Positions 1-64,000 of a stretch of DNA of 64,000 nt are shown here, piece by piece; within the stretch, counting starts at the first letter, position 1; each line of letters begins with the position of its first letter. Position numbers and translations under genes: made by a program. The stretch spans positions 1-64,000 of IMG/VR virus record IMGVR_UViG_3300045999_002371; one strand, given 5' to 3'. The notes beneath the pieces were generated by a model. The model had not been told where the DNA came from. It made no database searches and saw only the letters and a list, made by a program, of their open reading frames with translations. This DNA is from a virus.

Positions 1-30
1 GTGAATCATTCAAAGTGAAAAAAGCGAATC

Positions 31-604
31 GTTGAAACAGGTAACTGGCTTCAACAATAATTTAATAATAAATAAACATCGGTGAAACAACCTGCGAAAG
101 ATTTCCCTTAGTGGACAGTACTTGTGTGACGATCAATTTATTTATTTATTATTCATAGTGACTAAGAAACTGCGATTTATTTATTCGGTATTAGTTATCA
201 CTTAATAACTAGTTACTAAGGCAGAAAGTGTGCGGTCGGACTATACGATGCAATAACACCGAAATAAATAATCGATTCGATCATGCTTGCTACGGCGATG
301 CGAATGTAAAAAAAGTATTTACATTCAAGCGGTATTTCAAGGGCGCGGATTAACGATCACGAAACTGATTGTGAATAGCAGTAGGGCTTAGGGAATGAAG
401 TGTGGAGATCGTCATGTAACTAGTGACGGAATGTCTCTACTAGTGAGTGCAGGTGGTAACCAATCCAACCGATTGCACATTGAAACTAGTTACAACAACA
501 ACGATCAGCACTTCTGCTTATGTGTTAATAGTGATCGATCACCATAAATAGTCAGCGAACTATCTTGGTGATCGATCGCTATGAATACATAACTCGATGT
601 ATTC
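31..604 (+). ncRNA. Candidate large structured non-coding RNA / structured leader (may extend left of the window)
   Basis: No ORF before 643. Nested long stems (64-76/141-153, 173-189/258-274, 302-310/318-326, 518-544/566-592 with G-T wobbles), a GTAA (GNRA) loop at 41-44 and a c(TACG)g loop near 290. Confidence 0.45.
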
Positions 605-642
605 AATTCCACTAGTAACTACAAAAGGAAACGGAATAAAAA

Positions 643-816
643 ATGAAACAACAAACATTCATTGATGCAAAGGGCAACATCGTTGCTCGTGGTCGTATTA
701 CTGAGATCGCTATCGATCTACTACTAAATGACGGAACTCGCTTCTACTCAACTAAATCAGATAACTACACACTCGACTTCATCAAACAACTAGACATCGT
801 AAAGGTAACTAAGTAA
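643..816 (+). CDS. Small hypothetical protein, 57 aa (MKQQTFIDAKG...), not in ORF track
   Basis: Manual translation; AAAGGA-type RBS upstream; TAATG coupling to the next ORF. Confidence 0.7.
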   Translation: MKQQTFIDAKGNIVARGRITEIAIDLLLNDGTRFYSTKSDNYTLDFIKQLDIVKVTK

Positions 817-932
817 TGACGATCATTCTTGATTGCGCTATCTGCGCTAAACCTTCAACCGATTTATGGTTCGTAAAACTAAATGACAAACCTGCTCTTA
901 TTTGCCGACTATGTAATGGAGAAACTAAATGA
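816..932 (+). CDS. Tiny zinc-finger protein, 38 aa (CAIC...CRLC), not in ORF track
   Basis: Manual translation; two CxxC motifs; translationally coupled on both sides. Confidence 0.6.
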   Translation: MTIILDCAICAKPSTDLWFVKLNDKPALICRLCNGETK

Positions 933-1225
933 CAACAACTCGCACTTCTAACGCAAAGGCTGGCGATCTAATTGTTGATCGCGTTGCATTCACAGGTAAC
1001 AACCTCTACGGCGTTCTTACTCGTTACGATGAGGTTGTTCACTTAATCGGTCAATTACCGATCGAGTTTGAACAACAACTAAAACTAGATAAACCCGATT
1101 TCATTGTGTACTCGTATAACACTCCAATCGCTTGGCATTCTGACAAGGGCTGGTTTATTCCTGAGGTTAAGTACTCAGTTACAACATCAAAACATCAAAA
1201 CTATGTACGAAGGGCGGTTGCATAA
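929..1225 (+). CDS. Hypothetical phage protein (YSYNTPIAW...YSVTTSKHQ motif)
   Basis: GGAG RBS, ATGA overlap; the YSYxTxIA...SxTTxxH pattern is typical of a widespread small phage family. Confidence 0.75.
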   Translation: MTTTRTSNAKAGDLIVDRVAFTGNNLYGVLTRYDEVVHLIGQLPIEFEQQLKLDKPDFIVYSYNTPIAWHSDKGWFIPEVKYSVTTSKHQNYVRRAVA

Positions 1226-1226
1226 C

Positions 1227-1514
1227 ATGGGTCGACTACACGCAGAAGAGTTAGCAAGCGGTGAGTTTGTTCCTACTATTGAACAACAGATCGCAATTCA
1301 CTTCTCTAGTAATTGCTATCCACCTGTTCCACACATCATGATTGAAACTGCTATTGAAGCGATCAATCACTACAACGCTGGTTGGATTAACGAACTGATC
1401 TCGTTACCTGACGGAGTTACTTATCAGGGCAGAGATTCTGCTCGTGCTTACAAGATCATCGAGAACTTTCGTCTCGATGCATGGATAGATAGTGAGGTTA
1501 CTCAACTTGATTAG
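1227..1514 (+). CDS. Hypothetical protein (start reassigned to MGRLHAEE)
   Basis: ATG at 1227 directly follows the upstream stop; HFxxNCYPPVP motif. Confidence 0.7.
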   Translation: MGRLHAEELASGEFVPTIEQQIAIHFSSNCYPPVPHIMIETAIEAINHYNAGWINELISLPDGVTYQGRDSARAYKIIENFRLDAWIDSEVTQLD

Positions 1515-1605
1515 CATTCTTATTCTTGCGGTTATCGCTGGCGTTATTGGCGTATTACTTGAAAACCTATTTCACGAACTCTCACAAAAGAATCGGGGTA
1601 TCTAA
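1507..1605 (+). CDS. Tiny single-pass membrane protein, 32 aa, TTG start
   Basis: Manual translation ISILILAVIAGVIGVLL...; GAGG RBS; coupled to the ORF at 1605. Confidence 0.5.
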   Translation: MISILILAVIAGVIGVLLENLFHELSQKNRGI

Positions 1606-1871
1606 TGAGCCAATTCAATCTCGATGAACTCGGATTACTTCACACAATGGTTGAGTTAGCACTCGACAACGCACTCGAACAGGGTGCGCCACAACAGATC
1701 GTTGCGGTACTTCAATCTTCTCTATCAAAGATCGAATCTCGTATTGAAGAAGAGTGCAACATCTTCAATTCATTTCAAGAACTAACTACGCAACTCGATG
1801 ATCTGCACCTTGCATCAAAGATCATTGTGAAAAACCCTGATGCAGTTACAACCGACTACCAAACAAACTAA
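1605..1871 (+). CDS. Hypothetical protein
   Basis: ORF track; operon context. Confidence 0.7.
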   Translation: MSQFNLDELGLLHTMVELALDNALEQGAPQQIVAVLQSSLSKIESRIEEECNIFNSFQELTTQLDDLHLASKIIVKNPDAVTTDYQTN

Positions 1872-1895
1872 TCACCTAGAGAAAACGGAAACCAA

Positions 1896-2777
1896 ATGAC
1901 TACAGAAAACAAGACCCTGTTCGTTCCTACATTGGAAAAGACATCGCACTACATTCCACGCACCTTCGCTGGTGGCGTTACAGAAGATGCGATGTACGAC
2001 TTCGCACAAACTAACAACATGAACATCTTGATCGAAGGCGATGCTGGAACTGGTAAGACAACATCAGCACTTGCTTACGCATCAAAGCGACACATGAACT
2101 TCTTCGCTGTTCCATGTAACTCAGCGATCGACTTCACTCAGTTAATCGGTGGCTTGTTCCCTGATGCTGACGGCAAACTAAAGTGGGTTGACGGCGCGAT
2201 CACAAAGATCGTTCGTGAGGGTGGCTTGCTACTGATTAACGAACTCAACAACGCACCTAAGAACCTGTCTCAGTACCTCATGAGCCTTCTCGATGATCGC
2301 CGTTCAATTACATTGATGTCACATGACAACGAAGTAATCAACGCACACCCTGATCTTCTAGTCGTTGCAGATCAAAATCCAAACTATCGTGGCACTCAGT
2401 TACTTAATGAGGCGTGGAAAGATCGCTTCGAAGTTAAATTGCGATTCGACTACGACACCACCATTGAGAAGAAGATCATCACATCTTCATCTCTACTGGA
2501 ACTTGCAAACGGAATGCGATCAACATCTCGCAGAGAAGATCACGCATCAGATCGTGGAACTATCTTCGAGACACCTGTATCACCACGCATTCTAAAAACA
2601 TTCGAGAAGTTAGCAAAGGGCTTGTCATTCGAGTTTGCTTGCGATGTATTCGTAAACAACTTCACAGATGAAGAGCGACCTGCGGTCAAGATGCTTCTTG
2701 AAGGTACTTCATACAACATTCGAGAAGAACTCGGACTCGATGTTGATGCGATCACAACTGAACACGCAACGGCTTAA
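1896..2777 (+). CDS. MoxR/CbbQ/CobS-like AAA+ ATPase
   Basis: Walker A GDAGTGKT, WVDG motif, Walker B variant LLLINE, NPNYRG, DRF arginine-finger region; adjacent to a vWA gene. Confidence 0.9.
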   Translation: MTTENKTLFVPTLEKTSHYIPRTFAGGVTEDAMYDFAQTNNMNILIEGDAGTGKTTSALAYASKRHMNFFAVPCNSAIDFTQLIGGLFPDADGKLKWVDGAITKIVREGGLLLINELNNAPKNLSQYLMSLLDDRRSITLMSHDNEVINAHPDLLVVADQNPNYRGTQLLNEAWKDRFEVKLRFDYDTTIEKKIITSSSLLELANGMRSTSRREDHASDRGTIFETPVSPRILKTFEKLAKGLSFEFACDVFVNNFTDEERPAVKMLLEGTSYNIREELGLDVDAITTEHATA

Positions 2778-2779
2778 CA

Positions 2780-4780
2780 ATGTGTGCCTGTGGTAAATGT
2801 CCGTCATGTAAACGAAATGGAGTAACTGTGAACTATCACGATGCTATTGAAGAGTGGGAACTCGACATACTTGGTGAAACTCGTGAGTCACTACGATCAC
2901 AAGCGATCAAGGCAGAAGAGAAGAAGCAACGACTAGAGAGATTCACACAATTCTTTGGTCGTGTTAATTCTGCATTCACTTTTCGTAAAGTGACTGTGAC
3001 TGTTGAGAACTCGGCTATGGAAGCACCTGCTTGGTCAGGTGCATCAACTGTCACTTTCAACTCTCGTGTTATTGGTGATCTCAACGATGCTAAATCAATC
3101 GCTGGTATCAAGGGTCTTGATCTTCACGAGATCAGTCACATCTTGTACACATCTCGTGAGGGCTCAGAACTCTTCGACTATGTACGAGATAACAATTACT
3201 TCATGGCATACAACGCACTTGAAGATCAGAGAATCGAAACTCTCTTTACGGCTAAGTATCCGTCAACGATCGATTGGTTTACTGCCACGATCTTGATTCA
3301 CTTCGTTGATAACAAAGAGGCTTTCACTAACTCTTATCCGCTATTGCGTGGTCGTAGGTACTTGCCTGTTGATCTAAGAGCGCAATCTCGTAATGCCTAT
3401 CCTGAACAAGATCAGATCGATGAAATCTGTGCAGTAGTCGATGAATACCGCACTCTTCTATTCCCTGCTGATACTGAAAAAGGAAAGGAACTTATTGCGC
3501 GATTTAATGAGTTACTTCCAAAAGGTAATGGCTCAGGCAACGGCTCAGGTAGTGGCGATAGTGGGTCTGTACGCCCTGCTGGTGCTGGTCAAGAAGGTGA
3601 CTGTGTCATTCGTATCAATGACCCATTCGGTCACGGCAAACGACCACAAGAGGGCTTGGAATCGTCTGCTAACTCACGACCTGTTCCACCAAAGAAGCAG
3701 GAAAAAGATCGTGATCGCTCACAACAACTCGACAAAGAAGATGATGCACAACTGGCTGAACAATTAAAATCAAAACCTGTTATCGATGTTGACATCAACG
3801 ACATTGATTTCGATCTTGATTTCGATGATCTTGATTCAGATCAGGATTCAGATCAGGATTCTGATTCAGATCAATCTTCTAATTCTGCTGGTGATTCTGC
3901 TGGCGAGTTAATCGATACATTGATTAGTGATCTATTAGAAAACATTCTTGATTCTAATGAAACTGAAATCAATGACATCTTGCGACAGATTGGTGGTCTG
4001 CCTTCTCTTACTACCAACAATTCAAAAGAGCCTGAGTTAGATTCATTCCGCGACTTAGCCCCTGATGCAAATACCTTTCAAGCATCGTTGTCATTCGGTC
4101 GTGAGTTAGAGCGATTGAGATCGTCATTCGACCCTGCATGGGATAAATACGAATCACAAGGTCGCTTGTCTGCACATCGCTACTTGCGTGGTGATGATCT
4201 CGATACTGTATTCGATCAATGGAATGAAGGTCGTGAAGATGCGACTGAGATCGAATGCGTGATCTTGTTAGACAACTCAGGTTCAATGTCAGGACACAAA
4301 GCCTCTAGTGCGTACAAAGCCATGTACGCAATTAAGAAGGCACTTGATCGCGTTAATGCAAACACAACTGTTATCACTTTCAATGATCGTGCTAACACTT
4401 TGTATCGTGCAACTGATCGTGTCGGTAACACAATTCGTGATGCTGGTACTGGTGGTGGCACAACTGCTGACGGCGCAATTCAGTACGCAACTAAATTGCT
4501 TGCTGAAACTGAAAAGCCTGTACGAATCTTCTTCGCAATTACTGACGGAGAATGGTCGGGCGATCAGAGAGACAATCACGAAACAATCAAGCGCATGGCT
4601 CGTGCTGGTGTGCTTACTGCATTCGCGTACATTCCTGAAAGTACCGAACCTGTTGAACTAAACGCAGAGAAGTCTCACTATTGCGAGATCGCTTCTGTAA
4701 TTCGTAATCCATTCGATCTTGTTTACATGGCGAAATCAATCGTGAAGTACGCGATCTCTCGCCGTCTCGTAAACAACTAA
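2780..4780 (+). CDS. CobT-like protein: N-terminal HExxH metallopeptidase-like domain, acidic linker, C-terminal vWA domain
   Basis: HEISH, NALEDQRIE, MIDAS DNSGS...T...TDG. The true start may be GTG 2828. Confidence 0.88.
   Translation: MCACGKCPSCKRNGVTVNYHDAIEEWELDILGETRESLRSQAIKAEEKKQRLERFTQFFGRVNSAFTFRKVTVTVENSAMEAPAWSGASTVTFNSRVIGDLNDAKSIAGIKGLDLHEISHILYTSREGSELFDYVRDNNYFMAYNALEDQRIETLFTAKYPSTIDWFTATILIHFVDNKEAFTNSYPLLRGRRYLPVDLRAQSRNAYPEQDQIDEICAVVDEYRTLLFPADTEKGKELIARFNELLPKGNGSGNGSGSGDSGSVRPAGAGQEGDCVIRINDPFGHGKRPQEGLESSANSRPVPPKKQEKDRDRSQQLDKEDDAQLAEQLKSKPVIDVDINDIDFDLDFDDLDSDQDSDQDSDSDQSSNSAGDSAGELIDTLISDLLENILDSNETEINDILRQIGGLPSLTTNNSKEPELDSFRDLAPDANTFQASLSFGRELERLRSSFDPAWDKYESQGRLSAHRYLRGDDLDTVFDQWNEGREDATEIECVILLDNSGSMSGHKASSAYKAMYAIKKALDRVNANTTVITFNDRANTLYRATDRVGNTIRDAGTGGGTTADGAIQYATKLLAETEKPVRIFFAITDGEWSGDQRDNHETIKRMARAGVLTAFAYIPESTEPVELNAEKSHYCEIASVIRNPFDLVYMAKSIVKYAISRRLVNN
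3833..3874 (+). repeat. GATTCAGATCAG tandem repeat encoding a DSDQ acidic linker
   Basis: Direct reading of the sequence. Confidence 0.8.
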
Positions 4781-4801
4781 CTGTCACTCTCTAGGTGACT
4801 C

Positions 4802-4841
4802 GGTGTGGTGCGTTACTTGTGGAAGGCTGGCGCACCACACC
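4802..4841 (+). terminator. GC-rich hairpin after the vWA gene (terminator or processing stem)
   Basis: GGTGTGGTGCG...CGCACCACACC inverted repeat; weak U-tract. Confidence 0.55.
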
Positions 4842-4874
4842 ACTTAAACAATTACAACTAAGGAGAATAAATAA

Positions 4875-5492
4875 ATGAAATCAGCAGAACTCAAAGTAGG
4901 TATTAAGTACGGCGTTATTCCTTCATGGGATTATTCATCGCAAGATAAGAAAGACCCGACAAAGGTGCAACGCAGAGCCGTTGCTCAGGCAGAGTTAGTC
5001 TCACTAGAAAAATACGAATACAAGGTGTATCGATCAGATAATCCTGATGATGCACAATTTACTTCTGCACCAAAGGGAAGTAGATCAGTCGGTTACATCG
5101 TCAAATCTTCTGATTGGGCTGGTGCTACACAAGGTGACATCTACTGGATAGCAAGAGCGCAAGACATCGTTGCTGAGTATGCAACTCTTGAAACTCGTTG
5201 GTCTAAGGAAGAAGCCGAAGAGAAACTTCGTGAGGCTCAATGGAAGGCAGAACGCGAAGCCAAAGAACAACAAGAGAAGATCGAGAAAGATAATGCTCAG
5301 CGATCTATTGATGCGGTTAAAGAATCGCTTCGATCAATTATCGGTAGTCGTGCAGACAAACTCGACTTCGAGATTCGCAATCGCCGTCAAGAAAACGGCG
5401 AATACAAACTAAGCGGTGCTTGCACTATCGATGTACGCACTCTTCAATCACTAATCGAGAAGGTTCTCGAAGCGAGAGACATGGTGGCATAA
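4875..5492 (+). CDS. Hypothetical protein with C-terminal coiled coil
   Basis: AAGGAG RBS; ORF track. Confidence 0.8.
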   Translation: MKSAELKVGIKYGVIPSWDYSSQDKKDPTKVQRRAVAQAELVSLEKYEYKVYRSDNPDDAQFTSAPKGSRSVGYIVKSSDWAGATQGDIYWIARAQDIVAEYATLETRWSKEEAEEKLREAQWKAEREAKEQQEKIEKDNAQRSIDAVKESLRSIIGSRADKLDFEIRNRRQENGEYKLSGACTIDVRTLQSLIEKVLEARDMVA

Positions 5493-6197
5493 ATGAGTTA
5501 CTTCTTAGATCGATTCGTAGCGATTCAAGATAAGTACTACAAGAACTATCAAGGCAGTACGCATTACTCGACATGGTTGCGTAACAAACGATTCGACAAC
5601 ATGATCGAACTAAAACAATTACCGAATACCTATCAAGAGATTGAGTACAAGGGGCATTCGATCATTGTGCAGGGCATTCACTATCAATGGTGCGACATCG
5701 TTGATGTGTATGGAAATCCATTTACTAGCACACCTTATGTGTCGGACATAGGAGATCGTGGTGAAATGCAATTCAGCACGATCTTTCTTGCATGGGCTTG
5801 GCGCATTGACGGCGTTGGTGCAGATAAGCCGTTGAACTGGAATAGTGAACACGCAGTTATCTGTGGCAGTCATTCATCAGACAAGATCGAGAAAACGATC
5901 AAACTCGCAAAGAAGCGCATTGATCTTGAAGCAAAGATCGTTGCGGTTCAAGATCAACTGATCGCTATGGCTGATGAACGAATGGCTTACTCAACGGACA
6001 TGAGGGCATTCGTTCCATACAACGCCGTAGTTAACGATCAGGTGTTTATTCAGGGTCATGGTCGGTTGCGTAAGGGCTTAATCGTTGACACAACTGGATC
6101 ACGATTTATTGTCGCTTATGTAACTCCCTCTAATCATCATGATCTGAAATACAAGACACTTCCACTTAGTCGCTTATACATAAAGGAGAATGCGTGA
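5493..6197 (+). CDS. Hypothetical protein
   Basis: ORF track; coupled to neighbours. Confidence 0.75.
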   Translation: MSYFLDRFVAIQDKYYKNYQGSTHYSTWLRNKRFDNMIELKQLPNTYQEIEYKGHSIIVQGIHYQWCDIVDVYGNPFTSTPYVSDIGDRGEMQFSTIFLAWAWRIDGVGADKPLNWNSEHAVICGSHSSDKIEKTIKLAKKRIDLEAKIVAVQDQLIAMADERMAYSTDMRAFVPYNAVVNDQVFIQGHGRLRKGLIVDTTGSRFIVAYVTPSNHHDLKYKTLPLSRLYIKENA

Positions 6198-6670
6198 CAA
6201 CTAAGAGCCGAAAGTCTGCTAAAACTTTACAAAGAGAAGCAGACTTAGCACTTGGCGTACAACAATGCGCTAAGTGTGATCATGTGTTTCCACTAAGTAA
6301 CTTTCGATCTGCAAAAACTAAATCAGGAGTTACTTCGTACTGCAAACCTTGCGAAGAGCAATACAAGTTTGAATGGCACTTGAAGCGCAGATTAGAGATC
6401 AAGAACTGGATTTATCACCACTTGAAAACTAATCCTTGCGTTGATTGTGGCGAGAGCGATGTACTCGCACTCGACTTCGACCATGTAAAGGGCGCAAGGA
6501 AGCGTTACAACATCGCTCATGCCTTCATGATAAGTGGCATGACGATCAAGAGATTACAAACTGAGATCGCAAAGTGCGATGTCCGTTGCGGTAAGTGCCA
6601 CAGAATCCGTACACACATGGCTAGTAAGTCATGGAAATACCGAATGGCTATTGAGAAGGGAGATGCTTAA
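6194..6670 (+). CDS. HNH endonuclease with N-terminal zinc finger
   Basis: CAKC...CKPC; CVDCG...LDFDHV...EIAKCDVRCGKCHRIRT. Confidence 0.85.
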   Translation: MTTKSRKSAKTLQREADLALGVQQCAKCDHVFPLSNFRSAKTKSGVTSYCKPCEEQYKFEWHLKRRLEIKNWIYHHLKTNPCVDCGESDVLALDFDHVKGARKRYNIAHAFMISGMTIKRLQTEIAKCDVRCGKCHRIRTHMASKSWKYRMAIEKGDA

Positions 6671-6841
6671 TTGTTAACTCGTAGAGGTTGGATAGTGCTG
6701 GTAATTATTCCTGCATTGATCTTGGTATCACTATTTACTTATGCAACTCGTGATGTCTGCTATGTGGGCAAGGGTGGCAACTTCTTGGGCTATGGCTCAT
6801 GTACAAAGATGATCGATGAAGTGATTGGGGGAAACAAGTGA
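6671..6841 (+). CDS. Small membrane protein, 56 aa (LTRRGWIVLVII...), not in ORF track
   Basis: Manual translation, TTG start, GGGAG RBS, LTRRG followed by a transmembrane helix. Confidence 0.6.
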   Translation: MLTRRGWIVLVIIPALILVSLFTYATRDVCYVGKGGNFLGYGSCTKMIDEVIGGNK

Positions 6842-7056
6842 TCGCAACTGTAAAAGAGACGATCGAGATTCTGCAACGCAACTATGGGAATGCACTTGAT
6901 GAGACACTCGTAGTTACTTGGTGGGATTCGAAAGACTTCGAAGAGATGTCAGATGATGCAATTAACATCTGTGACGATGCACTCGATGTCTGTGTAGGTC
7001 ATGTCAACGATACTGTTTGGCAGAATGCAAAGATGCTGAATGAGGGAGAAGAATAA
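6838..7056 (+). CDS. Hypothetical protein
   Basis: ORF track; GTGA overlap. Confidence 0.65.
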   Translation: MIATVKETIEILQRNYGNALDETLVVTWWDSKDFEEMSDDAINICDDALDVCVGHVNDTVWQNAKMLNEGEE

Positions 7057-7221
7057 ATGGCTACATACACAATAACTGCCGAAGTAGATCAACAATGGTT
7101 CGACATACTCGGTCAGATAACAAGACACCAAGACGGATTCGTATGGTGTGATGTAACTACAACTGATGATCGTGTATTACGAACTGCATCAGACGGAACT
7201 CAATTCTTAGGAGACAACTAA
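7057..7221 (+). CDS. Small hypothetical protein, 54 aa (MATYTITAEV...)
   Basis: Manual translation; coupled on both sides. Confidence 0.6.
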   Translation: MATYTITAEVDQQWFDILGQITRHQDGFVWCDVTTTDDRVLRTASDGTQFLGDN

Positions 7222-7385
7222 TGGGATACGCACAGATCATTCGTAGGGTAGAAGCCCACGAACTAACTAATTGCGATGATTGCGGGAATGATGAACTTAC
7301 TTCATCAGGCAGATTCATAACTGATTCAAGCCACCAACCTGTTATTTGGTTCTGCTTTAACTGCATACAGAAAACAACAAGATAG
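7221..7385 (+). CDS. Small zinc-finger protein, 54 aa (CDDC...WFCFNC)
   Basis: Manual translation; AGGAG RBS. Confidence 0.65.
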   Translation: MGYAQIIRRVEAHELTNCDDCGNDELTSSGRFITDSSHQPVIWFCFNCIQKTTR

Positions 7386-7389
7386 ATTT

Positions 7390-7646
7390 ATCGAGCAGGG
7401 GTCAACATAGGGTTCAATCGGGTTAATTCATTTCCCGACTCCTTACCTATGAAGGGCGATCATGATCGCATTCGATAGTTACGGCGTAGTCGTACCTGCC
7501 CCTGCTTGATTCCACTATTGGTAGAGATCATCGACACCTAGCAGACTACGGCAGACTGAAAAGGTGTTATGAAAATCTTGCAAGATCGTTGATGCACAAA
7601 TAGGTCAACGCACGACATCGTTCTACTTCTCGATGATCTCTACCAA
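7390..7646 (+). ncRNA. Two tandem ~120-130 nt multi-branched structured elements (candidate ncRNAs)
   Basis: Outer stems 7390-7404/7497-7510 and a perfect 17-bp stem 7518-7534/7630-7646, each enclosing three hairpins. Confidence 0.5.
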
Positions 7647-7674
7647 CTATTCAATTACCTAGAGAGGGTTACAC

Positions 7675-7848
7675 ATGGAAACATCACCACTATTTACAGT
7701 AGAAGAAAAGAATCTGATACTCAATGCACGATTCGTACATGGTGAATCGTTGCAGAGCGTTGCTGATCGATTCGGTACAACTCGTAAACTAATTCGTCAA
7801 GTAGAAAGTAATTACATCAAAATAATGAAGGGGGAAATAAATGAGTGA
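7675..7848 (+). CDS. Stand-alone sigma70 region-4-like HTH peptide, 57 aa, not in ORF track
   Basis: EEKNLILNARFVHGESLQSVADRFGTTRKLIRQVES matches the r4.2 pattern LRF...TLxEVxxxFGVTRERIRQIE; GAGGG RBS. Confidence 0.7.
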   Translation: METSPLFTVEEKNLILNARFVHGESLQSVADRFGTTRKLIRQVESNYIKIMKGEINE

Positions 7849-8182
7849 ACTATCATCACACCAAACTGATCTCATCAAATCAATCACGATCGCTAACGAG
7901 TTTCTAAAGATCGTTCGTGGATTCAAGGTTGATTCTGATCGCAAAGACAGTCTGCCTCAGGAGATCAAGGAGTATCTAGCCAATGAACACTTGAACTCAA
8001 TCATGGAAGATCAAGAGATCGAACCTGAGATGTTGATTTGGGGATTCCTGCACATGATCGAGATTCTCTTGAAGTATGCAGAGTTAGACCCTGAGGACTT
8101 AACCAATGTCATGGACTCTTTCGTGAAGTATGTGATCGAAAACCCTGACCAATACACAGATCGGAGTAAGAATGAAGATTGA
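7841..8182 (+). CDS. Hypothetical acidic protein
   Basis: ORF track; GGGG RBS. Confidence 0.75.
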   Translation: MSELSSHQTDLIKSITIANEFLKIVRGFKVDSDRKDSLPQEIKEYLANEHLNSIMEDQEIEPEMLIWGFLHMIEILLKYAELDPEDLTNVMDSFVKYVIENPDQYTDRSKNED

Positions 8183-8447
8183 GATCATCAACGCACCATG
8201 TCAGTCAGCAGGTATTGACCCTGAACTATTCTTTCCTGACCCGACAGAGTACGAAAAGATTCAGCAAGCAAAATCTGTGTGCGGTCAATGTCCTGAGATC
8301 ACAAAGAATAAATGTCTCTCATTCGCACTAGAGAATGGTGTTCAGTACGGAATCTTCGGCGGTCTAACAGACAAAGAGCGAAACAATTTACGCCGTAGAG
8401 AAAACAGAAAGTACAAGCAGTATGTATCTGTGATTGGAGAGTACTAG
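8172..8447 (+). CDS. whiB: WhiB-family Fe-S transcription factor
   Basis: C...DPELFFP...AKSVCGQCP...C...AL...GIFGG...ER. Confidence 0.93.
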   Translation: MKIEIINAPCQSAGIDPELFFPDPTEYEKIQQAKSVCGQCPEITKNKCLSFALENGVQYGIFGGLTDKERNNLRRRENRKYKQYVSVIGEY

Positions 8448-8569
8448 TGGAGTACGCAAAGAATCAGGTAATCATCGAAGTCAATGGTGGCGTTGCAGAA
8501 GTAACTCGTTGCCCTAGTGACATCGAAGTAATCATCATCGATCACGATAACGAGATCAATGGTGAGTAA
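8447..8569 (+). CDS. Small hypothetical protein, 40 aa (VIIEVNGGVAEV...IIDHDN)
   Basis: Manual translation; GGAG RBS. Confidence 0.55.
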   Translation: MEYAKNQVIIEVNGGVAEVTRCPSDIEVIIIDHDNEINGE

Positions 8570-8747
8570 GTGGTGGAATGTTATCTTCGAAACAGATTCA
8601 ACCAATGTGGTTGATGCACTTCTAACTGTTCAAGTAGAAGCAGATACACCCGATGAAGCAATCATGTTAGGTAGAGAGCGATTCGAAACTCTCGTACTGC
8701 TACACAATAAATGGCAATTTATAGACATCTCAGAAACGAGTAACTAA
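8559..8747 (+). CDS. Small hypothetical protein (VxVEAxTxDEA motif)
   Basis: ORF track. Confidence 0.6.
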   Translation: MVSKWWNVIFETDSTNVVDALLTVQVEADTPDEAIMLGRERFETLVLLHNKWQFIDISETSN

Positions 8748-8908
8748 TGAAAACTATTGAGGACATCGAATACGAGATCGCGTTCATCGAACAAGAACTG
8801 CAATCTAATGAGTTTCCTTATCTCAGCAAAGATCATCTAACTAATTGGCTATCTGCACTTAACTGGGTTAAAACAAAGTGGGATTACGAAAGGACAACTA
8901 ATGCTTAA
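8747..8908 (+). CDS. Small hypothetical protein, 53 aa (MKTIEDIEYE...ALNWV)
   Basis: Manual translation; TAATG coupling. Confidence 0.6.
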   Translation: MKTIEDIEYEIAFIEQELQSNEFPYLSKDHLTNWLSALNWVKTKWDYERTTNA

Positions 8909-9083
8909 TCCAAACGACATAATGCTATTTACTCGTGAAGAGGCGGTTCAACTAAGTGGGCAAGTGCTTACCGATGAACAATGGAAACTAATTAGAAGAG
9001 AGATCGTTACTAACGACACCATGTGGGAAGTAATCGATGAATGTATTCAGAACTCGATCAATGCGGTGCTAGATAATGGTTAA
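8901..9083 (+). CDS. Hypothetical protein
   Basis: ORF track; AAGGA RBS. Confidence 0.65.
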   Translation: MLNPNDIMLFTREEAVQLSGQVLTDEQWKLIRREIVTNDTMWEVIDECIQNSINAVLDNG

Positions 9084-9561
9084 TACATTCTTACCTTTCC
9101 CTGACTTCGTAGAGACTGCCAAAGCACTCGATTACAAGCGATTAGGCAAGCAACGAGTAGAGGCGTGGCAGATACTTCAAGCGTTGCGTGGTGAGACTAA
9201 GGGCTGGACTAATCACCCTGCTACAAAGATGTGGCGTGGTCATGAGCGACTTCTATGTGAATACGGAATCGCAATCTGCAAAGAATGGATTGATCGTGGT
9301 TACAAAGACACCATGCTCGATCGATTCGTTGCGGTGCATTCGTTACTACCTGAATGCGAAGTACCTGTGTGGTTGGGTGATTCGTCATTCCATGAATCTC
9401 ATCAGAGCAACTTAAAACGCAAAGATGCAGATCACTACAACTTCAATGTTGAAAACGATCTTCCCTATTTATGGTTTGATCGAATGCTTGGCAACTTCAA
9501 AGTGTTTACGATTGGAAAAAAACCTAGTGAAACTAAACAGAAAACTGGTGCATCGAATTGA
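9076..9561 (+). CDS. Pyrimidine-dimer DNA glycosylase-like protein (MSMEG_6728/DenV-related)
   Basis: TFLPFPDF...LDYKRLGKQRVEAWQIL...GWTNHPATKMWRG...SHQSNL.RKD family signature. Confidence 0.88.
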   Translation: MVNTFLPFPDFVETAKALDYKRLGKQRVEAWQILQALRGETKGWTNHPATKMWRGHERLLCEYGIAICKEWIDRGYKDTMLDRFVAVHSLLPECEVPVWLGDSSFHESHQSNLKRKDADHYNFNVENDLPYLWFDRMLGNFKVFTIGKKPSETKQKTGASN

Positions 9562-9749
9562 AGGACTGGCTCACTACTACCGACATCGCACAACAAACAG
9601 GGCTAAAGATCGACACGATCTACACCTATCGCAAGCGAAACACCCTTCCCGAACCCGATCACATGATCGGCAATCGACCACTATGGAAGCAAGAAACAAT
9701 CGATGAGTGGAACTCTTATCGCACAACTCAAATAGAAACGGAGAAATAA
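9558..9749 (+). CDS. AlpA/excisionase-like HTH DNA-binding protein
   Basis: LTTTDIA...GLKIDTIYTY...LPEPD..IG.RPLW...TIDEW. Confidence 0.85.
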   Translation: MKDWLTTTDIAQQTGLKIDTIYTYRKRNTLPEPDHMIGNRPLWKQETIDEWNSYRTTQIETEK

Positions 9750-9753
9750 ATAA

Positions 9754-9981
9754 ATGGTTGCAAATGTAATCAGTAGCGAAACATCATCATCAACTCATGT
9801 GATCGAGTTTCCAATGAATGGAAACACTTTCACCGCCAAAGTATTTATTGGTGAGTGGGGCGTTGATGTTGATTGGTTTATTGGTGAGGACTTTATTGCG
9901 ATCGATGATCGCTGGAAGGTTCTGCCAACTGAACTCTATGATCTCGATGATTCGGATTGGGAAGAGATTCTTTATCCATGA
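9754..9981 (+). CDS. Hypothetical acidic protein
   Basis: GGAG RBS; ORF track. Confidence 0.65.
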   Translation: MVANVISSETSSSTHVIEFPMNGNTFTAKVFIGEWGVDVDWFIGEDFIAIDDRWKVLPTELYDLDDSDWEEILYP

Positions 9982-10133
9982 GTACCTACAAAGTAACTTT
10001 CGTATGGACACGATCGATCGAAGTCGAATGCGATTCCGAAGATCAAGCGAATCAACTCGGTGAACTATGGCTATCCGAAGCAGTACCGCAGATAGCCCAT
10101 GACACCGAGTGGGATAGCGAACTCGTTGAGTAA
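9978..10133 (+). CDS. Small hypothetical protein, 51 aa (MSTYKVTFVWTRSIEVECDSEDQA...)
   Basis: Manual translation; ATGA overlap; similar motif to the 8559 ORF. Confidence 0.6.
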   Translation: MSTYKVTFVWTRSIEVECDSEDQANQLGELWLSEAVPQIAHDTEWDSELVE

Positions 10134-10212
10134 CTCTCAGCCCTGATCTGGGGCTATTAGAAGTTACTTCAAGCCCACATAAGCAGATTCCCTAAGCCCA
10201 AAGTCACTATTC

Positions 10213-10248
10213 GCCCCTAGCCCCTGATCGGGCTAGGGGCTATTTTTT
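10213..10248 (+). terminator. Rho-independent terminator
   Basis: GCCCCTAGCCC-N6-GGGCTAGGGGC followed by TATTTTTT. Confidence 0.85.
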
Positions 10249-10257
10249 GCATTCGAA

Positions 10258-10289
10258 GTTACTGGTGAGTAACATTACTCATCAGTAAC
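10258..10289. promoter_or_regulatory. Tandem 16-bp palindromic operator-like sites (RTTACT-N4-AGTAAC x2) upstream of the recombinase
   Basis: GTTACTGGTGAGTAAC followed by ATTACTCATCAGTAAC; the pair is also a 15-bp inverted repeat with 1 mismatch. Confidence 0.6.
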
Positions 10290-10306
10290 ATGAAGGGGGG
10301 AAGATC

Positions 10307-11569
10307 ATGGCTTATGTCGTAAAGCGTGGAGATAGGTTTACAGGCTATTACCGAAAGGGCGGAAAACGCCTTTCAGCAGGTACATGGGGCTCGGAGATCG
10401 ATGCCATGTATCACGCCTCAAAAGCAGAGGCATCGGGCGTTAGCGAGCCTTCTAGGGCTGTATTTACCCTATCGACCTACATCGATTCATGGTTGCCGAC
10501 CGCCGATCTCATGCCGATCACTCGCAAGGGCTATCGGTCAGTCCTTGATCGCTATGTCCTGCCCACTCTCGGAGATCGCAAAGTAACTTCGATCGATAGA
10601 CGGGCGATTCAAGAGTTACTTCAAGGGCTCAGGGGTCAGGGGATAGGTTCAGCCACCCTGAATCAGATCAAGGCATCGCTAGGGTCTGCCCTCTCCCAGT
10701 TAGTCGATACAGGAGAATTAACTCAGAACCCTACTCATGGGATTCGTATTAAGGCGAAACAGTTAGACATCTCGAATGTCGTAGAGCCCGAAGAGTTTAA
10801 GGCGATCATTCAGCACCTACCGACCGAAGGGGCTCAGTTATTCGCCCGATTCTTAGTCGCATCAGGTTGCCGATTCGGGGAAGCCACCGAGATCAGGGTC
10901 AAAGACATCAACCTAAAGACAGGCGAAGTCTATGTCCAAAGGCGAGTCAGCGATCTAGGGTCAAGCCATACCAGCAGGTTTCTAGTCGTAGAAGCCACAA
11001 AGTCGGGTCATAAGCGAAGCCTTATGTTAAGCAAAGCCTTACTACAAGAGATTCAGGGCTATGTCATAGCAAAAGCCCTATCAAAAGATGACCTGTTGTT
11101 CCCAAGAACGATCATCTTAACAACAGGTAAACTAAAGACTTCTCGTGGAGAAATGTCTAAGCGACCATTCGCCCAAGACGGAAAACTGTTCCAGCATGGA
11201 ACTCTGTACGCCTATACACATGGGCGTTGCCGATGTGAGGCTTGCCGAGAGTCGGTGCGAAAGCACAGGCAAAAGGCAAAGCCATACCAAAAGCGACAGG
11301 GATTCATCGACCATACGAGCCACCTACCACGAGATGTATGGAGAACTACATGGAACAAGGCAATAGCCAAGTCAGGCATCGGGTGGAGTCCTAGAACCCA
11401 TGATCTCAGACACGCTAACGCTACCCAACTTCTAAAAAGTGGGGTAGATGTGCATGAGGTCAAGGAACGCTTAGGACATCAGTCGATAAAGACGACAGAG
11501 CGATACCTACATCGCCTTCGTCACAACCAGTCAAAGGCATCAGAAAGTGTCAATGACTTTTTGGAGTGA
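10307..11569 (+). CDS. int: Tyrosine recombinase/integrase with a zinc-finger-like insertion
   Basis: SAM-like N-domain; catalytic R (SGCRFGE), K (TKS), HxxR (HDLRH), H (LGH), Y (TTERY); insertion HGTLYAYTHGRCRCEAC. Confidence 0.92.
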   Translation: MAYVVKRGDRFTGYYRKGGKRLSAGTWGSEIDAMYHASKAEASGVSEPSRAVFTLSTYIDSWLPTADLMPITRKGYRSVLDRYVLPTLGDRKVTSIDRRAIQELLQGLRGQGIGSATLNQIKASLGSALSQLVDTGELTQNPTHGIRIKAKQLDISNVVEPEEFKAIIQHLPTEGAQLFARFLVASGCRFGEATEIRVKDINLKTGEVYVQRRVSDLGSSHTSRFLVVEATKSGHKRSLMLSKALLQEIQGYVIAKALSKDDLLFPRTIILTTGKLKTSRGEMSKRPFAQDGKLFQHGTLYAYTHGRCRCEACRESVRKHRQKAKPYQKRQGFIDHTSHLPRDVWRTTWNKAIAKSGIGWSPRTHDLRHANATQLLKSGVDVHEVKERLGHQSIKTTERYLHRLRHNQSKASESVNDFLE

Positions 11570-12147
11570 TGATGAAACTAACACGAAGAGGCAAGATCGT
11601 ATTCGGATCGCTATTTACGGCGATCTTCGTAGCAAGTGGGGTAGTGGTACTGCCACCAGCCTTCTCGCCTACGAAAGCCGAAGCACAGATCGAGCAGAAG
11701 CAATACCAAAAGCGATACCAAGAGCGAGCCCTAGCCAAGTACGAGAACGCACACAGACTAACTAAGACAGAGTTAGTCAACCTGCTTCACGCAGTTGGCT
11801 TCGAAGGGCAAGCCTTACGCTATGCGTGGGCTATCGCTATGAAGGAATCAAGAGGAAACCCTCTCTCCCACAACGGCAATCGAGAGACAGGGGATAACTC
11901 ATTCGGGTTATTCCAAGTCAACATGATTGATTCATTGGGACAAGATCGTAGGGACAAGTTCAGTTTGGAGTACAACGCCCAACTGTTGAATCCTGTGGTC
12001 AATGCTCAGATTGCTTATCACATGAGCAATCAAGGCAAGAACTGGAGAGCATGGAAAGGTGTCAACAACTCAGTAGTCAAAGAGTGGTTGAAGCAGTTCC
12101 CTGAGTCTCGTGCTAAAGCACTAGCAAAAGGAAAAGCAACAGAGTAA
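11566..12147 (+). CDS. Membrane-anchored/secreted lytic transglycosylase (lysozyme-like fold)
   Basis: LTRRG plus N-terminal TM helix; catalytic AMKES motif, GLFQVN, LLNPVVNAQIA, W..W. Confidence 0.85.
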   Translation: MMMKLTRRGKIVFGSLFTAIFVASGVVVLPPAFSPTKAEAQIEQKQYQKRYQERALAKYENAHRLTKTELVNLLHAVGFEGQALRYAWAIAMKESRGNPLSHNGNRETGDNSFGLFQVNMIDSLGQDRRDKFSLEYNAQLLNPVVNAQIAYHMSNQGKNWRAWKGVNNSVVKEWLKQFPESRAKALAKGKATE

Positions 12148-12158
12148 GCAATAGGAGA

Positions 12159-12187
12159 AGCCCCGTCAGAAATGGCGGGGCTATCTT
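12159..12187 (+). terminator. Hairpin/terminator with GAAA loop
   Basis: AGCCCCGTCA-GAAA-TGGCGGGGCT. Confidence 0.65.
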
Positions 12188-12238
12188 CGAAGTAACTCTA
12201 CCTGGCAGCCAGGTGAGTTAGTTAGTTAGGGGGCGAAC

Positions 12239-12655
12239 ATGGCAAGTGGCGGTATGCAGGACTGGCAGTCAATGAGCCATAGCAAAGCAAAGCCATACCA
12301 GAAGCCATACCAGAAGCAAGAGCAGTTCCCAAAGGAATACCACAAGGACAAGCAGTGGGTTCAAGACGAACTGCCCTTTACCGATAAGCCTTGGCGTGAG
12401 AGATCTCTTACTGATACTGAAGTAGAAGAACTCTTTTGGCGCGATTTAGTTCAGTTAGGCTGGAAGTTTCAAGCCTATGGAGAGAACCCAAGAAGCAGGA
12501 ACATTGTGTTGCCTTGCCCATACTGTGAGTTAGTTATTGATAGCCACACCATCATCACAGAGTCAAATGCCAAGAAGATGAAAGACAAGTATTACTGCGA
12601 GCAGATCCTTAGAAAGCACAAGGGTCTTGAATGCAAAGCCATACTAGAAGACTAA
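12239..12655 (+). CDS. Hypothetical protein (CPYC motif; KPYQ repeats arise from the DNA repeat)
   Basis: AGGGGG RBS; ORF track. Confidence 0.6.
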   Translation: MASGGMQDWQSMSHSKAKPYQKPYQKQEQFPKEYHKDKQWVQDELPFTDKPWRERSLTDTEVEELFWRDLVQLGWKFQAYGENPRSRNIVLPCPYCELVIDSHTIITESNAKKMKDKYYCEQILRKHKGLECKAILED

Positions 12656-12704
12656 GCAATAGCAAAAGCCCTACCAAAAGGCAGGGCTTCCGCTTTGTAT
12701 TGCT
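12655..12704. terminator. Hairpin between convergent transcription blocks (probable bidirectional terminator)
   Basis: AAGCCCT..CC-AAAA-GG..AGGGCTT, extended by AGCAATA/TATTGCT. Confidence 0.65.
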
Positions 12705-12707
12705 AGA

Positions 12708-14744
12708 TTACTTAGGTTGATTGTCTGTAATTAGTTTTACTTCGCAAGCATCAGTTGTGCAGTAAGCCTCACCAATAGCATCAGCAGCCATTCCTGCATA
12801 GACACCAGAGAAGTCAATAGGGAACAGTTGCATTACGCCCTGCTCTTCGTACTCCTTCTCAGTGATCTGTGTGTATGGCATCTGAGGATAGACATGGTTA
12901 CCACTAGGCAAGAATGAAACAGTCTTAAGTTGACCATCGTACATATGCAAAGCCGTACCAATAGCCGAGGCTTCCTTCTCTGGATCAAATGAGATCGTTA
13001 CAGAGACAGAGTTATCTGACCAATAGCGTTGAGCAGTAGCAGCAAGTGCCATCTTCTCGTAGATACTTACATCCTTCTCACTTCGCTTTGCATCAGACTT
13101 GATAGGGAAGAAGACAACGGAAGTCGTATCAGGAGACTCACTTGCTGGTTCTACTCTGTAGTTAGCAAGTTTGAATAGTGGAAGCATTGGATCGTTGTTT
13201 GAGAAACGAATTGCACGATTGAAGTACTGACCACCTACAGTCCAGTGAACTCCTGGAGATTCTCCAGCAAGGATCGAAACTGTTCCTGATGGCTTAACTG
13301 TTGTCATCTTGATTGACTCACGGATACCAAGCCACTCTGAGTAGTTGGTGTCGTATGACTTGATGACTTTGTAGCCTTCATCCATCCATTGACGCAGGAC
13401 TGGAAGTCCCTTGTTGTCTGCAAAGTTTGCAACACCAGAGACTGATGTACCGATGCGACGATTGCGTTGCATGATTGCGTTGGTCTCTTCCCAGTGAGTT
13501 GGAAGAAGTGTCACAGTCTTTGCGTAGAGATAGGCGAACTTCAATGTGCGCTTGAAATCTTCAAGGTCTGTGTGACGATTGAGATAGGTCTCTACCAATG
13601 TGCAGCACTCGTAGGACTCTAGTGATTGCTCAGCACATGGGTTATACCCTGCAATACGCCAGTCCTTGTTGTTGATTGGATCAGCAAGGCGACCATATTG
13701 CTTGGAGATGTCCATCCAAATAACTCCTGGCTCTCCATTGCGAGCAATACCTTCGATGATCCCATCAAGGTTATCGCCCACGTTGACAGCCACAGAGTTG
13801 TTAGACATCCAGCCATGAGTCATACGCTCTGGATACTTCTCGTAGTTCTTTAGGTTCAAGAACTCTTCATCATCGATGCGACCGATCAATAGTTCTGCAG
13901 AGCGACGGACGTTGCCAGATACAACGCATACACCGATCATGTTGCCGATGTCTGCGATGTCACGACGAGTCAACTTCTGACCAGCACGATCCTTGAATAG
14001 GTCATGGATGTACTGGTGCATCTTGATTAGCGGGTCTGCTCCTGCTGCTGTGCCACCGAAGGTGCGGATTGGTTCGCCTGCTGGACGGATCGCTTCGTAA
14101 TTAAATATTGGAGTCTTCGTATCTGGCTTGAGGTAGGCATTGATGAGGGTGGCTGTTGATTCAACCCAACCCTCTCTGGTGTCTGGGATGTCATAGGCGT
14201 ATTCTCCTTGTGGTGCATAGATGATGAACTCTTTGTCTGCTCCCTTGTCATCAAAGCCCACACCGACTCCGAGCATTGATGCCTCCATGAGGAATGCGAA
14301 AGGCTTTGCTGGATCTGTCTTGACCATCGATCCAGTTGAGACGAAGGCACAGTTCTGCAACGCTGCAGAGTTGCGATGCTCATTGACTAGTGGGGTTCCC
14401 ATAACCCATAGACCTCGTCCAGGTGGTGTCCACTTCAAGTTCCATAAGCGATCGAATGCTTCTTTGGCTGAGGCTGCTGCCTTTGCATCTGACCATGGCA
14501 AACGGTTTGTCTTTGCGTGATCCTTCTGTAATGAGTACATGCCGTTGATGACTCGTTCACATACATCAACCCATGTCTCCTTCGTACCATCTGCCTTGAG
14601 GCGAGAATAGGTACGCAAGAAAGTAATCTCTCCCACTGAGTTGCCCGCTGCATCTTGATAACCGAACGGCGCTTTCTTTGAGCGATACGGTCCAATGAAA
14701 TCCTCAGTCAGTTTGAAAGATAATGTTGTCATAACCCCTACCAT
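12708..14744 (-). CDS. nrdJ: Class II (adenosylcobalamin-dependent) ribonucleotide reductase
   Basis: RTYSR, PPGRGLW, ALQNCAF, GNVRRSA, NPCAEQ, TVKPSGT, C-terminal CTTDAC. Confidence 0.95.
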   Translation of the reverse strand: MVGVMTTLSFKLTEDFIGPYRSKKAPFGYQDAAGNSVGEITFLRTYSRLKADGTKETWVDVCERVINGMYSLQKDHAKTNRLPWSDAKAAASAKEAFDRLWNLKWTPPGRGLWVMGTPLVNEHRNSAALQNCAFVSTGSMVKTDPAKPFAFLMEASMLGVGVGFDDKGADKEFIIYAPQGEYAYDIPDTREGWVESTATLINAYLKPDTKTPIFNYEAIRPAGEPIRTFGGTAAGADPLIKMHQYIHDLFKDRAGQKLTRRDIADIGNMIGVCVVSGNVRRSAELLIGRIDDEEFLNLKNYEKYPERMTHGWMSNNSVAVNVGDNLDGIIEGIARNGEPGVIWMDISKQYGRLADPINNKDWRIAGYNPCAEQSLESYECCTLVETYLNRHTDLEDFKRTLKFAYLYAKTVTLLPTHWEETNAIMQRNRRIGTSVSGVANFADNKGLPVLRQWMDEGYKVIKSYDTNYSEWLGIRESIKMTTVKPSGTVSILAGESPGVHWTVGGQYFNRAIRFSNNDPMLPLFKLANYRVEPASESPDTTSVVFFPIKSDAKRSEKDVSIYEKMALAATAQRYWSDNSVSVTISFDPEKEASAIGTALHMYDGQLKTVSFLPSGNHVYPQMPYTQITEKEYEEQGVMQLFPIDFSGVYAGMAADAIGEAYCTTDACEVKLITDNQPK

Positions 14745-14903
14745 TTCTATAAATGTCTAAATACCCCTCTGTGGGTTGCTTAGTATTGCGCTTGGAAACC
14801 TATCATGCATCTGCTAACTTTGCGAAGTACTATTGCCAAAAGAAAATGGTCAACTACGGGTGAGATATGTTTCACACCCTGTTAACTGCTGTTATCAGAT
14901 AAG

Positions 14904-16409
14904 TTAATCTTCGATTGATTCGGAGATAATCTTTGTAACTGTATCTTCTCGGAGAGCCTCTGGCAACTCACGCAGTGCCTGAGCACGATCTCCGAAGATG
15001 GCAGAGAGAACTCCACCAGAGGATTGACGGCTGGCTGTGATCTGAATGAACTCTTTATTCTGATCCATGTCGTTGACATTGCCCACTAACTTCAGGAGGC
15101 GATCAATCTCTTGAGATAGATTTGGATCTGCGTATCCGCCATTCATTTCCTCAGCAAAACGCATAAAAGCAACTCTTTGCCCCTGCATTTCGATAATTGC
15201 AGTCAGTAATGACTTGAGTTGATCCTTGGTCTTTACCTCTACTGGAAGATTAAATGCACAAGTATTTTGCGGCTTGAACGCTGGGCAGTTAGATGCAACG
15301 AAGCAGGTATCGCATTGACGCAGGGATGTTTGTTGTGTCTGAACGACAGGGACATCCATCAGAACATCTTTGCCATCATCGTCAGTCTCAACAATAGTCT
15401 TCATCTTGAACCCGAAGACAGGCAAGTTTGTCATCTCTTCAGGGGCTCTTTCTACTGCTCCACTGCGCTCCACTTTCCTCCCTTCCACTCCACTGTTATC
15501 AGAAGCGGATAGATCTAATCCCATCAACCCCGTCATCAACTCTTCTCTATTATCAGATAAGTTCTTGTCATTACCGCCCTCGATAATGTGGAAGTTGGGT
15601 GATTTCTTGTCCATGGATTCCTCTAATTTCTTGTATGACCAGACCGCTACTCTAGTGGCTTCAAGGGTACTATCTTTGACAAACTCCGAATAGTCTAGCC
15701 CAGCCTTGTCTACGATGTTCTTGTAGCGAGGTCGTGCCTGATCCTTCATCTTCTTCGGGTAACGCACTAGTCGTGCCCCATCCCAGATGATCGTCTCACC
15801 TCTACGCATGGGCGATAGCCATGACAATGTGCTGGCTGTGACAAATGGTATGGATCTTAGGTTGTCTGGCTTGGCACATCCAAGGGCGTGATAGTTTACC
15901 TTGAACTGGTTGGAGTAGGTCCGTGTCAGAGCGGCCAAGTTAGTTACTGACTCGATCTCGTCATTAGGTATAGCCACATTGTGGAAGTTTCTTGACATCT
16001 CTGCCAACTTACTCTGTCCATACTCTTGATGCCAGATGACCCATAGTTTAGGGTCGTTACTGAAAAAGGAACGCTGTTGCTCTATCCATTCAAGGCCGAG
16101 TACTTGTGAGTCAAACTCTAGGAATCCTTCAGCGCGATCTGCATTGTTGACAAGGAACTCTTGGTAGTCAGCGGCCAAGTCAATTAGTTCCTGACGAGAC
16201 AGTCCAGCCTTGTCAGCCTGTGATGCCCCTGACTCGATGTAGACCTTAGTCTCTGGATCGAAGTGCTCGCTGATAAGCCAGACCTTGGTCTTAGGCAAGC
16301 CACGCTTACGAAGACCCCAAAAGTTGAGTCCCATCGACTCAACCTTTTGACCTTCTAGCAGGGTGCGGTTAGAGCCAACTTCTACCCCTGAGAAGATAAG
16401 TTTAGTCAT
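14904..16409 (-). CDS. Degenerate TGT/DpdA-like TIM-barrel fused to a C-terminal Cys-rich (CxxC-x5-C-x8-C) helical domain
   Basis: IESGA, FLEFD, VIWH, YHALG, PF..ASTLSW...RRG resemble the DSGA/ELD/PVWH/HGLG/DSTSW..RYG pattern of phage TGT-like proteins. Confidence 0.5.
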   Translation of the reverse strand: MTKLIFSGVEVGSNRTLLEGQKVESMGLNFWGLRKRGLPKTKVWLISEHFDPETKVYIESGASQADKAGLSRQELIDLAADYQEFLVNNADRAEGFLEFDSQVLGLEWIEQQRSFFSNDPKLWVIWHQEYGQSKLAEMSRNFHNVAIPNDEIESVTNLAALTRTYSNQFKVNYHALGCAKPDNLRSIPFVTASTLSWLSPMRRGETIIWDGARLVRYPKKMKDQARPRYKNIVDKAGLDYSEFVKDSTLEATRVAVWSYKKLEESMDKKSPNFHIIEGGNDKNLSDNREELMTGLMGLDLSASDNSGVEGRKVERSGAVERAPEEMTNLPVFGFKMKTIVETDDDGKDVLMDVPVVQTQQTSLRQCDTCFVASNCPAFKPQNTCAFNLPVEVKTKDQLKSLLTAIIEMQGQRVAFMRFAEEMNGGYADPNLSQEIDRLLKLVGNVNDMDQNKEFIQITASRQSSGGVLSAIFGDRAQALRELPEALREDTVTKIISESIED

Positions 16410-16890
16410 CCCAGAACTCTAGTTCCTTGGGATTAGCAGCGGCATTAGACTTAGCCACATTGACTCGGTTGATGGAGTTCTCAATCTCAGACCATTGACG
16501 AACCTTCTTTGGCGCATCAGGACGGCGCTCCACAGCAAGGAACCCAGGGTTCATAAACATAACTGCAGGGATACCCTGCTCTTCAAATACCCATGCACAC
16601 ATGGCTGGGTCTGCATCCACATACATCTCGATAGGTGCACGAGAGCGGCTCATAATAAACTGGCGCTTCTTGAGGTCTTCACCTTCAAGATGATAGGAGT
16701 AGTCAATCAGATCATCGTAGTTGATGATTCCGTGAGAGTGAAGCCAGTGCTCTGCATCTTCTTTCTTGCGAGAGGTTCTGATAGCGACTCTGTTGTTGAT
16801 GTTCAAAGCATAGTAGAGCATGACTCCTGCTCTGATTGGATCGCCTGAGTCTGAACTTAATACGCCGTCTAGTGATAGTAATACGTTCAC
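16402..16890 (-). CDS. HAD-fold phosphatase-like protein (degenerate motif I)
   Basis: LLSLDGVL, TSR, K, YVDAD. Confidence 0.65.
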   Translation of the reverse strand: MNVLLSLDGVLSSDSGDPIRAGVMLYYALNINNRVAIRTSRKKEDAEHWLHSHGIINYDDLIDYSYHLEGEDLKKRQFIMSRSRAPIEMYVDADPAMCAWVFEEQGIPAVMFMNPGFLAVERRPDAPKKVRQWSEIENSINRVNVAKSNAAANPKELEFWDD

Positions 16891-16891
16891 G

Positions 16892-17830
16892 TTAGTCCCT
16901 TGTTCGGTAAGTTGCTGCTCTCCTGATTAGTGTCTGTGTGTCTGGTAGTTCGATCCCGTAAGTCTCTTCTGCCTGCTTGTCCTTGTACTGTTTCCAGTAA
17001 TCGTGCATCTGTCGAAGCGCTGGTACTGTTCCGTACTTCTTACCTGCTTGCCAACGGTAGTTGTACACATCTGCATACCCACCACCACTAGGGCTGAAAG
17101 CATAGCGACGACTATGGTGTATGTCCTCAAATAACATAGAGCCATGCATCAGTAACTGCTGTACTCGGAACTCGGCGTTACGACGTGCTGCATCGTTCTG
17201 TGCACCTTTGAGGTCTGCTAATGCTTGTGAGTAGCGCATAACAACATCAGATGCGCTCTGTAAGTCACGTTGTGCAGCCTTCTCTCCTACTGGATTGATA
17301 GGTGCAGACTGCTTCTCTGGGAAGACTGTCCAATCGTTATGGGTTAGGTCATAAGCAGCATAAGGATTGATTGTACGAATATCTGTAGCGCCAGGATTAA
17401 CATAGAAAGTTACTTCAAATCCATTCCAGTCTTTTGTATCTGGCTGTAGATGCTCACGGAAATCTTCATTGAGCATCTTGCTGATCTCTGTATCGCCCAG
17501 TCCGTTGTATTCTGGATGAGCCTTGCGGAACTGGATATAGTCAACGCCGATTAAGACATCTAAGTCTCCTGGTTCACGAGCAGCAGACCACTGATAAGAG
17601 ACTGCAGAACCTGCAAGCCATACTCGTGTCCATAGATCAGGATGACGATAGGTCTCGTTGAGGAAGCCAAACAATACTTGTAGAAGCCCATTACGAACCC
17701 AGCCCTTGAGCGTTGTTCCAGAGAACAGTTCAGGATCTAGAGTATCTTCTGGTTGGGAGAAGTACGATGTCGGTAGAGCCTGTATGGATACAGGTCCAAC
17801 ATATCGGTCTAATCCATCAGGGCGATTCAT
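16892..17830 (-). CDS. Pol-beta-superfamily nucleotidyltransferase
   Basis: LAGSAVSY...GDLDVLI...EVTFYV. Confidence 0.8.
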   Translation of the reverse strand: MNRPDGLDRYVGPVSIQALPTSYFSQPEDTLDPELFSGTTLKGWVRNGLLQVLFGFLNETYRHPDLWTRVWLAGSAVSYQWSAAREPGDLDVLIGVDYIQFRKAHPEYNGLGDTEISKMLNEDFREHLQPDTKDWNGFEVTFYVNPGATDIRTINPYAAYDLTHNDWTVFPEKQSAPINPVGEKAAQRDLQSASDVVMRYSQALADLKGAQNDAARRNAEFRVQQLLMHGSMLFEDIHHSRRYAFSPSGGGYADVYNYRWQAGKKYGTVPALRQMHDYWKQYKDKQAEETYGIELPDTQTLIRRAATYRTRD

Positions 17831-17842
17831 ACCCTTAGTTTA
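17831..17842 (-). promoter_or_regulatory. Putative sigmaA -10 element for a leaderless transcript
   Basis: TAAACT located 6 nt upstream of ATG 17830, no separate spaced SD. Confidence 0.45.
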
Positions 17843-17847
17843 GGTGG

Positions 17848-18123
17848 TTATTCCGCTTGGCGGTTTGCTAAAGCCTCAGCAATGCGTGCTTTTGCCATTT
17901 CTTCTGGAGTTGGCGGCATTAACTTGGCGATAACAGCCTTCGAGATACGATCAGCAAGTAGTTGTGTCTCAATGTCATCAACTAACTCCTTGCAGCATCC
18001 AAATATGTCGTATGTAGTTGCTTGTCGTGCAACTGTGTCGCTGGCAGGAAACACATGAGTCGATAGTGTCCCATCCTCGTTAATAACGATGCTAAAACCT
18101 GCTTGGATCTTCTGATCTTCCAT
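17848..18123 (-). CDS. Hypothetical protein
   Basis: ORF track; coupled. Confidence 0.7.
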   Translation of the reverse strand: MEDQKIQAGFSIVINEDGTLSTHVFPASDTVARQATTYDIFGCCKELVDDIETQLLADRISKAVIAKLMPPTPEEMAKARIAEALANRQAE

Positions 18124-18671
18124 TAGTTCATTCCTAACAATTTTTGTTTACGTTGGGCTACACCGATTGCTACTGGACAAAAATCACACAAGTAAGTCTT
18201 TTGTCCTGGGGTATCTTTGTACTTACCCATACCTTCTTTGATACGGTCTTTTTCTGTCTTAGGGATAAGCATGAGATCGCTCTTGTGCCAGTCTGAACAG
18301 CCATCCTTTGGCTTGTTGTGCTGCTTGTAGCACTTCATCGCATCTTCCATGAACATAGAACGTGAGTCATAGAAGGTCTCATCGATTGATGCTAGACCTG
18401 CTGATCCACCACCCTTAATTTGGCTGATGATTTCTCGCTTAGATTCTTGGTGTGCCCATGCACGAAGAGGCAATACAAACAACTTACCTTTGTGTGGCTC
18501 TCCCGAAGGGAAGACGTGAGACTCACATGCAACTGCAAGGAGATGATCTAACTCTGGCTCACCATCGTATGGTGGCAATTCGTCTAATGATTGACAGACA
18601 AGACAATAAAGCAGCCGAAACATCGGCTCTTGGTCTTTAGGTTTTTCACCCAGAATTGGTACGTTACTCAT
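18123..18671 (-). CDS. Cys-rich hypothetical protein
   Basis: CLVC, C...C...CDFCP; AAGGAG RBS. Confidence 0.75.
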   Translation of the reverse strand: MSNVPILGEKPKDQEPMFRLLYCLVCQSLDELPPYDGEPELDHLLAVACESHVFPSGEPHKGKLFVLPLRAWAHQESKREIISQIKGGGSAGLASIDETFYDSRSMFMEDAMKCYKQHNKPKDGCSDWHKSDLMLIPKTEKDRIKEGMGKYKDTPGQKTYLCDFCPVAIGVAQRKQKLLGMN

Positions 18672-18894
18672 TGTGCTCCTTGTAGTAGTCCGACTATCCT
18701 AACAGATCATTAATCGAATTGTTTAGGCTTTCTTGATTGTTGGTACTGCATCCTTGGCTCTTTGGTGACTTTTTGAGACTCACCGTACGCACGATTCTTT
18801 GACTTACCGCCTATTCGACGATCATTGAACAAGTTGTGTGGTTGTCTACGCTCAAACTCACCAGGGTCTGGTGCTCCAAGTGTTGTTCGCACGA

Positions 18895-19083
18895 TTAACG
18901 GCCAAATCTTCCAACTGTTGATGGCATTCGAACAGGCTTAGTACCCATTGAGCCTCCTAGTTTTGGTGTAACCATTGGAGCAGGTCGCATACCTGAAGAC
19001 CCTGATCCAAATGAGCCTATTGTTGAAGGCATTGGAATTGGTCGAGTTGTGCTACCAAATTGTCTAGGAGAAATGTTTGACAT
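18895..19083 (-). CDS. Small basic low-complexity protein (N-terminal ISPRQF)
   Basis: ORF track; tightly packed operon. Confidence 0.55.
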   Translation of the reverse strand: MSNISPRQFGSTTRPIPMPSTIGSFGSGSSGMRPAPMVTPKLGGSMGTKPVRMPSTVGRFGR

Positions 19084-19085
19084 TG

Positions 19086-19403
19086 TTACATCCGTTCCGT
19101 GCTAATAGCACGGCCACCTTCTGCGTGTACCCAACCACCACTCTGCTTTCGTTGTGGTTCAGGCTTGTCGTACTTTGCCTTCCACGCCGCATCTCCTGCT
19201 GCTCGCATTTTTGATTGGTTACTTTCCCATGCGTTTTGAGCAAGTTTTTTATCTACTGCTGCTGAGAGTGCTTGTCCTTGTGGAGTGGCTGCGCCTTTTT
19301 GCTTTAAACTTGCGACCCATTCGTCTGCAGATTGCACAGGGCGTCGATTGGGAGATGCTGCTCTGTTAGGAACAGCACCAGGGTTCTTTTTAAATAGACC
19401 CAT
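19086..19403 (-). CDS. Small basic protein
   Basis: ORF track. Confidence 0.6.
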   Translation of the reverse strand: MGLFKKNPGAVPNRAASPNRRPVQSADEWVASLKQKGAATPQGQALSAAVDKKLAQNAWESNQSKMRAAGDAAWKAKYDKPEPQRKQSGGWVHAEGGRAISTERM

Positions 19404-19405
19404 AA

Positions 19406-19606
19406 TTACTTACCTGGGTTTACCTTGTTTGGATACTCAGTTGTTGCAAATCCATAGCCATAGAATGGGTGTAGTGATTGACGATTCGCAAGAGTTGCTG
19501 ATGACTCAGTTCCTACCTCTGTATCTGGGCGAACTTTACGGTACTTGCCGTCTGTTGCGCCTTCGTCTAATCCTGCGTTCATTGAACGTGATGTATTAAC
19601 TGTCAT
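19406..19606 (-). CDS. Small hypothetical protein
   Basis: ORF track; AAGG RBS. Confidence 0.6.
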   Translation of the reverse strand: MTVNTSRSMNAGLDEGATDGKYRKVRPDTEVGTESSATLANRQSLHPFYGYGFATTEYPNKVNPGK

Positions 19607-19608
19607 TG

Positions 19609-19836
19609 TTATTTGCCTTTCGGTGTTGTATGTGTGTAATCATGATTACCCCAACTACGGTCACCCATTTTTCCTGCGTCATAATTCTTTGCTGCTTGTG
19701 CGTACGCAGACTTCTTATCTAAACCACCATCTCGTTGAAAGGCTGTTCCTTGTTGCAAGCGTGCAGCCTCTTCATGCACAGCCATACGCTCTTTACGTGC
19801 TGCTGTTGCGCCTTTACGACGGTCATTGAATATCAT
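19609..19836 (-). CDS. Small basic protein
   Basis: ORF track; ATGA overlap. Confidence 0.6.
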   Translation of the reverse strand: MIFNDRRKGATAARKERMAVHEEAARLQQGTAFQRDGGLDKKSAYAQAAKNYDAGKMGDRSWGNHDYTHTTPKGK

Positions 19837-20033
19837 GCCATCTTACCTTTCACTCGTTGTGCATTGCGTTGTGTGACGCAAGAGAGGCAGTGACCTCTGT
19901 TTGCCATAAATTCTACAGGGTTCATAACTACTCCACAGGTTGGACATGGAGCAGATCCGTTGTAACGGGTTGCGTTCTCAGCAATCTGTCGAGCCTGTAA
20001 CTCCATCGATAGCATGCCGTCTCCATCGCTCAT
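19833..20033 (-). CDS. Small zinc-finger protein
   Basis: CPTC...CLSC. Confidence 0.65.
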   Translation of the reverse strand: MSDGDGMLSMELQARQIAENATRYNGSAPCPTCGVVMNPVEFMANRGHCLSCVTQRNAQRVKGKMA

Positions 20034-20308
20034 TACTCTGTCCCTACTCGCATATTGGCTCCAAATCGAAGAGGTTCTCTTACTGCAGTTCCTGGATCTT
20101 GTGCAGCACTTGATTGGTCAGAGAATTGAGAAGAGGAAAGACTTCCTCCAACTAGAGCGGCTTGTCCAGCAACTCTTGCTGCGCCTTTGGCGCCCTTGAC
20201 GCCAAAACGAGCCGTTGTCATAGCACCTCTTGCAGCACCTCGCGCTGCTACACCTGCTGCTCCACGAAGTATCCCTCCGATTGCTATTGCTGCTACTGGA
20301 ATTGGCAT
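20033..20308 (-). CDS. Ala/Gly/Arg-rich small protein (LSSSQF)
   Basis: ORF track; TAATG coupling. Confidence 0.6.
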   Translation of the reverse strand: MPIPVAAIAIGGILRGAAGVAARGAARGAMTTARFGVKGAKGAARVAGQAALVGGSLSSSQFSDQSSAAQDPGTAVREPLRFGANMRVGTE

Positions 20309-20667
20309 TAATTAGACCCCAATGCGTTACGTTCTGCTGCTTGGTATCCAGCGACTCCACCAGAGAACCACGAGATACGAGGTTCAGTATAGTTGCGATC
20401 CACCGTTACGATGTCATCAATTCCAGGTTGTGTTCTCTCGTATCCATAACGCTCTGGAAATAGTTGGATTTGTGGCAGAGGTGGGCGAACCATTGCCTGG
20501 ATGTCTGCTCCAGGAATGTTCATCACCATGAGAGCCTGTGAGGTTAAGCGCTCTGCATTTGTTGACCATGGGCCGTTGTATTGGTAACGCTTTGCCACCT
20601 GATCAGGTTTGATCGGTGCACGCCAAGGCTTAGTATGGTCGTAAACTCCATCAAATTTTTGTGTCAT
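20308..20667 (-). CDS. Hypothetical protein (start reassigned to MTQKF)
   Basis: GAGGAG RBS; ATGA overlap. Confidence 0.65.
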   Translation of the reverse strand: MTQKFDGVYDHTKPWRAPIKPDQVAKRYQYNGPWSTNAERLTSQALMVMNIPGADIQAMVRPPLPQIQLFPERYGYERTQPGIDDIVTVDRNYTEPRISWFSGGVAGYQAAERNALGSN

Positions 20668-21326
20668 CCGATTGCTCCTCTGTGAGTTACCCAAGTAGTT
20701 GCTTGTACTTGATGAGGAAGTGGAACCTCTAACTCTCCAGCAGCATGCTGGTATGCACGAACAAAGTGCTTGTAACGACCTAGTGAACTAAGGCCTAAAT
20801 CTTGAGACATAGTTCCAGTTTGTCGTGGCTCTTCAGCCTTCTTTCCTTTTCCTTGCCCAATGAATGGACGACCCATCGCAATATCATATGCGTGACGGTC
20901 AATTGTCACTGCGTGTGGACTGCTTGGATCATTAATGTTGTGGAAGAAGTTAGTAACTTTGTGTCCACCAAGAACCTGTTCAGGATCTTCTCCTTGATGG
21001 ATACGACGTGCTTTCTCAACGTTTGCTGGAAGAAGAGCACCTTGTACTGTGCCAGTTTTTCTTAACTCATGCGATTCTCGAACGTTACGTTCCCAGTCAC
21101 TCAACGGAGAGAGTGCAGCAATAACTCCTGCACCACGTCGAACATCTCCCCCACCAACTCTAGAGGCTTCTTCGTGTGCTTTCTCGTACCACTCATGTCC
21201 ACCCTTTACAAAATCTGGGGATGCTTGACGATACTTACCAATAATGTTTTCAACATGTCCCTTGAATTGAGACTCTGCTAAGTTCTTATCCCAGCGACCA
21301 TGTGGGTCAACACCAAATTTAGCCAT
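20664..21326 (-). CDS. Phage protein with a putative helix-hairpin-helix DNA glycosylase-like fold
   Basis: WY..A...GVIAALSP...WERN...KVTNF..NI...VTIDRHA...QVQATTW pattern. Confidence 0.55.
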   Translation of the reverse strand: MAKFGVDPHGRWDKNLAESQFKGHVENIIGKYRQASPDFVKGGHEWYEKAHEEASRVGGGDVRRGAGVIAALSPLSDWERNVRESHELRKTGTVQGALLPANVEKARRIHQGEDPEQVLGGHKVTNFFHNINDPSSPHAVTIDRHAYDIAMGRPFIGQGKGKKAEEPRQTGTMSQDLGLSSLGRYKHFVRAYQHAAGELEVPLPHQVQATTWVTHRGAIG

Positions 21327-21327
21327 G

Positions 21328-21861
21328 TTAGTTCCACGTTGGTCTCAAGTAGGCGAGCATCGCCTGACGACGTGCATTGATTTCTCCTGGCTGGTTAGCC
21401 TGTGTATTTGCCTTACCATCGTTAACGAGGTGAGGAGCAGGAGTAAGATGAGTTTGTGGTGCGCTACGAGGAATCATGTATGACACTGCGCCATCTCGAT
21501 TCACAAGTGTTGCTTTCATCTGACGGGCGATACCCATGTCAGGGTTAAATTCTTCAGGCCAGTAGTACATGGATGGCTCAATACGCTCACCCTTGTGTAC
21601 ACCACGTTGATAGGCTTTCTGGTTAACACGGTTCTTGATGCTATCCAACAAACGGTCATCACGACGTGAGCGGATAGTGCCAAGGTAACCATCTGGGTAT
21701 TCCGCAGATGGAACTCTTCCGACACCAATACGGAGTGAATCCATAGTGTCACGGGCTACAGGAGTACCTGCACCACCTTGATTGTTGTATCCAGCAAGAC
21801 CACCGCCACCTAGCGACTGCCAGTTCTGCGATGGTGAAAAGTTGTTATATCCGCCAGCCAT
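21328..21861 (-). CDS. Hypothetical protein (possible virion component)
   Basis: ORF track; PSAEYPDGYLGTI motif. Confidence 0.7.
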   Translation of the reverse strand: MAGGYNNFSPSQNWQSLGGGGLAGYNNQGGAGTPVARDTMDSLRIGVGRVPSAEYPDGYLGTIRSRRDDRLLDSIKNRVNQKAYQRGVHKGERIEPSMYYWPEEFNPDMGIARQMKATLVNRDGAVSYMIPRSAPQTHLTPAPHLVNDGKANTQANQPGEINARRQAMLAYLRPTWN

Positions 21862-22388
21862 TATCGATTCTTTTCTTTTGGCTTTTTCTTTGTGTTACGA
21901 ACTGTATCGAAGGTCTGTACATCGTACATAGCGTCCTCTTTACGTTCTTCCATCTTCTTTGTGGCTTCTTTTTTACTTGTGTAGACACGAGAGGCATCTA
22001 GTTGTACACCGCTCTTTGGATTTTTTGAGTCTACCCATGAGCCGATGTTTACATTCTTATCTTTAGTTCCTAAACGTACTTTTTCTGAGAACTTCGCAAC
22101 TTCATTTGCGCTTAACTTAGGGTCTTTACTTCCTGTATTAACCTTCTTTGTGTTAATACGGCGACCCTGTACATCACGCTCTCCACCAACTGCGTAACCA
22201 ACTGCTGGTTTTTCATCGGTTGTAACGCCAGTGTGCACGTTCATAGTTAGACCACGCTCTACGCCCTGTGGGTCTACCAATGGCTTTGCATTTGTGCGTG
22301 CTGCAAACTCAACTGCACTCAACGCAGGGTGAACACCCTCAGGTCGAATGAGTTTTTCAGGTCGAATTGCAGGACGCTTTCTGCTCAC
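21861..22388 (-). CDS. Basic hypothetical protein (IGSW...QLD.S...A...EDAMYD)
   Basis: ORF track. Confidence 0.65.
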   Translation of the reverse strand: MSRKRPAIRPEKLIRPEGVHPALSAVEFAARTNAKPLVDPQGVERGLTMNVHTGVTTDEKPAVGYAVGGERDVQGRRINTKKVNTGSKDPKLSANEVAKFSEKVRLGTKDKNVNIGSWVDSKNPKSGVQLDASRVYTSKKEATKKMEERKEDAMYDVQTFDTVRNTKKKPKEKNR

Positions 22389-22627
22389 TGGCTTCTACCT
22401 GAACCTTGAGATTGAGGAAGAGTAGTTGTGGATGCAGTGTCATCCCAACTAAAGGTTGTTCCTCTAGTTTTAGATGAGTACGCCAAAGGTCCACCCTTAC
22501 CAATTGACTGATTACGCCACGCAGTTGCCTGCGCTGCACTTCCAGTTGTTGCTTTACTTAATGACAGTGGAGGTGTCATATCTGGTTGTACTGGCTTAAA
22601 CTGACTCGATGAAATTGAGCCACTCAT
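22385..22627 (-). CDS. Small Ser/Thr-rich protein (N-terminal ISSSQF)
   Basis: ORF track. Confidence 0.6.
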   Translation of the reverse strand: MSGSISSSQFKPVQPDMTPPLSLSKATTGSAAQATAWRNQSIGKGGPLAYSSKTRGTTFSWDDTASTTTLPQSQGSGRSQ

Positions 22628-22628
22628 T

Positions 22629-23045
22629 TTAGTAGGTGCTATCTACGCCGCTGTTAAAGTTAGGTGCTTGTCGTCCCATAACTGAAGGAACAATTCGTGC
22701 ATTTGCCATCGTTGCTCCTGCTTCGCTATTGATTGGAGCAGGCATCTTTGCAGTGATGCGGTGTTGTGCACCCTTACGCTCAACGTTCTGACGATTTGCT
22801 TTGTTCATGATTGTTGGATCGCCAGCCTGTGTGTTCTTCTTAGGCATTAACTTTCCAGCAAGTGGTGTTGCACTTGGTGCAGCAAAAGCACTTGTTGCGC
22901 TACCCATGTATGCTCGTGCGCCTGTTGCAACGATCTGCTCTGGTGTTGGGTTAGAATTCATTCTCTTACCTACCGATTCATGATGATTTGAAGGTGCGCC
23001 CATGCGACGACGCATTGCGTGACCCATATCTGTCCAATTGGCCAT
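22629..23045 (-). CDS. Basic low-complexity protein
   Basis: AAGGAG RBS; ORF track. Confidence 0.7.
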   Translation of the reverse strand: MANWTDMGHAMRRRMGAPSNHHESVGKRMNSNPTPEQIVATGARAYMGSATSAFAAPSATPLAGKLMPKKNTQAGDPTIMNKANRQNVERKGAQHRITAKMPAPINSEAGATMANARIVPSVMGRQAPNFNSGVDSTY

Positions 23046-23082
23046 TGTGACTCCTTAGTCTTGTTCCAAGGATACGTCTGTT

Positions 23083-23376
23083 TTAGTTGGCTGTAATAGC
23101 AAACACAATGGCGCTGATCTCACCGTCACGAGATTCAATAGTGGTAAATCCTGGAATACAGGATAAATCCATGCCTCGTGGGGCTACGTAGCCTCTGGCG
23201 ATTGCGATTGCTTTGACTGCCTGGTTTACCGCTCCTGCACCTACAGCACGAAGTTTTACTTCCTTCTTGTCGTAGATTGCGTGAGCGATTGCTGAGGCAA
23301 CACTCTGAGGGTTTGAAGAGGCGCTGACACGTAGGAACGGTTCTTCAGCAGAAATAGGTGAAATTGATTCTGTCAC
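23083..23376 (-). CDS. spoVS: SpoVS-family (Alba-like) protein; probable GTG start at 23376
   Basis: LRVSASSNPQSVASAIA...RAVGAGAVNQAVKAIAIARGYVAP.G.DL..IPGF is the SpoVS signature. Confidence 0.92.
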   Translation of the reverse strand: MTESISPISAEEPFLRVSASSNPQSVASAIAHAIYDKKEVKLRAVGAGAVNQAVKAIAIARGYVAPRGMDLSCIPGFTTIESRDGEISAIVFAITAN

Positions 23377-23430
23377 AGTTATTAGTCCTTTGGTTCGAGT
23401 TAGTGTGCCGCTCCTAACCAAAGGGTAAGG

Positions 23431-24033
23431 CTAAAGTCTTGCTTGGTCTCGGTATTTAGGGTCTTCAATTTGTTTGGCTACTGCCTTCTCGATTTCATCA
23501 ATCGCAGTTTTTCCAGCAAGCCTTCCTAGAGCGTAGGCATCTGCAGCATTGTCATCATTGAACTCTATGCCCCACCTCTTGTAGATTTGCATCAACATCT
23601 CTTGCTTTTTGGCGTTTCCTTTACCTGAGGCGTACTTCTTCAATGTCATTGGCGGAACTTTCAATGGGTAGCGACAGTTCTCATCTTCACCAAAGTAATC
23701 GTAGATCGCCATCTTGACTACCGCAGCCAACTCCCCAAGGACTAGGGCTGAGTGACTAGCAAGGACTGAACCTTCCATGGCAATGTCTGTGATGCCGTGA
23801 TTCTCGGACACATAATCAAGGGTGTCTATCAACCACTGGCGAATATCTACAAGCCGTTCAATACCAAAATACGGAGACTTGTATACCCATGTGATGTGTT
23901 TTTCTGGTTCTGCAATACTTACTGCAGACAAAGCAAACCCCGTTAACGATTGGTCAATACCAATCGCAACGAGGACTTGCTCATCTGTTAAACCGCCATC
24001 AAACAGTTTTGTTGGCACGGACGGCTCTTTCAT
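23431..24033 (-). CDS. ruvC: RuvC-like Holliday junction resolvase
   Basis: IGIDQSL, IAMEG, PPMTLKKYASGKGNAKK, DNAADA. Confidence 0.88.
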   Translation of the reverse strand: MKEPSVPTKLFDGGLTDEQVLVAIGIDQSLTGFALSAVSIAEPEKHITWVYKSPYFGIERLVDIRQWLIDTLDYVSENHGITDIAMEGSVLASHSALVLGELAAVVKMAIYDYFGEDENCRYPLKVPPMTLKKYASGKGNAKKQEMLMQIYKRWGIEFNDDNAADAYALGRLAGKTAIDEIEKAVAKQIEDPKYRDQARL

Positions 24034-24295
24034 CTATGACCATCTCAATGGTCCCAAGATAACCTGCCCCGTCCGTCAAGTTATCTCTCTTGTGCATGTA
24101 TGACTCTCGTGCAATCTTTACCCAAGCCATCGCTAGTCCCACTTGTTCTTCAGTAATGTCAATACCGAAAATAACTTCCCAACCCTTTTTAATTCGGTTG
24201 AAGTTATCAAGAGGATGATCGTAAGTGTAGTTACGATCCCCAGTGATTAAACTCTGCGCTTCTTCAAGCACAGTTGGCTTATGGGAGTCGGACAT
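23999..24295 (-). CDS. DUF6378-like phage protein (putative nucleotide pyrophosphohydrolase-related)
   Basis: LEEA..LI.GDR...YDHP.DNF.RI...W...M..VKIAR....KRDN..D.AGY. Confidence 0.75.
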   Translation of the reverse strand: MSDSHKPTVLEEAQSLITGDRNYTYDHPLDNFNRIKKGWEVIFGIDITEEQVGLAMAWVKIARESYMHKRDNLTDGAGYLGTIEMVIDERAVRANKTV

Positions 24296-25178
24296 ATTTT
24301 CCTGTCTGGAACTCGTTCTTAGTAGCAACAGCCGTTGCCGCCAATGCATTAAAAGTCTCGTCAAAGGTTGCTTTTCTGTTCAGTAACCACCAACCAGCCA
24401 TCGCTGCAGTTGCTCCTGATGTACCTGCAGTAAAACGCAAAGTTCCGTCTAATTGCCTTGCATTCCAGCGACCGTTTAAAAAGAAATCAGTCTGCCCTTG
24501 TGCGCCATTGCTGTAACGAGCAATGTATGGAGATGCGTTTGGGTCATACTCAAGAGGCTGTGAACCAGGCCATGGATTGTCTGTTGCTCCAACAGAGACT
24601 GTGTCTGTCAAACACGCAGGAGCGTGTGTTGCAGTGCGATTACCGTTGTTACCAACAGCAGCAACTACTGGAACATTTACTGCTTTAAGTGCCGCAATGT
24701 TTTCAGCCAATCCTGCTGGAACCTTACAGTTCGTAAAGATTGCACCTTGAGAGATGCTGACAACTGCAATGTTGTGTTTGACTCGGTTAGCAACAACCCA
24801 GTTAAGTGCGTTTTGCACGTCAGACAATGAATACAGACCTTGGTTACCACGAGAGGTCATACCTACAATACGAATAGGAATAACTTTTGCTGATGGGTTG
24901 AACCGAAGAACCAAAGAGATCATCTGTGTTCCATGACTAAAGTTTCTGTCTGTTGTTGCTGGAAGATTTGCAGCGCCTGGGCCTTCCATAATCTGTTGAC
25001 CATTTGGACACTTAAATGATGACAGTAAACATACCTCGTAAGAGATACTGTCTTTAAACAACGCTGTGTTTGTTCCGTTATCAATAACAACAACTGCTGG
25101 TGGTACCTCTGCGTGTACTGGTACCGCCGTGGTACCAAGTACCATAATTGATACAAGTAGTGTAAGTAGTTTTTTCAT
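24279..25178 (-). CDS. Secreted subtilisin-like (S8) serine protease
   Basis: Signal peptide ending VHA; catalytic triad VIDNG / HGTQM / GTSGA; oxyanion AAVGN. Confidence 0.9.
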   Translation of the reverse strand: MKKLLTLLVSIMVLGTTAVPVHAEVPPAVVVIDNGTNTALFKDSISYEVCLLSSFKCPNGQQIMEGPGAANLPATTDRNFSHGTQMISLVLRFNPSAKVIPIRIVGMTSRGNQGLYSLSDVQNALNWVVANRVKHNIAVVSISQGAIFTNCKVPAGLAENIAALKAVNVPVVAAVGNNGNRTATHAPACLTDTVSVGATDNPWPGSQPLEYDPNASPYIARYSNGAQGQTDFFLNGRWNARQLDGTLRFTAGTSGATAAMAGWWLLNRKATFDETFNALAATAVATKNEFQTGKYVRLP

Positions 25179-25663
25179 GTGTTGAACTTATCCTTTCGTC
25201 CCGTTCGTACGTCGTTAGTTCGACGAGTGATCTCTCTAGATACCAGCGCCACATCCCGTTCAAAGTTGTTGTACACAACCTCTAACATCTTGCGATACGC
25301 ATAAGCATTCATATAACGTTCCTCAACGTCTATGAAGTCTGGATCAGCCATCACCTGAGCCTTCATCATTGTCACTCGTTCACCCTTAACCTTACTGGTG
25401 TCTTTCATAATCAGCAACTTTGCCTCAAGCATGTCTCGGCGCTTTTCAAGCACCTTCTCGTCTACCTGTGATGCGGCTAACTGTCCCGCTACGAAATTAG
25501 ACCAGGCTGTCAGGCGTGTAAACAAGGCGCTGAGTTCATCGCTCTCCAAAAGGGAAATGTCCTTGGGCATAGGTGGCTGCTTGTCCTGCTCAGGCCACAG
25601 GTTGATGTTCTGCGCCTTCATCTTCTCAACAGCCTGCTTTGATCCATCACCTAGGTTTAACAT
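25175..25663 (-). CDS. Helical hypothetical protein (possibly UvsY-like recombination mediator)
   Basis: Coiled-coil; located in the recombination cluster. Function is inference. Confidence 0.55.
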   Translation of the reverse strand: MLNLGDGSKQAVEKMKAQNINLWPEQDKQPPMPKDISLLESDELSALFTRLTAWSNFVAGQLAASQVDEKVLEKRRDMLEAKLLIMKDTSKVKGERVTMMKAQVMADPDFIDVEERYMNAYAYRKMLEVVYNNFERDVALVSREITRRTNDVRTGRKDKFNT

Positions 25664-26508
25664 TATTCCTCAATCTGGTTGCACTGCTTGCAACCGTCTT
25701 CGCCTACATTGCAATCAGGCATAACTCCAGCCTCGACTGCCTTGATGATCTTCTCTGCTTTGAAGAAGATCCTATCCACAACTTCGTAGTCAGCCTTGAT
25801 CGTGAACTCTTTGTACGCTTGGTTTGACTTTAACTCGTACAAAAAAACAATCTCTTTAGGCGCTTCAGCACCAAACATACGCTTGGCTAACTCTAAATAC
25901 ATCTGTCCCTGCAACAAGTGACCTCTGAATGGGCGACGAATGTTCTTCCATGCCTTGTTCAAGTCACCATCTGCATCGTACAAAAGGTCAGGTGCTTCAA
26001 AGCGTAATGTTCCTTCACCAATAGATTTGATCTCAATAAGGAAATCATCACCTAGACCTTTGACCCAGCCATCAGTATGTCCTGCAATACGCAACTCTGG
26101 ATCAAGCATCTTGACCTCGTCATAACGCAGTGTGGTGCACTTGCAATGCTGACACTTTGCAGGTGATAGGCCAGAGGTAATTCCTTTGCAGTTCACACAC
26201 TTGAAGTCTCCCCAGAGATTGCCCATCTCATAGATGCGGTTCTGCCACTTCTCATGGATGAAGTGACCCTCATCAAAGATGTTCTGCAGTGTCAGTCCTG
26301 GGTTCTTCTCCATCTTCTTACCACCAGTAAGTAGGTAGTAAGAGTAACGATGACAGAAGTCAGCCTTGATCATTTCAGAAGGGTGAAGCACTGTGGTGCT
26401 TCGATCTCCTGGTGCCTTCTTCATAAGATGACGTTCAATGTGACCAGTAAGACGGGTATCTGTCTTCTTAGTATCTAAATACTTCTGGAAGTCTGTCTTG
26501 GAAGGCAT
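25663..26508 (-). CDS. Cas4-like PD-(D/E)xK exonuclease
   Basis: HPSE..C, G..IH, GHTDG...IEIKS, Q.Q.Y, C-terminal C...CKQC. Confidence 0.85.
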   Translation of the reverse strand: MPSKTDFQKYLDTKKTDTRLTGHIERHLMKKAPGDRSTTVLHPSEMIKADFCHRYSYYLLTGGKKMEKNPGLTLQNIFDEGHFIHEKWQNRIYEMGNLWGDFKCVNCKGITSGLSPAKCQHCKCTTLRYDEVKMLDPELRIAGHTDGWVKGLGDDFLIEIKSIGEGTLRFEAPDLLYDADGDLNKAWKNIRRPFRGHLLQGQMYLELAKRMFGAEAPKEIVFLYELKSNQAYKEFTIKADYEVVDRIFFKAEKIIKAVEAGVMPDCNVGEDGCKQCNQIEE

Positions 26509-26849
26509 TAGTAATCCTTATCTATACTGAAAATAAACTCTTCTAGGGTCTGTGTGGTCTTCTTAGTCTTCTTTAGTTTTTGCCACTTTCGCATTAGGGC
26601 GTTTCGTTCTCGGTGGCTGAGTCCTCCCCAAATTCCATGAGGCTCGTCTCGTCGGACTGCATCCCATAAACACTCTGCTCGTACTGGACAAGGGTTCTTT
26701 CCTGTTTCACCAAAACAAAATGATTTGGCTTTGTTAGCGATCTCTTTGTACTGCTCCTTGTCACGAGGAGGGTAGAAGATATCTGTGTCTTGGCCTGAGC
26801 ATCGTGCTTTGTATCTCCATGCGTACTCTGGTTCATCAAAGTCTTCCAT
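26508..26849 (-). CDS. whiB: WhiB-family transcription factor
   Basis: W...ARC...D..IFYP...AKSFC...CPVRAECL..A....E.HGIWGG....ER. Confidence 0.93.
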   Translation of the reverse strand: MEDFDEPEYAWRYKARCSGQDTDIFYPPRDKEQYKEIANKAKSFCFGETGKNPCPVRAECLWDAVRRDEPHGIWGGLSHRERNALMRKWQKLKKTKKTTQTLEEFIFSIDKDY

Positions 26850-27162
26850 GGTTGTCTAGGTTCTCTCTCATCTCTAGGAAGTCGTCTTCAAGAAGGATTA
26901 CATAGTTCACCCCATCAAGGTGGAGGCCAAACACTGGCATTCTTCCATCAAGGATTGCTTCGGTAGTTATCTTCTTTAATTCGTCTGATTTAATAGTTTT
27001 GGTTTTCTTGCCTGTCCACTTATGTTCAATCAGTAAATCTGATGATCGTACATCACCCTTACGAGACCAGAAGGCTCCAGAGGCAGCGTTAGTAGACCCA
27101 CCAACTTTCTTAGCAAGTCTCTTCTCGTGCTTCTGGGACTGCTTCTGACCTTCAGTCTTCAA
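26836..27162 (-). CDS. PD-(D/E)xK nuclease (Hjc-like resolvase)
   Basis: E..LA...SGA....KGDV...LLIEHK.T. Confidence 0.75.
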   Translation of the reverse strand: MKTEGQKQSQKHEKRLAKKVGGSTNAASGAFWSRKGDVRSSDLLIEHKWTGKKTKTIKSDELKKITTEAILDGRMPVFGLHLDGVNYVILLEDDFLEMRENLDNHGRL

Positions 27163-27394
27163 GTTCTATTTTGCCTTCCTCATAACCTTCGATTAATCTT
27201 GGTACAAGAAAGAACAATGCTTCTCTCCAAAAACAGGTACCGCAACCACAGAACGGTTCTCCTGACAAGGTCTCAGGAATTACATCCTCAGTACCATCCC
27301 AGACCGCTTCAAAGAGCATATCGGTGTAATCCTCTACGCCCTTCTCCAGTACCTGCGCCCACTCTTCGTCATTAACTACAAACTTCTTAGTCAT
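27152..27394 (-). CDS. Hypothetical protein (FCGCGTC)
   Basis: GGAGG RBS before MTKK. Confidence 0.7.
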   Translation of the reverse strand: MTKKFVVNDEEWAQVLEKGVEDYTDMLFEAVWDGTEDVIPETLSGEPFCGCGTCFWREALFFLVPRLIEGYEEGKIELED

Positions 27395-28433
27395 CGCTGT
27401 CCTCCGCCATTGGTAGATCTGATGTTTCAAAGACTAACTTCTGAATCTGTTCTTTCAGATCCACTTCTTCACGAATGCTTGAAATTACTGGGTCAATACC
27501 TTGCCACTTTCGCTCACCAAAGTAGTACCAGCCACCCTTACGTTGAATAATCTCCTTAACTACCGCTAGTGATGCAACCTCTTTTGCAAAGTCGTACTCA
27601 CCTGCTGGACAATCTCCACCATCGGCAAAGTAGAAATCAAAGTATGCAACACGCTGTGGTGGTGCAGTCTTGTTCTTTAATGTTCGAACCTTGATGCGTT
27701 GACCTACACGATTTTTATTGCCGCTAGGTCCAACCTCAATCCACTCGTCTCTGCGGATCTCGCAACGAGTAAAGAATGCATAGTTCTTTCCTTCACCACC
27801 AGGAGTGGTACGAGGATCACCGTGCATCACACCAATCTTCATGCGGTACTGGTTGATTATGAGACCGAGCACTGGACGTTCATCCTCAACCAGACTGCGC
27901 TTGATTGCAGAACCAACTACACGAAAGAATTTGTTAGTTAAGAGTGCTCCTCTTCCAACAGTCATTTCATTCATGTCCTTCTCCATTTCGGGGGCTGGTG
28001 AAAGGGCAGGAAGGGAGTCAATAACAATGGCATCTACTGACTTTGATTCTGCGAACTCTATGACGGCTTGATAAGCCTCTTCCATAATGTTTGTTTCAAT
28101 AACAATTACTCTGCTGGTATCAACTCCGCACATCTCTGCGTACTCTGGTACCCACTGCTCAGCAGCAACCCAGACAGTCGTGTGGTCTTCTTTTAATGCT
28201 TGGTTTGCTGCGATCGTTTTAAGCGCGACCGCTGTCTTTCCATGCGATGGCTCGCCAATGAGTTCGTTCCATTGATTACCAGGGAAACCACCACCAAGAA
28301 CATAATCAAGAGTGGTAGAGCCACTAGTAATGCGAGGGATAAGATCAGACCGAATGTCAGACGCAATAACCACCACATTATTACCAAACTTTTTGTTAAG
28401 GGTTGCAACAATTTTTCGTGCTTCATCATTCAT
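27387..28433 (-). CDS. recA: RecA recombinase
   Basis: SGSTTLD..LGGG.P, GEPSHGKT, IVIDS, INQ.RMKIGVMHGDPRTTPGG, KNKTAPP. Confidence 0.95.
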   Translation of the reverse strand: MNDEARKIVATLNKKFGNNVVVIASDIRSDLIPRITSGSTTLDYVLGGGFPGNQWNELIGEPSHGKTAVALKTIAANQALKEDHTTVWVAAEQWVPEYAEMCGVDTSRVIVIETNIMEEAYQAVIEFAESKSVDAIVIDSLPALSPAPEMEKDMNEMTVGRGALLTNKFFRVVGSAIKRSLVEDERPVLGLIINQYRMKIGVMHGDPRTTPGGEGKNYAFFTRCEIRRDEWIEVGPSGNKNRVGQRIKVRTLKNKTAPPQRVAYFDFYFADGGDCPAGEYDFAKEVASLAVVKEIIQRKGGWYYFGERKWQGIDPVISSIREEVDLKEQIQKLVFETSDLPMAEDSDD

Positions 28434-28828
28434 CCGTCAATTCTCCCAATAATCCCTTGCGGGTTCCAGTTGCTTTGCACATCATTACCGATAGCAGTCT
28501 TAGCACTGCCCTCAACTTTTGCTCCAGTCAGTGCTCCATAACGACTTCCTGATTGACTAATTGGATAGCCACAGTCATAACAGCGTGGTGCAGCATTCTG
28601 AACAGACATGTAATTAGTTCCACCACACTCTGGGCATGATGCTGTCTGTGATGCACTCTGTGCTCGTGATGCAGGTTGCTGTGGTTGCACAGGTTGAAAC
28701 TGAGTCATCGGTTGTTGCGAGGGTGGCATAGGGTTATTTACAGGACGAGGTGCTGCAACAGGAACCTGTTGTTGCGGTGCCTGTGGCTGTGCACCTAGTT
28801 GCTTTGCCCACCAGTCTGCATTACTCAC
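28430..28828 (-). CDS. Pro/Gln-rich zinc-ribbon protein
   Basis: CPECG...RCYDCGYP; probable GTG start. Confidence 0.7.
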   Translation of the reverse strand: MSNADWWAKQLGAQPQAPQQQVPVAAPRPVNNPMPPSQQPMTQFQPVQPQQPASRAQSASQTASCPECGGTNYMSVQNAAPRCYDCGYPISQSGSRYGALTGAKVEGSAKTAIGNDVQSNWNPQGIIGRIDG

Positions 28829-30828
28829 TTTGCTTCTCCCCACTTGTTTACTATCTTTACATCTGCAATAAGAGGAACTGTAATCTCTGGTAGGTGGATA
28901 CCTTCCATCGACACACGGATTGCTTCGGCTGTCTCTTCTGCTAGATCTTCACGAGCAACGGTAACCAATTCATCGTGGATAGTCAAAACGACATTCACAT
29001 CTGGTTCATCAGTAAAACAAGAATGTGCTCTAACAATCGCTAATTTCATTAAATCTGCAGCAGATCCTTGAATTACTGTATTAAATGCCTGACGATCTGC
29101 TCGTGACTTTAGTCCTCTGTCTTGGCTCTTTAACTCTGGGATGTAACGACGACGGCCAAAGATAGTTTCGACGTATGGTATAGGAGACTTTCCAGTTGCC
29201 TGTCGAATTACTTTTGCTTTGTACTTAGAGATGTCATGGAACTGTGCCTCAAATCTAGTCAATAAATCCTTAGCATCTGTAACAGAACAACCAATGCTCT
29301 GTGCAATCTTCTCTGGTCCAACACCGTAAGCAATCGATAGAACCAATACCTTTCCAGCCTTACGATCTACACCCATAGTGTCACCAATAGTTGTGTAGAT
29401 GTCTCCACCAGACCTGTAGTTCTCTACCATAATTGGATCACCTGAGAAGGCTGCAATAATGCGTGGCTCAATCTGTGAGTAGTCAGCAACAATTAGTTTG
29501 TGTCCAGGTGGTGCGATAAACAGATTGCGAATTAGTTTTCCGTACTCTCCGCTACTAGGGATGTTCTGTAGGTTAGGGTCACTACTGGAGAAACGCCCTG
29601 TCTCTGCTCCATGCGCTTTAAAGTTTGTGTGTACCTTGCCATTAATCATGAGGCTCTTCTTGTCCACAATCTTCTCTTTACCCATAGTGGTGCGAGTAAT
29701 TTCTCCACCTAGGTACGGCATAACATAAGTTGTCATCAACTTGTTAAGATCTTGATACTCAAGGATTGCATCTACGAGTTCATCCTTCTTGCGGTAGAAC
29801 TCCAGTGCATCAGAAGACACTGAGTAGTGACGGATGTTTAATGCTTCTGGGTTACTTGCAGCAACCTCTTGACCCTTTGTAGTGAGTGCAATACGGATAC
29901 GCAGGTTAGGACGAATACCTCTACCACCTTCTTCTTTAGGTGAGAACAGTAACTCTTGCTTTTCTTTTACTGAGTTCATGGAGAAAGGTTTTCCTGTTAA
30001 CTTCCACGCCTTTGCTCGTGCAAGATCGATGTCTTTCTCAAGACGTGCCTTCAGCAAAGTAAGTTCTTTAACATCGATGTTGGCCCCTGATAGTTCCATA
30101 TCGCATAGGGCTGCAACTACATCCATCTCTAATGCCCATACACGCTTAAGACTTCCTTCTAACTTAGGCTCTAGCGCCTTGTACAACTTCCACGTTACCT
30201 CTGAATCAAACCCTGAGTAGTAAGCAACATCGCTGAAGGAGTGAACCTCAACCATTGCTCCAATACCTTTTTCAACTTTGATCTTGAGTGTTCGCTCTGC
30301 ACAAGCAGCAAGTCCTAGCATGTTCTTGTTTCGATTATCAATAATGAATGAAGCCATCATCGTGTCAAAGAATGGTTTCTTAGGAACTTCTCCACGGAAA
30401 TACTTTGCGATTGATTTTAAATCAAACTTAACATTGTGACCGATCTTTAACTTATCGCTAAAGAACAGTGGCTTCAAGGCTTTGAATACATCTCCTGGAA
30501 GAAGTTGTGCTGGTGGTGCATCAAATACTGGAGTCCACTTGGCTTCGTTCTTTGAGTAGTCTGCATCCTTCAACTCTTTACCTGCAGCAAGTTTGCGTTG
30601 ACCACTAAGCAGTAACTCTTTATCCCATCGAAGGAACTCACCGTTAGGGTGACCCATCGGTATAACATCAGTGCGACCTTCTGTCGCTAAGGAAAGCCAC
30701 ATAACATCGTTGACTACAGGCTGGATTCTATTCTCGCCAACTGTTTCAACGTCGAATGCAAAGGCATCTACCTTGGAGTAAAACTCAACAAGATCTTTTA
30801 GTTGTTCTTTTGTTGTAATGATATTCAT
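28825..30828 (-). CDS. polA: Family A DNA polymerase (3'-5' exonuclease + polymerase)
   Basis: FDVET, HN.KFD, TGRFSSSDPNLQNIP, ADYSQIEPR, R..GK...L.IAYG, QGSAAD, HDE. Confidence 0.96.
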   Translation of the reverse strand: MNIITTKEQLKDLVEFYSKVDAFAFDVETVGENRIQPVVNDVMWLSLATEGRTDVIPMGHPNGEFLRWDKELLLSGQRKLAAGKELKDADYSKNEAKWTPVFDAPPAQLLPGDVFKALKPLFFSDKLKIGHNVKFDLKSIAKYFRGEVPKKPFFDTMMASFIIDNRNKNMLGLAACAERTLKIKVEKGIGAMVEVHSFSDVAYYSGFDSEVTWKLYKALEPKLEGSLKRVWALEMDVVAALCDMELSGANIDVKELTLLKARLEKDIDLARAKAWKLTGKPFSMNSVKEKQELLFSPKEEGGRGIRPNLRIRIALTTKGQEVAASNPEALNIRHYSVSSDALEFYRKKDELVDAILEYQDLNKLMTTYVMPYLGGEITRTTMGKEKIVDKKSLMINGKVHTNFKAHGAETGRFSSSDPNLQNIPSSGEYGKLIRNLFIAPPGHKLIVADYSQIEPRIIAAFSGDPIMVENYRSGGDIYTTIGDTMGVDRKAGKVLVLSIAYGVGPEKIAQSIGCSVTDAKDLLTRFEAQFHDISKYKAKVIRQATGKSPIPYVETIFGRRRYIPELKSQDRGLKSRADRQAFNTVIQGSAADLMKLAIVRAHSCFTDEPDVNVVLTIHDELVTVAREDLAEETAEAIRVSMEGIHLPEITVPLIADVKIVNKWGEAK

Positions 30829-30900
30829 GATCCCTCAATCTTTATAGTGAGAAGGGGCCTGGAAACGGAAGTAAACAGACCCCTTCTCTTGGAAGTACAG

Positions 30901-31548
30901 TTACGCTACAGAGCGAGCAACCTCAAGCATTTCGGAGCGAGGGGTCTCCCTAATTACTTCTGCTGTGAACGGAACAGCGGCTGCTACAAGTTCATTGACA
31001 GCGTCACTGCTTAACTTCCATTCCTCTGCTAGATCTCGGCCACGAACGAAGTTGAGGGTGTACTGCGTAGTTGGGCCCATACCTAGTCGAGAAATTTCCC
31101 AGAACTCTTTGTCAAGAGGTCCCTTACGTTCATCATCATGCGCCTTCTTAATCTGGCGAGCAAGTGATGGTGGTGCTGTAAGAATTTGAACGCCCTGTGT
31201 CTCACCACTGAGAACAAGGACATTGAATGCGAACTTTCCACGAGGCTTATCGCCTAGTACATCGCATAGTGGGCAGTTGTCGCCCAAGCAAACAAAGGAC
31301 TTCTTACCCTTAGGGCGTTCAATCCAGTGTTGTTCGTATGAAGCAAATGGGCGATCTTCGAGGAACTTTACAAGTTGTGGTTCTTCGGAGAAACGGAAGT
31401 CAGTTGGAAAATCTCCATCTGTCTTTGTGACGAGAGCATCGATTGCATCCCATCCCTGTTGTACGGTTGTTCCTACTTTAGGAACTGCAGTTTCGCTATC
31501 CTCGTCGAGGTATGCGTCTGCGTCTACCTGTGGCTTTGTAATTGGCAT
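30901..31548 (-). CDS. Single-stranded DNA-binding protein (gp32-like, Zn-binding)
   Basis: H....C...CPLC, RLG.G..T.Y; adjacent to the polymerase. Confidence 0.7.
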   Translation of the reverse strand: MPITKPQVDADAYLDEDSETAVPKVGTTVQQGWDAIDALVTKTDGDFPTDFRFSEEPQLVKFLEDRPFASYEQHWIERPKGKKSFVCLGDNCPLCDVLGDKPRGKFAFNVLVLSGETQGVQILTAPPSLARQIKKAHDDERKGPLDKEFWEISRLGMGPTTQYTLNFVRGRDLAEEWKLSSDAVNELVAAAVPFTAEVIRETPRSEMLEVARSVA

Positions 31549-31606
31549 GTGTTTCTTTCTGGTAATGAGGCACTAGCGACGTCTGTGTTATTGCACAGAT
31601 TCTCAA

Positions 31607-32086
31607 TCACTTTTGGCTCTCGGTGGATGTGATGTCCTTCCAGCGCTTTACTAAAGCCTCTGTCAGGTCTTCGTGTTGGCTCCACTCTACACGAGCAGAA
31701 CCTAGTAACCCTCTACGATTGAACTCATCAATCGAAGATTCTATTAGTGCACGAGTATAAACTCGGTTGCCTCCAGTCTTCTCACCTTTGAGTGTCTTAG
31801 ACCGAAGACGGTATGGAGCACGAGGAATGTATCCCTTGCGTTCCCATAAGCGGATAGTGACAATAGTCTTTTCCAATGCAAGTGCTAACGCACCGATTGT
31901 AAACACCTCTGTCTCTACTCCACCTAACGTTTTAATGACTGGGTTTGCATCCCAACCATTACTCTCACCGCTTTTACGACGAGAAACTTTTGGATCTAGA
32001 TCACGGCGTTTCTTCTTTGAGCCAGGGACGTATTCAAGGTCAGCAAATGCTGCCTCGATCTCATCTTGTCCTCGTAGTCCTGCCAT
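31607..32086 (-). CDS. MerR-like HTH DNA-binding protein
   Basis: FTIGALA..L.K...TIRLWERKG.IP...R.YT. Confidence 0.8.
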   Translation of the reverse strand: MAGLRGQDEIEAAFADLEYVPGSKKKRRDLDPKVSRRKSGESNGWDANPVIKTLGGVETEVFTIGALALALEKTIVTIRLWERKGYIPRAPYRLRSKTLKGEKTGGNRVYTRALIESSIDEFNRRGLLGSARVEWSQHEDLTEALVKRWKDITSTESQK

Positions 32087-32089
32087 GTC

Positions 32090-32524
32090 TTATCGCTTAT
32101 TCATCACTAACGCCCACACAATCTTCTGTGGATACATTAGATCAATCTCTGCTTCTGTAAGTTCGTCATTGTAAAGAGCAGCCATTAGCGCATCTTCATC
32201 TACAACACGGATGGTCTTGTACAGTTGTTCTTCCATTCCTTTTTCAATAATGATTTCATCTGCCACAAGTTCATCGATCTTACGTGATACACGACGCTGT
32301 TTTACAACAGCGCCAAATCCATTAACCTCTTCAGGTAATTCAATGATGACGTTTCCCTTGTCGTCTACTTCACCCAGTTCATCTAACTGAGTAAACAAAC
32401 GCTCACGGACTTCCTTCTGTTGTTTCTCAAGGAATTCAATTTGTTGTTTTAAGAAGGAGTATTCTCTCGCATCTTTAATAAGCGGATCTTCTTCTCTTGC
32501 TTCTGTTGCTTTTACTCTTGCCAT
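32090..32524 (-). CDS. Hypothetical protein with N-terminal coiled coil
   Basis: ORF track. Confidence 0.7.
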   Translation of the reverse strand: MARVKATEAREEDPLIKDAREYSFLKQQIEFLEKQQKEVRERLFTQLDELGEVDDKGNVIIELPEEVNGFGAVVKQRRVSRKIDELVADEIIIEKGMEEQLYKTIRVVDEDALMAALYNDELTEAEIDLMYPQKIVWALVMNKR

Positions 32525-32532
32525 GTTTCCCC

Positions 32533-34089
32533 CTATGGTCTTGCTTTCTGTAAGAACCCTATCAAACTTCCAACGGTAAGGTCGACGCCACCTTTTGCGT
32601 TAATGCCCTGACCATCGATAACCGCATCGGCTACTGCGTTCTTCTGCTGGAGCATATCATGTTGTCGCTCTTCTATCGAATCGGCGATCAGCATGTCTTG
32701 AATAGTGATACTAGGCCAACGGCTAGAGGCTCTCTTGATTCGACCATTGCGTTGGACGGCAAGTCCTGCACTCCATGGTAGATCGTAGTTGACCAGTAGG
32801 TTAGCGATGGGCAAATCTACACCATACCCACCAGCATCTGAGGATATAAACACACGACACTCTGGGTCTGTCAGGAACTTGGTCTTGCTTGCTTCTTTCT
32901 CTTTGGCATTCATGTAGCCCGTGTACAGAGTTCCACCAACTGCCTCTTGAATACTCTCTAGCATTCCTACCCACGAAGTGAAGATAACTACCTTTGCCTC
33001 TGGGTCAGTATCTAGGTGATCGTTTACATAAGTCTTTAGCGCATCTAACTTAGGGGTCTTTGTTACTCCTTCTAACAAACCTCTAGTCTTGAGACTGTTG
33101 ACGTATGCACTGCCTTCTCCAAGATGCTCATCAAATTTATCTGCGCTCTTGTGTAAGAGGTTTGGATCATCACACAGCATACGAAGAGCAGTTATCTTAG
33201 ACATAATTGATCCACGCAACTGATCTACAGGACTGCCAGGTTTGCTGTCATGTCCGTAGTGAGCAAGCAGTGAGAAGTTAGCACCAAGTAACTGCTGTGC
33301 TTCAAATAGTTCGTTACTTAGTTCATCCGCGATGAAGTTATAGAGCGAAGAAGTCTTCTTATCAAGGGAGATAAACATAGGGTCACGATGAATAGTGTCT
33401 GGAAGATATGGAGCAACGTCTGCATCTGTCTGAACCTTTCGAACGGAGGAACTCTTCATCTTTTCATGGAACAATGGAAGGTTGCGATAGCGTTGCACTC
33501 CACCAAAGTGATTGCGAACAATAAATGTCTGATCAAACAAATCAAATCTACCTAGAAGAGTTGAGTCTACAAACTGCATGATGCTGTAGACCTCTTCGGG
33601 TCTGCCATTCTCAATAGGTGTTCCCGTTAATGCAAACCTGATCGGTACACTGGCAGATAGTTTCTTGACAGCCTTTGACCTCTTTGACTTAAAGCCTTTG
33701 ATTGCTGTGGCTTCATCACAGACGATGGCTCCCCACTCCTGATCCTTGATCAGATCCCAATCTCCTACGACAGTCTCGTAGTTGCAGATGACATAATCTG
33801 TACGCTCTTCCCATCGCTTTGCACGGACTGGCTTAGAGCCATCGATCACGGTGGTGGTGGAGTCAGAGAACTTCTGTATCTCTTTCTGCCACTGATACTT
33901 CAGACTTGATAGGGCTATGACTAATACTGGCTTTGTAATTACACCGTTGTCTTTTAACTCCTCAACCGATGCGATAGTCATGCAGGTCTTACCTAGACCC
34001 ATCTCATAGGCAACAAGCATCTTCTTGCGCTCTACCATACGAGTTACAGCCTCTACCTGGTAGGGCTTGAGTGTGCCTGTAAACGTCAT
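32533..34089 (-). CDS. SNF2-family helicase/ATPase
   Basis: LKPYQ, MGLGKT, DEA, ALTGTP.EN, G.G.DL, QR.GRI.R. Confidence 0.92.
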   Translation of the reverse strand: MTFTGTLKPYQVEAVTRMVERKKMLVAYEMGLGKTCMTIASVEELKDNGVITKPVLVIALSSLKYQWQKEIQKFSDSTTTVIDGSKPVRAKRWEERTDYVICNYETVVGDWDLIKDQEWGAIVCDEATAIKGFKSKRSKAVKKLSASVPIRFALTGTPIENGRPEEVYSIMQFVDSTLLGRFDLFDQTFIVRNHFGGVQRYRNLPLFHEKMKSSSVRKVQTDADVAPYLPDTIHRDPMFISLDKKTSSLYNFIADELSNELFEAQQLLGANFSLLAHYGHDSKPGSPVDQLRGSIMSKITALRMLCDDPNLLHKSADKFDEHLGEGSAYVNSLKTRGLLEGVTKTPKLDALKTYVNDHLDTDPEAKVVIFTSWVGMLESIQEAVGGTLYTGYMNAKEKEASKTKFLTDPECRVFISSDAGGYGVDLPIANLLVNYDLPWSAGLAVQRNGRIKRASSRWPSITIQDMLIADSIEERQHDMLQQKNAVADAVIDGQGINAKGGVDLTVGSLIGFLQKARP

Positions 34090-34259
34090 TGGTTATCTAT
34101 GGGGGTAGGTGCGGTTGCTAGAGTTCCGCATAGGGCGCATTCCATATCTAGCATGTACAGAGAAATTTCTCCGTCCTCAAACATCGCTTGTACATTCCAT
34201 AGCATTGATCCGCATACGCAAATATGTAAGGGGCGGTCTTTATCTCGCAAGTCCATCAT
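34086..34259 (-). CDS. Small zinc-finger protein, 57 aa (HICVCGS...ECALCG...APTP), not in ORF track
   Basis: Manual translation; overlaps both neighbours by ATGA. Confidence 0.7.
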   Translation of the reverse strand: MMDLRDKDRPLHICVCGSMLWNVQAMFEDGEISLYMLDMECALCGTLATAPTPIDNQ

Positions 34260-35191
34260 AAGTACGCCGCCTTGCCGTAGATCATGTCTCGTGCTGACTC
34301 GATGCTCTTATGTATGTCACTCTCAATCATGTCACCGACATCTTTTACATCGATGCCTGTGTAGTTAAAGTAAGAAAGTTCAATACCGTACTTACGAGCA
34401 TGAGCACGCATCTCTTCTGATGCCTTCTGTCCAGCGCCATCGTTATCGAATGCGGCGATCACCCTTGGTGCACGGCGCATTATCTTTACCTGCTCAACGC
34501 TAGGCATCGCTCCATACGTAGATATTGCACTGTAACCAAGTCCGACTAGTCTGACCGCATCGAGTGGGGACTCCACAACAAGTAGTGGCGCATCTTCTCT
34601 CAGTATCTGCACATTGAAAACTGTCTTTGACTTCTTAACTCCCTGCGGTTGATTGCGGAAGAAGCGACCACGAGCACCCTTCTCTTGCCAACCCCACAAT
34701 GAAAAGTCATCGGGGTCTCTGATAGGGAGTATCCATGCAGCGTTCTTCTCATCCCACAACACTCCGCAAGTCTCTACGGCTTCTTGTGTTAGGAATCGTT
34801 TCTTTAATTCAATTGCTGGTGGTGTTGTATACACAGCCAAACGAGCCTCTGACATTCCAATCGGATGTGCTTCGGCTTGAATGTACTCTGGCAATTCCTT
34901 GATGCGCCTCATCAGTATGTCGATAGGCATATCTTCTTTGTCGTTTACATACTCACGGGCTTCGTGGTAATCAATACCTTTGATGTCTGCAACTAGTGTG
35001 TAGATGTTGCCCTTGTAACCGCAAGAGAAACAGATGTGTGCACCAGTCTCGGAGTTGATCCACCAAGAAGGGTTGTGATCTTCTTTACCTGTGCGCTTCT
35101 TGTGCATTGGGCACAAGCCATTGACCTCGATACCACGCTGTGCATACAGCGGGAGGTCTAGGGAAAGGAGAACACGCTCTACATCAATCAC
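34256..35191 (-). CDS. dnaG: DNA primase (CHC2 zinc finger + TOPRIM); probable GTG start at 35191
   Basis: CPMH...HICFSCG; VVESPLD; FDNDGAG. Confidence 0.9.
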   Translation of the reverse strand: MIDVERVLLSLDLPLYAQRGIEVNGLCPMHKKRTGKEDHNPSWWINSETGAHICFSCGYKGNIYTLVADIKGIDYHEAREYVNDKEDMPIDILMRRIKELPEYIQAEAHPIGMSEARLAVYTTPPAIELKKRFLTQEAVETCGVLWDEKNAAWILPIRDPDDFSLWGWQEKGARGRFFRNQPQGVKKSKTVFNVQILREDAPLLVVESPLDAVRLVGLGYSAISTYGAMPSVEQVKIMRRAPRVIAAFDNDGAGQKASEEMRAHARKYGIELSYFNYTGIDVKDVGDMIESDIHKSIESARDMIYGKAAYL

Positions 35192-36438
35192 ATGCGGTTC
35201 CAGTTCGAACAGTAAACACACTTTAACATCTCGTCCTCATCATGGAAGCAGCCAGTCTCCCAGCGCCATGTCAACGCTGTCTCGCTAGGTCCACAGTTAC
35301 GAGATGCAACAATCTTTAACAAACGAATCTCTTCATCTTCTTCTACTGGTTCAAGACCAAGGATTACATCTGAGTCTTGAAAGAATGAAGATGAGTAACC
35401 GATTGAATCGGCAGTAACTTTTCCAGCACGCATCTTCCACAACAGAGTCTGTGTAGTAATGATTACTGGCTTCTGAATTCTCTGGGCTAGACGCTTCAAT
35501 CCACGAGTGATGTTAGTGATTGCTTGTGGCGTATTCATCTCACCACTTACTTCGTCAAGCATCAAGTACACACCATCTACAAACACGATGTCTGGCTTTG
35601 TCTGTTCGATCTTTGCAGCAAGTGATGAGACTGTAATTCCGTTAACCGCATCTACCAAGTGGAAAGAGTGCTCCTTCTCCATCTCATTGAGTGTGTCAAT
35701 GTATCGAGCCTCTTCTGCTGGCAATAACTTTCCACGACGCAAACGACCGTGTGAGATGTGGGCACGCATCGCATCATGACGTTGTTGTTGTTCGTGGTTG
35801 TTCATCTCAAAAGATTGGAACATAGGGATCTTCCCACCTCTGTGCACGTTGATCGCCATCTGTAATGCGATCTGTGACTTACCAGTTTTAGGTGGAGCGA
35901 TGATAGTGATTAACTGACCAGACTGCAGTCCTGCAGTTGCTTCATCAATCTTTGCAAAGCCTGTAGGAATACCTAAGAAGGTTGAGTTCTGTAGAGACTG
36001 ATACTCCTTATAACGTTCTTCTGTGTTCTTTGTAAGGTCGATTTCGTGAGTTCCAAGGACACCTTGCTCATTAACCTTAGTGATCGTCGCTTCCATAGCA
36101 AGAAGAGCAGCATCATGATCGTTGTCTTGTAGTTGCTCGATAGCATTCTCAAGACCTTGACGAGTAAGGAGTCGACGACGGAAGTCCACTATGGTGTCAA
36201 GTAAATACTCGATGTTGTCTTGTACATCTAAGACTTTGTAATTTGGGTAATGATCTTTAACTGTTACAGCAGTAGGTACTTCGCTGTACTCGCCATAATG
36301 CTTACGTACAAAATCCCAAACTCTCTTGTTGTCATCATCTAAGAACCATGCATTGGTAACACCACGTTGTAGTGCTGGAACAATGTCTCGATCTCGAATG
36401 ACCTTGCTGACCAAGCGATGCTCATTGTCAGATGCCAT
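35188..36438 (-). CDS. dnaB: DnaB-like replicative helicase
   Basis: GIPTGF..ID....GLQ.GQL, APPKTGKS, SFEM, VFVDG, QDSD. Confidence 0.92.
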   Translation of the reverse strand: MASDNEHRLVSKVIRDRDIVPALQRGVTNAWFLDDDNKRVWDFVRKHYGEYSEVPTAVTVKDHYPNYKVLDVQDNIEYLLDTIVDFRRRLLTRQGLENAIEQLQDNDHDAALLAMEATITKVNEQGVLGTHEIDLTKNTEERYKEYQSLQNSTFLGIPTGFAKIDEATAGLQSGQLITIIAPPKTGKSQIALQMAINVHRGGKIPMFQSFEMNNHEQQQRHDAMRAHISHGRLRRGKLLPAEEARYIDTLNEMEKEHSFHLVDAVNGITVSSLAAKIEQTKPDIVFVDGVYLMLDEVSGEMNTPQAITNITRGLKRLAQRIQKPVIITTQTLLWKMRAGKVTADSIGYSSSFFQDSDVILGLEPVEEDEEIRLLKIVASRNCGPSETALTWRWETGCFHDEDEMLKCVYCSNWNRM

Positions 36439-36455
36439 TTAGTGCCCCCTCTTAC

Positions 36456-37019
36456 TTATTTTTCAAACGTCAAGTTTATTACACATCTATACAGGCTCTC
36501 TACAGGTGAGGAAGAGGCATGGTACTGAAGCCCATCAAATAGTATCCCAGTTCCCATTTTGGGAGAAATCCGTAACGCCTCATTCAAATCATCAACCTTA
36601 GGGATGACACCTTGCTGCCAAAACTTATCGAAGAAGACAGTATCACCATCTGAGTCATTAACGTAGTACAGAAAAACTAAGTGAGGAGCATCTCTGTCTA
36701 TGTGAGGTAGGTGATGCTCGGAACTTAGTTGTCTAGTTAAGATGTTACTTTTTAAACGATAAAGTTCTTTGTTTTTTGCGTCTACACCGTGCTTATCAAA
36801 AAACTTTCCAGCAATACCCATTGTTTTTTTGAACATCGGATCTGATGGGGTAATGCTAGAAACAAACTGAAAACTATCAAACGAGGAGGGCAAGGCACCT
36901 CCGTCATTTCGAACAGTTGTAGTTGTTGGCATAAAAGACCAAGAAGATAGGGACAGTAAACTTTCTCTAAACTCTTCTTGTTCTTGGGTACTAATGAAGT
37001 CATTGTCAACGATAAACAT
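36456..37019 (-). CDS. 2OG-Fe(II) oxygenase
   Basis: PHID...LYYVNDSDGDT...P..G..ILFDG..YHAS...R.VIN. Confidence 0.88.
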   Translation of the reverse strand: MFIVDNDFISTQEQEEFRESLLSLSSWSFMPTTTTVRNDGGALPSSFDSFQFVSSITPSDPMFKKTMGIAGKFFDKHGVDAKNKELYRLKSNILTRQLSSEHHLPHIDRDAPHLVFLYYVNDSDGDTVFFDKFWQQGVIPKVDDLNEALRISPKMGTGILFDGLQYHASSSPVESLYRCVINLTFEK

Positions 37020-37033
37020 CTGTGTTCACCCCC

Positions 37034-37450
37034 CTATAGATTCTTTAACTCTATACCTGCTGATCCATACCGTGCAACTCTTCCTGGAACGTCAATGACT
37101 CCACGCAAATTTGGACGGTAAGGAATTCCTGCAACTAACTCATCTGGGTTCTCGTAGAGTTGCCAGTAGTTAAATGGATTTACAACACGTTTTTCTAACT
37201 TGTCGAATGCCTTCTCAAGCAACTCCTCAGTCCAGCCCTGGTCTTCATAACCAGCCAACTCAAGAGAGATGCCGTAGTTGTTTGCAAGGTTCCACAACTT
37301 GTTGGCGTTCTGTAGGTCGACGTTACCAATCTTGTAATCAATCTTCTTTGACAAAAGTTTTCTGGTCTCTTCTTCAACCAACGTAATGACTACGTCAGTA
37401 AGGCACACAACCTGTGGAGAGGAGACATTTGAAATGTCTCCGCCTTTCAT
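37034..37450 (-). CDS. Hypothetical protein (MKGGDISN; possible degenerate HAD fold)
   Basis: ORF track. Confidence 0.7.
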   Translation of the reverse strand: MKGGDISNVSSPQVVCLTDVVITLVEEETRKLLSKKIDYKIGNVDLQNANKLWNLANNYGISLELAGYEDQGWTEELLEKAFDKLEKRVVNPFNYWQLYENPDELVAGIPYRPNLRGVIDVPGRVARYGSAGIELKNL

Positions 37451-37755
37451 ATGACCTCTACTTTAGCGTACTTGACCACGAAGTCACGAAACTTCTTCGG
37501 GTCATCGCTTGCCTCTACCGCTAAGTCCTCAGAAATCTCTGTAGGAACAAGAATTGAGTAGTGACCTTTGTTGTACCGCATCTTGTTCTGAACAAATAAC
37601 ACATGCTTACATGAGGCTGTCTTACGCCATACAGGACAGTTGCATCGTGTCTTCTTTGATTCAGTATCGACTTCAACTTCAAAAATGCCAGCAGCCTGAG
37701 CAGAAATAAACACTTGAACGGTTCTCCATGGAGTTTCCATGCTCATACCTCTCAT
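37447..37755 (-). CDS. SWIM zinc-finger protein
   Basis: CNCP......CKH. Confidence 0.8.
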   Translation of the reverse strand: MRGMSMETPWRTVQVFISAQAAGIFEVEVDTESKKTRCNCPVWRKTASCKHVLFVQNKMRYNKGHYSILVPTEISEDLAVEASDDPKKFRDFVVKYAKVEVI

Positions 37756-38474
37756 TGTGCTGCTCGCAGGTCAGAACCAATGATAGGGACTCGGATAAAT
37801 GCTTCGTGTGCGAAACTTGCCATCGCTTCCTTGTACTCCGTTTCCCAATCTTCTAGTCTAACATTTGTAGTTACGATTGTGGGCAGAGCCTTGTCGTATC
37901 TTAGTCTAAGGATCTCATCAAATGAACTGTCATCATACTTAGACCCGTACTCTTTACCGAGATCATCGATCACAAGTATGCGAACATTAAGCCAGTCAAA
38001 CTTCGAGCGTCCGTGAAAGCCGTCAAGTTCATAAACCATATTGCGCTTATCATCGTGATCCGCATCGAAGGTTGACTTTTTTCTGGACAAAAATTCTGGG
38101 TAGGTCATGTAGTAGATCGGCCTAGCGCTTAACCCGTAATCAGATGCGGTGAGTCCCAAGATCTTTGCAGCCTCTACGTCATCTTCTGGAAGTCTGCGAA
38201 TAAACTCCATAGCCGCAACTACTGCGTGAGTCGTCTTACCAATTCCTGGACCGCCATCAAACAAGAGACCAACACCATTGATACCGATGTTGCCGATCTG
38301 CTTGATGACCTGACCACCGATCGCATCATCAATCCACGTTGCTACCTCGCTAGGAAACTCTCCAGCCCTATCGATGATGTCTTGTTGCTCAAGACCTAGG
38401 AAGCGACGTGGGATGTTAGAGGTTCTAAGAAGCCAGTGTTTCTTTAGTGCTGATAACTGATTGATGTCGTACAT
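37752..38474 (-). CDS. DnaC/IstB-like AAA+ helicase loader
   Basis: IPRRF, GGPGIGKT, LVIDDLGKE, R......PTIVTTN. Confidence 0.88.
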   Translation of the reverse strand: MYDINQLSALKKHWLLRTSNIPRRFLGLEQQDIIDRAGEFPSEVATWIDDAIGGQVIKQIGNIGINGVGLLFDGGPGIGKTTHAVVAAMEFIRRLPEDDVEAAKILGLTASDYGLSARPIYYMTYPEFLSRKKSTFDADHDDKRNMVYELDGFHGRSKFDWLNVRILVIDDLGKEYGSKYDDSSFDEILRLRYDKALPTIVTTNVRLEDWETEYKEAMASFAHEAFIRVPIIGSDLRAAQ

Positions 38475-38676
38475 ACCGCCCCCATTTAATCTTGTCCCAA
38501 ATTCGTTCGTGCCAGTAGTAAATACCTACCTTAACAACTGTTTCCCAAAAAGCAATTAATGCTGAAAGAGTTCCTTCTCCAGTAATAACAAAAACCACAG
38601 CAAATGAGGAGAGTGTCCCAAAGACTCTGTAACTAATAGACTTGGTAAGAGACCTAGCCTTCGTTACCTTCATCAT
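38425..38676 (-). CDS. DUF2061-like membrane protein
   Basis: RSL.KSISYR..GT....YYWHERIW.KI.WG. Confidence 0.8.
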   Translation of the reverse strand: MMKVTKARSLTKSISYRVFGTLSSFAVVFVITGEGTLSALIAFWETVVKVGIYYWHERIWDKIKWGRYVRHQSVISTKETLAS

Positions 38677-38761
38677 GTCCTCCCCATTTTTTATCAACAA
38701 AATAAACCATCACATAAGCAATTACAAGAGAGGCAATAATAGCAAGTACTTCCTCTGACAT

Positions 38762-39523
38762 TTAAATTCCCATTTCTTTTCGTTTTTGTGTTGCAGAAAT
38801 AGCCTGAATCTCTTGAGAAAGTTCAACTTGCTCAATCTTGTACCCAACATCTCGTCCGTAGACGATGTTCGTTATGTTTGGGAATCTTAGGACCATAGCG
38901 TTTTTCATTGCTAGGTCTTTGTCAATGTAGGACTTTACTTGATCAAAAGTTAATGGATCCTTCTCACTGGTTCCGTAGGTGTTACGAACACCGAGAACTA
39001 CTTGATCGGTTCTCTTTCCAGCCTCATTGTAGAGGGCGTGGTGTCCTTCATGCCACGGTTGATAGCGACCAAGCATAAGTGTTGTAGGAGCAGACCAGTC
39101 GTGCAAACCAAAATGCTTTATGATTTGTGTAGCCTTTTGAGCCTGGTTTAATTCGTGGTCGTTATAGATTACGTCAAAGTTAACTGGCTTTTCAAACATC
39201 TTGTTGGTGTCTTCAAACCTACTCTCTTGAATGGTGTTCATCCAAATAAGAATGTCTGGCTTACCAAATGCTGCACGAGTTAGGTCGGTTGGACATACAA
39301 AATCCACAATAACTGGAGCAACACCTTGTTTAGAAATGAGTCTTGCCATCTCACCCATACGACGTGCTTGCTCAATACGGTCGTCAACGGTAAACCCTAG
39401 ATCAGAGTTTACTGTTGCACGTACCTCATCTGCATTCAGGTGAATAGCATTAATTCTTTCCTTTAGTGTTTTTGCTAATTCAGTTTTACCTGATCCAGGC
39501 AATCCAATTATTTGAATTATCAC
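38762..39523 (-). CDS. Adenylylsulfate (APS) kinase-like domain fused to an HxGH nucleotidyltransferase domain
   Basis: GLPGSGKT, NADEVR...DLGF...DR....RR; GRYQPWHEGH. Confidence 0.82.
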   Translation of the reverse strand: MIIQIIGLPGSGKTELAKTLKERINAIHLNADEVRATVNSDLGFTVDDRIEQARRMGEMARLISKQGVAPVIVDFVCPTDLTRAAFGKPDILIWMNTIQESRFEDTNKMFEKPVNFDVIYNDHELNQAQKATQIIKHFGLHDWSAPTTLMLGRYQPWHEGHHALYNEAGKRTDQVVLGVRNTYGTSEKDPLTFDQVKSYIDKDLAMKNAMVLRFPNITNIVYGRDVGYKIEQVELSQEIQAISATQKRKEMGI

Positions 39524-39526
39524 TTG

Positions 39527-39835
39527 TTAGATAGCAACCTTGTACTCAAGCGCACCAGTAAATGCTGTTGGCTTTCCTTTTGCATCGACTGCTCCAGTCG
39601 CAACCATCTTCACAGACTTACGAGGTGTGTGCTTCTGCACTTGTTCTTTAACCCAACGCTTTGCAGCAGACGCATTCTTCCATGCGGTGTACTCACTAAT
39701 TCCTTCTGCGGGTTGCATAGAGTTCACTGACTCACCAGCCTCACGTTGTGCGCTGACAATAGCCAGCCAACCGCCAGCCTTCTCAGGATTGAGTGTGATT
39801 GTTGCTACAAATGTTGCTTTGACTCTCTTAGCCAT
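39527..39835 (-). CDS. Hypothetical basic protein
   Basis: AGGAG RBS. Confidence 0.7.
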   Translation of the reverse strand: MAKRVKATFVATITLNPEKAGGWLAIVSAQREAGESVNSMQPAEGISEYTAWKNASAAKRWVKEQVQKHTPRKSVKMVATGAVDAKGKPTAFTGALEYKVAI

Positions 39836-39964
39836 TCTTATTCTCCTCTAGTAGTTTTCTTATTTGTTTTTGTAAAAAGATGTTCTCTCTCCAAAACAAA
39901 CCCATCACAGTTACTGAACCAGCAAGTGCAATAATGATTGCAATCATTGTCCCTGTATCTAAAA

Positions 39965-40942
39965 TCATTTATCTGCTCCTAATCTTTTTTCGTATCGCTC
40001 TAACTGTGCACGACCAGACAACGAGTTCTGGAAGACCTTGCCATCGCTGGCGGTTAGGGTTGAGACCTTAACAGAGGTATCGACCTTAGCATTTACTTTG
40101 TTAAGCCCCAAATTCTCACGGGCTTGGTTCATCTTCTTGCCAAATGATGCAAGGTACAACTTGTAGAGGTGGGGTGCCTCATCCCCAATGTTCTGGAAGT
40201 TGCGCTCATCTGCCATAAACAGTTTGAGCAACTCCAACTCGATTAGGGGAGTGGTCTGGTATTGCTTGCGGAACTTACTGAGTGCTCCCGACAACTGACG
40301 CACGTTGACTGTCCCTGGCAGGAGCGGGTAGCGTTTACCAACTCGATATGAGAATTCAGCAGCGACGTCCATGGGAGTCCACTCATGCTCAGGTCGCTTG
40401 CCTCTGGTCTTTGGGTCTGACTTGCGGATCTTCGGCTGAACAGCATCCCGCTCCTCAACAAGGCCGAAGCCTGCAAGATTGTCTGAATCATCTTCCCATT
40501 TTCTCATAGGCACTCGTATCTCTTTCATTGAAACACCTTCGGTGTTTCTAATATCTTTTAATTGATTACTATCTTTGCTATTAGGTACTAATGACTTATT
40601 AGTAATATGGCTACGTGACTTATAGTCATGTGAGGTGTGGACATTTGCGTCCCCTAAGTTAGGGAACTCTAGCGTCCCGTTTGGGCTTGTAATGTCCAGT
40701 AAGTCTATCCCACGGTATCCGTTGGCTCTCTTGGTTCGAGTTCGCTTGATGAAGCCAGCCTCTTCCAAGGCGATAAGGCCTCTACGGACGGTCTTCTCAT
40801 GGACATTGCCAGTCTCTATACCAAGTTGGGCTGCTGAGGCCTTTAAACGGCCTTCAGAGCCCGCTAAATGGCATATGGTGGCCAACAGTCGGAACTGATA
40901 ATCGGTTAGGTTGGCGCTATAAGCCTCGTGTGGGATTCTCAC
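39965..40942 (-). CDS. Replication initiator-like protein with N-terminal winged HTH
   Basis: L...QFRLL..I...TVRRGL..LEEAGFI.R; upstream of the DnaC-like/DnaB genes. Confidence 0.7.
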   Translation of the reverse strand: MRIPHEAYSANLTDYQFRLLATICHLAGSEGRLKASAAQLGIETGNVHEKTVRRGLIALEEAGFIKRTRTKRANGYRGIDLLDITSPNGTLEFPNLGDANVHTSHDYKSRSHITNKSLVPNSKDSNQLKDIRNTEGVSMKEIRVPMRKWEDDSDNLAGFGLVEERDAVQPKIRKSDPKTRGKRPEHEWTPMDVAAEFSYRVGKRYPLLPGTVNVRQLSGALSKFRKQYQTTPLIELELLKLFMADERNFQNIGDEAPHLYKLYLASFGKKMNQARENLGLNKVNAKVDTSVKVSTLTASDGKVFQNSLSGRAQLERYEKRLGADK

Positions 40943-41523
40943 GGCGTGTCGTCACCAAATGGGTTAATGTCCTTGGAGTTCAACTCTTCCTCCAGCCGTG
41001 CCGTGATGGTGTCCATCAAGGTGTCTAGGACTGAGGATGCGATGTAGGCAGAGAATACTTCGATGAAAGAGGTAAGGCTCTCCTGCATGGCATCGAAGAG
41101 TTCCTCTGTGGTGTCCTCCGTGTAGTCCATCTCGATGGGATTAAGTGTTCCCTTGATGTTCCACATCTCAAGGCCAAAATCCTCCAGCGAGTGAATGACC
41201 ATGTGAGCCTCATCTGAGTCATCCCATGCAATAGCAAGGATGTCATCTGGGGTGATCAGGTTAAGGAGTTCCTTGATTGGATTGGCGCAGATGGTTATCT
41301 GTTCTGAGTCATCCTCTAACCCATCGATAGTAGTCTCTACATCTACATAGAGTTTAAAGTCTGCGCCTTGTTCTTTGACAGCATTGATCGCAGTCTCTGT
41401 GAATACGCCTCTAGTGATTACTGGAATAAGAACTTCACTCACATCTTCTTTGCCGAGTAATTCTACAAGCGGGTAATACACATCAGCGCTTGGATCAAAA
41501 GTTAATAAGATCATCCGTTTCAT
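40939..41523 (-). CDS. Acidic hypothetical protein
   Basis: ORF track. Confidence 0.7.
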   Translation of the reverse strand: MKRMILLTFDPSADVYYPLVELLGKEDVSEVLIPVITRGVFTETAINAVKEQGADFKLYVDVETTIDGLEDDSEQITICANPIKELLNLITPDDILAIAWDDSDEAHMVIHSLEDFGLEMWNIKGTLNPIEMDYTEDTTEELFDAMQESLTSFIEVFSAYIASSVLDTLMDTITARLEEELNSKDINPFGDDTP

Positions 41524-41532
41524 GTTGTGCCC

Positions 41533-41802
41533 CTATAGTCGTGGTAATCGTTGTTGTACAACCCTTGGTTTATTTAGAAATTTGCTAAGTAGAAGTGCAA
41601 CTGTAGCAATAGCAGGTACAGCAATTATGAACTGCGTGTTTAATGGGGCTTGAGAGATCAAGGCGCCAAAACTTAACGGCAATGTTAAGAACTTGTTGAG
41701 TACAGGAACACCGAAGAAACCTGCTGTAACAAGTTCTATAAACTCAATTACGTAAGTAACTGCGACTCCAGCAATCAGTATCGTGATAAGTAGGTCAACC
41801 AT
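41533..41802 (-). CDS. Small multi-pass membrane protein (holin-like?)
   Basis: Two to three hydrophobic segments, basic C-terminus; TAGGCT -10-like hexamer 7 nt upstream. Confidence 0.55.
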   Translation of the reverse strand: MVDLLITILIAGVAVTYVIEFIELVTAGFFGVPVLNKFLTLPLSFGALISQAPLNTQFIIAVPAIATVALLLSKFLNKPRVVQQRLPRL

Positions 41803-41812
41803 GACCTGGAGC

Positions 41813-43753
41813 CTACACCGTCAGGTTGGTATATTCCACTCCATCATAAGTAGAGAGTCGCCAAAATGAGTTGGGAGGAACCCAGTTATTAAGGGTCTTT
41901 CCCAACCTAGGGATCTTTAGAGGCTTGTTGGGGTAGGCATGTGTGAAAGAGGAGTTGTCTGTGCCTTCCCATACCGCCCCGTATTCTGAGGGAAGTGATC
42001 CATCAAAGTACTCTGTCGCAATTTGAGACTGCTCGAACTGTACTAAGTCTACGTAGTACGTGCCAGAGTCATTGAAGAGAATCTTCACTTTTGCATAAGA
42101 CACTATCGATCCTGAGTCAGTCAATGCTGTCATACTCACTCTGCTGAATGAATCAGTGATTGCAAACTCAGACTCAAACTCCTCAAGAAGGTTGTCCTCT
42201 TCGTCAAAGAATGCAATTAAACCAGTGACAGCAACGGAGTCATCAGAAGACACGTAGAAAGATAGGGTGTAGTACTTACCAGCAGTTGCTGGGATATTGT
42301 AATCCGTCTCTATGCTACCTGTTGTAGCCACCACAAACTTACCGCTGTAATTCCCAGAGTAACCATCAGATGGAACTGCGGCATCTTGAGTAAAGTTGGC
42401 TCCCGTTAAGGTCCAGTCAGAATCATCTACTTCAAAGGATGGGTTCTTTATGTAATTAATTTTTGCAGAGTCAAGGAATACTGAGATTGCTCGTGCTTCG
42501 TCATACTCTACTGTGTCACCTAACTGCACGCACACTTGGTCTACGTAATAAGTTCCTGCAGCGCTATACGCGATTTGAAGACTTGCATATGATGCATCTG
42601 CTGGGGTTGTAAATACTTTTGATGAACTCTTCCAAGTGTTGTTTGCAGCAACTGCTGTTGCAGATTGAGTGGTGCCAGTAATAGAGCCATTCTTATCGTA
42701 GAACTTGATAGAGAGCGTTATGTTTCCAGCACTAGATGGAGACTTTAACTTACAAGATACAACGTACTCTGTGTCTGGAAGAATCGGTACTCCTCGTGTG
42801 ATGGGAGTGGAATTCCCCAGTTGCATAGCACCAGAGCCTGAAGCAACAATCTTGCCTGTGTATTGGTTATCAATAACATTTGTTCCAGTGGCTGGTACTT
42901 GCTCCGTGCTAGAGGTTAGTGTCGCGTTGGTTGCAGTCCAGTTTCCGATTGACTCGTAGAATGTAGAGTCTTGAACTGATAGTAAAAGATTTGTTGACAA
43001 AGTAGTTGTTGGAGCAAACCCAGTCAAAGACTCTGCATAAGCATCGATACCTGTTTGCAATCCTTTGTGAGAGTACATAAATAGTGCTTCACGAATAAGT
43101 CTTTTTTGATTTTTTACTGGGATGGAGGGTTCGGGTGTTAATCCCAAACTAAGTGAGTTCTGACCTAAAGTTGAAAAGGCAATTCCTTCTGAAGAATGTT
43201 GTGGTCTTAACACATCTAGTTGTGTTAAAAACTGTTCATGAGTAAATGATATTCCACCCATAAACTTGTACAGAGCAGAGGTCTCGTCTGTAACTCCTAA
43301 GGGGCTTTGGATTTCGCTGGTAAATACTTTAGGGATTATGTCCATAACCCTCTTGTGAACACCGTGATTAAATGGGATTAAGTCAGTTATTCTTCCAGCG
43401 TTAACCCAAATTTTTTGGTCTGTGAATAGAAAAACTCCGTAATAGATTTGACGACCAGAAACGATAGGTGTTTGTTCTGGGTTTTCTTCGCCGTCTAGAA
43501 AAGATAGCCTTGTAACATTTCCTTCGGTTGCATCTTCTTCCCAAACTAACACACCGTCTTCTGAAGTTTCTGGGAATCCAAATTGATTTCTTACAAGTTT
43601 AATTTTTGTAAATGCGCCTGTAGGGGATTGCCACGTAACTTCTGTTTTTGCGAAGTCAATCACAGTCAAAGACATAGGCTCAACTGAGTAAGCCAGTTTT
43701 GGACTTACACCATAGTTGGCGCTTCCGTAAACAAAATTACCGTATTTAGCCAC
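41813..43753 (-). CDS. Baseplate/tail protein with carbohydrate-binding-module-like domains
   Basis: P2 gpI-like LIREA...Y..KG motif; NPSFE / YYVD CBM-like repeats; YFDG. Confidence 0.75.
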   Translation of the reverse strand: MAKYGNFVYGSANYGVSPKLAYSVEPMSLTVIDFAKTEVTWQSPTGAFTKIKLVRNQFGFPETSEDGVLVWEEDATEGNVTRLSFLDGEENPEQTPIVSGRQIYYGVFLFTDQKIWVNAGRITDLIPFNHGVHKRVMDIIPKVFTSEIQSPLGVTDETSALYKFMGGISFTHEQFLTQLDVLRPQHSSEGIAFSTLGQNSLSLGLTPEPSIPVKNQKRLIREALFMYSHKGLQTGIDAYAESLTGFAPTTTLSTNLLLSVQDSTFYESIGNWTATNATLTSSTEQVPATGTNVIDNQYTGKIVASGSGAMQLGNSTPITRGVPILPDTEYVVSCKLKSPSSAGNITLSIKFYDKNGSITGTTQSATAVAANNTWKSSSKVFTTPADASYASLQIAYSAAGTYYVDQVCVQLGDTVEYDEARAISVFLDSAKINYIKNPSFEVDDSDWTLTGANFTQDAAVPSDGYSGNYSGKFVVATTGSIETDYNIPATAGKYYTLSFYVSSDDSVAVTGLIAFFDEEDNLLEEFESEFAITDSFSRVSMTALTDSGSIVSYAKVKILFNDSGTYYVDLVQFEQSQIATEYFDGSLPSEYGAVWEGTDNSSFTHAYPNKPLKIPRLGKTLNNWVPPNSFWRLSTYDGVEYTNLTV

Positions 43754-43766
43754 AGACTATTGCTCC

Positions 43767-44159
43767 TTAAGGACTGACTATGTCGCCGTAAACAACCCAA
43801 GAATCAGCATCTATCTTCATCAGAGTTGCTACTGAGTATTGTCCATTCAAAGCAACTGTACCAGTTGCGACTGATGAGTTGAGGTCTGCTACGTCCTCTG
43901 TAGTAATTGACACTTCTCCAGTTCCGTTTTGAACTACAACAAAGGTCTGACCAATACTGAACTCGTAAGTTGAGTCGTCAGGAATTGTAAGACTTACAGA
44001 AGAACTGCTCGAAAACACAATTGCTTTACCAGTGTCATTTACACCAAGGGTGTAGGAAGTCGAGGAACTGTCAACAACTCCACGTTGGTGTGATTGAGGT
44101 ACAGCAGAGGCAACTGGAACCCATTCGGATCCAGACCACACATACGATGATTTTGCCAT
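43767..44159 (-). CDS. Tail fibre-associated structural protein
   Basis: SYTL...D.G...Q.GTG.V...GQYS.ATL.K...D.W...GD pattern. Confidence 0.7.
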   Translation of the reverse strand: MAKSSYVWSGSEWVPVASAVPQSHQRGVVDSSSTSYTLGVNDTGKAIVFSSSSSVSLTIPDDSTYEFSIGQTFVVVQNGTGEVSITTEDVADLNSSVATGTVALNGQYSVATLMKIDADSWVVYGDIVSP

Positions 44160-44160
44160 T

Positions 44161-44733
44161 TCAGCCTCCCATCAGCATCAGGGTGTCATTGAGTGAGCCA
44201 GTTCCACCAGAAGTAATTGTGATGTCAACATCTGTAGATGAATCAACCCAGATTGTTCCAGCAGCAAACGAAGAGCCTGTTGGCTGAGTGGCTGAGTAGA
44301 TAACTGGAACAAGTTCTTTAGAGCGGGTAAAAATGTGACCACTTGAGTTTACGTACGTAACGACTGAGTCACTAGAGTTTTTAAAACTTACAATATTTGC
44401 TGTCTGACTTGACTTAGCCTTTACGGTAAGTCCGACCTCGTCGTTCGCAGTCGATAGGATTGTAGACCCACCACTCAAGGATACATAGTCGTTGTACACA
44501 TCACTTAGACCATACTCAATGTTTGCAAGACGATCTTTGAGTGTATTCCAGTTAGTGGTGACTTGATCAAAGTCCCCTACCCACCCAGAGCCAGTCTTGA
44601 TGTAGGTTCCAATATTTGCCTGTAAAGAGTTGACTTCTTCTTGAAGACTGTTTACGTGTTCGGCAAGGACAGTGTCGGAGAAGTCAACCTTTGTAGTAAA
44701 GGACTTCACCGCTGCGGGATATGCTGCTGTCAC
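44161..44733 (-). CDS. Minor tail/structural protein
   Basis: A.YP...KSF..K.D...VLAEHVN.LQ.EV; tail gene context. Confidence 0.65.
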   Translation of the reverse strand: MTAAYPAAVKSFTTKVDFSDTVLAEHVNSLQEEVNSLQANIGTYIKTGSGWVGDFDQVTTNWNTLKDRLANIEYGLSDVYNDYVSLSGGSTILSTANDEVGLTVKAKSSQTANIVSFKNSSDSVVTYVNSSGHIFTRSKELVPVIYSATQPTGSSFAAGTIWVDSSTDVDITITSGGTGSLNDTLMLMGG

Positions 44734-44800
44734 GCTGTACTTCCTTCCAGACCTTGAGGTCTATTTTCTCTGGTTTGCCCCATATTTACTGCCTGAACTA

Positions 44801-45499
44801 TTACGCGACTTGGTTAATAGTTAGAATTACTGAAGGTATTCCTGGCACAACTCCACTGGGAGCAACTGCTGGAAGGAAGATACCTGTGTTAGTAACAGAC
44901 CCAACTACCTCAAAATAGTCTCCAGCCTTTGCTACTCCGTAAAAATTCCAGGCAGCAATAAACTCTGCGGTCGCTCCTTGGATAGCCACCTTGCTTGCTG
45001 AGTAAGGTACGTTTGACCCATTCTTTCTAAGCCAGATATATGCGTGCTCGGTGTTAGCACTAGATTTGTCAAACTGTGCTGAAAATTGGATGTTGTACGT
45101 TCCTGCTTGATCAACTCTCATCTTGGAACTGTCTACAAGTTTTACACCGCTCTCTACTTCTACAGTGTCGCACTGCATTGGGTAGACAGTGTTTATTGCA
45201 GCAGCGTTCATCGTTTGGGTGTTGTGCCATGCCCCATAACTAAAAAGACCTTTGTTACTTTCTTCTTTCCCAAATTCACCTATCCATAATGGAAACTCTG
45301 GGTCTCCACCTTGGTACATTATGAACACTCCATGACCGATTACTGGAGGGTTTGCTGTTGACTGTATTGGCCATACCCAATCAGTTATCTCAGCACCTGT
45401 TGCCTGTGACTGTACCTTAAGGCGCCGTAAATTTTTAGGGTCTTTGTTGTCAACAACAACCGCCCTGTAAACTCCATGAAGCCTCTTAATCGAGTCCAT
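44801..45499 (-). CDS. Baseplate spike (gp5/gpV OB-fold) with C-terminal jelly-roll domain
   Basis: GVYRAVVVDNKDP....RLKV...P..G..V.I...GGDP.FP.W.G. Confidence 0.85.
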   Translation of the reverse strand: MDSIKRLHGVYRAVVVDNKDPKNLRRLKVQSQATGAEITDWVWPIQSTANPPVIGHGVFIMYQGGDPEFPLWIGEFGKEESNKGLFSYGAWHNTQTMNAAAINTVYPMQCDTVEVESGVKLVDSSKMRVDQAGTYNIQFSAQFDKSSANTEHAYIWLRKNGSNVPYSASKVAIQGATAEFIAAWNFYGVAKAGDYFEVVGSVTNTGIFLPAVAPSGVVPGIPSVILTINQVA

Positions 45500-47058
45500 T
45501 AGATAGTTCCGATAGTTATGTTGTCCTCTTGGAATCGGAAGATCTCATCTGCTCCGCCAACAACCGTGTCTAAACCAGGATCTCCCGCTATGTGAAGAGC
45601 AGTAACCTTTACTGTTTTTACTCCAGGAACTTGATTGAGTGCAAACTCAATATCTTGTGGGTAGATTGTGTCTTGGAAGTTCATTCCGTTATAACCAAAA
45701 GAACTTAACAAAGTCTGTTTAAGAGCAAGTTCAATTTCTGCAGTTGTGTACTGGTCTTGTTTGGCGTACTCAAGTGTTATGAAAAGATCCACGTAGGTAG
45801 GTGGTTGAATGGTCACAGTCGTTCCCAACAAAATCTTATCTGACAAGTAAGTTTCAACATCTTCTTTTAGTCGATCATACTCAACCGTTGGATTTCCTAA
45901 ATCATCGAGTCCAGGAGCAAGGTCTGAGTCAATAGAACTTCTACTTGGTGCAATATAAACTGTAACAGAGGTCCACACCTCTGCAAGAGCGTTTGCTTTA
46001 CCAACTCCGCTTACTGCGAGGGAAAGGTCTTCGTAGTCTTGAAGAGTCACAGCACGGTTTGCTGCTCGTAACGCTGCTGGTGCAGAAACACGGATTTGCG
46101 CTGTTGTCTCTGGATCAGATCCACCAATTGCTGGGTCGGCATTTGTTACTGTAATAATTGCTTGTAAAGCCGTTGTCTCGTTAGTAGACAGTCCAGGAAC
46201 ATAGATAATGTCAACAAGTGTGTCACTCGGTACGTTACCGATCAATCCACCACCTACCATGTAGTTAACACGGATCTCTGAGTGAATTGTTGGGATAACG
46301 CCAGAGACACCATCTCCAAACAAGATGAACACATTGTTGTTTGCATCTGTGTTTACTTGATACACAAGATCGGTAGGACCACTATCTAATAGGTGTTGAA
46401 CTTGTGTCCACTTCGAATACACATCGCCGTCTTGAACATAGAGTTCTGTTGTTCCGTCAACAGACGGGGTTTCTCCTAGTTCAAACAGCATGCTAGGAAG
46501 CCCAGTAGAGGTACCGATCAGTTCACCATAGGTGTTTGCGTTGTCAGATACGACAGTTACGTAACGACCTTCTACTGCTGATACTTCTTCAGTTCCTGGA
46601 GTTTCATCTACTTGTGCATCTACAATTGCATCTGCCTGAGTTGTGAAGTAGAGGGTGCTGACTATGTCTCCAGAAATCACGTCTCCAGAGAGGACTGTGC
46701 CAGCAGGAATAGTCACTGCTTCATCAGACGTATTAGAGAAGGTTAAAGAGACAAAGGCTTGACGATAGCCAGCGGGGATATACCCGTAGGTTTGTGCAAT
46801 ATTGATGACGCTGTCTCGCTGAGTAGCGGTAGTGATGAGTGACTCGTTTGCGTTTCTGTCAATGTAGTAAGAGATCAGGTCACCCATGTAGGCAAACGCC
46901 TCAATCAGAGCAACGCCAAAGTCAGAAGGATCAGACGCTGTCCAGTTAGGAAGACGGTCTTGAACACGAGCAATCAACTCGTCACGTAGTACGTAGTAAT
47001 CTTTGCTTGTATAGTCAACTGAGATTGGGATACTTGAAACTGGTGTTACGTCACTCAT
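45499..47058 (-). CDS. Baseplate wedge protein (gp6/J-like)
   Basis: DYTSKD, SDFG..L.E..AY.GD, FGDG..G..P, GG.DPE, RAVT..DY. Confidence 0.9.
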   Translation of the reverse strand: MSDVTPVSSIPISVDYTSKDYYVLRDELIARVQDRLPNWTASDPSDFGVALIEAFAYMGDLISYYIDRNANESLITTATQRDSVINIAQTYGYIPAGYRQAFVSLTFSNTSDEAVTIPAGTVLSGDVISGDIVSTLYFTTQADAIVDAQVDETPGTEEVSAVEGRYVTVVSDNANTYGELIGTSTGLPSMLFELGETPSVDGTTELYVQDGDVYSKWTQVQHLLDSGPTDLVYQVNTDANNNVFILFGDGVSGVIPTIHSEIRVNYMVGGGLIGNVPSDTLVDIIYVPGLSTNETTALQAIITVTNADPAIGGSDPETTAQIRVSAPAALRAANRAVTLQDYEDLSLAVSGVGKANALAEVWTSVTVYIAPSRSSIDSDLAPGLDDLGNPTVEYDRLKEDVETYLSDKILLGTTVTIQPPTYVDLFITLEYAKQDQYTTAEIELALKQTLLSSFGYNGMNFQDTIYPQDIEFALNQVPGVKTVKVTALHIAGDPGLDTVVGGADEIFRFQEDNITIGTI

Positions 47059-47456
47059 AGCGTCTCCTGGTAGATCGGGTTGGTTCCTTGAATGTAAGCA
47101 ACACCAATAACTGTCTCAACTTGAGTATTATTGGGGAGGTCATACACTGTACTAACATTGATTATGCCAGTAAATTCGTCAAAAGTCGTGGTTACAGACT
47201 GGAGAGTAAGCAGAGGCAGTTGGATTTCAAAGGCTGCCTGTGTTTCACGTTCAATTAAGATAGAGGCGTCTTCCTGCGTACTAAATACTGAGTAAGGGAT
47301 CTCTGTACCGAACAGAGGCTGCATCACACGCTCTCGCAGTGCAGTACCTAAAACAGACCTTACACGGTCTGCCCATATCTTTTGCTGGTCACTTGAGACA
47401 GCGACCTTTCCGTAAGGATCAATCCGAAACGGAAGAGAGATTGCTACTTCAGCCAT
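47055..47456 (-). CDS. gp25/gpW-like baseplate wedge subunit
   Basis: LGT...ERVM.P.FG. Confidence 0.88.
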   Translation of the reverse strand: MAEVAISLPFRIDPYGKVAVSSDQQKIWADRVRSVLGTALRERVMQPLFGTEIPYSVFSTQEDASILIERETQAAFEIQLPLLTLQSVTTTFDEFTGIINVSTVYDLPNNTQVETVIGVAYIQGTNPIYQETL

Positions 47457-48712
47457 TATTTACCCACCCATCTACTTGGTGTAACTTTAAACCCAGCATT
47501 AGATTTATTGACTAACATTTGAGGAGCACGAAGTGTAGTAACTGTTGGCTTACTTGATACTCCTGTACTTAACTCTTGTTGTATGTTTCTGACAGGTACC
47601 ACAGAGGCAGATTCGGGACGAAATGCTGAAGATTTGTTTCTTCCCGTTCCGTCTGTCATGCAAGTAAACTCAACTTCATACCGACCATCGTAGTAGCATT
47701 GATGGAGTGTCTTTTTTACAATCCAGTTTCCGTCAGTAGTAGAACCAGTTCCATTAATCTCCACAGTTCTGTATGGAGCAATTCGTGGGTCACCCTGGCT
47801 TGCAGTATCTGCAGTGATTGAAAAACGAGAGAGTTGAGCATGGGCATTAGCAATAAGTTCTGCCATGTGTGCATTACCTGTCATGGCACCTGGCAGTGCC
47901 TCGACAAATAACGGGTCTGCATTTGAGGTTCTTAAGTTCTTACCAACTGTAGTAGGGGACTTTGACGAAGAGTAGAACTTTGCCGTTACAGGATCAACTC
48001 CATGAACAATCTTATCTTTCTTAGAGTTAGAATCCTTGTCCATGTAGTCTCCTACTTTTGGCTTAAACATATCCAAAGTCTGAGAATTGAACTCGCTCCA
48101 AATATTTCCAACAGGATCAAAGAAAGAAAGTACTGGGATAGTTGTTATGAACTTGTCAATCATTTTGTCAATAGGATGAAAATGCAACTCTGTTCCACTG
48201 ACCTGTGCTACGTAACCAATACGACCAGCAAGTTCTTGTATCTTTTCCCAGTAGGTGTGGTTGAGCATAGACTGCTGACTAAAGATCATTGGATGAGGCG
48301 TTACTACAGGCTTTAGTTTAAACTTCTTAGCAATCTCAATGACGATGTCTGGAGCAGTTTTGTTCTTCCAGATTTTGTTTCCGCCCTCTTTTAAAGGGAG
48401 AGAAGCACCTATTGCTCTAATTGTCACTGGACGACGAAGTGTTTGCTGTGTGATCGGTGTGTAATCTACGATATACCCAAAGAACTCACCTACAATATTA
48501 TTTGAGGTCTTCCACTTTAGTGCTACAGTCGCTCCTGTTTTGAGGCCTTTGTAAAAGACATTGCTGTCTCGTAGGTAGGTTATCTCTAACACATCTTGTT
48601 TTCCTGCTTCTTGCATTAGTGTGAACCCTTTTGGTATAACTTTAAAACTTGGAAAGTCTGGGTAGTTAACAGTAAAGGATGTTCCTAAACGATTCTGTGT
48701 GGTTTTATTCAT
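47456..48712 (-). CDS. Baseplate hub (gpD/gp27-like)
   Basis: F.GYI, I..IA.K..L, Q...T.W..I..LA.R.G, GDP.I, G.W.V....H. Confidence 0.8.
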   Translation of the reverse strand: MNKTTQNRLGTSFTVNYPDFPSFKVIPKGFTLMQEAGKQDVLEITYLRDSNVFYKGLKTGATVALKWKTSNNIVGEFFGYIVDYTPITQQTLRRPVTIRAIGASLPLKEGGNKIWKNKTAPDIVIEIAKKFKLKPVVTPHPMIFSQQSMLNHTYWEKIQELAGRIGYVAQVSGTELHFHPIDKMIDKFITTIPVLSFFDPVGNIWSEFNSQTLDMFKPKVGDYMDKDSNSKKDKIVHGVDPVTAKFYSSSKSPTTVGKNLRTSNADPLFVEALPGAMTGNAHMAELIANAHAQLSRFSITADTASQGDPRIAPYRTVEINGTGSTTDGNWIVKKTLHQCYYDGRYEVEFTCMTDGTGRNKSSAFRPESASVVPVRNIQQELSTGVSSKPTVTTLRAPQMLVNKSNAGFKVTPSRWVGK

Positions 48713-48980
48713 TAGGAATCCTTAGTACAGTTCCTGGGAGGATATTCAAAGGGTCAATAATTTCTGGATTAATGTCCATAATTTGCCACCACAAATTGGT
48801 AGACCCAAGAAACTTTAGAGAAACTCTGTCTAGACGATCTGTTTCAACCCAGGTGTAAGAGAAGTAAGCAACACTGTAACTTGGGAACAATCTAAATACT
48901 GTTAACTCATAGGTGTCAGTTCGTGAGTCGTAAGCCTTAAACAAAGGGCCATCAGCGTATCTGCTGTCTAGGTAAATCAT
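48705..48980 (-). CDS. LysM-like tail protein (gpX/gp53-like)
   Basis: DRLD......LG...LWW.I.D.NP...P..I.PG..LRIP. Confidence 0.85.
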   Translation of the reverse strand: MIYLDSRYADGPLFKAYDSRTDTYELTVFRLFPSYSVAYFSYTWVETDRLDRVSLKFLGSTNLWWQIMDINPEIIDPLNILPGTVLRIPNE

Positions 48981-50254
48981 TAAATGAATCCCCCATTTCT
49001 TTGTCTGATTCGTGCTAAGTCAACAGGAGGTTGAGTAACTTGGATTGGAGTCCCAGGACCATCGTTGTAACGGCCGCAAACAAATCTTACTGTTGACAGG
49101 ATAGGAACCATTCTGTTGTTAAACATCGCATGGTTAATTGAGATTTCATTAATACGTATTCTGTAACGCATTCCAGCGCCCAGATGAAGTTCTAGTGAGG
49201 AAGGGATTAACCATCCAGCATCAGCAGTTAATCCATTAAACTTGGAAGTAAAGGTTGCTCGTGGACCGTTTATAGTCTTAAAGAAGTACTCTAAGTCATA
49301 CATAGTTCCACGATCGTAAATTTGTTTTCTTTCAGCAATAGGTACATCAATTTGGCCATAAGGGTAAGCACCTACAAGCGAACCATCTGACTTTAAATGA
49401 TTAAAGTCTGCAATTCTATTAAGTAGTACTTCAAAAACAACTGTACTTGTAATGAGGTTAGCACTTACGGGGTTGAATACTTCACCTCCTGAAGACATGT
49501 ACTCAGGGTCCATCTGTGATTGAACGCCCCAGCCCATACTTACAGTTGTAGGGTTGTAAAGAAATTTAAATCCATACATCTGTTTGTCAAGTTTTACTAC
49601 ATCTTTTTTTTGCGAGTTAGCAATATTCTTGACGTACTCTCTATCCATCTGGATAGTTCCACGTCCACCATTGACTCCACGCCAAGCACTATAGGCATCG
49701 TTAAACACTGGAGCATTTATTGGGAATCCCTTGGTGTCTGCTGTTCCACCTATTGAGTCTGCAGAGATACCTTGTCCTAAATATGCTCCAGCAACCAACG
49801 GTGCGTTGTACTTGTACTCTGTAGAGAACTCAACGTTACCTCCTTGATCGGTGACGGTATTTGTTGTTGAATTCCCGTTAGCACCTGGTTTTTCTGGTAC
49901 CGAAGGCTTCTTACCTAGAATTGTGTTGATCTTGTTTTGTGTATCAACCTTCTTCTTTTCCAACGCAACAATATCTTTCTTGGTTGCTGTAATTCTGTCA
50001 CGAATTATTTGACGAGCAGCCAATAGGTTATCAATGACAGTTGGATTGGTCTCTGTCTGTAAATCTTCAGTAATACCTTTGATAAGTTTTTCGTCTTTAG
50101 TGATGTTCTCTTTTTTTGTTTTAATGTCTTTTTCAATAGACTTAACTTGATCCCTGTAAGCATTGAGGGCATTTTTTACGTAGGCAGCATCTTGAATTCT
50201 TTGTCGTTCATTACGAATGCCTGAACCGCCTGTATAACGTCGTCTTGGCGCCAT
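48980..50254 (-). CDS. Tail-tube initiator-like protein with N-terminal coiled coil
   Basis: FLYNPTTV...I.H.MF...MVP; position after the tape measure gene. Confidence 0.65.
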   Translation of the reverse strand: MAPRRRYTGGSGIRNERQRIQDAAYVKNALNAYRDQVKSIEKDIKTKKENITKDEKLIKGITEDLQTETNPTVIDNLLAARQIIRDRITATKKDIVALEKKKVDTQNKINTILGKKPSVPEKPGANGNSTTNTVTDQGGNVEFSTEYKYNAPLVAGAYLGQGISADSIGGTADTKGFPINAPVFNDAYSAWRGVNGGRGTIQMDREYVKNIANSQKKDVVKLDKQMYGFKFLYNPTTVSMGWGVQSQMDPEYMSSGGEVFNPVSANLITSTVVFEVLLNRIADFNHLKSDGSLVGAYPYGQIDVPIAERKQIYDRGTMYDLEYFFKTINGPRATFTSKFNGLTADAGWLIPSSLELHLGAGMRYRIRINEISINHAMFNNRMVPILSTVRFVCGRYNDGPGTPIQVTQPPVDLARIRQRNGGFI

Positions 50255-52614
50255 TATGAACCACCTATCATTGATATCTCTTTATCATGGTCAAGGTAGT
50301 CCTTAACCTTTTTGGCAAAACGAATAGCGTCTTGATCTGTTGCTTGATCAAACTTAATGGTGACATTAACGGTCTTACTTCCTGATTGAAGTTGAGTTGG
50401 CATTGACGCTCCGTAACCAACGTCTCCTCCACCAGTGATGCCTAACTTCTTTGAAGTATTAGTCCAAGCATTCGTCCATTTTGTTCCGCCCTTTGAAATG
50501 TCATACGCAATACGGGCATTGATTGCTGGATCGTAAAGACTCTCTGGACCTGTGTATCCAATTCCTGCATACTCTTTTAAGTACTGTTCGTTTCTTCTTT
50601 TGCCTAAATTACCAATCATGTTTACTTGGAATAACCCAAGGGAGTAATCTCCTGTTTTTGCATTAGGGTTTAATGCACTAGGACGGCCACCTGACTCTGC
50701 ACGGACTACACGGAAGGCTGTTTCTAGAGAGGAGCCACTAAACCCTGCACCAGAAAGAACACTTATAAGTTCTGAGTTACTCAATGCTCCTTTAGCAACT
50801 GGACCATCAATTGACATGGTTGCACCAATCGAAGCGCTTGAATTGCTTGCAGCACCAGTGCCAAGAAGTTCACTTGATATAGGGGAAACAAATCCGCTTA
50901 CGTATTGTCCTCCCAATAAAGATGTAGCACCCGTATACCCAGCAGGATCTACTGGGTTGTTCTTTCCTTTTCGTAGTTCAAAGTGTAAGTGTGGTCCACT
51001 AGAGTTTCCTGTATCTCCAGACTTTCCAATTCTTTGTCCTGCTTTAACGGTGTCCCCTGCGTTCACTTCTTTTGCACTGAGGTGCCCGTAGATACTCTGC
51101 ATACCGTCAGCGTGTTCAATCATTACTGCTGTTCCGTAGCCTGCGTCTAGAACTTGGTTAGAAACAACTCCATCTTTCCAAGAGATAACTGGAGTTCCAA
51201 TTGGGACTGCGTAATCTGTTCCCTTATGTGTTCCGTTAGTACCGCTCCACATATCGCCCTTGTCACCGTACGCAGCGGTTATTCCTGCTGCAACTGGCGC
51301 AGTACCTGAGGCTCCGCCCTTACCGAATCCTCCACCATAACCAGAGCGTCCTCCACCTTTTCCTCCAGTAAACGCCTGCACAAGCCTACTAATACCAGCA
51401 CTAAACAGAGATGCAGTTACAGCAAGTCCAGCACCAACGTTGGTAGCGCCAACTCCTCCAACTAAACCCTTCATCTGGGATAGAGGTTGGATAACATTTT
51501 CTAGGGCACGGTTAAATGCTTCAACTGTATCTGCAGCATTTTCAAATCCTTTAATCATTGATGATTCGCCTTTAGTCATCAACGATGTTTGAGAGGCGTT
51601 TAGTCGTCCTTGAGCAGTGAGCATTGTGTTTGAATTTTTATCTGTGCCTTGTGCATTTCCACGTTTTGCAAGATCTGGATCTCGTCCAGCAGATAGGTCG
51701 ATCATTGCTTGGTACAGCATCTCTTGCTGTGCAGGATCAAACCCCATAGTCCTTAAGTTTGCACCCAGTGCTCCACGCTGATAAGACTCACGTACTTGTT
51801 GAGTGGTTGCTTTTCCTCCACCCATTACATTCATCAACTCTTTTGCAAGTTGTCCTGGAGTTTTTTCTTTTCCAGAAGCATCTCGTGTGCTGATACCGTA
51901 CTGATAGAGGTTTGCTGCCATAGGGCCAGTTTGGAATCCAGCAATAGCCTGTGTTGCTACGGCGTTGTCCATTCCTAAGTACTTATAGGCTCCACCAATT
52001 TGAGCAGAAGCCTGTAGATAGTTTGCGCTTCCTGGTGTGTATCCACGACCAGCAAGTCCTGCGGCAACAATTGCATCAGAACCGACGCTCGAAATTCCTC
52101 CACCCATTGCGCCAAACGTTGCACGCTGTAATTGATTACGACTAATTCCTGGTGCTGTTAATCCTGCTTGGTAGTAACCAAGTGCACGACCCATAGTCAG
52201 TGAGAGATCAGGAGTTGCAGCGTAAGCACCAGCAGGCAGTGCCATCGCCATCTTTGCTATACCACCAAAAGCCTTAAACGTGTCTGCTGTTACCTCTGCA
52301 GGTTCTCTTCCTTCTTCAGCAAAAGAGGTTTTGCTTCTTGATATCTGACTAGTTCCACCAGCATTAGACATGCCTGTTGGTGCAGGAGGCTGTGTAAACC
52401 GTGCATTATCTGTGCCTGTTCCAGGGCGGGTTGTTCCTTGACCCAACCCCATTGCACCGCCAGAGGTGTTTATAGCAGCACTTACATTTGTGAATGCCTT
52501 ACCAGCAACAGCGTTTAACTTTTCAATAGACTTATAAAGGGACTCAACCTCTTTGGTTAGACCACGGGTCTCTGTAGTCAGCGACTTGATGTTCGCAACC
52601 ATCTTGTTAGCCAT
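50254..52614 (-). CDS. Tape measure protein with C-terminal M23 peptidase and lytic transglycosylase domains
   Basis: HKGTD...YGHL...SG.TGNSSGPHLHFE; AESGG...GLFQVN. Confidence 0.88.
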   Translation of the reverse strand: MANKMVANIKSLTTETRGLTKEVESLYKSIEKLNAVAGKAFTNVSAAINTSGGAMGLGQGTTRPGTGTDNARFTQPPAPTGMSNAGGTSQISRSKTSFAEEGREPAEVTADTFKAFGGIAKMAMALPAGAYAATPDLSLTMGRALGYYQAGLTAPGISRNQLQRATFGAMGGGISSVGSDAIVAAGLAGRGYTPGSANYLQASAQIGGAYKYLGMDNAVATQAIAGFQTGPMAANLYQYGISTRDASGKEKTPGQLAKELMNVMGGGKATTQQVRESYQRGALGANLRTMGFDPAQQEMLYQAMIDLSAGRDPDLAKRGNAQGTDKNSNTMLTAQGRLNASQTSLMTKGESSMIKGFENAADTVEAFNRALENVIQPLSQMKGLVGGVGATNVGAGLAVTASLFSAGISRLVQAFTGGKGGGRSGYGGGFGKGGASGTAPVAAGITAAYGDKGDMWSGTNGTHKGTDYAVPIGTPVISWKDGVVSNQVLDAGYGTAVMIEHADGMQSIYGHLSAKEVNAGDTVKAGQRIGKSGDTGNSSGPHLHFELRKGKNNPVDPAGYTGATSLLGGQYVSGFVSPISSELLGTGAASNSSASIGATMSIDGPVAKGALSNSELISVLSGAGFSGSSLETAFRVVRAESGGRPSALNPNAKTGDYSLGLFQVNMIGNLGKRRNEQYLKEYAGIGYTGPESLYDPAINARIAYDISKGGTKWTNAWTNTSKKLGITGGGDVGYGASMPTQLQSGSKTVNVTIKFDQATDQDAIRFAKKVKDYLDHDKEISMIGGS

Positions 52615-52616
52615 GA

Positions 52617-52775
52617 CTACCCCTTTCTACTAGTTTTGCTGGCTATCTCTAGCCAGTTTCCTCGTTCTCTTACTGACAAAGATTTGATCTCTGTCAGTGT
52701 CCATCCGCTGTACTCGTTAGTTAAGACCGACCATTCCGCAAGTAAATGCGTATATGGAGTGACGCTAGAAGCGAA
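52617..52775 (-). CDS. Second tail-assembly-chaperone segment (GT/E'-like), probably reached by frameshift
   Basis: GWTLTEIKSL..RER..W; no start codon downstream of the upstream stop. Confidence 0.6.
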   Translation of the reverse strand, partial: FASSVTPYTHLLAEWSVLTNEYSGWTLTEIKSLSVRERGNWLEIASKTSRKG

Positions 52776-53574
52776 ACAAGGCCCCGAAATTAACGGGAAC
52801 AGATACCTCACTTTCGCAGTCAGGGCATGTCACCTTAACCACATCAAACTGAGGTCCACACAAGCGCTTGTTGATTGCGTCACTAATCGTGCGACGATCT
52901 ACAAGGCCCAAATTCTGTACTTGAAGTTTGCTGAGTACTGGTGAGTCATCGATCTTTATCACTGTATTCTCTAGCATGATGGTTGTTAGTTCCGCAGATG
53001 TCTTGTCAGAGTTCAGTAGCATTTCTTTTTGAGTGATGCCTGTAGGAAGTTGAACTGTGTATTTACGGGTTTTTCCATCTACAGTAAACACTCGATCGTT
53101 TATTGGATCCATCAAAGCCTTGACTTTAATGTCTGTATCAAGATCGATCTGTACGGTCTTTACTTCTTCGCAACCTTCGCAGTAGCCACCAAGATCAGCA
53201 GTCTTACCAAAAGTTGCTTTCATAATTCCTAGAACAAGCATGTCTCTGTCACCAGAGAGGAGTTGATCCAGTAACTTTTCATCGGCTTTTTGATTACCAA
53301 CTCGAACTGTTCCACGACTAAGGATCGTTAACATCGCTTTACCGATGTTAGAAGTACGAGCAATCGCTTCTTCATCAGAGCCGTTTAGTTCACGAACCTC
53401 GGCATCCGTGATGATCTCCCCAGTGGCTGTTAAGTAGCCACCAGGGAGAGTCACAGTATTGTCCGAAGGAGATGTAATCTTTACTTCTTCCTGTACTGGC
53501 GTTTCTGCCAGTGCAGAGTTAATCAAGTTATTTGCCAATGCGGGATTAGCCGCTGCACTAATTGTTTTCGTCAT
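52765..53574 (-). CDS. Tail assembly chaperone / T4 gp26-like baseplate hub assembly protein
   Basis: V.LPGG, VREL.G.DEE, L.GDR..L...I...TFG, CxxC twice. Confidence 0.8.
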   Translation of the reverse strand: MTKTISAAANPALANNLINSALAETPVQEEVKITSPSDNTVTLPGGYLTATGEIITDAEVRELNGSDEEAIARTSNIGKAMLTILSRGTVRVGNQKADEKLLDQLLSGDRDMLVLGIMKATFGKTADLGGYCEGCEEVKTVQIDLDTDIKVKALMDPINDRVFTVDGKTRKYTVQLPTGITQKEMLLNSDKTSAELTTIMLENTVIKIDDSPVLSKLQVQNLGLVDRRTISDAINKRLCGPQFDVVKVTCPDCESEVSVPVNFGALFRF

Positions 53575-53586
53575 GTTAGTCCTTTG

Positions 53587-54192
53587 TTAGTATGTAGCCG
53601 CTGATGCTTCGTAGTTTGTTGCCCAGTTGATGTCAAAGCCTTCATGTACAAGTGTCATCTGCTCTACGAGTAGTGCGTTGTCACCTGCGTTTAGGTCTGA
53701 GTATGCAACTGATGTAGGCCATGCGTTGTACACTTTGAAGCGCATCGCTACGTGATCCTCTGATGTTGTTGTTGTGTCGTTTGCATTTGGTGATCCAGGG
53801 ATTGGGTGTGATAGAACTGCAATCTCTAGGTCACAACGAAAGTTCTGATCTACTCCACGAGTTGTTCCAGCAGCAGTTACTGTTGCGAATAAGTTACGCA
53901 TCCAATCCCAGTTCTGCTTTGTTCCTAGGACTACGCCACGCTGTAGTGTTAGGGGTGTGAAAGTTGTCTGACCAGGAATCTGGTGGACAGTGGTGTTGTA
54001 ACCACCTTCACGGTAAGGGATAGAGTCAGTTGCAACCGACAATCCCGACACAGAGGTAAAGCCAATAGTTGCCTGAGTTAGACCAAGGCCATTATTAGCA
54101 AACCCTCCTTGTGGTTGAAACGTAACTAAAAATCGAAAGTTACGTAATGGATCAGTCAGTAGTGTTGACCGATTGTTAATTACTGTTGCCAT
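53587..54192 (-). CDS. Tail tube protein (T4 gp19-like)
   Basis: DPLRNFRF.V, GF..VSGL, YREGG, PG...F..LTL.RG, NAWP......L.A. Confidence 0.93.
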   Translation of the reverse strand: MATVINNRSTLLTDPLRNFRFLVTFQPQGGFANNGLGLTQATIGFTSVSGLSVATDSIPYREGGYNTTVHQIPGQTTFTPLTLQRGVVLGTKQNWDWMRNLFATVTAAGTTRGVDQNFRCDLEIAVLSHPIPGSPNANDTTTTSEDHVAMRFKVYNAWPTSVAYSDLNAGDNALLVEQMTLVHEGFDINWATNYEASAATY

Positions 54193-54212
54193 TTATTTGT
54201 TTCTCCTTCGGT

Positions 54213-55715
54213 TTAGTTCAGCGTCTTTTGGCTGAGGTCGATGACGATGAACTCTGCTGGGTATTGCAACGCAACACCAACCTGGATATGGACTTCGCCG
54301 TTGGCGATTGATTGTGCACTGTTGTTCTCAGCATCACACTTAACGAAGTAAGCCTGTGCTGGAGTTGTGCCACGTAGACCACCTTGGTTTCTGTATTCGC
54401 CAAGGAACACATTGAGGACTGTGCGGATTTGTGCCCACAATTTTTCCTCATTGTTTTCGAAGATAGCGAACTCAGTAAGGTTCTTGATGTTCTTACGGAT
54501 GTAGATGAGAGAGCGACGCATATTGACATACTTGTTAGCAGTGCCATCTTGCTTCAATGTGCGAGCACCCATTACAGAGAGACCAGCGCCAGGAATCTGA
54601 CGGATTGGGTTTACTGGAGATGTGCTTGCGTTCATTGTGTCTAGTTCTGCAGATGAGAAAGACTTCTCTACAGATACGATTCCCTGGATTGCTGCACCGA
54701 TACCTGCTGGAGCCTTGAACACTCCACGGCTTGCATCAGTTGCAAGGTATAGACCTGTTACAGCACCTGCTGGACCAATCTTGCGGAGGGCTCCCGCACC
54801 ACGACCTAGTGGGTCAGCAATAAACAGGTGTGGGTAGTAGACAGCAGCGTTGCTTGAGTCTGTAAGTGAACCAGCAAAAGACACTGCGTTTGCAACCGTT
54901 AGATTTGGATCAGTATCAATAACAACAAATCCGTTGTTTGATTCTGACCATGAGGTTGCTGCGTCAAATACATCTGCAACACCTGATGATAATGCGTTAA
55001 CTCCAGGTAAGAAGAATACAAGTGGGCGATCAAGTGATGTGAAGTCTTCAAAGACTGAAGCAGAGGCTCCTTTATAGGCTGTGTAGTCAGCAGCGACTAC
55101 AGCAGTTCCGTTTGATCCACCTGTTAGAGGGTAAGTGTTTGTACTAGGAGTTCCTGAGTCACTGTTGCTGATTGTAATGCTTGGTGATACTAGGTTGATT
55201 ACTGTCTCTGCATAGTCACTGGACGTTGAGTCATCAAATACGATGTTCTCATAACGTTCAAGCAAAATATCATCGGAGATGTCATCTGCTACACCAGATT
55301 CTTTGTAAAGAGTAAGGGTGTAAGTTCCATTTACAGATCCAGGAGCAATAGTAACACGAAGGTTGTTACCATCTGTTCCCGCATTTTTTGCTGTAACTGT
55401 TGCTATAACATCATCTCCTGAAGTAACAATGTCTGTTGTTGCAGCATCAGCATCTGAGTGTAGAACTCTCTTTACATAAAGTTCACGTCCACCATTTGCA
55501 AAGAATGAGCCAACCTGGAAGGTTGCTGGGTATGAGGCGTTGTAGCCTCCAAAGTTCTTAGTAAATTCATACCAAGATGAAACAAGCGTTACGGCTTCTG
55601 GGCCTTGTGCAAAAGGTGCAACAACTGCGCCAGCAGCATTAGCAGTAACACCACCTGGTAGTGGTGCTGGTAGTAGGCGTTCACTGATGTAAACACCTGG
55701 GCGGCTATATGCCAT
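54213..55715 (-). CDS. Contractile tail sheath protein
   Basis: RPGVYI.E, FF.NGG, AVYYP, GVFKAPAG, GARTL, Y.N.RR, FE.N, PAEF. Confidence 0.95.
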   Translation of the reverse strand: MAYSRPGVYISERLLPAPLPGGVTANAAGAVVAPFAQGPEAVTLVSSWYEFTKNFGGYNASYPATFQVGSFFANGGRELYVKRVLHSDADAATTDIVTSGDDVIATVTAKNAGTDGNNLRVTIAPGSVNGTYTLTLYKESGVADDISDDILLERYENIVFDDSTSSDYAETVINLVSPSITISNSDSGTPSTNTYPLTGGSNGTAVVAADYTAYKGASASVFEDFTSLDRPLVFFLPGVNALSSGVADVFDAATSWSESNNGFVVIDTDPNLTVANAVSFAGSLTDSSNAAVYYPHLFIADPLGRGAGALRKIGPAGAVTGLYLATDASRGVFKAPAGIGAAIQGIVSVEKSFSSAELDTMNASTSPVNPIRQIPGAGLSVMGARTLKQDGTANKYVNMRRSLIYIRKNIKNLTEFAIFENNEEKLWAQIRTVLNVFLGEYRNQGGLRGTTPAQAYFVKCDAENNSAQSIANGEVHIQVGVALQYPAEFIVIDLSQKTLN

Positions 55716-55746
55716 TTTTTCTCCTAACTAGTTGGGTAAGGGTTCC

Positions 55747-56424
55747 TTATGGTGCCGTTATTGTGATCGGATCTACAGCGGTAAACTCGCCACGACCAAT
55801 GACTTGGCTGCCAGTTGTACCTGTAACGTTGAGTTCTTGGACCTTGTATAGTTTGTTGAATGTGGTAGGAGCGATCTCACTAGAGATACGCACCGTTATT
55901 GCGTTTACGAATAAACGCTTTCCTTGCTCTGTAATATCTCGCTTAGAGATATCAAGAACATCCAGACGACGTGTAGTTCCGAACTGGGTATCTGGACCCA
56001 CGTTCAAAACTGCAAATCGCAATGGAATCTTTGTGTACAGCAACTGCGCCAAGATTTGACGGTCATGGCGTGGCTGACGTGCATATGTAGTAATTTGGTA
56101 ATCAATATTTACTGGGATTGGATAGTCCATAGTCTTATCGTGCAGATCTGAGTCCCAGTCAACACCTGTTGCCATAGTGTCTGGGTCTGCGTAATAAGGA
56201 GCGTTTACTTTACCGCGATGTGCACGATCAAATGCTTCTGCAATATCAATCATGTCAATAGTGATGTAAGGGTATGACTGACTGCGGATTTCCTGATCAG
56301 GCTGACCAAACCACACGCCTACTTTGCGTTGTGGTCCATCTTCAGTAACGGACTTTTGGTCAGTAACTACCATGTCCTTAAGAAGATTGCGAAGTGCTTC
56401 ATCTTCGTCTAATAAGAAACTCAT
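55747..56424 (-). CDS. Tail terminator/neck protein
   Basis: Immediately upstream of the sheath gene; YP.ITI, P....YQI. Confidence 0.65.
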   Translation of the reverse strand: MSFLLDEDEALRNLLKDMVVTDQKSVTEDGPQRKVGVWFGQPDQEIRSQSYPYITIDMIDIAEAFDRAHRGKVNAPYYADPDTMATGVDWDSDLHDKTMDYPIPVNIDYQITTYARQPRHDRQILAQLLYTKIPLRFAVLNVGPDTQFGTTRRLDVLDISKRDITEQGKRLFVNAITVRISSEIAPTTFNKLYKVQELNVTGTTGSQVIGRGEFTAVDPITITAP

Positions 56425-56738
56425 AGGTGAGCCTCCAGATGCTTGAATAGGCGGTTGACTAAAAAGTTCTCTGACTCAGCGGTGCGGTTTGCTGTATGAC
56501 GAATTGCCCCACTAGGTTGTCTGTCGGGGGTTCCATACTCATGATCAAGTGCCTCTGCATGATGCTTCTCATTCACATTAGCAGTAAAGCCGTCCTTGTT
56601 ATAGGCCACACTCATGCCGCTCACGACGTGCGATGGCCATCCAGTTGCTTTAGCCTCTGCACGAAGATGCGCTCCTACAAGACGGGAGGTCTCGTGGCTT
56701 GCTTTATGGATAGAGTTAAGGACGTGGTCTTTCTTCAC
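56421..56738 (-). CDS. Neck/tail-completion-like protein
   Basis: EYGT motif; context. Confidence 0.55.
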   Translation of the reverse strand: MKKDHVLNSIHKASHETSRLVGAHLRAEAKATGWPSHVVSGMSVAYNKDGFTANVNEKHHAEALDHEYGTPDRQPSGAIRHTANRTAESENFLVNRLFKHLEAHL

Positions 56739-56923
56739 TTTTTTTTCCTGGCTTTCGCAACGGATTTGCCAGCAACTTTTCCACCGACGTAGCCTGCGAT
56801 AAGACCAGTAATAATTGGTTGTTTGTCTTTAGGACGACCGCCGAACATGCCACGCATGAAATTCTCGACTTCGTCTTTGCCGTTTAATTCAGCGGCACGC
56901 TCATACCAAGGCTTATAGCCCAT
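56735..56923 (-). CDS. Small basic protein (start reassigned to MGYKPW)
   Basis: AAGGGG RBS. Confidence 0.55.
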   Translation of the reverse strand: MGYKPWYERAAELNGKDEVENFMRGMFGGRPKDKQPIITGLIAGYVGGKVAGKSVAKARKKK

Positions 56924-56994
56924 AATTAATCCCCTTATCGCAAGCAGTGGGACTGCACAGGCACCGCAGTGGTGATCTGATATTGCAATGATAA

Positions 56995-57020
56995 ATGAAA
57001 AAGCCACCCGTAGGTGGCTT
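56995..57020 (-). terminator. Rho-independent terminator
   Basis: AAGCCACC-TACG-GGTGGCTT followed by T-rich sequence on the - strand. Confidence 0.8.
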
Positions 57021-57025
57021 AGTCA

Positions 57026-58519
57026 TTACTTCTTTTTAATCTTTTTAACTATGGCTTTATCCATCTTGGTGTCATCTTCTTGAGACTTAGGCTTTCGGTG
57101 CTTCTTGTCCATCTTATCAAACATTGCCTTCTGCGCTTTGTCTAGACCCTTGGTGGTCTTGGCATCCTGCTTCTTGTCTGAGGCTTTGGTGTATTTCACT
57201 ACATGCCTTTTTTCTTGTTCATAGTCATCTTTGGCGCCTTACCCTTTTTAAGGGCTTTGAAGTCAGCGCCAGTGATCTTGTCTGTTGGCTTTGCTGCCCC
57301 AGCAATCTTCTGCTGCTTAGGAGTAAGAGTCTTCTTTATCACTTCTTGTCCTTTGAACTCTTCTTGATGTCTTTCTTCTTGATCTTGCCTTTATGAGGAC
57401 CTTTACCGTACTTTGGATGGGTCTTGTCTTTCTGTCCACAGCCGCATGTAGCGCACATAGTTACTTGCCTTTCGATTGTTTTGAGGCCCACATGTTGTCA
57501 ACGAGATTTGGGTAAGGACGACCAGCCTTTGCTGCTCGTGCCTTTGCCGCACTCTTTGCTGATGATGACAACGGTGTAGACTTCTTCTTTGGGTTTTTGG
57601 TATTCCAAACTTCTTTAGCCATTAGCAATCCCACTTTCTTAATGCTAGAGCCTTGCGTGTTGGCTTGCCGTTCTTCTCCATAGGACCTTCCATTCCGCCC
57701 ATGCGTGCACAGAATGACTTACGTCGTGCTGCAGACTTAGGAGACTTCTTTGCTTGCTTTGCAGATACTGGAGGTTTTAAATCTGAACCAGGGTTTGCCT
57801 TTTCGTAGGACTTACGTCCCTTCTCGTTAAGACCGCCCTTTGAATTCTTACCTTCTTTGCGTTGCCATGCCTCTGACTTAGCCATTCTTCTTATGCCAAT
57901 CTTTAGTCGCCTTTACTCCTTGGGCAATTGTCTTTGCCCCAGCCTTCTTTGTCAGGTTTATCTTGTCGTATGCTCCACCTCGTTTTGCGTGGTCTACGAT
58001 TACATCACCCTGCTTGTTCTTCTTGATGGTGTGCACTTCACGGGCTGGCTTACCAGGTACTTTGATGCCAATTTTTATTGGTTTTTCTACTTTTTTCTCA
58101 GGCATTACTTTCTCCTAAATAATTTTGATAAAAGTACAAAAAGTTTATTCTCTAAGTTTCCTTCAGGAGTTTCACCGTAATGGTGCCAAGAGTAGTGCTT
58201 ACGATCTTGCATAGCCTTTGAAAAGTATCTACGAGGCATTACTTCTTCTTCTTTTTGGCCATGCCTGCTTCGCTCATTGCAATAGCGACAGCCTGCTTCT
58301 TTGACTTTACTACTGGACCCTTTTTAGATCCGCTATGAAGTTTGCCTTCTTTATACTCTTTCATAACTTTTTCTACTTTACCTTTTTTAACCGCCATTAA
58401 CTATCCTCCCAATCAAGGTCTTCCTCGTCTAAGGCGTGCTTGTCATAGTCGAGGTCATCCAAGTCTACCTCTTCATCCTCAAAGAGCGAAGGGTCTAACT
58501 CTGTCTCAAAGTCATCCAT
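57026..58519 (-). other. Run of about 9 coupled mini-ORFs, mostly very Lys-rich (incl. 57026-57199, 57199-57342, 57622-57885, 57878-58105, a DUF6496-like KVMKEYKEGKLHSG ORF) plus one highly acidic ORF
   Basis: Manual translation and ORF track; overlapping start/stop codons. Confidence 0.65.
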
Positions 58520-58540
58520 GATCTCTCCCTATCTTTCGTA

Positions 58541-59767
58541 CTAGCCTAAGAACACCACTGCAGACAACCAAGCAGAAGCCTCATGTGGAATAACTCCTCC
58601 ACTAGTGCCGATGGTTATGTACGAAGCATCAGATGTTCCATATTTCTGCACTAACACCACATGATCTACTGACGGTCTGTAACCTGTAGGTAGAGTAAAA
58701 GCCACAGTCTCACCTGTTCCTCCACTTACGTTTCCACGTAAGAACACTACGTCGTTTAATTTACGGTAGGCAACATTGTTTCCAACAAAACTATTATCAA
58801 AAGAATTTACTGAAACCCAACCACTGTCAGATACGGCAGCCTCAGCACCCTGAACCCCCTGTGTACCTTGTGTCCCTGTAGTTCCTTGGGCGCCATCTGT
58901 ACCTTGTGTGCCTTGAGTTCCCTCTCCAGTTGCTCCTTGGGTTCCTTCAGCGCCTTGAGAACCGCTTGTACCCTGCGTACCTTCTGTACCCTGAGTACCA
59001 GCGCCCGTTGCTCCTTGAGAACCAACTGCACCCTGTGTTCCAAGTGTTCCTTGAGCACCATTTGCTCCTTGTGTACCTTGAGTTCCTGCACCAGTTGCTC
59101 CTTGAGTACCAAGTGTTCCTTGAGAACCAGTGGCTCCTTGAACTCCTTGAACAGAAGCGCCCTGAGTACCTTGAGTTCCTTGAGCCTGTGCAAATCCTGC
59201 ACCAGCAGTTCCTTGCGTTCCTTGCACACCACGGTTTCCTTGTACGCCTTGAGTTCCCTGTGCTCCTACATCTCCGTCTACACCTTTTGTACCTTGTGAG
59301 CCTTGTGTGCCTTGGGCTCCAAGACGCCCCTGTGCTCCTTGTGCTCCTTCAGTACCACGAGAACCTTGCACACCTTGAGTACCTTGAGCACCATCTACCG
59401 CAGCAGTCCCTTGTGCACCACGAGTTCCTTGTGCACCACTTGATCCTGCTGAACCTTGAACACCTTGCGAACCGCGAGTTCCTTGTGTACCTTGCGTTCC
59501 GTTATCGCCATCAACACCTTGTGCACCAGCACGACCCTGCACACCTTGCGTGCCGTTAGTTCCGTTAGAGCCACCAGTACCTTGGGCACCAGTTGCACCA
59601 CGAGATCCTTGAACTCCAGTACGACCCTGTACGCCCTGCGTGCCTTGTGATCCTTCAAGACCGTCATTGGTCTCGATGCTCTGAACACGGCTGTTGAGAT
59701 CTTGTAGAGATGCATTGAGAGTTGTATCCCAATTTGCTTGGCCCCTAGTAGGTAGAGTGAATGTCAT
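58541..59767 (-). CDS. Collagen-like (Gly-X-Gln) fibre protein
   Basis: Long GTQ/GAQ/GVQ triplet tract; C-terminal DSGW...YRK...V.LRG...FTLP.GYRP fibre domain. Confidence 0.9.
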   Translation of the reverse strand: MTFTLPTRGQANWDTTLNASLQDLNSRVQSIETNDGLEGSQGTQGVQGRTGVQGSRGATGAQGTGGSNGTNGTQGVQGRAGAQGVDGDNGTQGTQGTRGSQGVQGSAGSSGAQGTRGAQGTAAVDGAQGTQGVQGSRGTEGAQGAQGRLGAQGTQGSQGTKGVDGDVGAQGTQGVQGNRGVQGTQGTAGAGFAQAQGTQGTQGASVQGVQGATGSQGTLGTQGATGAGTQGTQGANGAQGTLGTQGAVGSQGATGAGTQGTEGTQGTSGSQGAEGTQGATGEGTQGTQGTDGAQGTTGTQGTQGVQGAEAAVSDSGWVSVNSFDNSFVGNNVAYRKLNDVVFLRGNVSGGTGETVAFTLPTGYRPSVDHVVLVQKYGTSDASYITIGTSGGVIPHEASAWLSAVVFLG

Positions 59768-59782
59768 GAGAGATTACCTTTC

Positions 59783-60388
59783 TTACGAGCCATACTCACC
59801 AGTGCCATAACCATCAAACCCATAGTTATTATTGGTGTTGATAGTTGCAGCAGTCTGGTATGGGATTGATTGAAATTGCGGATCATTAACGAGTTCTTCA
59901 GCATTGACCTGATTGCAATCGATAGTGACGACTGAATAGCGCTCTTTGTAGAGACCACGAGGAAGGACACGGGTAGGAACGAACACGGTGTCATGAAATA
60001 CGACACGGTCTTTAATGTGTAACGCTGGATCTGTGATCATTGCTGGAAGAAGTCTATTGATATCTGCTACAGCAACTACTAAGCGCAATGTATCCGTGGT
60101 GTAGTAACCGCGCTCATTCATGATGTTAGTGCCACGAAGTTGTTGGGCCATAATTACAGGGAGTTTGAATGGCTCAGTCCAGCGGCGACCCTTACCCTCT
60201 TCCTGGTTAGAGACGTCGTAGATGGGATCAACAAAGATGTCGTAATCTGCAGCCAGGGCTTCGGCATCCCAGAGCCACCAGTCCACCTCAGTACCTACGG
60301 GGTCACGAAGTTCGTCAACGATGCCTTCATCCATTGACATAGTTTCGTAGTCGATCTTAAACCGACCCTGCACCTTGTTACCACGCAT
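59783..60388 (-). CDS. Head-closure/neck-like structural protein
   Basis: ORF track (start reassigned to MRGNK); context. Confidence 0.55.
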   Translation of the reverse strand: MRGNKVQGRFKIDYETMSMDEGIVDELRDPVGTEVDWWLWDAEALAADYDIFVDPIYDVSNQEEGKGRRWTEPFKLPVIMAQQLRGTNIMNERGYYTTDTLRLVVAVADINRLLPAMITDPALHIKDRVVFHDTVFVPTRVLPRGLYKERYSVVTIDCNQVNAEELVNDPQFQSIPYQTAATINTNNNYGFDGYGTGEYGS

Positions 60389-60495
60389 AGTAAGATTATC
60401 TCTTATCAAACATAAAACTGTACCCTATACCCTTTACCATAGTGTATAGTTTGATAGTCCAAGACTTTAGAGACAATGGCAGGAGTTTATTATTA

Positions 60496-60668
60496 TGGCA
60501 GTTTATACAGTGGGTTTTTGGGCCCTTACTCTTACGGGCACTAAAGGTGACAAAATTAACTCTTTTTCAGGAGAGTTTGAGTCTGAACTGGAAGCATTGG
60601 AAAGTCTGAATGATGCCTTCCGTGAAGAGTATGATGGCAACTTTATAAGTGAGATTGAAGTACTCTAA
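60496..60668 (+). CDS. Small hypothetical protein (MAVYTVGFW...), not in ORF track; end approximate
   Basis: Manual translation; AGGAG RBS. Confidence 0.5.
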
Positions 60669-60691
60669 CCAGTCACTAGGGGGCAGCAGTA

Positions 60692-61417
60692 GTGCGTGTA
60701 TTTAGAAGTAAAACTTTTTTTGTTCGACCTGACGTAGGAGTACCTGAGGCGTACCCAGTTGTTTCTTCGTACAAGGTTATCCCAGAATGGTTTAAACGTC
60801 TTTCTCCATACATGGCTATTGGTGGGGGCAGTGTTCTCACTAGGGGATTGCAATTAGGAGGTGGGGGGCCAAACCTCACAGTAAAGAAGTGTGTCCCATT
60901 TTTAGACGCACTCAGTACTGGTTACATGATCTGTGCTAATGCGGATGTTCAAGTTGTTATTGAGAACGGGGAACAGCAGTTTAAGTGGACAGCCTTCAGT
61001 ACTTTTGTTACTTCTCATATCCCTGGTCAACTTGGAGAGTTCACAGTCCCTGAAACCTATAGTAAACAACCTTGGAAATGGATGAACCCGTGGTTTGTTC
61101 AAACTCCTCCAGGATATAGTTGCTTGATAACTCACCCCCTAAATAGACCTGATCTTCCTTTTTACACTTTTAGTGGAGTTATTGACACAGACAGCCATGA
61201 TATAAACATTAATCTTCCTTTTATTTTAAAAAAAGATTGGGAAGGAATAATTGAAAGGGGAACTCCACTTGCACAAGTTTTTCCTTTTAAGAGAGATGAC
61301 TGGAAATTAGAGACTGGGTTAGCCTACGAACATGACAGACATTTACGAGTTCATAAAACGACTATTCACTCTCGCTATAAGAAGTTATTTTGGTCAAAAA
61401 AGGTTTACTCTAGTTAA
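60692..61417 (+). CDS. Uncharacterised beta-clip/dUTPase-like-fold phage protein (paralog A)
   Basis: PEWF, KKC.PFLDA...GY, NPW...TPPGYS.L..HP.N, G.IDTD, GTPLAQVFPFKR..W. Confidence 0.75.
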   Translation: MRVFRSKTFFVRPDVGVPEAYPVVSSYKVIPEWFKRLSPYMAIGGGSVLTRGLQLGGGGPNLTVKKCVPFLDALSTGYMICANADVQVVIENGEQQFKWTAFSTFVTSHIPGQLGEFTVPETYSKQPWKWMNPWFVQTPPGYSCLITHPLNRPDLPFYTFSGVIDTDSHDININLPFILKKDWEGIIERGTPLAQVFPFKRDDWKLETGLAYEHDRHLRVHKTTIHSRYKKLFWSKKVYSS

Positions 61418-62171
61418 ACGCTTTTCTAGTCCATGCGTTCCTTTTGTACCAACCATGTAAAGTGCTTCGTGCTTTTTGACGTGAACGAGCGCTCTCTTCA
61501 TATAGGTTCGGGTTTAATTCTGCTTTCCACTCTTCTCTCTTAAAGGGGAAAACCTGCGCTATTGGAGTCCCTGCAGGGATTACTCCATAAAAATCTTTTT
61601 TAATAAAAACAGGGAAATTTCCACCACTTGTAAACTTGTCATTATCTATAACCCCTGTAACGGTTACGAATGGCAAATCAAATCTGTTTATAGGGTGGGT
61701 GTACAAAGCGCTATATCCTGCGGGTAGTTTGACTGCCCACGGAACTCTCCACGCCAAGTGTGTGTCGGCACACCCCATGGGTATAGGAAGTGTTGGGTTT
61801 AGATTTTGATCTCGAACTTCTACAGGCGCTAACGTTCCTGTCCAACTTAACTTAGATTTGGTTTCTTCTTCTGGGTCAACAGTTATCCAGATGTCTGTCC
61901 AAAGCGTAATGGTGTACCCCAAAGTAATTCCGTCAAAAAATGAAATACAACTTTTGAATCCTAAATCTGGAAGAAAGGACTCTTTTCTGGGGTCAAAACG
62001 ATTGCTCGTACGAAAAAAAGTAGCGTCTTTATACCAATCAGGAAGAAAGTTTTTTGCAGGAGAGGGAGGATCTAGTTGTGACAACTCTAGGCGTTGATCA
62101 GATAAAGTAGCACCTGTAGCACAAAACTCAATCTTTTTTGTAGAGGAGTTTTGCTTCAAGAAGTTTTTCAT
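61410..62171 (-). CDS. Uncharacterised beta-clip/dUTPase-like-fold phage protein (paralog B)
   Basis: Same motif series as the 60692 ORF. Confidence 0.75.
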   Translation of the reverse strand: MKNFLKQNSSTKKIEFCATGATLSDQRLELSQLDPPSPAKNFLPDWYKDATFFRTSNRFDPRKESFLPDLGFKSCISFFDGITLGYTITLWTDIWITVDPEEETKSKLSWTGTLAPVEVRDQNLNPTLPIPMGCADTHLAWRVPWAVKLPAGYSALYTHPINRFDLPFVTVTGVIDNDKFTSGGNFPVFIKKDFYGVIPAGTPIAQVFPFKREEWKAELNPNLYEESARSRQKARSTLHGWYKRNAWTRKAFN

Positions 62172-62946
62172 CTATTCTCCAGTTTGTATAGGTTACCTTG
62201 TTATTGGGGTCTTTCAGAACCGTTTCATACGCCTGTAAAAACAACAGATCGCCTTCTTCTGGAGTAGATACTATGCTCTCTGTTATAGGGATGTCAACAC
62301 CGTAGGTCTCTTGTAACTTTGTCAGAGTGTCAACACTCAACACATTTTTCCAAAAACCTGTATACCCATTACCCATAGGAGTTAATGCTTTTTTTACAGT
62401 TTTTTCTTTTTCTTCTAGTTCCACTGGGGTTCCTACTAGCCTAGTCAATAAAGCAAGTTCTTTACTCCTCGTTTCAGCGTCCTTAGAGGTTAGTGCGTCG
62501 TAGTTAACCACAGGAAAATGTTTTTTCCACAAATTAAAGTTGTAGTAAAAAAAGAAAAAAGACTTTACTTGTAAAGAAGCAACAAATTCTGAAGAATTTA
62601 TAGGTACATCTACCTTGTCGAAAGCAGCGTAAGAAAGTAAGTTGTCAAGTAGATTACGCTCTACAACAAGGGTAGTGACTCCTTTTTCTGCCAGTAGAGT
62701 AGAGTGTAGAGAAGAAATCCCTTCTTCAGGCACTACTTTTCCGTCTTGTAGTCCAACAAAAGGTGCATTGTAAAAAGGGTGAGCGCCCACAACGTACTCA
62801 GAATAACGTGTAGGAAGAGGTGTGCTCCCCAACGAATACGGCAAGTAATATGGGAGGGCTAAACTTTTAGCAATACTTCGTACTACTAAGTGTGTTCCTG
62901 ATCTAGGTATAGTTAGAACCACTATCTTAGTGGCTGGTTGCTCCAT
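62128..62946 (-). CDS. Sulfotransferase-like protein
   Basis: 5'-PSB loop PRSGTHL; 3'-PB motif RNLLDNLLS; YD.L; G..G.WK. Confidence 0.75.
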   Translation of the reverse strand: MEQPATKIVVLTIPRSGTHLVVRSIAKSLALPYYLPYSLGSTPLPTRYSEYVVGAHPFYNAPFVGLQDGKVVPEEGISSLHSTLLAEKGVTTLVVERNLLDNLLSYAAFDKVDVPINSSEFVASLQVKSFFFFYYNFNLWKKHFPVVNYDALTSKDAETRSKELALLTRLVGTPVELEEKEKTVKKALTPMGNGYTGFWKNVLSVDTLTKLQETYGVDIPITESIVSTPEEGDLLFLQAYETVLKDPNNKVTYTNWRIDEKLLEAKLLYKKD

Positions 62947-62973
62947 GTTATTGCTCCTCATTACTCCTAATGA

Positions 62974-63264
62974 TTAGGGAAGTTCAGTTGGGTATGGTTC
63001 AATAGGGACGATCCAAGTTAACAGGATCTCATCCCAACCTAAAGAATCTTCTGGTTCTGGTCTTCGAAATATCTCACCAAAAAAGTCACCACCTATGAAA
63101 GCATGCCCAGTCTCCTCTGTCTGTAAAACCACAGAGTCTGCGGCCTCACTTTCCAGGAACACGTGCTTAAGTTCTACAGGTAGTGGTTCTTTAAAGTACA
63201 AGACATTCTTAACAAAGTTATTCTCATCTAAAAAAGCGTAGTAATACTCATCATTAGTTACCAT
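62974..63264 (-). CDS. Small tail-fibre-associated protein
   Basis: YAFLDENN.V.NV...A.IG...F..P.P....WD.....W. Confidence 0.7.
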   Translation of the reverse strand: MVTNDEYYYAFLDENNFVKNVLYFKEPLPVELKHVFLESEAADSVVLQTEETGHAFIGGDFFGEIFRRPEPEDSLGWDEILLTWIVPIEPYPTELP

Positions 63265-63998
63265 GATATGTACACACTTCCGTTATTTCCAGCCGTTGCG
63301 GCAACTCTAGGAGCAGAGGGGCCTTGACCTGAGCCATAACCACCATTACCACCATTAGGTCCCCCACCTGGAGCAGTTGCAGGGCTGAAGTTGTTTGCAG
63401 CAGTAGATCCTGGAGGCGCTCCGCCACCACCTGCTCCGTTACCGAATGCACCAGTTGCACCAGCACCACCGCCACCGCCACTAGTTAATGGGGTTCCGTT
63501 GATTCCTGTAGTGCCTCCCGAACCTCCAGGAGTTGAATTAGGAGCAAAAGAGCCATAACCTGCGGCTGAACCGCCACCGCCACCTCCACCAACGCTTAGG
63601 CTGATGCTAGTGTTCTGTGGGACAGACTGAGTAGAACTGCCTGTGTATCCAGCACCGCCACCTCCACCTGCGCCTGGCCATGAGTTAGAAGATGGCTTTC
63701 CAGATCCTCCACCGCCACCTCCTCCTCCACGGTTAGAGTAGGAGACCGTCGTTACTCCTAGAGGAATAAAGGCTGTAGTTGTAGATGCAGCAAAAGCAGA
63801 GCCTGATGCATAAGGCACCATTGCGTTACTTGTTCCAGAGGTAGCAGATGTTCCATTAGCGTTTACCGCAACAACAGTTCCTGTAAAACTTGTAGTTGTA
63901 GTTAGCCCTGAGAAGGACACTGTTCCTGACCCCGTGTTAGTGGCATTTCCACCATTTGCATAACCTGTGTAAGTGCTAATCGCTTTACCGCCAGTAGC
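63258..63998 (-). CDS. Gly-rich tail fibre/adhesin with FN3-like domain (5' end outside window)
   Basis: Frame is open to the window edge; SGL...V.AVNANG.S..S FN3 pattern; GGGGGG repeats. Confidence 0.8.
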   Translation of the reverse strand, partial: ATGGKAISTYTGYANGGNATNTGSGTVSFSGLTTTTSFTGTVVAVNANGTSATSGTSNAMVPYASGSAFAASTTTAFIPLGVTTVSYSNRGGGGGGGGSGKPSSNSWPGAGGGGGAGYTGSSTQSVPQNTSISLSVGGGGGGGSAAGYGSFAPNSTPGGSGGTTGINGTPLTSGGGGGAGATGAFGNGAGGGGAPPGSTAANNFSPATAPGGGPNGGNGGYGSGQGPSAPRVAATAGNNGSVYISW

Positions 63999-64000
63999 AC

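Follow-up and report, generated by a model that had tools for sequence, protein, structure and literature searches.

A restriction-site-free block in actinophage-type myoviruses as a candidate first-entering genome segment

Why would a phage genome lose dozens of restriction sites from one contiguous block and keep them elsewhere? The question is raised by the left end of the window, the stretch of 64,000 nucleotides from an uncultured lake phage analysed here (positions 1 to 64,000 of IMG/VR record IMGVR_UViG_3300045999_002371), for which an initial annotation had claimed that positions 1–12200 are purged of GCNGC, GGNCC and CCNGG. The claim was correct and understated. Each of the three motifs has 0 sites in 1–12200, with first occurrences at 12205, 14689 and 12201, and with n = 183, 59 and 108 sites, respectively, in the remainder of the 76.3-kb contig. 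Altogether, 43 of the 324 testable REBASE motifs (those with an expectation of at least 6) are missing from this segment, including ACGT, ATAT, GGCC, CCATC, CCNNGG, GGNNCC, CASTG and GGATG, whereas none is missing in any of five equal-sized control windows, which rules out depletion of the genome as a whole. The 43 motifs collapse to about 30 non-nested ones; greedy counting of independent degenerate motifs is a rough check only and over-splits nested motifs. A synonymous-codon shuffle of the 17 domain genes (300 shuffles, 31 motifs), the kind of null that the initial annotation had proposed, predicts 332 sites on average and never fewer than 290, and 0 are found. Both strands are purged, in coding and non-coding DNA alike, and protein sequences are altered too; some 30–40 motifs have been wiped from a block of about 12–14 kb only and are retained in the 64 kb that make up the rest of the contig.

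The purge extends to the encoded proteins. Across the 3,046 residues of the domain proteins, Ala-Ala is found 0 times versus 16.5 expected and Gly-Pro and Pro-Gly 0 times versus 5.2 expected each, as had been asserted from a first reading of the sequence, and WP and PW are also at 0; outside the domain, Ala-Ala is as frequent as expected (115 found versus 114 expected). Alignment with the homologue in Gordonia phage Gray bears out the suspected rewriting of conserved motifs: the ATPase Walker A motif reads EGDAGTGKT here, EGETGTGKT in the relative G002 and EGPTGSAKT in Gray, and WVDGA stands in place of WVDGP. Restriction can thus shape proteins far, to the point of forbidding dipeptides and replacing the Walker A proline. 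One detail needs correction: the plus-strand gene at 12239–12655, initially counted with the purged genes, falls outside the domain.

The same domain, 10–14 kb long, occurs in at least 18 IMG/VR relatives (protein identity 51–94%, contigs of 87–97 kb), so that the purge of this domain only recurs in related genomes, with motif sets that vary by lineage. For a nine-motif core set, gaps of 10–14 kb are present in 13 of the 18 loci, with 10–17 sites per kb in the flanks. Specifically, TGCA, GTAC and ACTGG are purged in G003 only, GTNNAC, GATGC and CATCG in G003 and G004, and ACGT, ATAT and GGCC in all lineages but G002. Selection against restriction sites acting on the purged block alone, as originally surmised, is therefore supported: it is strong enough to alter proteins, it is maintained in relatives and its targets are lineage-specific. 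Relatives of the capsid protein (49–69% identity) are mostly found in Actinomycetota genomes; the host is given here only as probably actinobacterial because this search for prophage capsids returned no close match.

Both edges of the purge are sharp. On the right, a hairpin ends 19 bases ahead of the first restriction-type site, a terminator-like close of the early region, and the edge itself coincides with a palindrome (Table 1). An oriented array of 15-mers straddles this border (14 of the 17 matches in the window fall in 10963..12964, against a whole-window expectation of 1.9) and is present at the same border in G001–G004. The hairpin and the array are conserved in five genomes, and their function at the inner border is putative; the position of the array beside the integrase gene alternatively allows a role as recombinase arm sites. 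On the left, the purge edge lies inside a non-coding block of about 300 bp conserved in all lineages, and a leader of about 2.3 kb in the relatives begins at a conserved element, TTAATGGTGGGGGGG ... CACCTGACTACTAATCAGGTG ... GTTGTTATCAGGT, beyond the present contig. At position 1 the contig stops but the domain does not: Logan contigs extend leftward past this point with sequence matching G001, in which the domain is longer by 1.66 kb; on the same grounds we rejected position 1 as a genome end. The contig is incomplete, the genome being about 95 kb long. The opening 38 bases of the window had no exact match in IMG/VR.

Table 1 Features of the purged block and its inner border.
Feature	Position	Strand	Evidence or remark
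Restriction-site-free domain	1..12200		Left side truncated by contig end; ~1.66 kb longer in G001
ORF-poor leader, also site-free	1..642	+	Belongs to ~2.3-kb leader in relatives
MoxR/CobS-like AAA+ ATPase	1896..2777	+	Pfam AAA_5 1.7e-19; Walker A GDAGTGKT without GP
CobT-like von Willebrand A protein, ATPase partner	2780..4780	+	Pfam VWA_2 4.3e-10, CobT_C 1e-5
HNH / endonuclease VII-like zinc-ribbon protein	6194..6670	+	phrog_2255 2.5e-29, phrog_5558 3.2e-8
WhiB-like transcription factor	8172..8447	+	phrog_14459 4.6e-18; tblastn match to LuckySocke WhiB gene
Pyrimidine-dimer DNA glycosylase (DenV-like)	9076..9561	+	Pfam Pyr_excise 2.7e-22
Strong intrinsic-terminator-like hairpin	10213..10240	+	11 pairs, then T run; upstream of integrase gene
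Tyrosine recombinase / integrase	10307..11569	+	Pfam Phage_integrase 3.9e-25; phrog_1 6.5e-50
Oriented array of 14 AAGCCATACCAGAAG-like 15-mers	10963..12964	+	Straddles edge, through coding and non-coding DNA
Lytic-transglycosylase-like protein, hydrophobic N-terminus	11566..12147	+	Pfam SLT_3 8.6e-19; last gene of domain
GC-rich hairpin GCCCCG..CGGGGC	12160..12181	+	Abuts domain edge; kept in G001 and G002
Palindrome CCTGGCAGCCAGG, right edge of purge	12201..12213		Holds first CCNGG and GCNGC
First gene beyond domain, bears restriction sites	12239..12655	+	No family match

The join at 12200 is genuine. A contig from an independent sample (X2, corresponding to 10017–13268) spans it with zero differences, and the same join is found in all 18 relatives, so a chimeric assembly, the artefact against which the initial annotation had cautioned, was rejected. 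In two samples, contig depth inside the block exceeds that outside by a ratio of only about 1.15, that is, it is flat across 12200, and the contig holds no second copy of the block. A collapsed long terminal repeat, for which the ratio would be 2, was rejected as well; the block is thus not a duplicated terminal repeat of the T5 kind. A search for repeats common to both borders, as for excision or inversion, returned only 10–11-mers, at chance level. Contig ends are a poor guide to the physical termini: among 20 IMG/VR contigs with the conserved palindrome they are scattered (+99, +231, +613) and only one contig starts at the border, which makes them uninformative, and the complete relatives are circular assemblies with overlaps of 123–127 bp, which say nothing about physical ends.

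The genes of the block lie on the plus strand, whereas nearly all of those at 12708–76311 lie on the minus strand, with a few small plus-strand stretches (for example, 65116–67924). Homologues of the CobT-like protein adjoin AAA ATPases in Gordonia and Brevibacterium phages, and WhiB-like factors are a marker of actinobacterial phages. The block also encodes six small acidic proteins (pI 4.0–4.4), which are candidates for a DNA-mimic anti-restriction role. Searches of Pfam, PHROG and NCBIfam returned no match to Ocr or ArdA; among known anti-restriction families, the only match was a weak one, between the 6194..6670 protein and the Lar-like restriction-alleviation family. Scanning the block for Rfam families and tRNAs gave no significant hit, its intergenic gaps share no promoter-like words, and a sigma-70-like promoter scan was uninformative, with fewer matches than in shuffled sequence.

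By analogy with T5, we propose, with a probability of roughly 60%, that the domain is a first-entering, single-copy block in an unrelated, actinophage-type myovirus; that it enters the host first is plausible, with indirect support from the 344-bp terminal repeat and analogous terminal block of phages with a related terminase and from the conserved cis elements at both edges. The packaged DNA of about 95 kb would have fixed ends and a short terminal repeat, with the purged block as its leading end and one terminus at the conserved TTAATGGTGGGGGGG ... element that forms the left purge edge. This end would go in first, host polymerase would transcribe its genes inward, and entry or exposure would stop at the inner border, marked by the terminator hairpin and the oriented 15-mers. 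Products of the block (candidates are the MoxR–VWA pair, the HNH nuclease, the WhiB-like factor and the six small acidic proteins) would then make the cell safe for the other 80 kb or so by a route other than ordinary DNA methyltransferases. AGCT and CCGG (GATC or CGCG in some lineages) would have been removed genome-wide because they are not neutralised. That no DNA methyltransferase, QueC or TGT was found in five genomes fits this reading. Counting against it are the missing homologues of T5 A1, A2 and dmp, the dearth of known anti-restriction families, the flat depth, the genome-wide losses just named and the normal palindromes of the cultured relatives LuckySocke and Gordonia phage Gray.

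T5-like phages are restricted only if sites lie in their first-step-transfer region, which has a repeat-rich border at its end (PMC10644984). Like T5 and BF23, the present phage has a block of early host-takeover genes in the 10-kb range with an HNH endonuclease gene, sites are gone from that block (43 of 324 motifs, controls 0) and retained in the rest of the genome, and repeats cluster at the inner border along with a rho-independent terminator, here a predicted hairpin and in the T5 record an element at 9275–9296 within the stop signal (iss, 9140–10149). There are differences as well. The T5 block is part of a 10.2-kb terminal repeat whereas the present one, with its flat depth, is single-copy; virion type and terminase are unrelated; and tblastn of T5 A1, A2 and dmp against the five genomes found no homologues at E <= 0.01. 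The purge is also far stronger here, since the T5 block lacks 6 of 222 testable motifs and its controls 4, 0, 0 and 0, compared with 43 of 324 and five controls at 0, and only here are some motifs avoided genome-wide as well. Finally, first entry has been shown experimentally for T5, whereas here it is inferred. In T7-like phages, restriction sensitivity is set only by motifs in the early-injected region (PMC12455610). As in those phages, transcription of the leading region would start at the entering end and run inward, and a terminator closes the region. The published cases, however, concern Type I motifs rather than dozens of Type II-like ones, no Ocr-like first gene was found here, and genes do not all run along the presumed entry direction: because the rest of the genome is transcribed oppositely, transcription could not pull it in.

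The initial annotation had supposed that the rest of the genome is protected later, but any such protection would be incomplete: AGCT and CCGG are missing from the entire genome, and two lineages have also lost GATC throughout, so the remainder must be exposed to at least some cutters. One alternative to staged entry is that the whole genome enters at once with about 80 kb physically shielded, for example by putative co-packaged basic proteins, while the block lies naked for transcription and must therefore avoid sites. The normal site densities of the remainder, in a phage without a methyltransferase gene, speak for this, as do the only mildly reduced palindromes outside the block (GGCC at 0.54 and ACGT at 0.70 of Markov expectation). 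We nevertheless consider it rather unlikely, in that the coat would have to end at one exact nucleotide border in every lineage and would not account for the removal of AGCT and CCGG from the DNA that it covers.

Covalent base modification of the remainder by phage enzymes, with an unmodified block that therefore needs to lose its sites, is improbable. Glycosyltransferase-like genes at 65–68 kb and a gene at 14904–16409 that matches phrog_887, labelled queuine tRNA-ribosyltransferase (2e-58), could be enlisted in its favour, but the PHROG label is the one support found for the latter, with none as a transglycosylase from Pfam, NCBIfam, PDB sequences or the ESM Atlas, and its identification as DpdA was rejected. 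Moreover, searches of the five genomes found no DNA methyltransferases (PF00145, PF01555 and PF02086), no QueC or TGT (PF06508 and PF01702, both matched in control genomes) and hence no 7-deazaguanine DNA modification set (a TGT-fold transglycosylase with QueC/D/E). The split between genome-wide and block-only losses ignores base composition (CCGG versus GGCC; AGCT and GATC versus ACGT, TGCA and GTAC), ATAT, purged from the block, has no G or C to modify, and we know of no mechanism that exempts one contiguous 14 kb from post-replicative modification. Very improbable is an acquired or mobile module from a donor that avoided sites genome-wide, its purge being inherited history rather than present selection: the tyrosine integrase at the inner end, the repeat array at the border and the faster divergence of block proteins (40–62% identity to G003 and G004 versus 65–85% for replication proteins) would fit, but the same block, borders and border elements are shared by every one of the 18 relatives, even at 51% identity, the block has no flanking repeats, tail genes match block genes in their rate of divergence, and ongoing local selection is needed because motif sets changed within the family yet stayed confined to the block.

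The principle that only first-entering DNA must lack sites is known from T5 and relatives of T7, where it was found by genetics. The sequence mark in those phages is faint, whereas here the sequence alone places the limits of the exposed block with a precision of a few bases, and does so in uncultured phages. It thereby offers a computational signature of staged entry for metagenomic phages and a way to read, lineage by lineage, the repertoire of restriction systems in uncultured freshwater hosts. The means of general restriction switch-off are, to our knowledge, unexplained even for T5, and a shortlist of about 20 genes in the block should hold one that is independent of methylation. A broader proposal, to which we would give slightly less than even odds, is that staged entry evolved independently of T5 in a widespread family of lake actinophage-type myoviruses, in which a single-copy leading block, some 14 kb long, halts at a defined cis signal and its products disable most Type II restriction in the cell while leaving phage DNA unmethylated. 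If so, the motifs erased from the block in each lineage would directly record, in sequence, which restriction enzymes circulate among its uncultured hosts, and genome-wide losses would mark enzymes that escape the shield or nucleases carried by the phages themselves.

Among cultured phages, megablast with the block returned no match, and Gordonia phage Gray, which has the CobT homologue, shows neither a purged domain nor a purge of palindromes. The closest terminases, at 54% identity, belong to Streptomyces phages BRock and LuckySocke. As in the architecture proposed here, these phages have about 10.5 kb of genes that are transcribed inward from one physical end (the right one in LuckySocke) and converge on the rest of the genome. 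The WhiB-like gene, the only one in common with the present block, is located elsewhere in LuckySocke. In its database record, the LuckySocke genome ends in direct terminal repeats of 344 bp, and its terminal block bears a weak signature only, with no purge of palindromes: it lacks 9 asymmetric motifs, whereas three control windows lack none.

The window takes in the opening 64 kb of one viral contig, 76,311 bp long, obtained from lake water by metagenomics. Its block at 1-12200 contains no copy of GCNGC, GGNCC or CCNGG, exactly as the initial annotation had claimed. To its right, these motifs first occur at 12205, 14689 and 12201, respectively, and they are plentiful in the remainder of the contig, right end included (183, 59 and 108 copies), so that the depletion is not genome-wide. 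The annotation had, however, caught just part of the purge, as many more motifs are gone. Specifically, with the density outside the block as the reference, the block lacks ACGT and CCATC (32 copies expected of each), CCNNGG (25), GGNNCC (24), CASTG and GCTCC (22 each), GGATG and ATAT (19 each), CTYRAG (18) and GWGCWC (14). Also lacking are GGCC, RGATCY, RGCGCY, CGWCG, GKGCMC, CAACAC, GAAGAC, GACGC, GGYRCC, RAATTY and CAGNNNCTG, among others. Zero copies were found for 43 of the 324 testable REBASE motifs (expectation of at least 6 in the block), compared with none in each of five size-matched controls, and about 30 absent motifs are left once nested ones are taken out. Asymmetric motifs are gone whichever way round they are read, and the purge extends to the non-coding leader of 642 bp, so the constraint is on double-stranded DNA rather than on RNA or protein. 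Separately, GATC, TCGA, CGATCG and GANTC are enriched two- to three-fold in the block of the genome under study (G000) and of its relatives G001 and G002; the counts in 1-12200 are 158 versus 54 expected, 110 versus 30, 11 versus 1 and 74 versus 35, respectively.

When synonymous codons were permuted among the 17 block genes, leaving proteins and codon usage unchanged, 31 of the absent motifs yielded a mean of 332 sites over 300 shuffles (minimum 290), against 0 observed. Synonymous choice alone is insufficient for the purge and protein sequence is affected, because the forbidden dipeptides are missing from the block proteins: across 3,046 residues there is no Ala-Ala (16.5 expected), Gly-Pro (5.2) or Pro-Gly (5.2), in agreement with the earlier claim, and Trp-Pro and Pro-Trp are likewise missing. 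Beyond the block, Ala-Ala occurs 115 times versus 114 expected. The proposed rewriting of the Walker A and WxDGP motifs is borne out by the AAA+ ATPase of the block, which reads EGDAGTGKT and WVDGA where a Gordonia phage homologue keeps the GP-type forms EGPTGSAKT and WVDGP.

A chimeric join at 12200 is excluded by a contig from an independent sample that covers 10017-13268 with zero differences. Searching IMG/VR with the CobT-like von Willebrand A (VWA) protein of the block recovered 18 related loci (51-94% identity), all with the same kind of block and sharp steps at both sides, in contigs as long as 97 kb. Complete circular assemblies exist for three relatives (94.7-97.4 kb), so the present contig is short by about 20 kb; the terminase and portal genes fall in the missing part, along with small genes and one for a protein of 889 residues. 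Position 1 of the window is a contig end only: public contigs extend to its left, matching G001, and in that relative the purge goes on for another 1.66 kb. Not every gene of the block lies on one strand, as this leader of G001, about 1.7 kb left of position 1, has two ORFs in antisense orientation (125 aa and 149 aa) with CxxC...CxxC zinc-ribbon motifs. The inside-to-outside depth ratio of about 1.15 indicates that the block is single-copy; over 1-20000, two samples consistently showed slightly greater depth in the block than beyond it (about 1.13-1.15 fold).

The set of purged motifs varies among the five genomes (G000 and relatives G001-G004). GCNGC, CCWGG, GGNCC, CASTG, GGATG, RGCGCY, CAGNNNCTG, CTGCAG and CATTGC are purged from the block in all five, and ACGT, ATAT, GGCC, CCATC and CCNNGG in four, with normal frequency in G002. 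The G003 block alone is without TGCA (72 expected), GTAC and ACTGG; GTNNAC, GATGC and CATCG are purged in G003 and G004, and CAACAC in G000 only. Motif sets turn over between lineages yet always within the block, a pattern that favours selection still under way, imposed by restriction repertoires that differ, over inherited composition. A second tier of motifs is avoided across whole genomes: all five lack AGCT (about 244-305 expected) and CCGG (65-108 expected). G003 and G004 are also devoid of GATC, for which about 280 copies would be expected; G000 and G001 have roughly one tenth of the expected CGCG, and G002 has a single AGATCT versus 31 expected. CCGG is present in two other lineages (IMG/VR loci L007 and L018). 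This genome-wide loss could mean that the phage avoids being cut by a nuclease it carries itself, or that some enzymes get past its protection. In the tail-fibre region, the collagen-like fibre genes show gaps of 3-4.5 kb for CATCG, ACGAG, GANTC and TCGA, with comparable gaps for CATG, GATC and TCGA in relatives; these probably stem from repeat composition.

In the relatives, the left edge of the block lies within a non-coding stretch of about 300 bp. Its conservation extends to every lineage, including those in which the proteins next to it share only about 50% identity. The stretch comprises, in order, GGCTACTGCC, CACCTGGC (the last site), TTAATGGTGGGGGGG, the inverted repeat CACCTGACTACTAATCAGGTG, and TTATCAGGT and TGGTGAC words, both repeated, and genes diverge from it both ways. 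The right edge is marked by a GC-rich hairpin, 19 bases and then CCTGGCAGCCAGG. Spanning this edge is an array of oriented 15-mers written through the integrase, the transglycosylase and the next gene, and each of the four relatives has it in the corresponding position. The 15-mers possibly serve as arm sites for the integrase or as a signal that halts entry.

Coordinates of features in the window
Feature	Position	Strand	Details
MoxR-like AAA+ ATPase	1896-2777	+
CobT-like VWA protein	2780-4780	+
Tyrosine integrase	10307-11569	+
Small acidic protein	1605-1871
Small acidic protein	6838-7056
Small acidic protein	7841-8182
Small acidic protein	8559-8747
Small acidic protein	8901-9083
Small acidic protein	9754-9981
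Word TTCGAAGTWACT	10241-10262; 12182-12200		directly after both terminator-like hairpins of the block
Right-edge hairpin	12160-12181		GC-rich
15-mer array	10963-12964		14 oriented AAGCCATACCAGAAG-like copies; 1.9 expected for the whole window
phrog_887 member	14904-16409	-	501 aa, full length
Tail-fibre region	57300-64000		continues in the rest of the contig (L001)

By analogy with T5-like phages, the best reading is that the block would be first-entering DNA. In those phages, restriction acts only via sites in the first-step-transfer DNA, the inner border of which is repeat-rich, and the means of protecting the rest of the genome is still unknown (PMC10644984); the same positional rule for restriction sites holds in T7-like phages (PMC12455610). 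The T5 record has a terminator annotated within the stop signal. Membership of the T5 system is ruled out by the single copy of the block and the lack of T5 A1 and A2 homologues in this phage, and the block may thus be a functional analogue only of first-step-transfer DNA. The two also differ in extent: 6 of 222 testable motifs are absent from the T5 block and 4 from one control window, whereas here the 43 absences come with clean controls. A multi-motif, protein-rewriting and lineage-variable purge was not found described in the literature searched.

A second comparison is offered by Streptomyces phage LuckySocke, the terminase of which is 54% identical to that of the present phage family and the record of which has an identical stretch of 344 bases at either end. 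At its right physical end, about 10.5 kb of genes are transcribed inward, converging on the remaining genome; the layout here matches, the conserved left-edge element standing where LuckySocke has its physical end. Its terminal block (39100-50000 of LuckySocke, L043) lacks 9 asymmetric CTTC/GAAG-type motifs (7-16 expected each), with no motif absent from three control windows. The signal is weak; LuckySocke, a cultured phage whose ends are known, may show an attenuated version of the purge seen here.

None of the five genomes searched encodes a DNA methyltransferase, QueC or TGT, which is consistent with T5-like, modification-independent protection of the remainder. Possible rival readings are that the remainder is shielded physically or that it carries a modification of unknown kind; block-only and genome-wide motifs are, however, alike in base composition (GGCC versus CCGG; ACGT, TGCA and GTAC versus AGCT and GATC), so base modification cannot explain the motifs tolerated outside the block.

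Besides the genes for the ATPase, VWA protein and integrase, the block encodes a WhiB-like factor, a DenV-like glycosylase, a lytic-transglycosylase-like protein and an HNH/zinc-ribbon protein with a weak Lar-like match. Six further small proteins of the block are strongly acidic (pI 4.0-4.4; net charge from -7 to -14) and match no family; DNA mimicry or another anti-defence function is a candidate role for them. The phrog_887 label of the 501-aa protein, queuine tRNA-ribosyltransferase, is doubtful; that fold found no support in Pfam, NCBIfam, PDB sequences or the Atlas. The remainder of the genome is that of a myovirus with a family A polymerase, RecA and NrdJ. The host is likely actinobacterial, since NrdJ, the terminase and the VWA protein each have their closest cultured relatives in Actinomycetota phages and the capsid relatives lie mostly within actinobacterial genomes.

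Follow-up and report, generated by a model that had tools for sequence, protein, structure and literature searches.

The first 12.7 kb of the window (the whole stretch analysed, 64,000 nucleotides of IMG/VR record IMGVR_UViG_3300045999_002371) form the sole plus-strand gene block of a ~99-kb myovirus, and this block is purged of restriction-type words down to the protein level, where certain amino-acid pairs are banned. The phage is uncultured and lake-derived, its host group is the actinobacteria, and its genome annotation points to a contractile tail. We consider it fairly probable that the block is early DNA at the leading end of the genome, exposed before protection encoded by the block itself acts. 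A preliminary description had noted the purge and proposed a staged DNA-entry module resembling that of T5. The observation is real and confirmed, and its interpretation is partly supported: the discrete, restriction-avoiding and conserved block stands, whereas the T5-specific features (long repeat, DnaA boxes and non-coding stop region) do not, and no A1/A2-like family was found in the block proteins scanned.

Within positions 1–12704, ACGT is absent compared to about 34–48 expected occurrences; ATAT and GGCC are absent as well, and TATA occurs five times. The first ATAT stands at 12943, the first ACGT at 13780 and the first GGCC at 15933. With amino-acid sequence and codon use fixed, the block would be expected to hold 37.8 ACGT, 40.6 ATAT, 18.3 GGCC and 42 AGCT, and none of the four is present. 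AGCT and CCGG are missing from the whole 76 kb. The loss limited to the block further includes degenerate words (GCNGC 1 vs 36, CCWGG 2 vs 21, CTRYAG 1 vs 20, RGCGCY 0 vs 11) and type IIS-like words (GGATG 0 vs 20, CCATC 1 vs 33, CAGTG 1 vs 23); GGNCC is likewise almost absent, and about 20 other restriction-type words can be added. The words lost from the block alone occur at normal density in the other 63 kb, where ACGT is found 169 times and GCNGC about 180 times. In the block proteins, Ala-Ala, Gly-Pro and Pro-Gly are all at zero, which is true of 5/5 genomes. The purge is thus stronger than first described, covering dozens of words and lost dipeptides. Words devoid of G or C (ATAT, TTTAAA, AATATT, RAATTY) show the same block-only loss, so guanine modification alone does not protect the rest of the genome.

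GC content and word usage also set the block apart from the remaining genome. GATC occurs 160 times vs 56 expected from the remaining genome (z +9.6 above synonymous shuffles). When forbidden words were avoided during resampling, the excess was still 140 vs 59, and it is therefore not a side effect of the purge. Of the earlier claim that both GATC and TCGA are enriched, the first part holds, but the TCGA excess is largely codon usage (z 1.5). Our preferred explanation accounts neither for the GATC excess nor for the loss of ATAT.

The following features were assigned in and next to the block (window coordinates, strand, feature and basis):

1–352, plus: right-hand part of the block's leader, which is poor in ORFs (G000/G001 alignment)
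353–630, plus: candidate structured RNA 1, 5' leader ahead of the first small gene (covariation)
643–1871, plus: four small early ORFs encoding 57, 98, 94 and 88 aa, with a strongly acidic product in two cases (ORF list, isoelectric points)
1896–2777, plus: CobS/MoxR-like AAA+ ATPase (Pfam AAA_5, E 1.7e-19; phrog_249, E 1.7e-34)
2780–4780, plus: CobT-like von Willebrand A protein whose long linker is rich in Asp (Pfam VWA_2, VWA, CobT_C)
4875–6197, plus: two conserved early proteins without assigned function (205 and 234 aa; in all 18 relatives)
6194–6670, plus: HNH endonuclease carrying a zinc ribbon at its N-terminus (phrog_2255, E 2.5e-29; DUF6510)
7386–7674, plus: candidate structured RNA 2, intergenic, ahead of the sigma-r4-like and WhiB genes (folding, covariation)
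7675–8447, plus: sigma-70 region-4-like 57-aa protein, acidic 113-aa protein and WhiB transcription factor (Pfam)
9076–9749, plus: DenV-like pyrimidine-dimer glycosylase and Xis-like HTH protein (Pyr_excise, E 2.7e-22; HTH_17 and AlpA sub-threshold)
10213–10240, plus: strong intrinsic terminator-like hairpin closing the first early operon (11-pair stem, 9 G-C, then a T run)
10307–11569, plus: tyrosine integrase (Phage_integrase, E 3.9e-25)
10963–12964, plus only: 16-copy array of a 15-mer, consensus AAGYCATACCAAAAG (motif count)
11566–12147, plus: secreted SLT_3 lysozyme-like protein (SLT_3, E 8.6e-19; N-terminal hydrophobic signal in the translation)
12656–12707, no strand: convergent junction and distal edge of the purged block (plus-strand genes stop at 12655, the minus-strand ribonucleotide reductase gene ends at 12708)
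12708–16409, minus: first genes beyond the block, encoding ribonucleotide reductase and a 501-aa phrog_887 protein (queuine tRNA-ribosyltransferase/DpdA-like)

All credible block genes in the ORF list lie on the plus strand and many are small, as the description of single-strand, early-type mini-genes had it; by isoelectric point, 11/26 are strongly acidic. The four small ORFs at 643–1871 have homologues in G001 and G002, and none matched a Pfam family above threshold. The CobS/MoxR-like ATPase is kept in all relatives, and the CobT-like protein was found in 18 related contigs at 51–94% identity. AlphaFold2 predictions for the 205- and 234-aa proteins (pLDDT 86 and 87.5) showed weak PDB likeness of the Tudor/SH3-barrel kind, and these predicted folds are uninformative on the role of the proteins. 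The zinc ribbon of the HNH endonuclease weakly matches the Lar-like phrog_5558. Proposed transcription-takeover factors are represented by the WhiB protein (E 8.6e-18) and by two sub-threshold matches, namely the Xis-like HTH protein and the 57-aa protein (Sigma70_r4 at 23 bits, under the cut-off of 24.1). The proposed wall hydrolase is likewise present as the SLT_3 lysozyme-like protein with its predicted signal peptide. The small ORFs had been put forward as anti-restriction candidates as well, but no known anti-restriction family was found among the block proteins scanned against Pfam and PHROG, and no Ocr-like protein was recognised.

Position 1 of the window marks where the contig stops and not where the genome does: contigs from runs X1, X2 and X4 extend to the left past position 4. 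When G000 is aligned with its close relative G001, the block of the latter proves ~1.8 kb longer on this side. The leader begins ~1.8 kb to the left of the contig end, at a 270-nt DNA element that is conserved but absent from this contig. This boundary element was found in 28 IMG/VR contigs, where its sequence blocks are invariant and no compensatory pairs were detected. The two candidate structured RNAs show compensatory pairing well over their controls, in support of the earlier proposal. RNA 1 (14 sequences) has 44 pairs with compensatory changes in 21, and 95.4% of its cells are paired vs 82.8% in shuffles (0/500 as high), while slid controls gave 3–8 compensatory pairs; its invariant G-U pairs speak for the plus strand. 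RNA 2 has a minimum free energy of -93.8 kcal/mol (z -5.26), and in only six sequences 22 of its 82 pairs are compensatory vs 12.7 in shuffles (0/500) and 0–3 in slid controls. A search with Rfam 15 covariance models returned nothing credible in window positions 1–16000 or in the G005 leader.

At the distal edge, genes change to the opposite strand past 12.7 kb, and the end of the purge coincides with this strand switch in G003 and G005 as well. Both strand switches match the purge edges to within 50–300 bp in G003, G005 and G001. The repeat array described there is confirmed: the 76 kb contain the 16 plus-strand copies of the 15-mer, one further copy elsewhere on the plus strand and four on the minus strand, and the array is retained at the corresponding position in G001, G002, G003 and G005 (5/5 genomes compared). 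It spans all three reading frames and intergenic DNA and is mostly located within genes. Neither BRock nor LuckySocke, the isolates introduced below, was found to carry it, and no DnaA or SOS box cluster is present at either edge of the block. The sharp edge at the end of the plus-strand unit, beside the array, is suggestive of a defined halt or hand-over during DNA delivery, not of a gradient.

The purge recurs in every relative examined (18/18 related contigs). Block size (12.5–16.5 kb, 13–17% of the genome), gene order and edges are conserved across them; relatives thus share a similarly sized purged block, ending in the array in 5/5 genomes. The words themselves vary between lineages. For example, GTAC and TGCA are additionally purged in G003, and GCATC, GTCTC and GTYRAC in G003 and G005; ACGT, ATAT and GGCC are not purged in G002, and some lineages avoid GATC genome-wide.

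Per-contig depths (contig, not read depths) are 122–155 for the block vs 103–138 for the rest in run X1, and 7.7–10.9 vs 8.6–9.8 in run X2. The block reaches 1.1–1.2x the depth of the rest per contig, not 2x, and independent contigs of two runs bridge the 12.7-kb edge at equal depth. Together, these observations indicate that the block does not form a long terminal repeat, which the T5 comparison would have required. Complete genomes of relatives assembled as circles, with k-mer overlaps of 123–127 bp. Based on the terminase, the nearest isolates are the Streptomyces phages BRock (Borockvirus) and LuckySocke, with 52–53% identical TerL. G005 and LuckySocke are collinear from the terminase to LuckySocke gene 189 (forty protein matches), a homologue of the 501-aa phrog_887 protein and the last collinear gene before the LuckySocke terminal block. 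Both isolates carry a 10–12 kb opposite-strand block of small genes, which follows a non-coding leader, is transcribed inward and reaches the physical end with an exact terminal repeat measured at 344 bp in BRock and 221 bp in LuckySocke. The phage thus shares terminase lineage, gene order and a terminal opposite-strand block with Borockvirus-like actinobacterial myoviruses, and by analogy its ends are probably fixed, with a terminal repeat that is short. However, homology between the blocks is undetectable, those of the isolates lack the integrase, the CobS/CobT-like pair and WhiB, and the LuckySocke block shows depletion of non-palindromic words alone.

How the block enters the cell can be compared with known systems. 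In T5 and BF23, only sites located within first-step-transfer DNA give restriction a hold on the phage (PMC10644984), and a sequence footprint of the same kind is seen here in the block-only purge. Like this block, the early host-takeover segment of T5, BF23 and other Tequintavirus phages is discrete, the segments covering 8–17% of the genome, and repeats mark the distal border in both systems. A strict two-step transfer of the T5 type, in which the block would lie in a long terminal repeat, the 15-mer array would act as cis stop signal and block proteins would restart entry, is in line with block size, the conserved one-strand array at the sharp edge and the T5 rule on site position. We nevertheless regard it as fairly unlikely. 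The T5 segment lies inside a 10-kb terminal repeat and is bordered by non-coding DNA that carries DnaA boxes (10.1101/866236), whereas here depth is not doubled, the terminal repeats of the related isolates are just 221–344 bp long, DnaA boxes are lacking and the repeats run on one strand through coding DNA. No A1/A2-like annotation was found among the Pfam/PHROG matches of the block proteins scanned, the PHROG scan covering some of the small ORFs. Moreover, T5 is a siphovirus, and altogether the analogy holds in principle only. In T7, transcription pulls in the rest of the genome. Correspondingly, host RNA polymerase could start from promoters in the leader, reel in the plus-strand unit and halt at terminators, with the rest following by another route. 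From the inferred end, every block gene is directed inward, the purge stops exactly where the plus-strand unit ends, and the head of the block carries the conserved leader RNA and the promoter-proximal DNA element. There is also a precedent: on Murciavirus phages (Autographiviridae), restriction acts solely via motifs in the DNA injected first (PMC12455610). In T7 and other Autographiviridae, such motifs set restriction sensitivity; their early genes are oriented inward from the leading end, and the first-injected region is where anti-defence genes would be expected. These phages, however, have genomes of about 40 kb with all genes on a single strand, and entry is completed by a phage-encoded RNA polymerase. 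Here the genes after the block are oppositely oriented, which means that transcription cannot draw in the remaining genome, no phage RNA polymerase was seen among the annotated large proteins, and the strong terminator sits 2.5 kb short of the purge edge. This mode of entry is possible, but we find it doubtful.

Other explanations do without ordered entry. If the whole genome entered at once, the early block alone might have to stay intact, with later cuts tolerated or repaired via block products such as nuclease inhibitors and recombination functions. This would dispense with a special entry mechanism, account for the unrecognised entry machinery and fit the UvsX-like recombinase and Cas4-like exonuclease encoded by the phage. 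It seems improbable, since repair is unlikely at the hundreds of cuts offered by the sites outside the block, a gradient rather than so sharp a step would be expected, and in T5 and Murciavirus site position matters through entry order (PMC10644984, PMC12455610). One further option is that virion DNA is base-modified everywhere but in the block, which alone would rely on site avoidance. The phrog_887 gene adjoining the block could be taken to favour this, but its protein has no Pfam match, TGT family included; QueC and N6/N4 or C5 methyltransferases were not found in five genomes, and words without G are also purged inside the block and kept outside. We know of no region-limited DNA modification and consider this option very unlikely. 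Finally, the integrase, the Xis-like gene and the deviating composition might mean that the block is a foreign module or mobile island, or arose by chimeric assembly, and has another lineage's composition. This is hardly conceivable, given that the block is found at the same place in 18/18 relatives and three complete genomes, AGCT and CCGG are missing from block and rest alike, lineage-specific word sets obey the same edges and the edge is crossed at equal depth. Purging of each lineage's own words in all 18 contigs shows that the block is neither a mobile island nor an inherited quirk of composition, and the integrase, too, is present in 5/5 genomes (61–96% identity) rather than variably.

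Several points also weigh against the reading of the block as leading-end DNA: the isolate-like ends are inferred and the relatives assembled as circles, the data are at contig level, the LuckySocke terminal block shows no palindrome purge, and the scanned block proteins include no known anti-restriction family. A further parallel is a conjugative plasmid's leading region, which, according to work cited in one source, is first to enter, contains few restriction targets and carries many anti-defence genes (PMC12455610); its transfer is single-stranded by conjugation and it shares no homology with the block.

The purge with its edges and conservation, and the terminal place of the corresponding block in two collinear isolates, are observations; what we infer is the sequence of entry and its pause, where the genome of this phage ends, and which proteins protect the remainder. 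Under the leading-end explanation, the block and the ~1.8 kb beyond the contig would together be the leading-end early region of a ~99-kb contractile-tailed actinophage; we know of no description of staged entry in phages with contractile tails. The region would be first in the cytoplasm and would be read by host polymerase while the other 85% of the genome is not yet exposed or at risk. During this unprotected interval, any site in the block cut by a host enzyme would be lethal and hence removed, even at a cost to protein sequence, and the purge is the footprint expected in that case. Later, block products might neutralise restriction independently of the site, leaving the rest of the genome free to keep its sites. 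The genome-wide avoidance of AGCT and CCGG, and of GATC in some lineages, would then mean that this protection misses the enzymes cutting them. That lineages purge different extra words within the same edges shows that selection limited to the block still acts.

The preliminary description had noted that restriction-type words are purged from the + strand early-gene block (window 1-12704), and our analysis confirmed and extended this observation. ACGT, ATAT and GGCC are absent from window 1-12704, with first occurrences at 13780, 12943 and 15933, respectively; TATA occurs five times, and AGCT and CCGG are missing throughout the entire 76 kb. Synonymous-codon shuffles, in which the protein sequence and the block's own codon usage were kept, served as control and gave expectations of 37.8 ACGT, 40.6 ATAT, 18.3 GGCC and 42 AGCT, each against an observed count of 0. 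In addition, all 4-6-mers and degenerate recognition patterns were scanned, with the expectation taken from the rest of the genome. Together with further words showing the same block-confined loss, the total exceeds 30 word families; most of the lost words are palindromes or known sites of the type IIS kind, and asymmetric words are gone in both orientations.

Words depleted in the block (window 1-12704), observed against expected counts.
GCNGC: 1 observed, 36 expected
CCWGG: 2 observed, 21 expected
GGNCC: 0 observed, 12 expected
CCATC: 1 observed, 33 expected
GGATG: 0 observed, 20 expected
CAGTG: 1 observed, 23 expected
GACGC: 0 observed, 10 expected
GGATC: 3 observed, 23 expected
CTRYAG: 1 observed, 20 expected
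RGCGCY: 0 observed, 11 expected
GWGCWC: 0 observed, 15 expected
RAATTY: 0 observed, 9 expected
TTTAAA: 0 observed, 5 expected
CTGCAG: 0 observed, 7 expected
GCAATG: 0 observed, 6 expected

This avoidance has two tiers, with AGCT and CCGG avoided genome-wide and the more than 30 other words avoided in the block only. None of the five genomes compared (76-97 kb) contains AGCT, CCGG, CTCGAG or GCTAGC. Over about 3000 residues of block protein, the dipeptides Ala-Ala, Gly-Pro and Pro-Gly do not occur (expected from composition: 16, 6 and 6; rest of the genome: 145, 31 and 71); they force GCNGC, GGNCC and CCNGG, respectively. ATAT/TATA are purged from the block in four of the five genomes (window 1-12942: ATAT 0, TATA 5). 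To our knowledge, there is no characterised type II enzyme cutting ATAT, and this loss could be caused by an unidentified nuclease or by avoidance of words that resemble a -10 promoter element; window 1-16000 has 13 promoter-like sites, compared with 27.9 in shuffles.

The window derives from an IMG/VR virus contig of 76,311 bp (G000), which is classed as linear and 76% complete, so that window position 1 is a contig end. Contigs from three lake-water runs extend leftward beyond window position 4, and in the 87-kb relative G001 (92-96% protein identity) the homologous block is ~1.8 kb longer on the left. Combined, both contigs form a circle of roughly 99 kb, of which 22.5 kb, including the portal and large terminase genes, are missing from G000 between its ends. 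Sheath, baseplate wedge and tape-measure genes were found, representing a contractile tail, together with a replication set of DNA polymerase, DnaB, primase, helicase, UvsX-like recombinase and ribonucleotide reductase. An actinobacterial host is suggested by the WhiB gene and by the closest relatives in culture. The sequence-bearing runs are lake-water metagenomes, the GC content is 40-50%, and the block had no megablast match among 50,697 phage records. Elsewhere in the genome, window 58860-59440 contains long imperfect 9/18/36-nt tandem repeats within a collagen-like tail-fibre gene, and GTAC density peaks at 26-34 per 2 kb at ~68-73 kb of the contig, beyond the window, within a structural ORF of 1056 aa. 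The same peak, seen also in G001, G003 and G005, seems to reflect a repetitive coding motif.

Searching with the block's vWA protein yielded 18 IMG/VR contigs at 51-94% identity, and four whole genomes were fetched. Three of these (G002, G003 and G005) are complete at 94.7-97.4 kb; their end overlaps of 123-127 bp are assembly circles and no evidence for physical ends. In line with a check proposed in the preliminary description, relatives share a purged block of similar size (12.5-16.5 kb), which ends in an array of a 15-mer in all five genomes. The word-free stretch spans 13.7 kb in G005 (23,851-37,572), and 12.5 and 16.5 kb in G003 and G001, respectively; outside of it, ACGT and ATAT taken together have a mean spacing of about 180 bp. 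Both purge edges lie within 50-300 bp of two strand switches. At 18/18 loci, ten core motifs are found at a density of at least 10 per kb in the flanks and 0-1 per kb in the block, with four loci being leakier. The block was not a mobile island variably present among relatives, as all share the order AAA+ ATPase, vWA protein, 205-aa protein, 234-aa protein, HNH endonuclease, then, with further genes between, WhiB and finally integrase and SLT, followed on the other strand in all genomes compared by ribonucleotide reductase and a 501-aa phrog_887 protein. The lost words differ between lineages: G003 additionally lacks GTAC (0 vs 38) and nearly all TGCA (1 vs 76), G003 and G005 share extra losses of GCATC, GTCTC and GTYRAC, and the G002 block lost the core set but kept ACGT, ATAT, GGCC and RAATTY. 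A conserved block with lineage-specific words excludes inherited composition, recent transfer, a variable island and a chimeric assembly. The pattern shows that selection is still acting and is confined to the block.

Of the GATC and TCGA enrichment described earlier for the block, the GATC part was substantiated (160 copies, where the rest of the genome predicts 56; z +9.6 relative to synonymous shuffles), while the TCGA excess (z 1.5) mostly reflects codon usage. A side effect of avoiding other words was ruled out as the source of the GATC excess by resampling under avoidance of the forbidden words, which gave 59 GATC vs 140 observed in coding DNA, although this resampler is imperfect and ~181 forbidden hits remain per sample. 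Despite the excess, GGATC, TGATCA and AGATCT are avoided in the block. GATC is enriched 2.3-2.8 times in the blocks of the window, G001 and G002, where GANTC, CGCG, ATCGAT and CGATCG are also raised, and it is absent genome-wide from G003 and G005.

A cut should be lethal wherever it falls in a genome. Since avoidance is nevertheless limited to one segment, this segment must be exposed differently from the rest. The protection of the rest is site-independent, because ATAT, TTTAAA and AATATT, which contain no G or C, obey the same rule. Neither N6/N4 and C5 methyltransferases (PF01555, PF00145) nor QueC (PF06508) were detected in the five genomes. The 501-aa protein (window 14904-16409, - strand) matches phrog_887 (queuine tRNA-ribosyltransferase) with an E value of 2e-58; a Pfam search gave no match for it, and the DpdA-like call is a PHROG assignment only. 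It is kept in the relatives and in the Streptomyces phage LuckySocke (gene 189, annotated as hypothetical). For Murciavirus, sensitivity was found to be conferred only by motifs in the first-injected region (PMC12455610), a rule which according to its authors is inapplicable to headful packagers (PMC12455610).

Evidence for a genome end near the block is indirect, and the best of it comes from two phages in culture. The terminase shares 52-53% identity with its counterparts in four Streptomyces myoviruses (BRock, LuckySocke, Alone3 and GiJojo), and G005 shares 40 collinear proteins with LuckySocke, from the gene preceding the terminase to gene 189, the homologue of the gene at window 14904-16409. 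BRock and LuckySocke have exact terminal repeats, measured here as 221 bp and 344 bp, respectively. Beyond the last collinear gene, the coding strand switches in both to a block of small genes spanning 10-12 kb, preceded by a ~0.9 kb non-coding leader at the physical end and transcribed inward. In BRock, this block comprises gp1-gp27 (869-12,128) at the left end and the remaining genome is on the - strand, a layout as in the window, although the blocks of the lake phages and of these two phages have no detectable homology. Given this synteny, the physical end of the lake phages is expected at the promoter-proximal (left) edge of the block. Depletions in the LuckySocke block, unlike those of the window, are non-palindromic only (GAAG/CTTC 37 vs 160, GCAG 43 vs 121) and may be the same phenomenon with non-palindromic targets. 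In LuckySocke (OR725497, block at 103.5-114.2 kb), GAAG/CTTC and GCAG/CTGC are depleted 3-4 fold relative to its rest, CGCG is enriched 4 fold, and an ArdA-like gene is located just outside the block.

At the left edge, the purge starts within ~100 bp of a conserved 270-nt non-coding element, which occurs once in each of 28 contigs and contains invariant sequence blocks and an invariant hairpin. With 0 compensatory pairs in 23 sequences, the element was rejected as an RNA and is read as DNA sites; an equivalence to the LuckySocke terminal repeat was likewise rejected, as they share an 8-mer only. At least 13 related contigs break in the 2-kb leader, 99-1411 nt past the boundary hairpin. These breaks were not accepted as physical ends, since their scattered positions look like strain microdiversity, and they suggest that the leader is hypervariable. 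In G001, this otherwise ORF-poor leader contains two - strand ORFs (149 and 125 aa; 49192-50055, oriented) that lie ~0.4-1.2 kb to the left of window position 1. They carry Cys-rich zinc-ribbon motifs at the N-terminus and look like inserted homing-endonuclease-type genes.

The T5-like staged entry proposed in the preliminary description finds agreement in principle only, and membership in the T5 system is not supported. In two runs, the block is 1.1-1.2 times as deep as the neighbouring DNA, measured as per-contig depths from Logan contigs rather than read depths, and contigs bridge the 12.7-kb edge; with no doubling of depth, the block does not represent a collapsed long terminal repeat. No DnaA or SOS box cluster was found at either block edge, and no A1/A2-like, ArdA-like or Ocr-like families among the block proteins scanned. 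A T7-type, transcription-coupled delivery of the block is at least as plausible as a T5-type brake, since all block genes point inward and the purge ends with the + strand unit, but the remaining genome is oriented oppositely and no phage RNA polymerase was seen. At the distal edge, the 15-mer AAGYCATACCAAAAG is present in 16 copies (window 10963-12964), all on the + strand, falling in all three reading frames of the integrase, SLT and a 138-aa ORF as well as in intergenic DNA; elsewhere in the 76 kb, only one + and four - strand copies occur, and neither BRock nor LuckySocke has a similar array. Possible roles include a stop/hand-over signal, integrase arm-type sites, Rho-loading sites or an RNA-protein site. 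Within the block, a strong terminator (10213-10240) separates an early operon of 10 kb from an integrase-SLT unit.

Two of the structured RNAs suggested previously hold up, with compensatory pairing above the controls. RNA 1 (window 353-630) lies immediately 5' of the first small gene. Among its 44 pairs, 21 show compensatory changes across 14 relatives; 95.4% of cells are paired compared with 82.8% in shuffles (0/500 as high), and slid controls gave 3-8 compensatory pairs. Invariant G-U pairs indicate a + strand RNA. RNA 2 (window 7386-7674; folding z -5.26) has 22 compensatory pairs, compared with 12.7 in shuffles and 0-3 in slid controls, in an alignment of six sequences only. Neither matched Rfam, and a function in processive antitermination or as a stabilising leader for the long early operon is speculation.

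Among the block proteins, a CobS-like AAA+ ATPase, a CobT-like vWA protein with a long Asp-rich linker, the 205-aa and 234-aa proteins, HNH endonuclease, WhiB, integrase and SLT are kept in all relatives. Strongly acidic ORFs (11/26, pI 4.1-4.6) are compatible with DNA mimics, but are no specific sign of these. For the 205-aa and 234-aa proteins, AlphaFold2 gave confident models (pLDDT 86 and 87.5), and a Foldseek search of both against the PDB gave no informative match. Searching 185,579 species genomes by integrase alignment revealed no prophage relative, and a temperate life is unproven.

Altogether, we consider it rather probable that the block is leading-end early DNA, which must function before block-encoded protection is in place. 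A more specific scenario, two-step delivery by freshwater contractile-tailed actinophages using parts unrelated to T5 and a block-encoded, site-independent anti-restriction, appears unlikely at present. Here, the 270-nt leading-end element, the structured leader RNA and the 15-mer array as stop/hand-over signal would serve delivery, and the conserved CobS/CobT-like AAA+/vWA pair, the 205-aa and 234-aa proteins and the small acidic proteins would be candidates for general anti-restriction. The principle is already known from T5, T7 and plasmid leading regions. The present case stands out by how deep the purge goes (>30 word families, with effects down to the protein level), by its two tiers and by the contractile-tailed lineage. 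Also distinctive are the two conserved cis elements, one at either edge, and a pair of new structured RNAs, which likewise emerged from the analysis. The dipeptide ban is one of the few clear examples in which defence pressure at the DNA level has shaped the sequence of proteins. If the leading-end reading is true, first-exposed phage DNA would be marked by word statistics alone, without culture, and staged or ordered genome delivery would exist in a contractile-tailed group where it was previously undescribed. The two tiers predict a broad anti-restriction function of the block that fails against AluI-like and HpaII-like enzymes, and the purged words would reflect the restriction repertoire of uncultured freshwater hosts.

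Follow-up and report, generated by a model that had tools for sequence, protein, structure and literature searches.

What kind of signal would be written repeatedly, in a single orientation, through the coding sequence of several phage genes, and which protein would read it? The question is raised by a 64,000-nucleotide stretch of the virus record IMGVR_UViG_3300045999_002371 (the window; the whole record is 76.3 kb), in which copies of a short word run from within an integrase gene into a gene transcribed from the opposite strand. The genes and hairpins at this locus are as follows.

10307..11569, + strand: int, tyrosine integrase (Int), 420 aa, with Pfam Phage_integrase and SAM_3 matches
11566..12147, + strand: exported lysozyme-like protein, SLT_3
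12160..12181, no strand assigned: T1 hairpin, intrinsic terminator; compensatory changes preserve the stem in relatives
12239..12655, + strand: orf138, of no known family, a variable cassette missing from many array-bearing relatives
12666..12689, no strand assigned: T2, a 10-bp imperfect inverted repeat around AAAA, its left arm being a repeat copy
12708..14744, - strand: nrdJ, class II ribonucleotide reductase, terminal gene of the - strand block, transcribed convergently towards the int operon

The full repeat word is AAGC-MA-TASCAR-AAGC, and its units lie on a 6-nt lattice in which AAG/TAG triplets are conserved. The G at position 2 of the word is invariant, as are A0, A1 and A7, and position 8 is occupied by C or G in about equal share. 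The pattern AAGCNNTASCA matched 14 times in the window, against an expectation of 1.01 ± 0.93, and none of 100 shuffles reached 14. Ten of these 14 matches fall inside the array, on the + strand between 10963 and 12960, and the stray copies outside the array in the window (four of four) are in the sense orientation. A profile scan identified 17-18 array copies from 10963 to 12965, all on one strand. The original prediction had described the repeats as confined to one strand, and this was borne out by AAGCCATACCAAAAG, which, with up to 2 mismatches allowed, matched 11 times at 10963-12950 on the + strand only and once more elsewhere in the 76.3-kb record. The density of AAGC between 10900 and 12720 was 18.1 per kb, as compared with 2-4 per kb outside, whereas GCTT stayed at background there. 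Tandem Repeats Finder returned three period-12 arrays, at 11698, 12123 and 12290, which agrees with the 12-bp period proposed earlier, and all 14 of the 15-mers listed in that proposal were found in their places. The copies along the locus are the following.

10963..10977, + strand: copy in int, offset 656 from the start codon (remainder 2 modulo 3), peptide SSHTS
11034..11087, + strand: three copies in int, at 11034, 11061 (weak) and 11073
11279..11293, + strand: copy in the int linker, offset 972, in frame with the gene, peptide KPYQK
11698..11724, + strand: tandem copy pair with a 12-nt period
12116..12160, + strand: copies at 12116 and 12146, spanning the SLT stop codon
12274..12346, + strand: five copies (12274, 12290, 12302, 12314 and 12332) in the N-terminal part of orf138
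12636..12680, + strand: three copies (12636, 12654 and 12666) in the orf138 end and the spacer
12764..12779, + strand: weak copy (11.8 bits), antisense in the nrdJ 3′ end
12950..12965, + strand: copy (15.2 bits), antisense in nrdJ, 240 nt beyond the junction

The copies at 11034 and 11073 begin at offsets 727 and 766 of int (remainder 1 modulo 3) and encode the peptides SKALLQE and AKALSKD. Taken with the offsets 656 and 972, these positions mean that all three frames of the recombinase are used, as had been claimed. The claim that copies also occur between genes holds as well, for those at 12146, 12654 and 12666 lie outside the ORFs. The extent proposed for the array, 10963-12680, proved right at its start and too short at its end, because the array runs on into the 3′ end of nrdJ with the weak copy at 12764 and the strong one at 12950. 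The array is an asymmetric 12-16-bp word in at least 17 same-strand copies, laid where overlapping genes tolerate them; it spans int, the two neighbour genes and the start (the 3′ end) of the opposing gene, and is read in any frame.

The original prediction also held that selection acts on the nucleic acid and not on the protein, and three lines of evidence sustain this. Synonymous entropy in int was 0.40 in the motif codons versus 0.66 elsewhere (permutation p = 0.001), and the synonymous sites of the copies at 11034..11087 are nearly fixed among relatives of 62-100% nucleotide identity. Among the 178 6-codon windows that cover the last 220 codons of nrdJ, the one with the copy at 12950 shows the strongest synonymous constraint, although the copy is antisense there, and the 12764 copy is under moderate constraint (rank 25 of 178). 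The same site is read in different frames across lineages, and copies are also present in non-coding DNA with stops in all frames. These results establish the array as a real, selected, cis-acting signal on DNA. The shared occupancy of position 8 by C and G would fit read-out of a base pair better than recognition of a single RNA base.

Some 140 related loci carry the array, at integrase identities as low as 44%. Every examined relative that carries this int has it (Int identity 44-100%), and the word drifts only slightly; a clade that seemed poor in the array has a drifted word, AAGCCTTAGC, which the profile under-scores. Uniformly scattered matches or absence from relatives had been named as outcomes that would count against the array, and neither was seen: the matches are non-uniform, and the array sits at the same place in relatives. 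In two complete relatives of 95-97 kb it is unique per genome. Most clades have 7-21 copies per relative, whose density is maximal at the convergent junction, in the 200 bp before it, and falls on both sides over a range of approximately −2000 to +600. Copy number shifts between lineages in steps of 6 or 12 nt, and so does the reading frame; the site at 11279, for example, has 1-11 tandem units that read KPYQK or KAKAIAEA depending on the lineage. In two of the loci (L015 and L045) the copies are antisense in another junction-proximal gene. Where nrdJ has moved off the junction, mosaic nrdJ alleles confound a comparison of the decay of its copies. Outside this family, blastn of 10300-12720 against 50,697 phage records gave no match, and no integrated copy was found in 185,579 species-representative genomes queried with the single Int and with an Int alignment.

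The repeats leave their mark on the proteins encoded beneath them. In the lysozyme-like protein they encode the linker past the signal/membrane segment and the C-terminal tail, and in relatives the stop of this gene is set by the TAG of the repeat itself. In Int, they write the KAKA and KPYQK tails and linkers, which fall in low-confidence parts of the structural model, and isolated copies lie in conserved, partly helical parts (helix 243-255 and the residues after it). Intrinsic termination accounts for T1, T2 and the 3-4 copies from which their A/T tracts are built, and leaves the other copies unexplained. On the - strand, two copies read in complement supply a T-rich tail behind T2, which makes T2 the nrdJ terminator; on the + strand its T-tract is poor, so that read-through antisense into nrdJ is possible. 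The spacer after T2 is short. We considered and rejected the idea that T2 is a perfect dyad of two copies, since in its right arm G replaces an A that is invariant in the word, and T2 is lacking in several clades. At the scale of the genome, a single 12-kb + strand island is set in a - strand genome with an 83-kb - strand block, and the cumulative GC skew reaches its maximum at the convergent junction.

One hypothesis for how the word is read holds that the integrase uses the copies as its arm-type sites. In the AlphaFold2 model the Int N-domain has strands at 3-7, 10-17 and 20-27 and a helix at 30-43 (pLDDT 85-90), so that Int is predicted to carry an N-terminal domain of the arm-binding type, a three-stranded sheet with a helix. 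The best PDB matches of the Int model are full-length lambda Int, and the N-domain model alone matches AP2/ERF domains (2gcc; a low Z of 4.6, rmsd 1.9 Å over 44 residues); Int matched no Pfam arm-binding family. Residues 1-27 are almost invariant among integrases whose whole-protein identity goes down to 61%, and the nearest integrases of cultured phages are 24% identical. Between the catalytic Lys and HxxR, Int also carries about 70 inserted residues, among them a C-R-C-x2-C motif. In the mechanism that we propose, the copies would be bound by a sequence-specific double-strand DNA-binding protein, and their reader would be the N-terminal, AP2-like domain with which the integrase, whose gene lies under the array, is predicted to bind arm sites. 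The copies would then serve as arm-type sites of an unusually extended attP, or as an Int-loading zone, and might hold many Int molecules beside a crossover site near the junction. We infer both the binding of Int to the word and recombination at the array, and we give this reading, with its putative binding, a tentative probability of roughly 0.3; the integrase itself is the most likely reader. Of the functions suggested in the original prediction, recombinase arm sites are the most consistent with the data because of the predicted AP2-like fold of the Int N-terminus.

The geometry of the locus sets limits to this reading. The array does not have the form of some 2-7 sites within a few hundred bp of a core, and no crossover core with an attB match, tRNA-like fragment or attP-core look-alike was found at the locus. 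The imperfect dyad at the junction, T2, can also be taken for a terminator. Around the int promoter, at 9992-10620, there is another repeat family, AGTAAC/GTTACT, whose 8 copies point both ways; this region bears a closer resemblance to a classical att or operator region, and the N-domain might in truth target these repeats. The sequence AGTCACTAT at 10202, which resembles the arm consensus of lambda, was not enriched. Two other candidate readers were considered. The product of orf138 was rejected, because the gene is missing from many array-bearing relatives, and an Xis-like HTH_17 protein is unlikely as a universal reader, since in a distant array-rich clade its gene was detected neither by tblastn nor among the upstream ORFs listed.

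If the integrase is not the reader, one could envision the array as a polar protein roadblock at the convergent junction, where an asymmetric monomeric binder would stop RNA polymerase or a replication fork coming from one side and the 12-kb island would be insulated from the 83-kb block. The peak of copy density just before the junction, the single orientation of all copies, and the lone + strand island with its skew maximum speak for such a roadblock, and actinophage stoperators are a precedent for orientation-dependent asymmetric 13-mers (PMC9283540). We nevertheless consider it rather doubtful: no candidate binder was found, GC skew cannot be separated from the direction of transcription, stoperators occur between genes throughout the genome whereas these copies are local and mostly in genes, and the stray copies beyond the array in one complete relative (G3) have no preferred orientation with respect to transcription. 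Alternatively, the array might act in the int-operon mRNA, either as NAG triplets at 6-nt spacing that let the mRNA wind around an RNA-binding protein, ring-shaped or multimeric, in the manner of TRAP, or as stability or translation signals. The operon copies are all on the sense strand, the 6-nt lattice with its conserved triplets resembles TRAP-type sites, and the poor + strand T-tract of T2 could let transcripts run antisense into nrdJ. This explanation is unlikely, however, given that the copy under the strongest constraint in the nrdJ end is antisense and lies 240 nt beyond the T2 hairpin, that a C/G swap is tolerated at position 8, and that Rfam at E ≤ 1 returned only two sub-threshold chance matches; moreover, TRAP is not known from Actinobacteria. 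A Rho rut site is disfavoured, because the region 10900-12720 is not C-rich and G-poor (C 0.23, G 0.25), and the invariant G of the word is also at odds with one. There is a smaller chance that the word belongs to a new kind of orientation-dependent barrier or loading zone, overprinted on four genes and read by the AP2-like domain of Int or by another monomeric binder, which would block one-sided transcription or replication and so insulate a 12-kb lysogeny/accessory island from an 83-kb lytic block; the protein tails and the stop codon would then be by-products.

It is improbable that the array arose merely as a by-product of replication slippage in a low-complexity tract, its Lys/Ala/Pro/Gln-rich tails being useful or harmless. 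Slippage would explain copy numbers that move by 6 or 12 nt and repeats placed in poorly modelled tails and linkers; it does not explain isolated copies with fixed synonymous sites in conserved, partly helical parts of Int, copies in non-coding DNA and antisense in nrdJ, a frame that differs by lineage at the same site, or retention of the array down to 44% Int identity. Hardly better, and if anything slightly worse, is the case for replication-origin iterons or a partition centromere. Same-orientation 12-bp tandem repeats are known from TubR/tubC, and the lambda ori consists of iterons inside a coding gene. Here no initiator gene is adjacent, which weakens the iterons among the functions first suggested, the helicase and polymerase genes are 16-24 kb away, and the junction lies at a skew maximum, not a minimum. 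A partition site is likewise disfavoured as far as ParA, ParB and RHH proteins are concerned, as AAA_31 (ParA) and ParB_N were detected neither in the record nor in two complete relatives and RHH_1 was not detected in the record. Least probable of all is a packaging, terminal-repeat or injection-stop signal, and here the leading idea of the original prediction gained no support. Two complete relatives assemble as circles through the array, with their end overlaps of 123 and 127 bp located elsewhere, and the contigs of the source run show no two-fold step in depth (approximately 122-137 on both sides of the array). The start of the record is, from the contigs, an assembly break rather than a genome end, with 20 kb of a relative's genome beyond it. 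Logan contigs from four runs agreed on no joint, loose end or molecule end within the array, and their RNA contigs give neither strand nor level.

What is new here is the 6-nt lattice, the uniqueness of the array, its conservation at about 140 loci, the synonymous constraint, the turnover between lineages, the stop codon set by the repeat, and the density peak at the junction. The array offers a clean natural example of a cis-acting DNA code superimposed on coding sequence, in three frames and antisense to a fourth gene. The code is so strong that it fixes synonymous sites, dictates linkers and tails of proteins and determines a stop codon. The array is characteristic of a large and very abundant family of uncultured freshwater and lake phages of 95-100 kb that look lytic, yet have an intact lambda-type integrase. 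If the integrase reads the array, it points to where and how these phages recombine, and hence to whether their hosts are lysogenised; if another protein does, it is a handle on a novel polar DNA-protein system. The triple repeat at 12290-12325 is a short, defined probe for pull-down or binding assays.

Several known systems share parts of this design. Sal-box/TTF-I terminator arrays and Fob1 are barriers of rDNA, and these and other Fob1/Tus-type polar barriers consist of multiple protein sites in one orientation that close a transcription unit on its 3′ side, where it faces traffic from the other direction; such barriers belong to eukaryotes or to chromosomes, and the array resembles them in layout. 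The excisionase and Cox sites near int, lambda Xis X1-X2 and the P2 cox boxes, are direct repeats in tandem on which a protein filament forms, but with 3-6 sites and a period of about 10-11 bp they are unlike the 12-nt array described here. In Cluster A mycobacteriophages, the many stoperator copies are asymmetric 13-mers whose orientation is tied to transcription, located genome-wide in short intergenic gaps of actinophages and read by the immunity repressor (PMC9283540). The array differs from these co-oriented intergenic sites in that its copies occupy one 2.5-kb zone, mostly within genes, and cross into an opposed gene, with two of them antisense in nrdJ. The arm-type sites of lambda (P and P′) and L5 (P1-P7) are likewise asymmetric, about 10-12 bp long, and present in several copies adjoining int. 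Arm-type sites, like the array copies, lie on both sides of a junction, and heterobivalent integrases have an extra N-terminal β-sheet DNA-binding domain such as the one predicted for this Int. The 5 arm sites of lambda occupy about 240 bp and the 7 of L5 about 410 bp; the array, in contrast to these 5-7 sites over 0.25-0.4 kb, has at least 17 copies over approximately 2.5 kb, in one orientation and mostly in coding sequence, which goes far beyond the attP sites described so far.

The array lies in a viral metagenome record of 76,311 bp, estimated by CheckV to be 76% complete; the window covers its first 64 kb. The phage is of the contractile-tailed type, with genes for sheath, baseplate, DNA polymerase and helicase, and all of the runs that hold the stretch well come from lake or freshwater metagenomes. 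Two complete relatives (95.5 and 97.4 kb) were both assembled as circles; in G3, a mapped relative, a + strand island of about 12 kb is set in a genome that is otherwise on the - strand. The features at the end of the island are the following.

10213-10240: T0, a strong terminator, the first of the island-end features
Between T0 and int: promoter-like region with two palindromes
10307-11569, + strand: int, the tyrosine integrase gene
11566-12147, + strand: gene for an exported SLT_3 lysozyme-like protein (SLT)
12239-12655, + strand: orf138, a small gene without known family
12708-14744, - strand: nrdJ, class II ribonucleotide reductase, convergent

Each 15-mer listed in the original prediction was found at its position, and the copies are indeed independent of reading frame: those in int start at offsets 656, 727, 766 and 972, and those at 12146, 12654 and 12666 lie at or past stop codons. 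The array is also local and, as had been noted, confined to one strand: of the matches at two or fewer mismatches to the consensus, 11 fall on the + strand within 10963-12950 and a single further one was found in the whole record. The string AAGCNNTASCA occurs 14 times (1.0 expected; no shuffle reached 14), and 10 of these occurrences are inside the array. A profile built from the listed copies, which is circular for those copies and not for the rest of the genome, gave 17-18 copies at 12 bits or more within 10963-12965 and almost none elsewhere. Alignment of 295 distinct copies from 32 representative relatives extended the word to 16 nt, AAGC-MA-TASCAR-AAGC, with a weaker AAGC signal every 6 nt in its flanks. 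Tandem Repeats Finder reported three period-12 arrays, and where neighbouring copies are no more than 60 nt apart, the gap is a multiple of 6 in three quarters of cases. Because all 14 AAGC-to-AAGC gaps in the window that are divisible by 3 are also divisible by 6, this lattice is not codon periodicity. AAGC density is 18 per kb in the array as compared with 2-4 per kb elsewhere; its complement is at background.

The gene order (Xis-like)-int-SLT-(variable genes)-nrdJ-dpdA was present in 80 of 80 IMG/VR loci with Int identities of 61-100%, each with a cluster of copies on the + strand only, beginning about 650 nt into int. Synteny was kept in an additional 59 loci with Int identity of only 44-57%, which carry either the unchanged word, in as many as eleven tandem units within int, or the slightly drifted AAGCCTTAGC. 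The cluster is unique in each of the two complete relatives. When 25 representatives were aligned at the first - strand stop codon, copy density was zero from -6000 to -2200 and rose to 2.5 copies in 200 bp immediately ahead of the convergent junction of the int operon and the - strand block; past it, 0.2-1.0 copies per 200 bp persisted over 600 nt before the density fell close to zero. Opposite-strand matches were near zero across the whole profile.

Some relatives (L015:4150-6760, L037, L045 and L047) have one to three extra - strand genes between nrdJ and the junction. The space between SLT and nrdJ varies from 0.1 to 3 kb, which makes it a hot spot where genes are gained and lost. Beyond nrdJ, and syntenic with it in all relatives, a 501-aa protein (14904-16409, - strand) has a match to phrog_887, 'queuine tRNA-ribosyltransferase' (E 2e-58). 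It is a candidate DpdA-like enzyme that would modify phage DNA with 7-deazaguanine.

Selection on the nucleic acid was evident when the int genes of 32 representatives (nucleotide identity 62-100%) were aligned by codon: normalised synonymous entropy was 0.40 at motif codons and 0.66 elsewhere (permutation p = 0.001). Within a conserved stretch of the catalytic domain, where a helix is predicted at residues 243-255, the copies at 11034 and 11073 either overlap this helix or come immediately after it; their AAA-GCC-CTA codons are retained, while adjacent Leu codons are free to vary. In the int linker, unit number and reading frame differ by lineage, giving KPYQK or KAKAIAEA; the SLT C-terminus is a repeat tract in which the TAG of the repeat serves as the stop at lineage-dependent positions. 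In one clade, non-coding DNA that has stop codons in every frame holds about 100 nt of repeat. The 12950 copy is antisense to nrdJ, 240 nt beyond the junction, and is the most synonymously constrained of 178 six-codon windows in the last 220 codons of that gene (0.17; mean 0.63); a distant NrdJ of solved structure does not conserve the residues encoded there. Where relatives have extra - strand genes after nrdJ, the gene now nearest the junction encodes 93 aa and carries two copies in antisense orientation. Because of this synonymous constraint, the frame switching, and the non-coding and antisense copies, we favour a position-dependent signal that would act at the DNA level.

Two other patches of low synonymous entropy were seen. 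Int codons ~283-296 (11150-11200) have the lowest values in the gene, 0.13-0.15, and include an inverted repeat, GTTCCA-GCA-TGGAAC (11188-11202). This makes two nucleotide-level elements in int, the second having no relation to the repeat word. SLT codons 137-153 (11975-12030), which lack the word, also have very low entropy, with several values at or near 0.

Some copies have a further role. T1 (12160-12181) is a terminator hairpin whose stem is preserved by compensatory changes, and T2 (12666-12689) consists of an imperfect inverted repeat of 10 bp. On the - strand, the T-tract of T2 is formed by the complement of two copies, so T2 is the nrdJ terminator. From the make-up of T1 and T2, three or four copies thus double as A/T tracts of bidirectional terminators, which does not explain the remaining copies. 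Separately, a long hairpin at 12186-12232, between T1 and the orf138 start (AAGTAACT...CCTGG-CAG-CCAGG...AGTTAGTT), has a conserved stem and a loop of variable length among relatives; it may act in translation or processing.

The array is real, conserved and under selection, and is best described as a polar set of putative protein-binding DNA sites straddling the convergent junction. An RNA-level signal would require + strand transcripts to continue past T2. A TRAP-like RNA target agrees with the 6-nt lattice but is at odds with the antisense copy in nrdJ, and a Rho rut site is disfavoured by the lack of C-richness in the region and by the invariant G at position 2 of the word. A partition site is likewise disfavoured, since searches found neither ParA nor ParB in the record and two complete relatives, and no RHH protein in the record. 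The terminal repeat or injection stop originally proposed gained no support from the circular assemblies or contig depth, and the start of the record is an assembly break, beyond which about 20 kb of a relative's genome extends. A polar roadblock, of the type known from stoperators or Sal-boxes, agrees with the junction-centred profile and single orientation and has an actinophage precedent; no candidate binder for it was found.

Which protein could read such DNA sites? In the AF2 model of Int, residues 3-43 form three strands and a helix (pLDDT 85-90), and full-length lambda integrase chains were the top solved-structure matches. Folded alone, the N-domain kept its topology and superposed on AP2/ERF DNA-binding domains (2gcc: Z 4.6, which is low, as expected for 45 residues; rmsd 1.9 Å over 44 residues; 25% identity). 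The AP2-like fold is that of the lambda and Tn916 arm-binding domains; no Pfam arm-binding family matched Int. The first 27 residues are almost invariant in a family that otherwise diverges to 61% identity, which fits a conserved DNA target. On this modelling we name Int, tentatively and at odds well below even, as the likeliest reader; a host protein, or one encoded at another place in the phage genome, may be the reader instead. The distribution of the other local candidates speaks against them: orf138 was rejected because many array-bearing relatives lack it, and the HTH_17 Xis-like gene, which escaped detection in a distant array-rich clade, is unlikely to encode a universal reader. Int also has an insert of ~70 aa (residues ~268-338; 11108-11320) between the catalytic Lys and HxxR. 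The insert carries an invariant H-G-T...G-C-R-C-x2-C motif, AF2 models it with two short strands and one helix, and its sole family match is weak (zf-dskA_traR, E 0.0085).

A second family, AGTAAC/GTTACT, rivals the array for an att role. Eight copies in both orientations occupy 630 bp (9992-10620; ~0.3 expected), including two perfect or near-perfect GTTACT-N4-AGTAAC palindromes (10258-10289) just after T0, flanked by a -35-like TTGCAT on one side and the int ribosome-binding site on the other; 2-3 of these dyads are conserved among relatives. The region probably supplies operators to the int promoter, or is itself the true att region. Just upstream of T0 is AGTCACTAT (10202-10210), identical to the lambda arm-type consensus and conserved in the form (T)AGTCACTATG across most relatives. 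The window shows no enrichment of it, with a single copy at this site, two exact copies window-wide, and 23 matches at up to one mismatch (18 expected). For the array itself, neither an att core nor a tRNA-like piece was found, nor any prophage or host among the species-representative genomes searched. For these reasons, and because its copy number and span are far larger than those of described arm-type site sets and its copies, unlike those of an ordinary attP, all share one orientation, we do not file the array as a normal attP.
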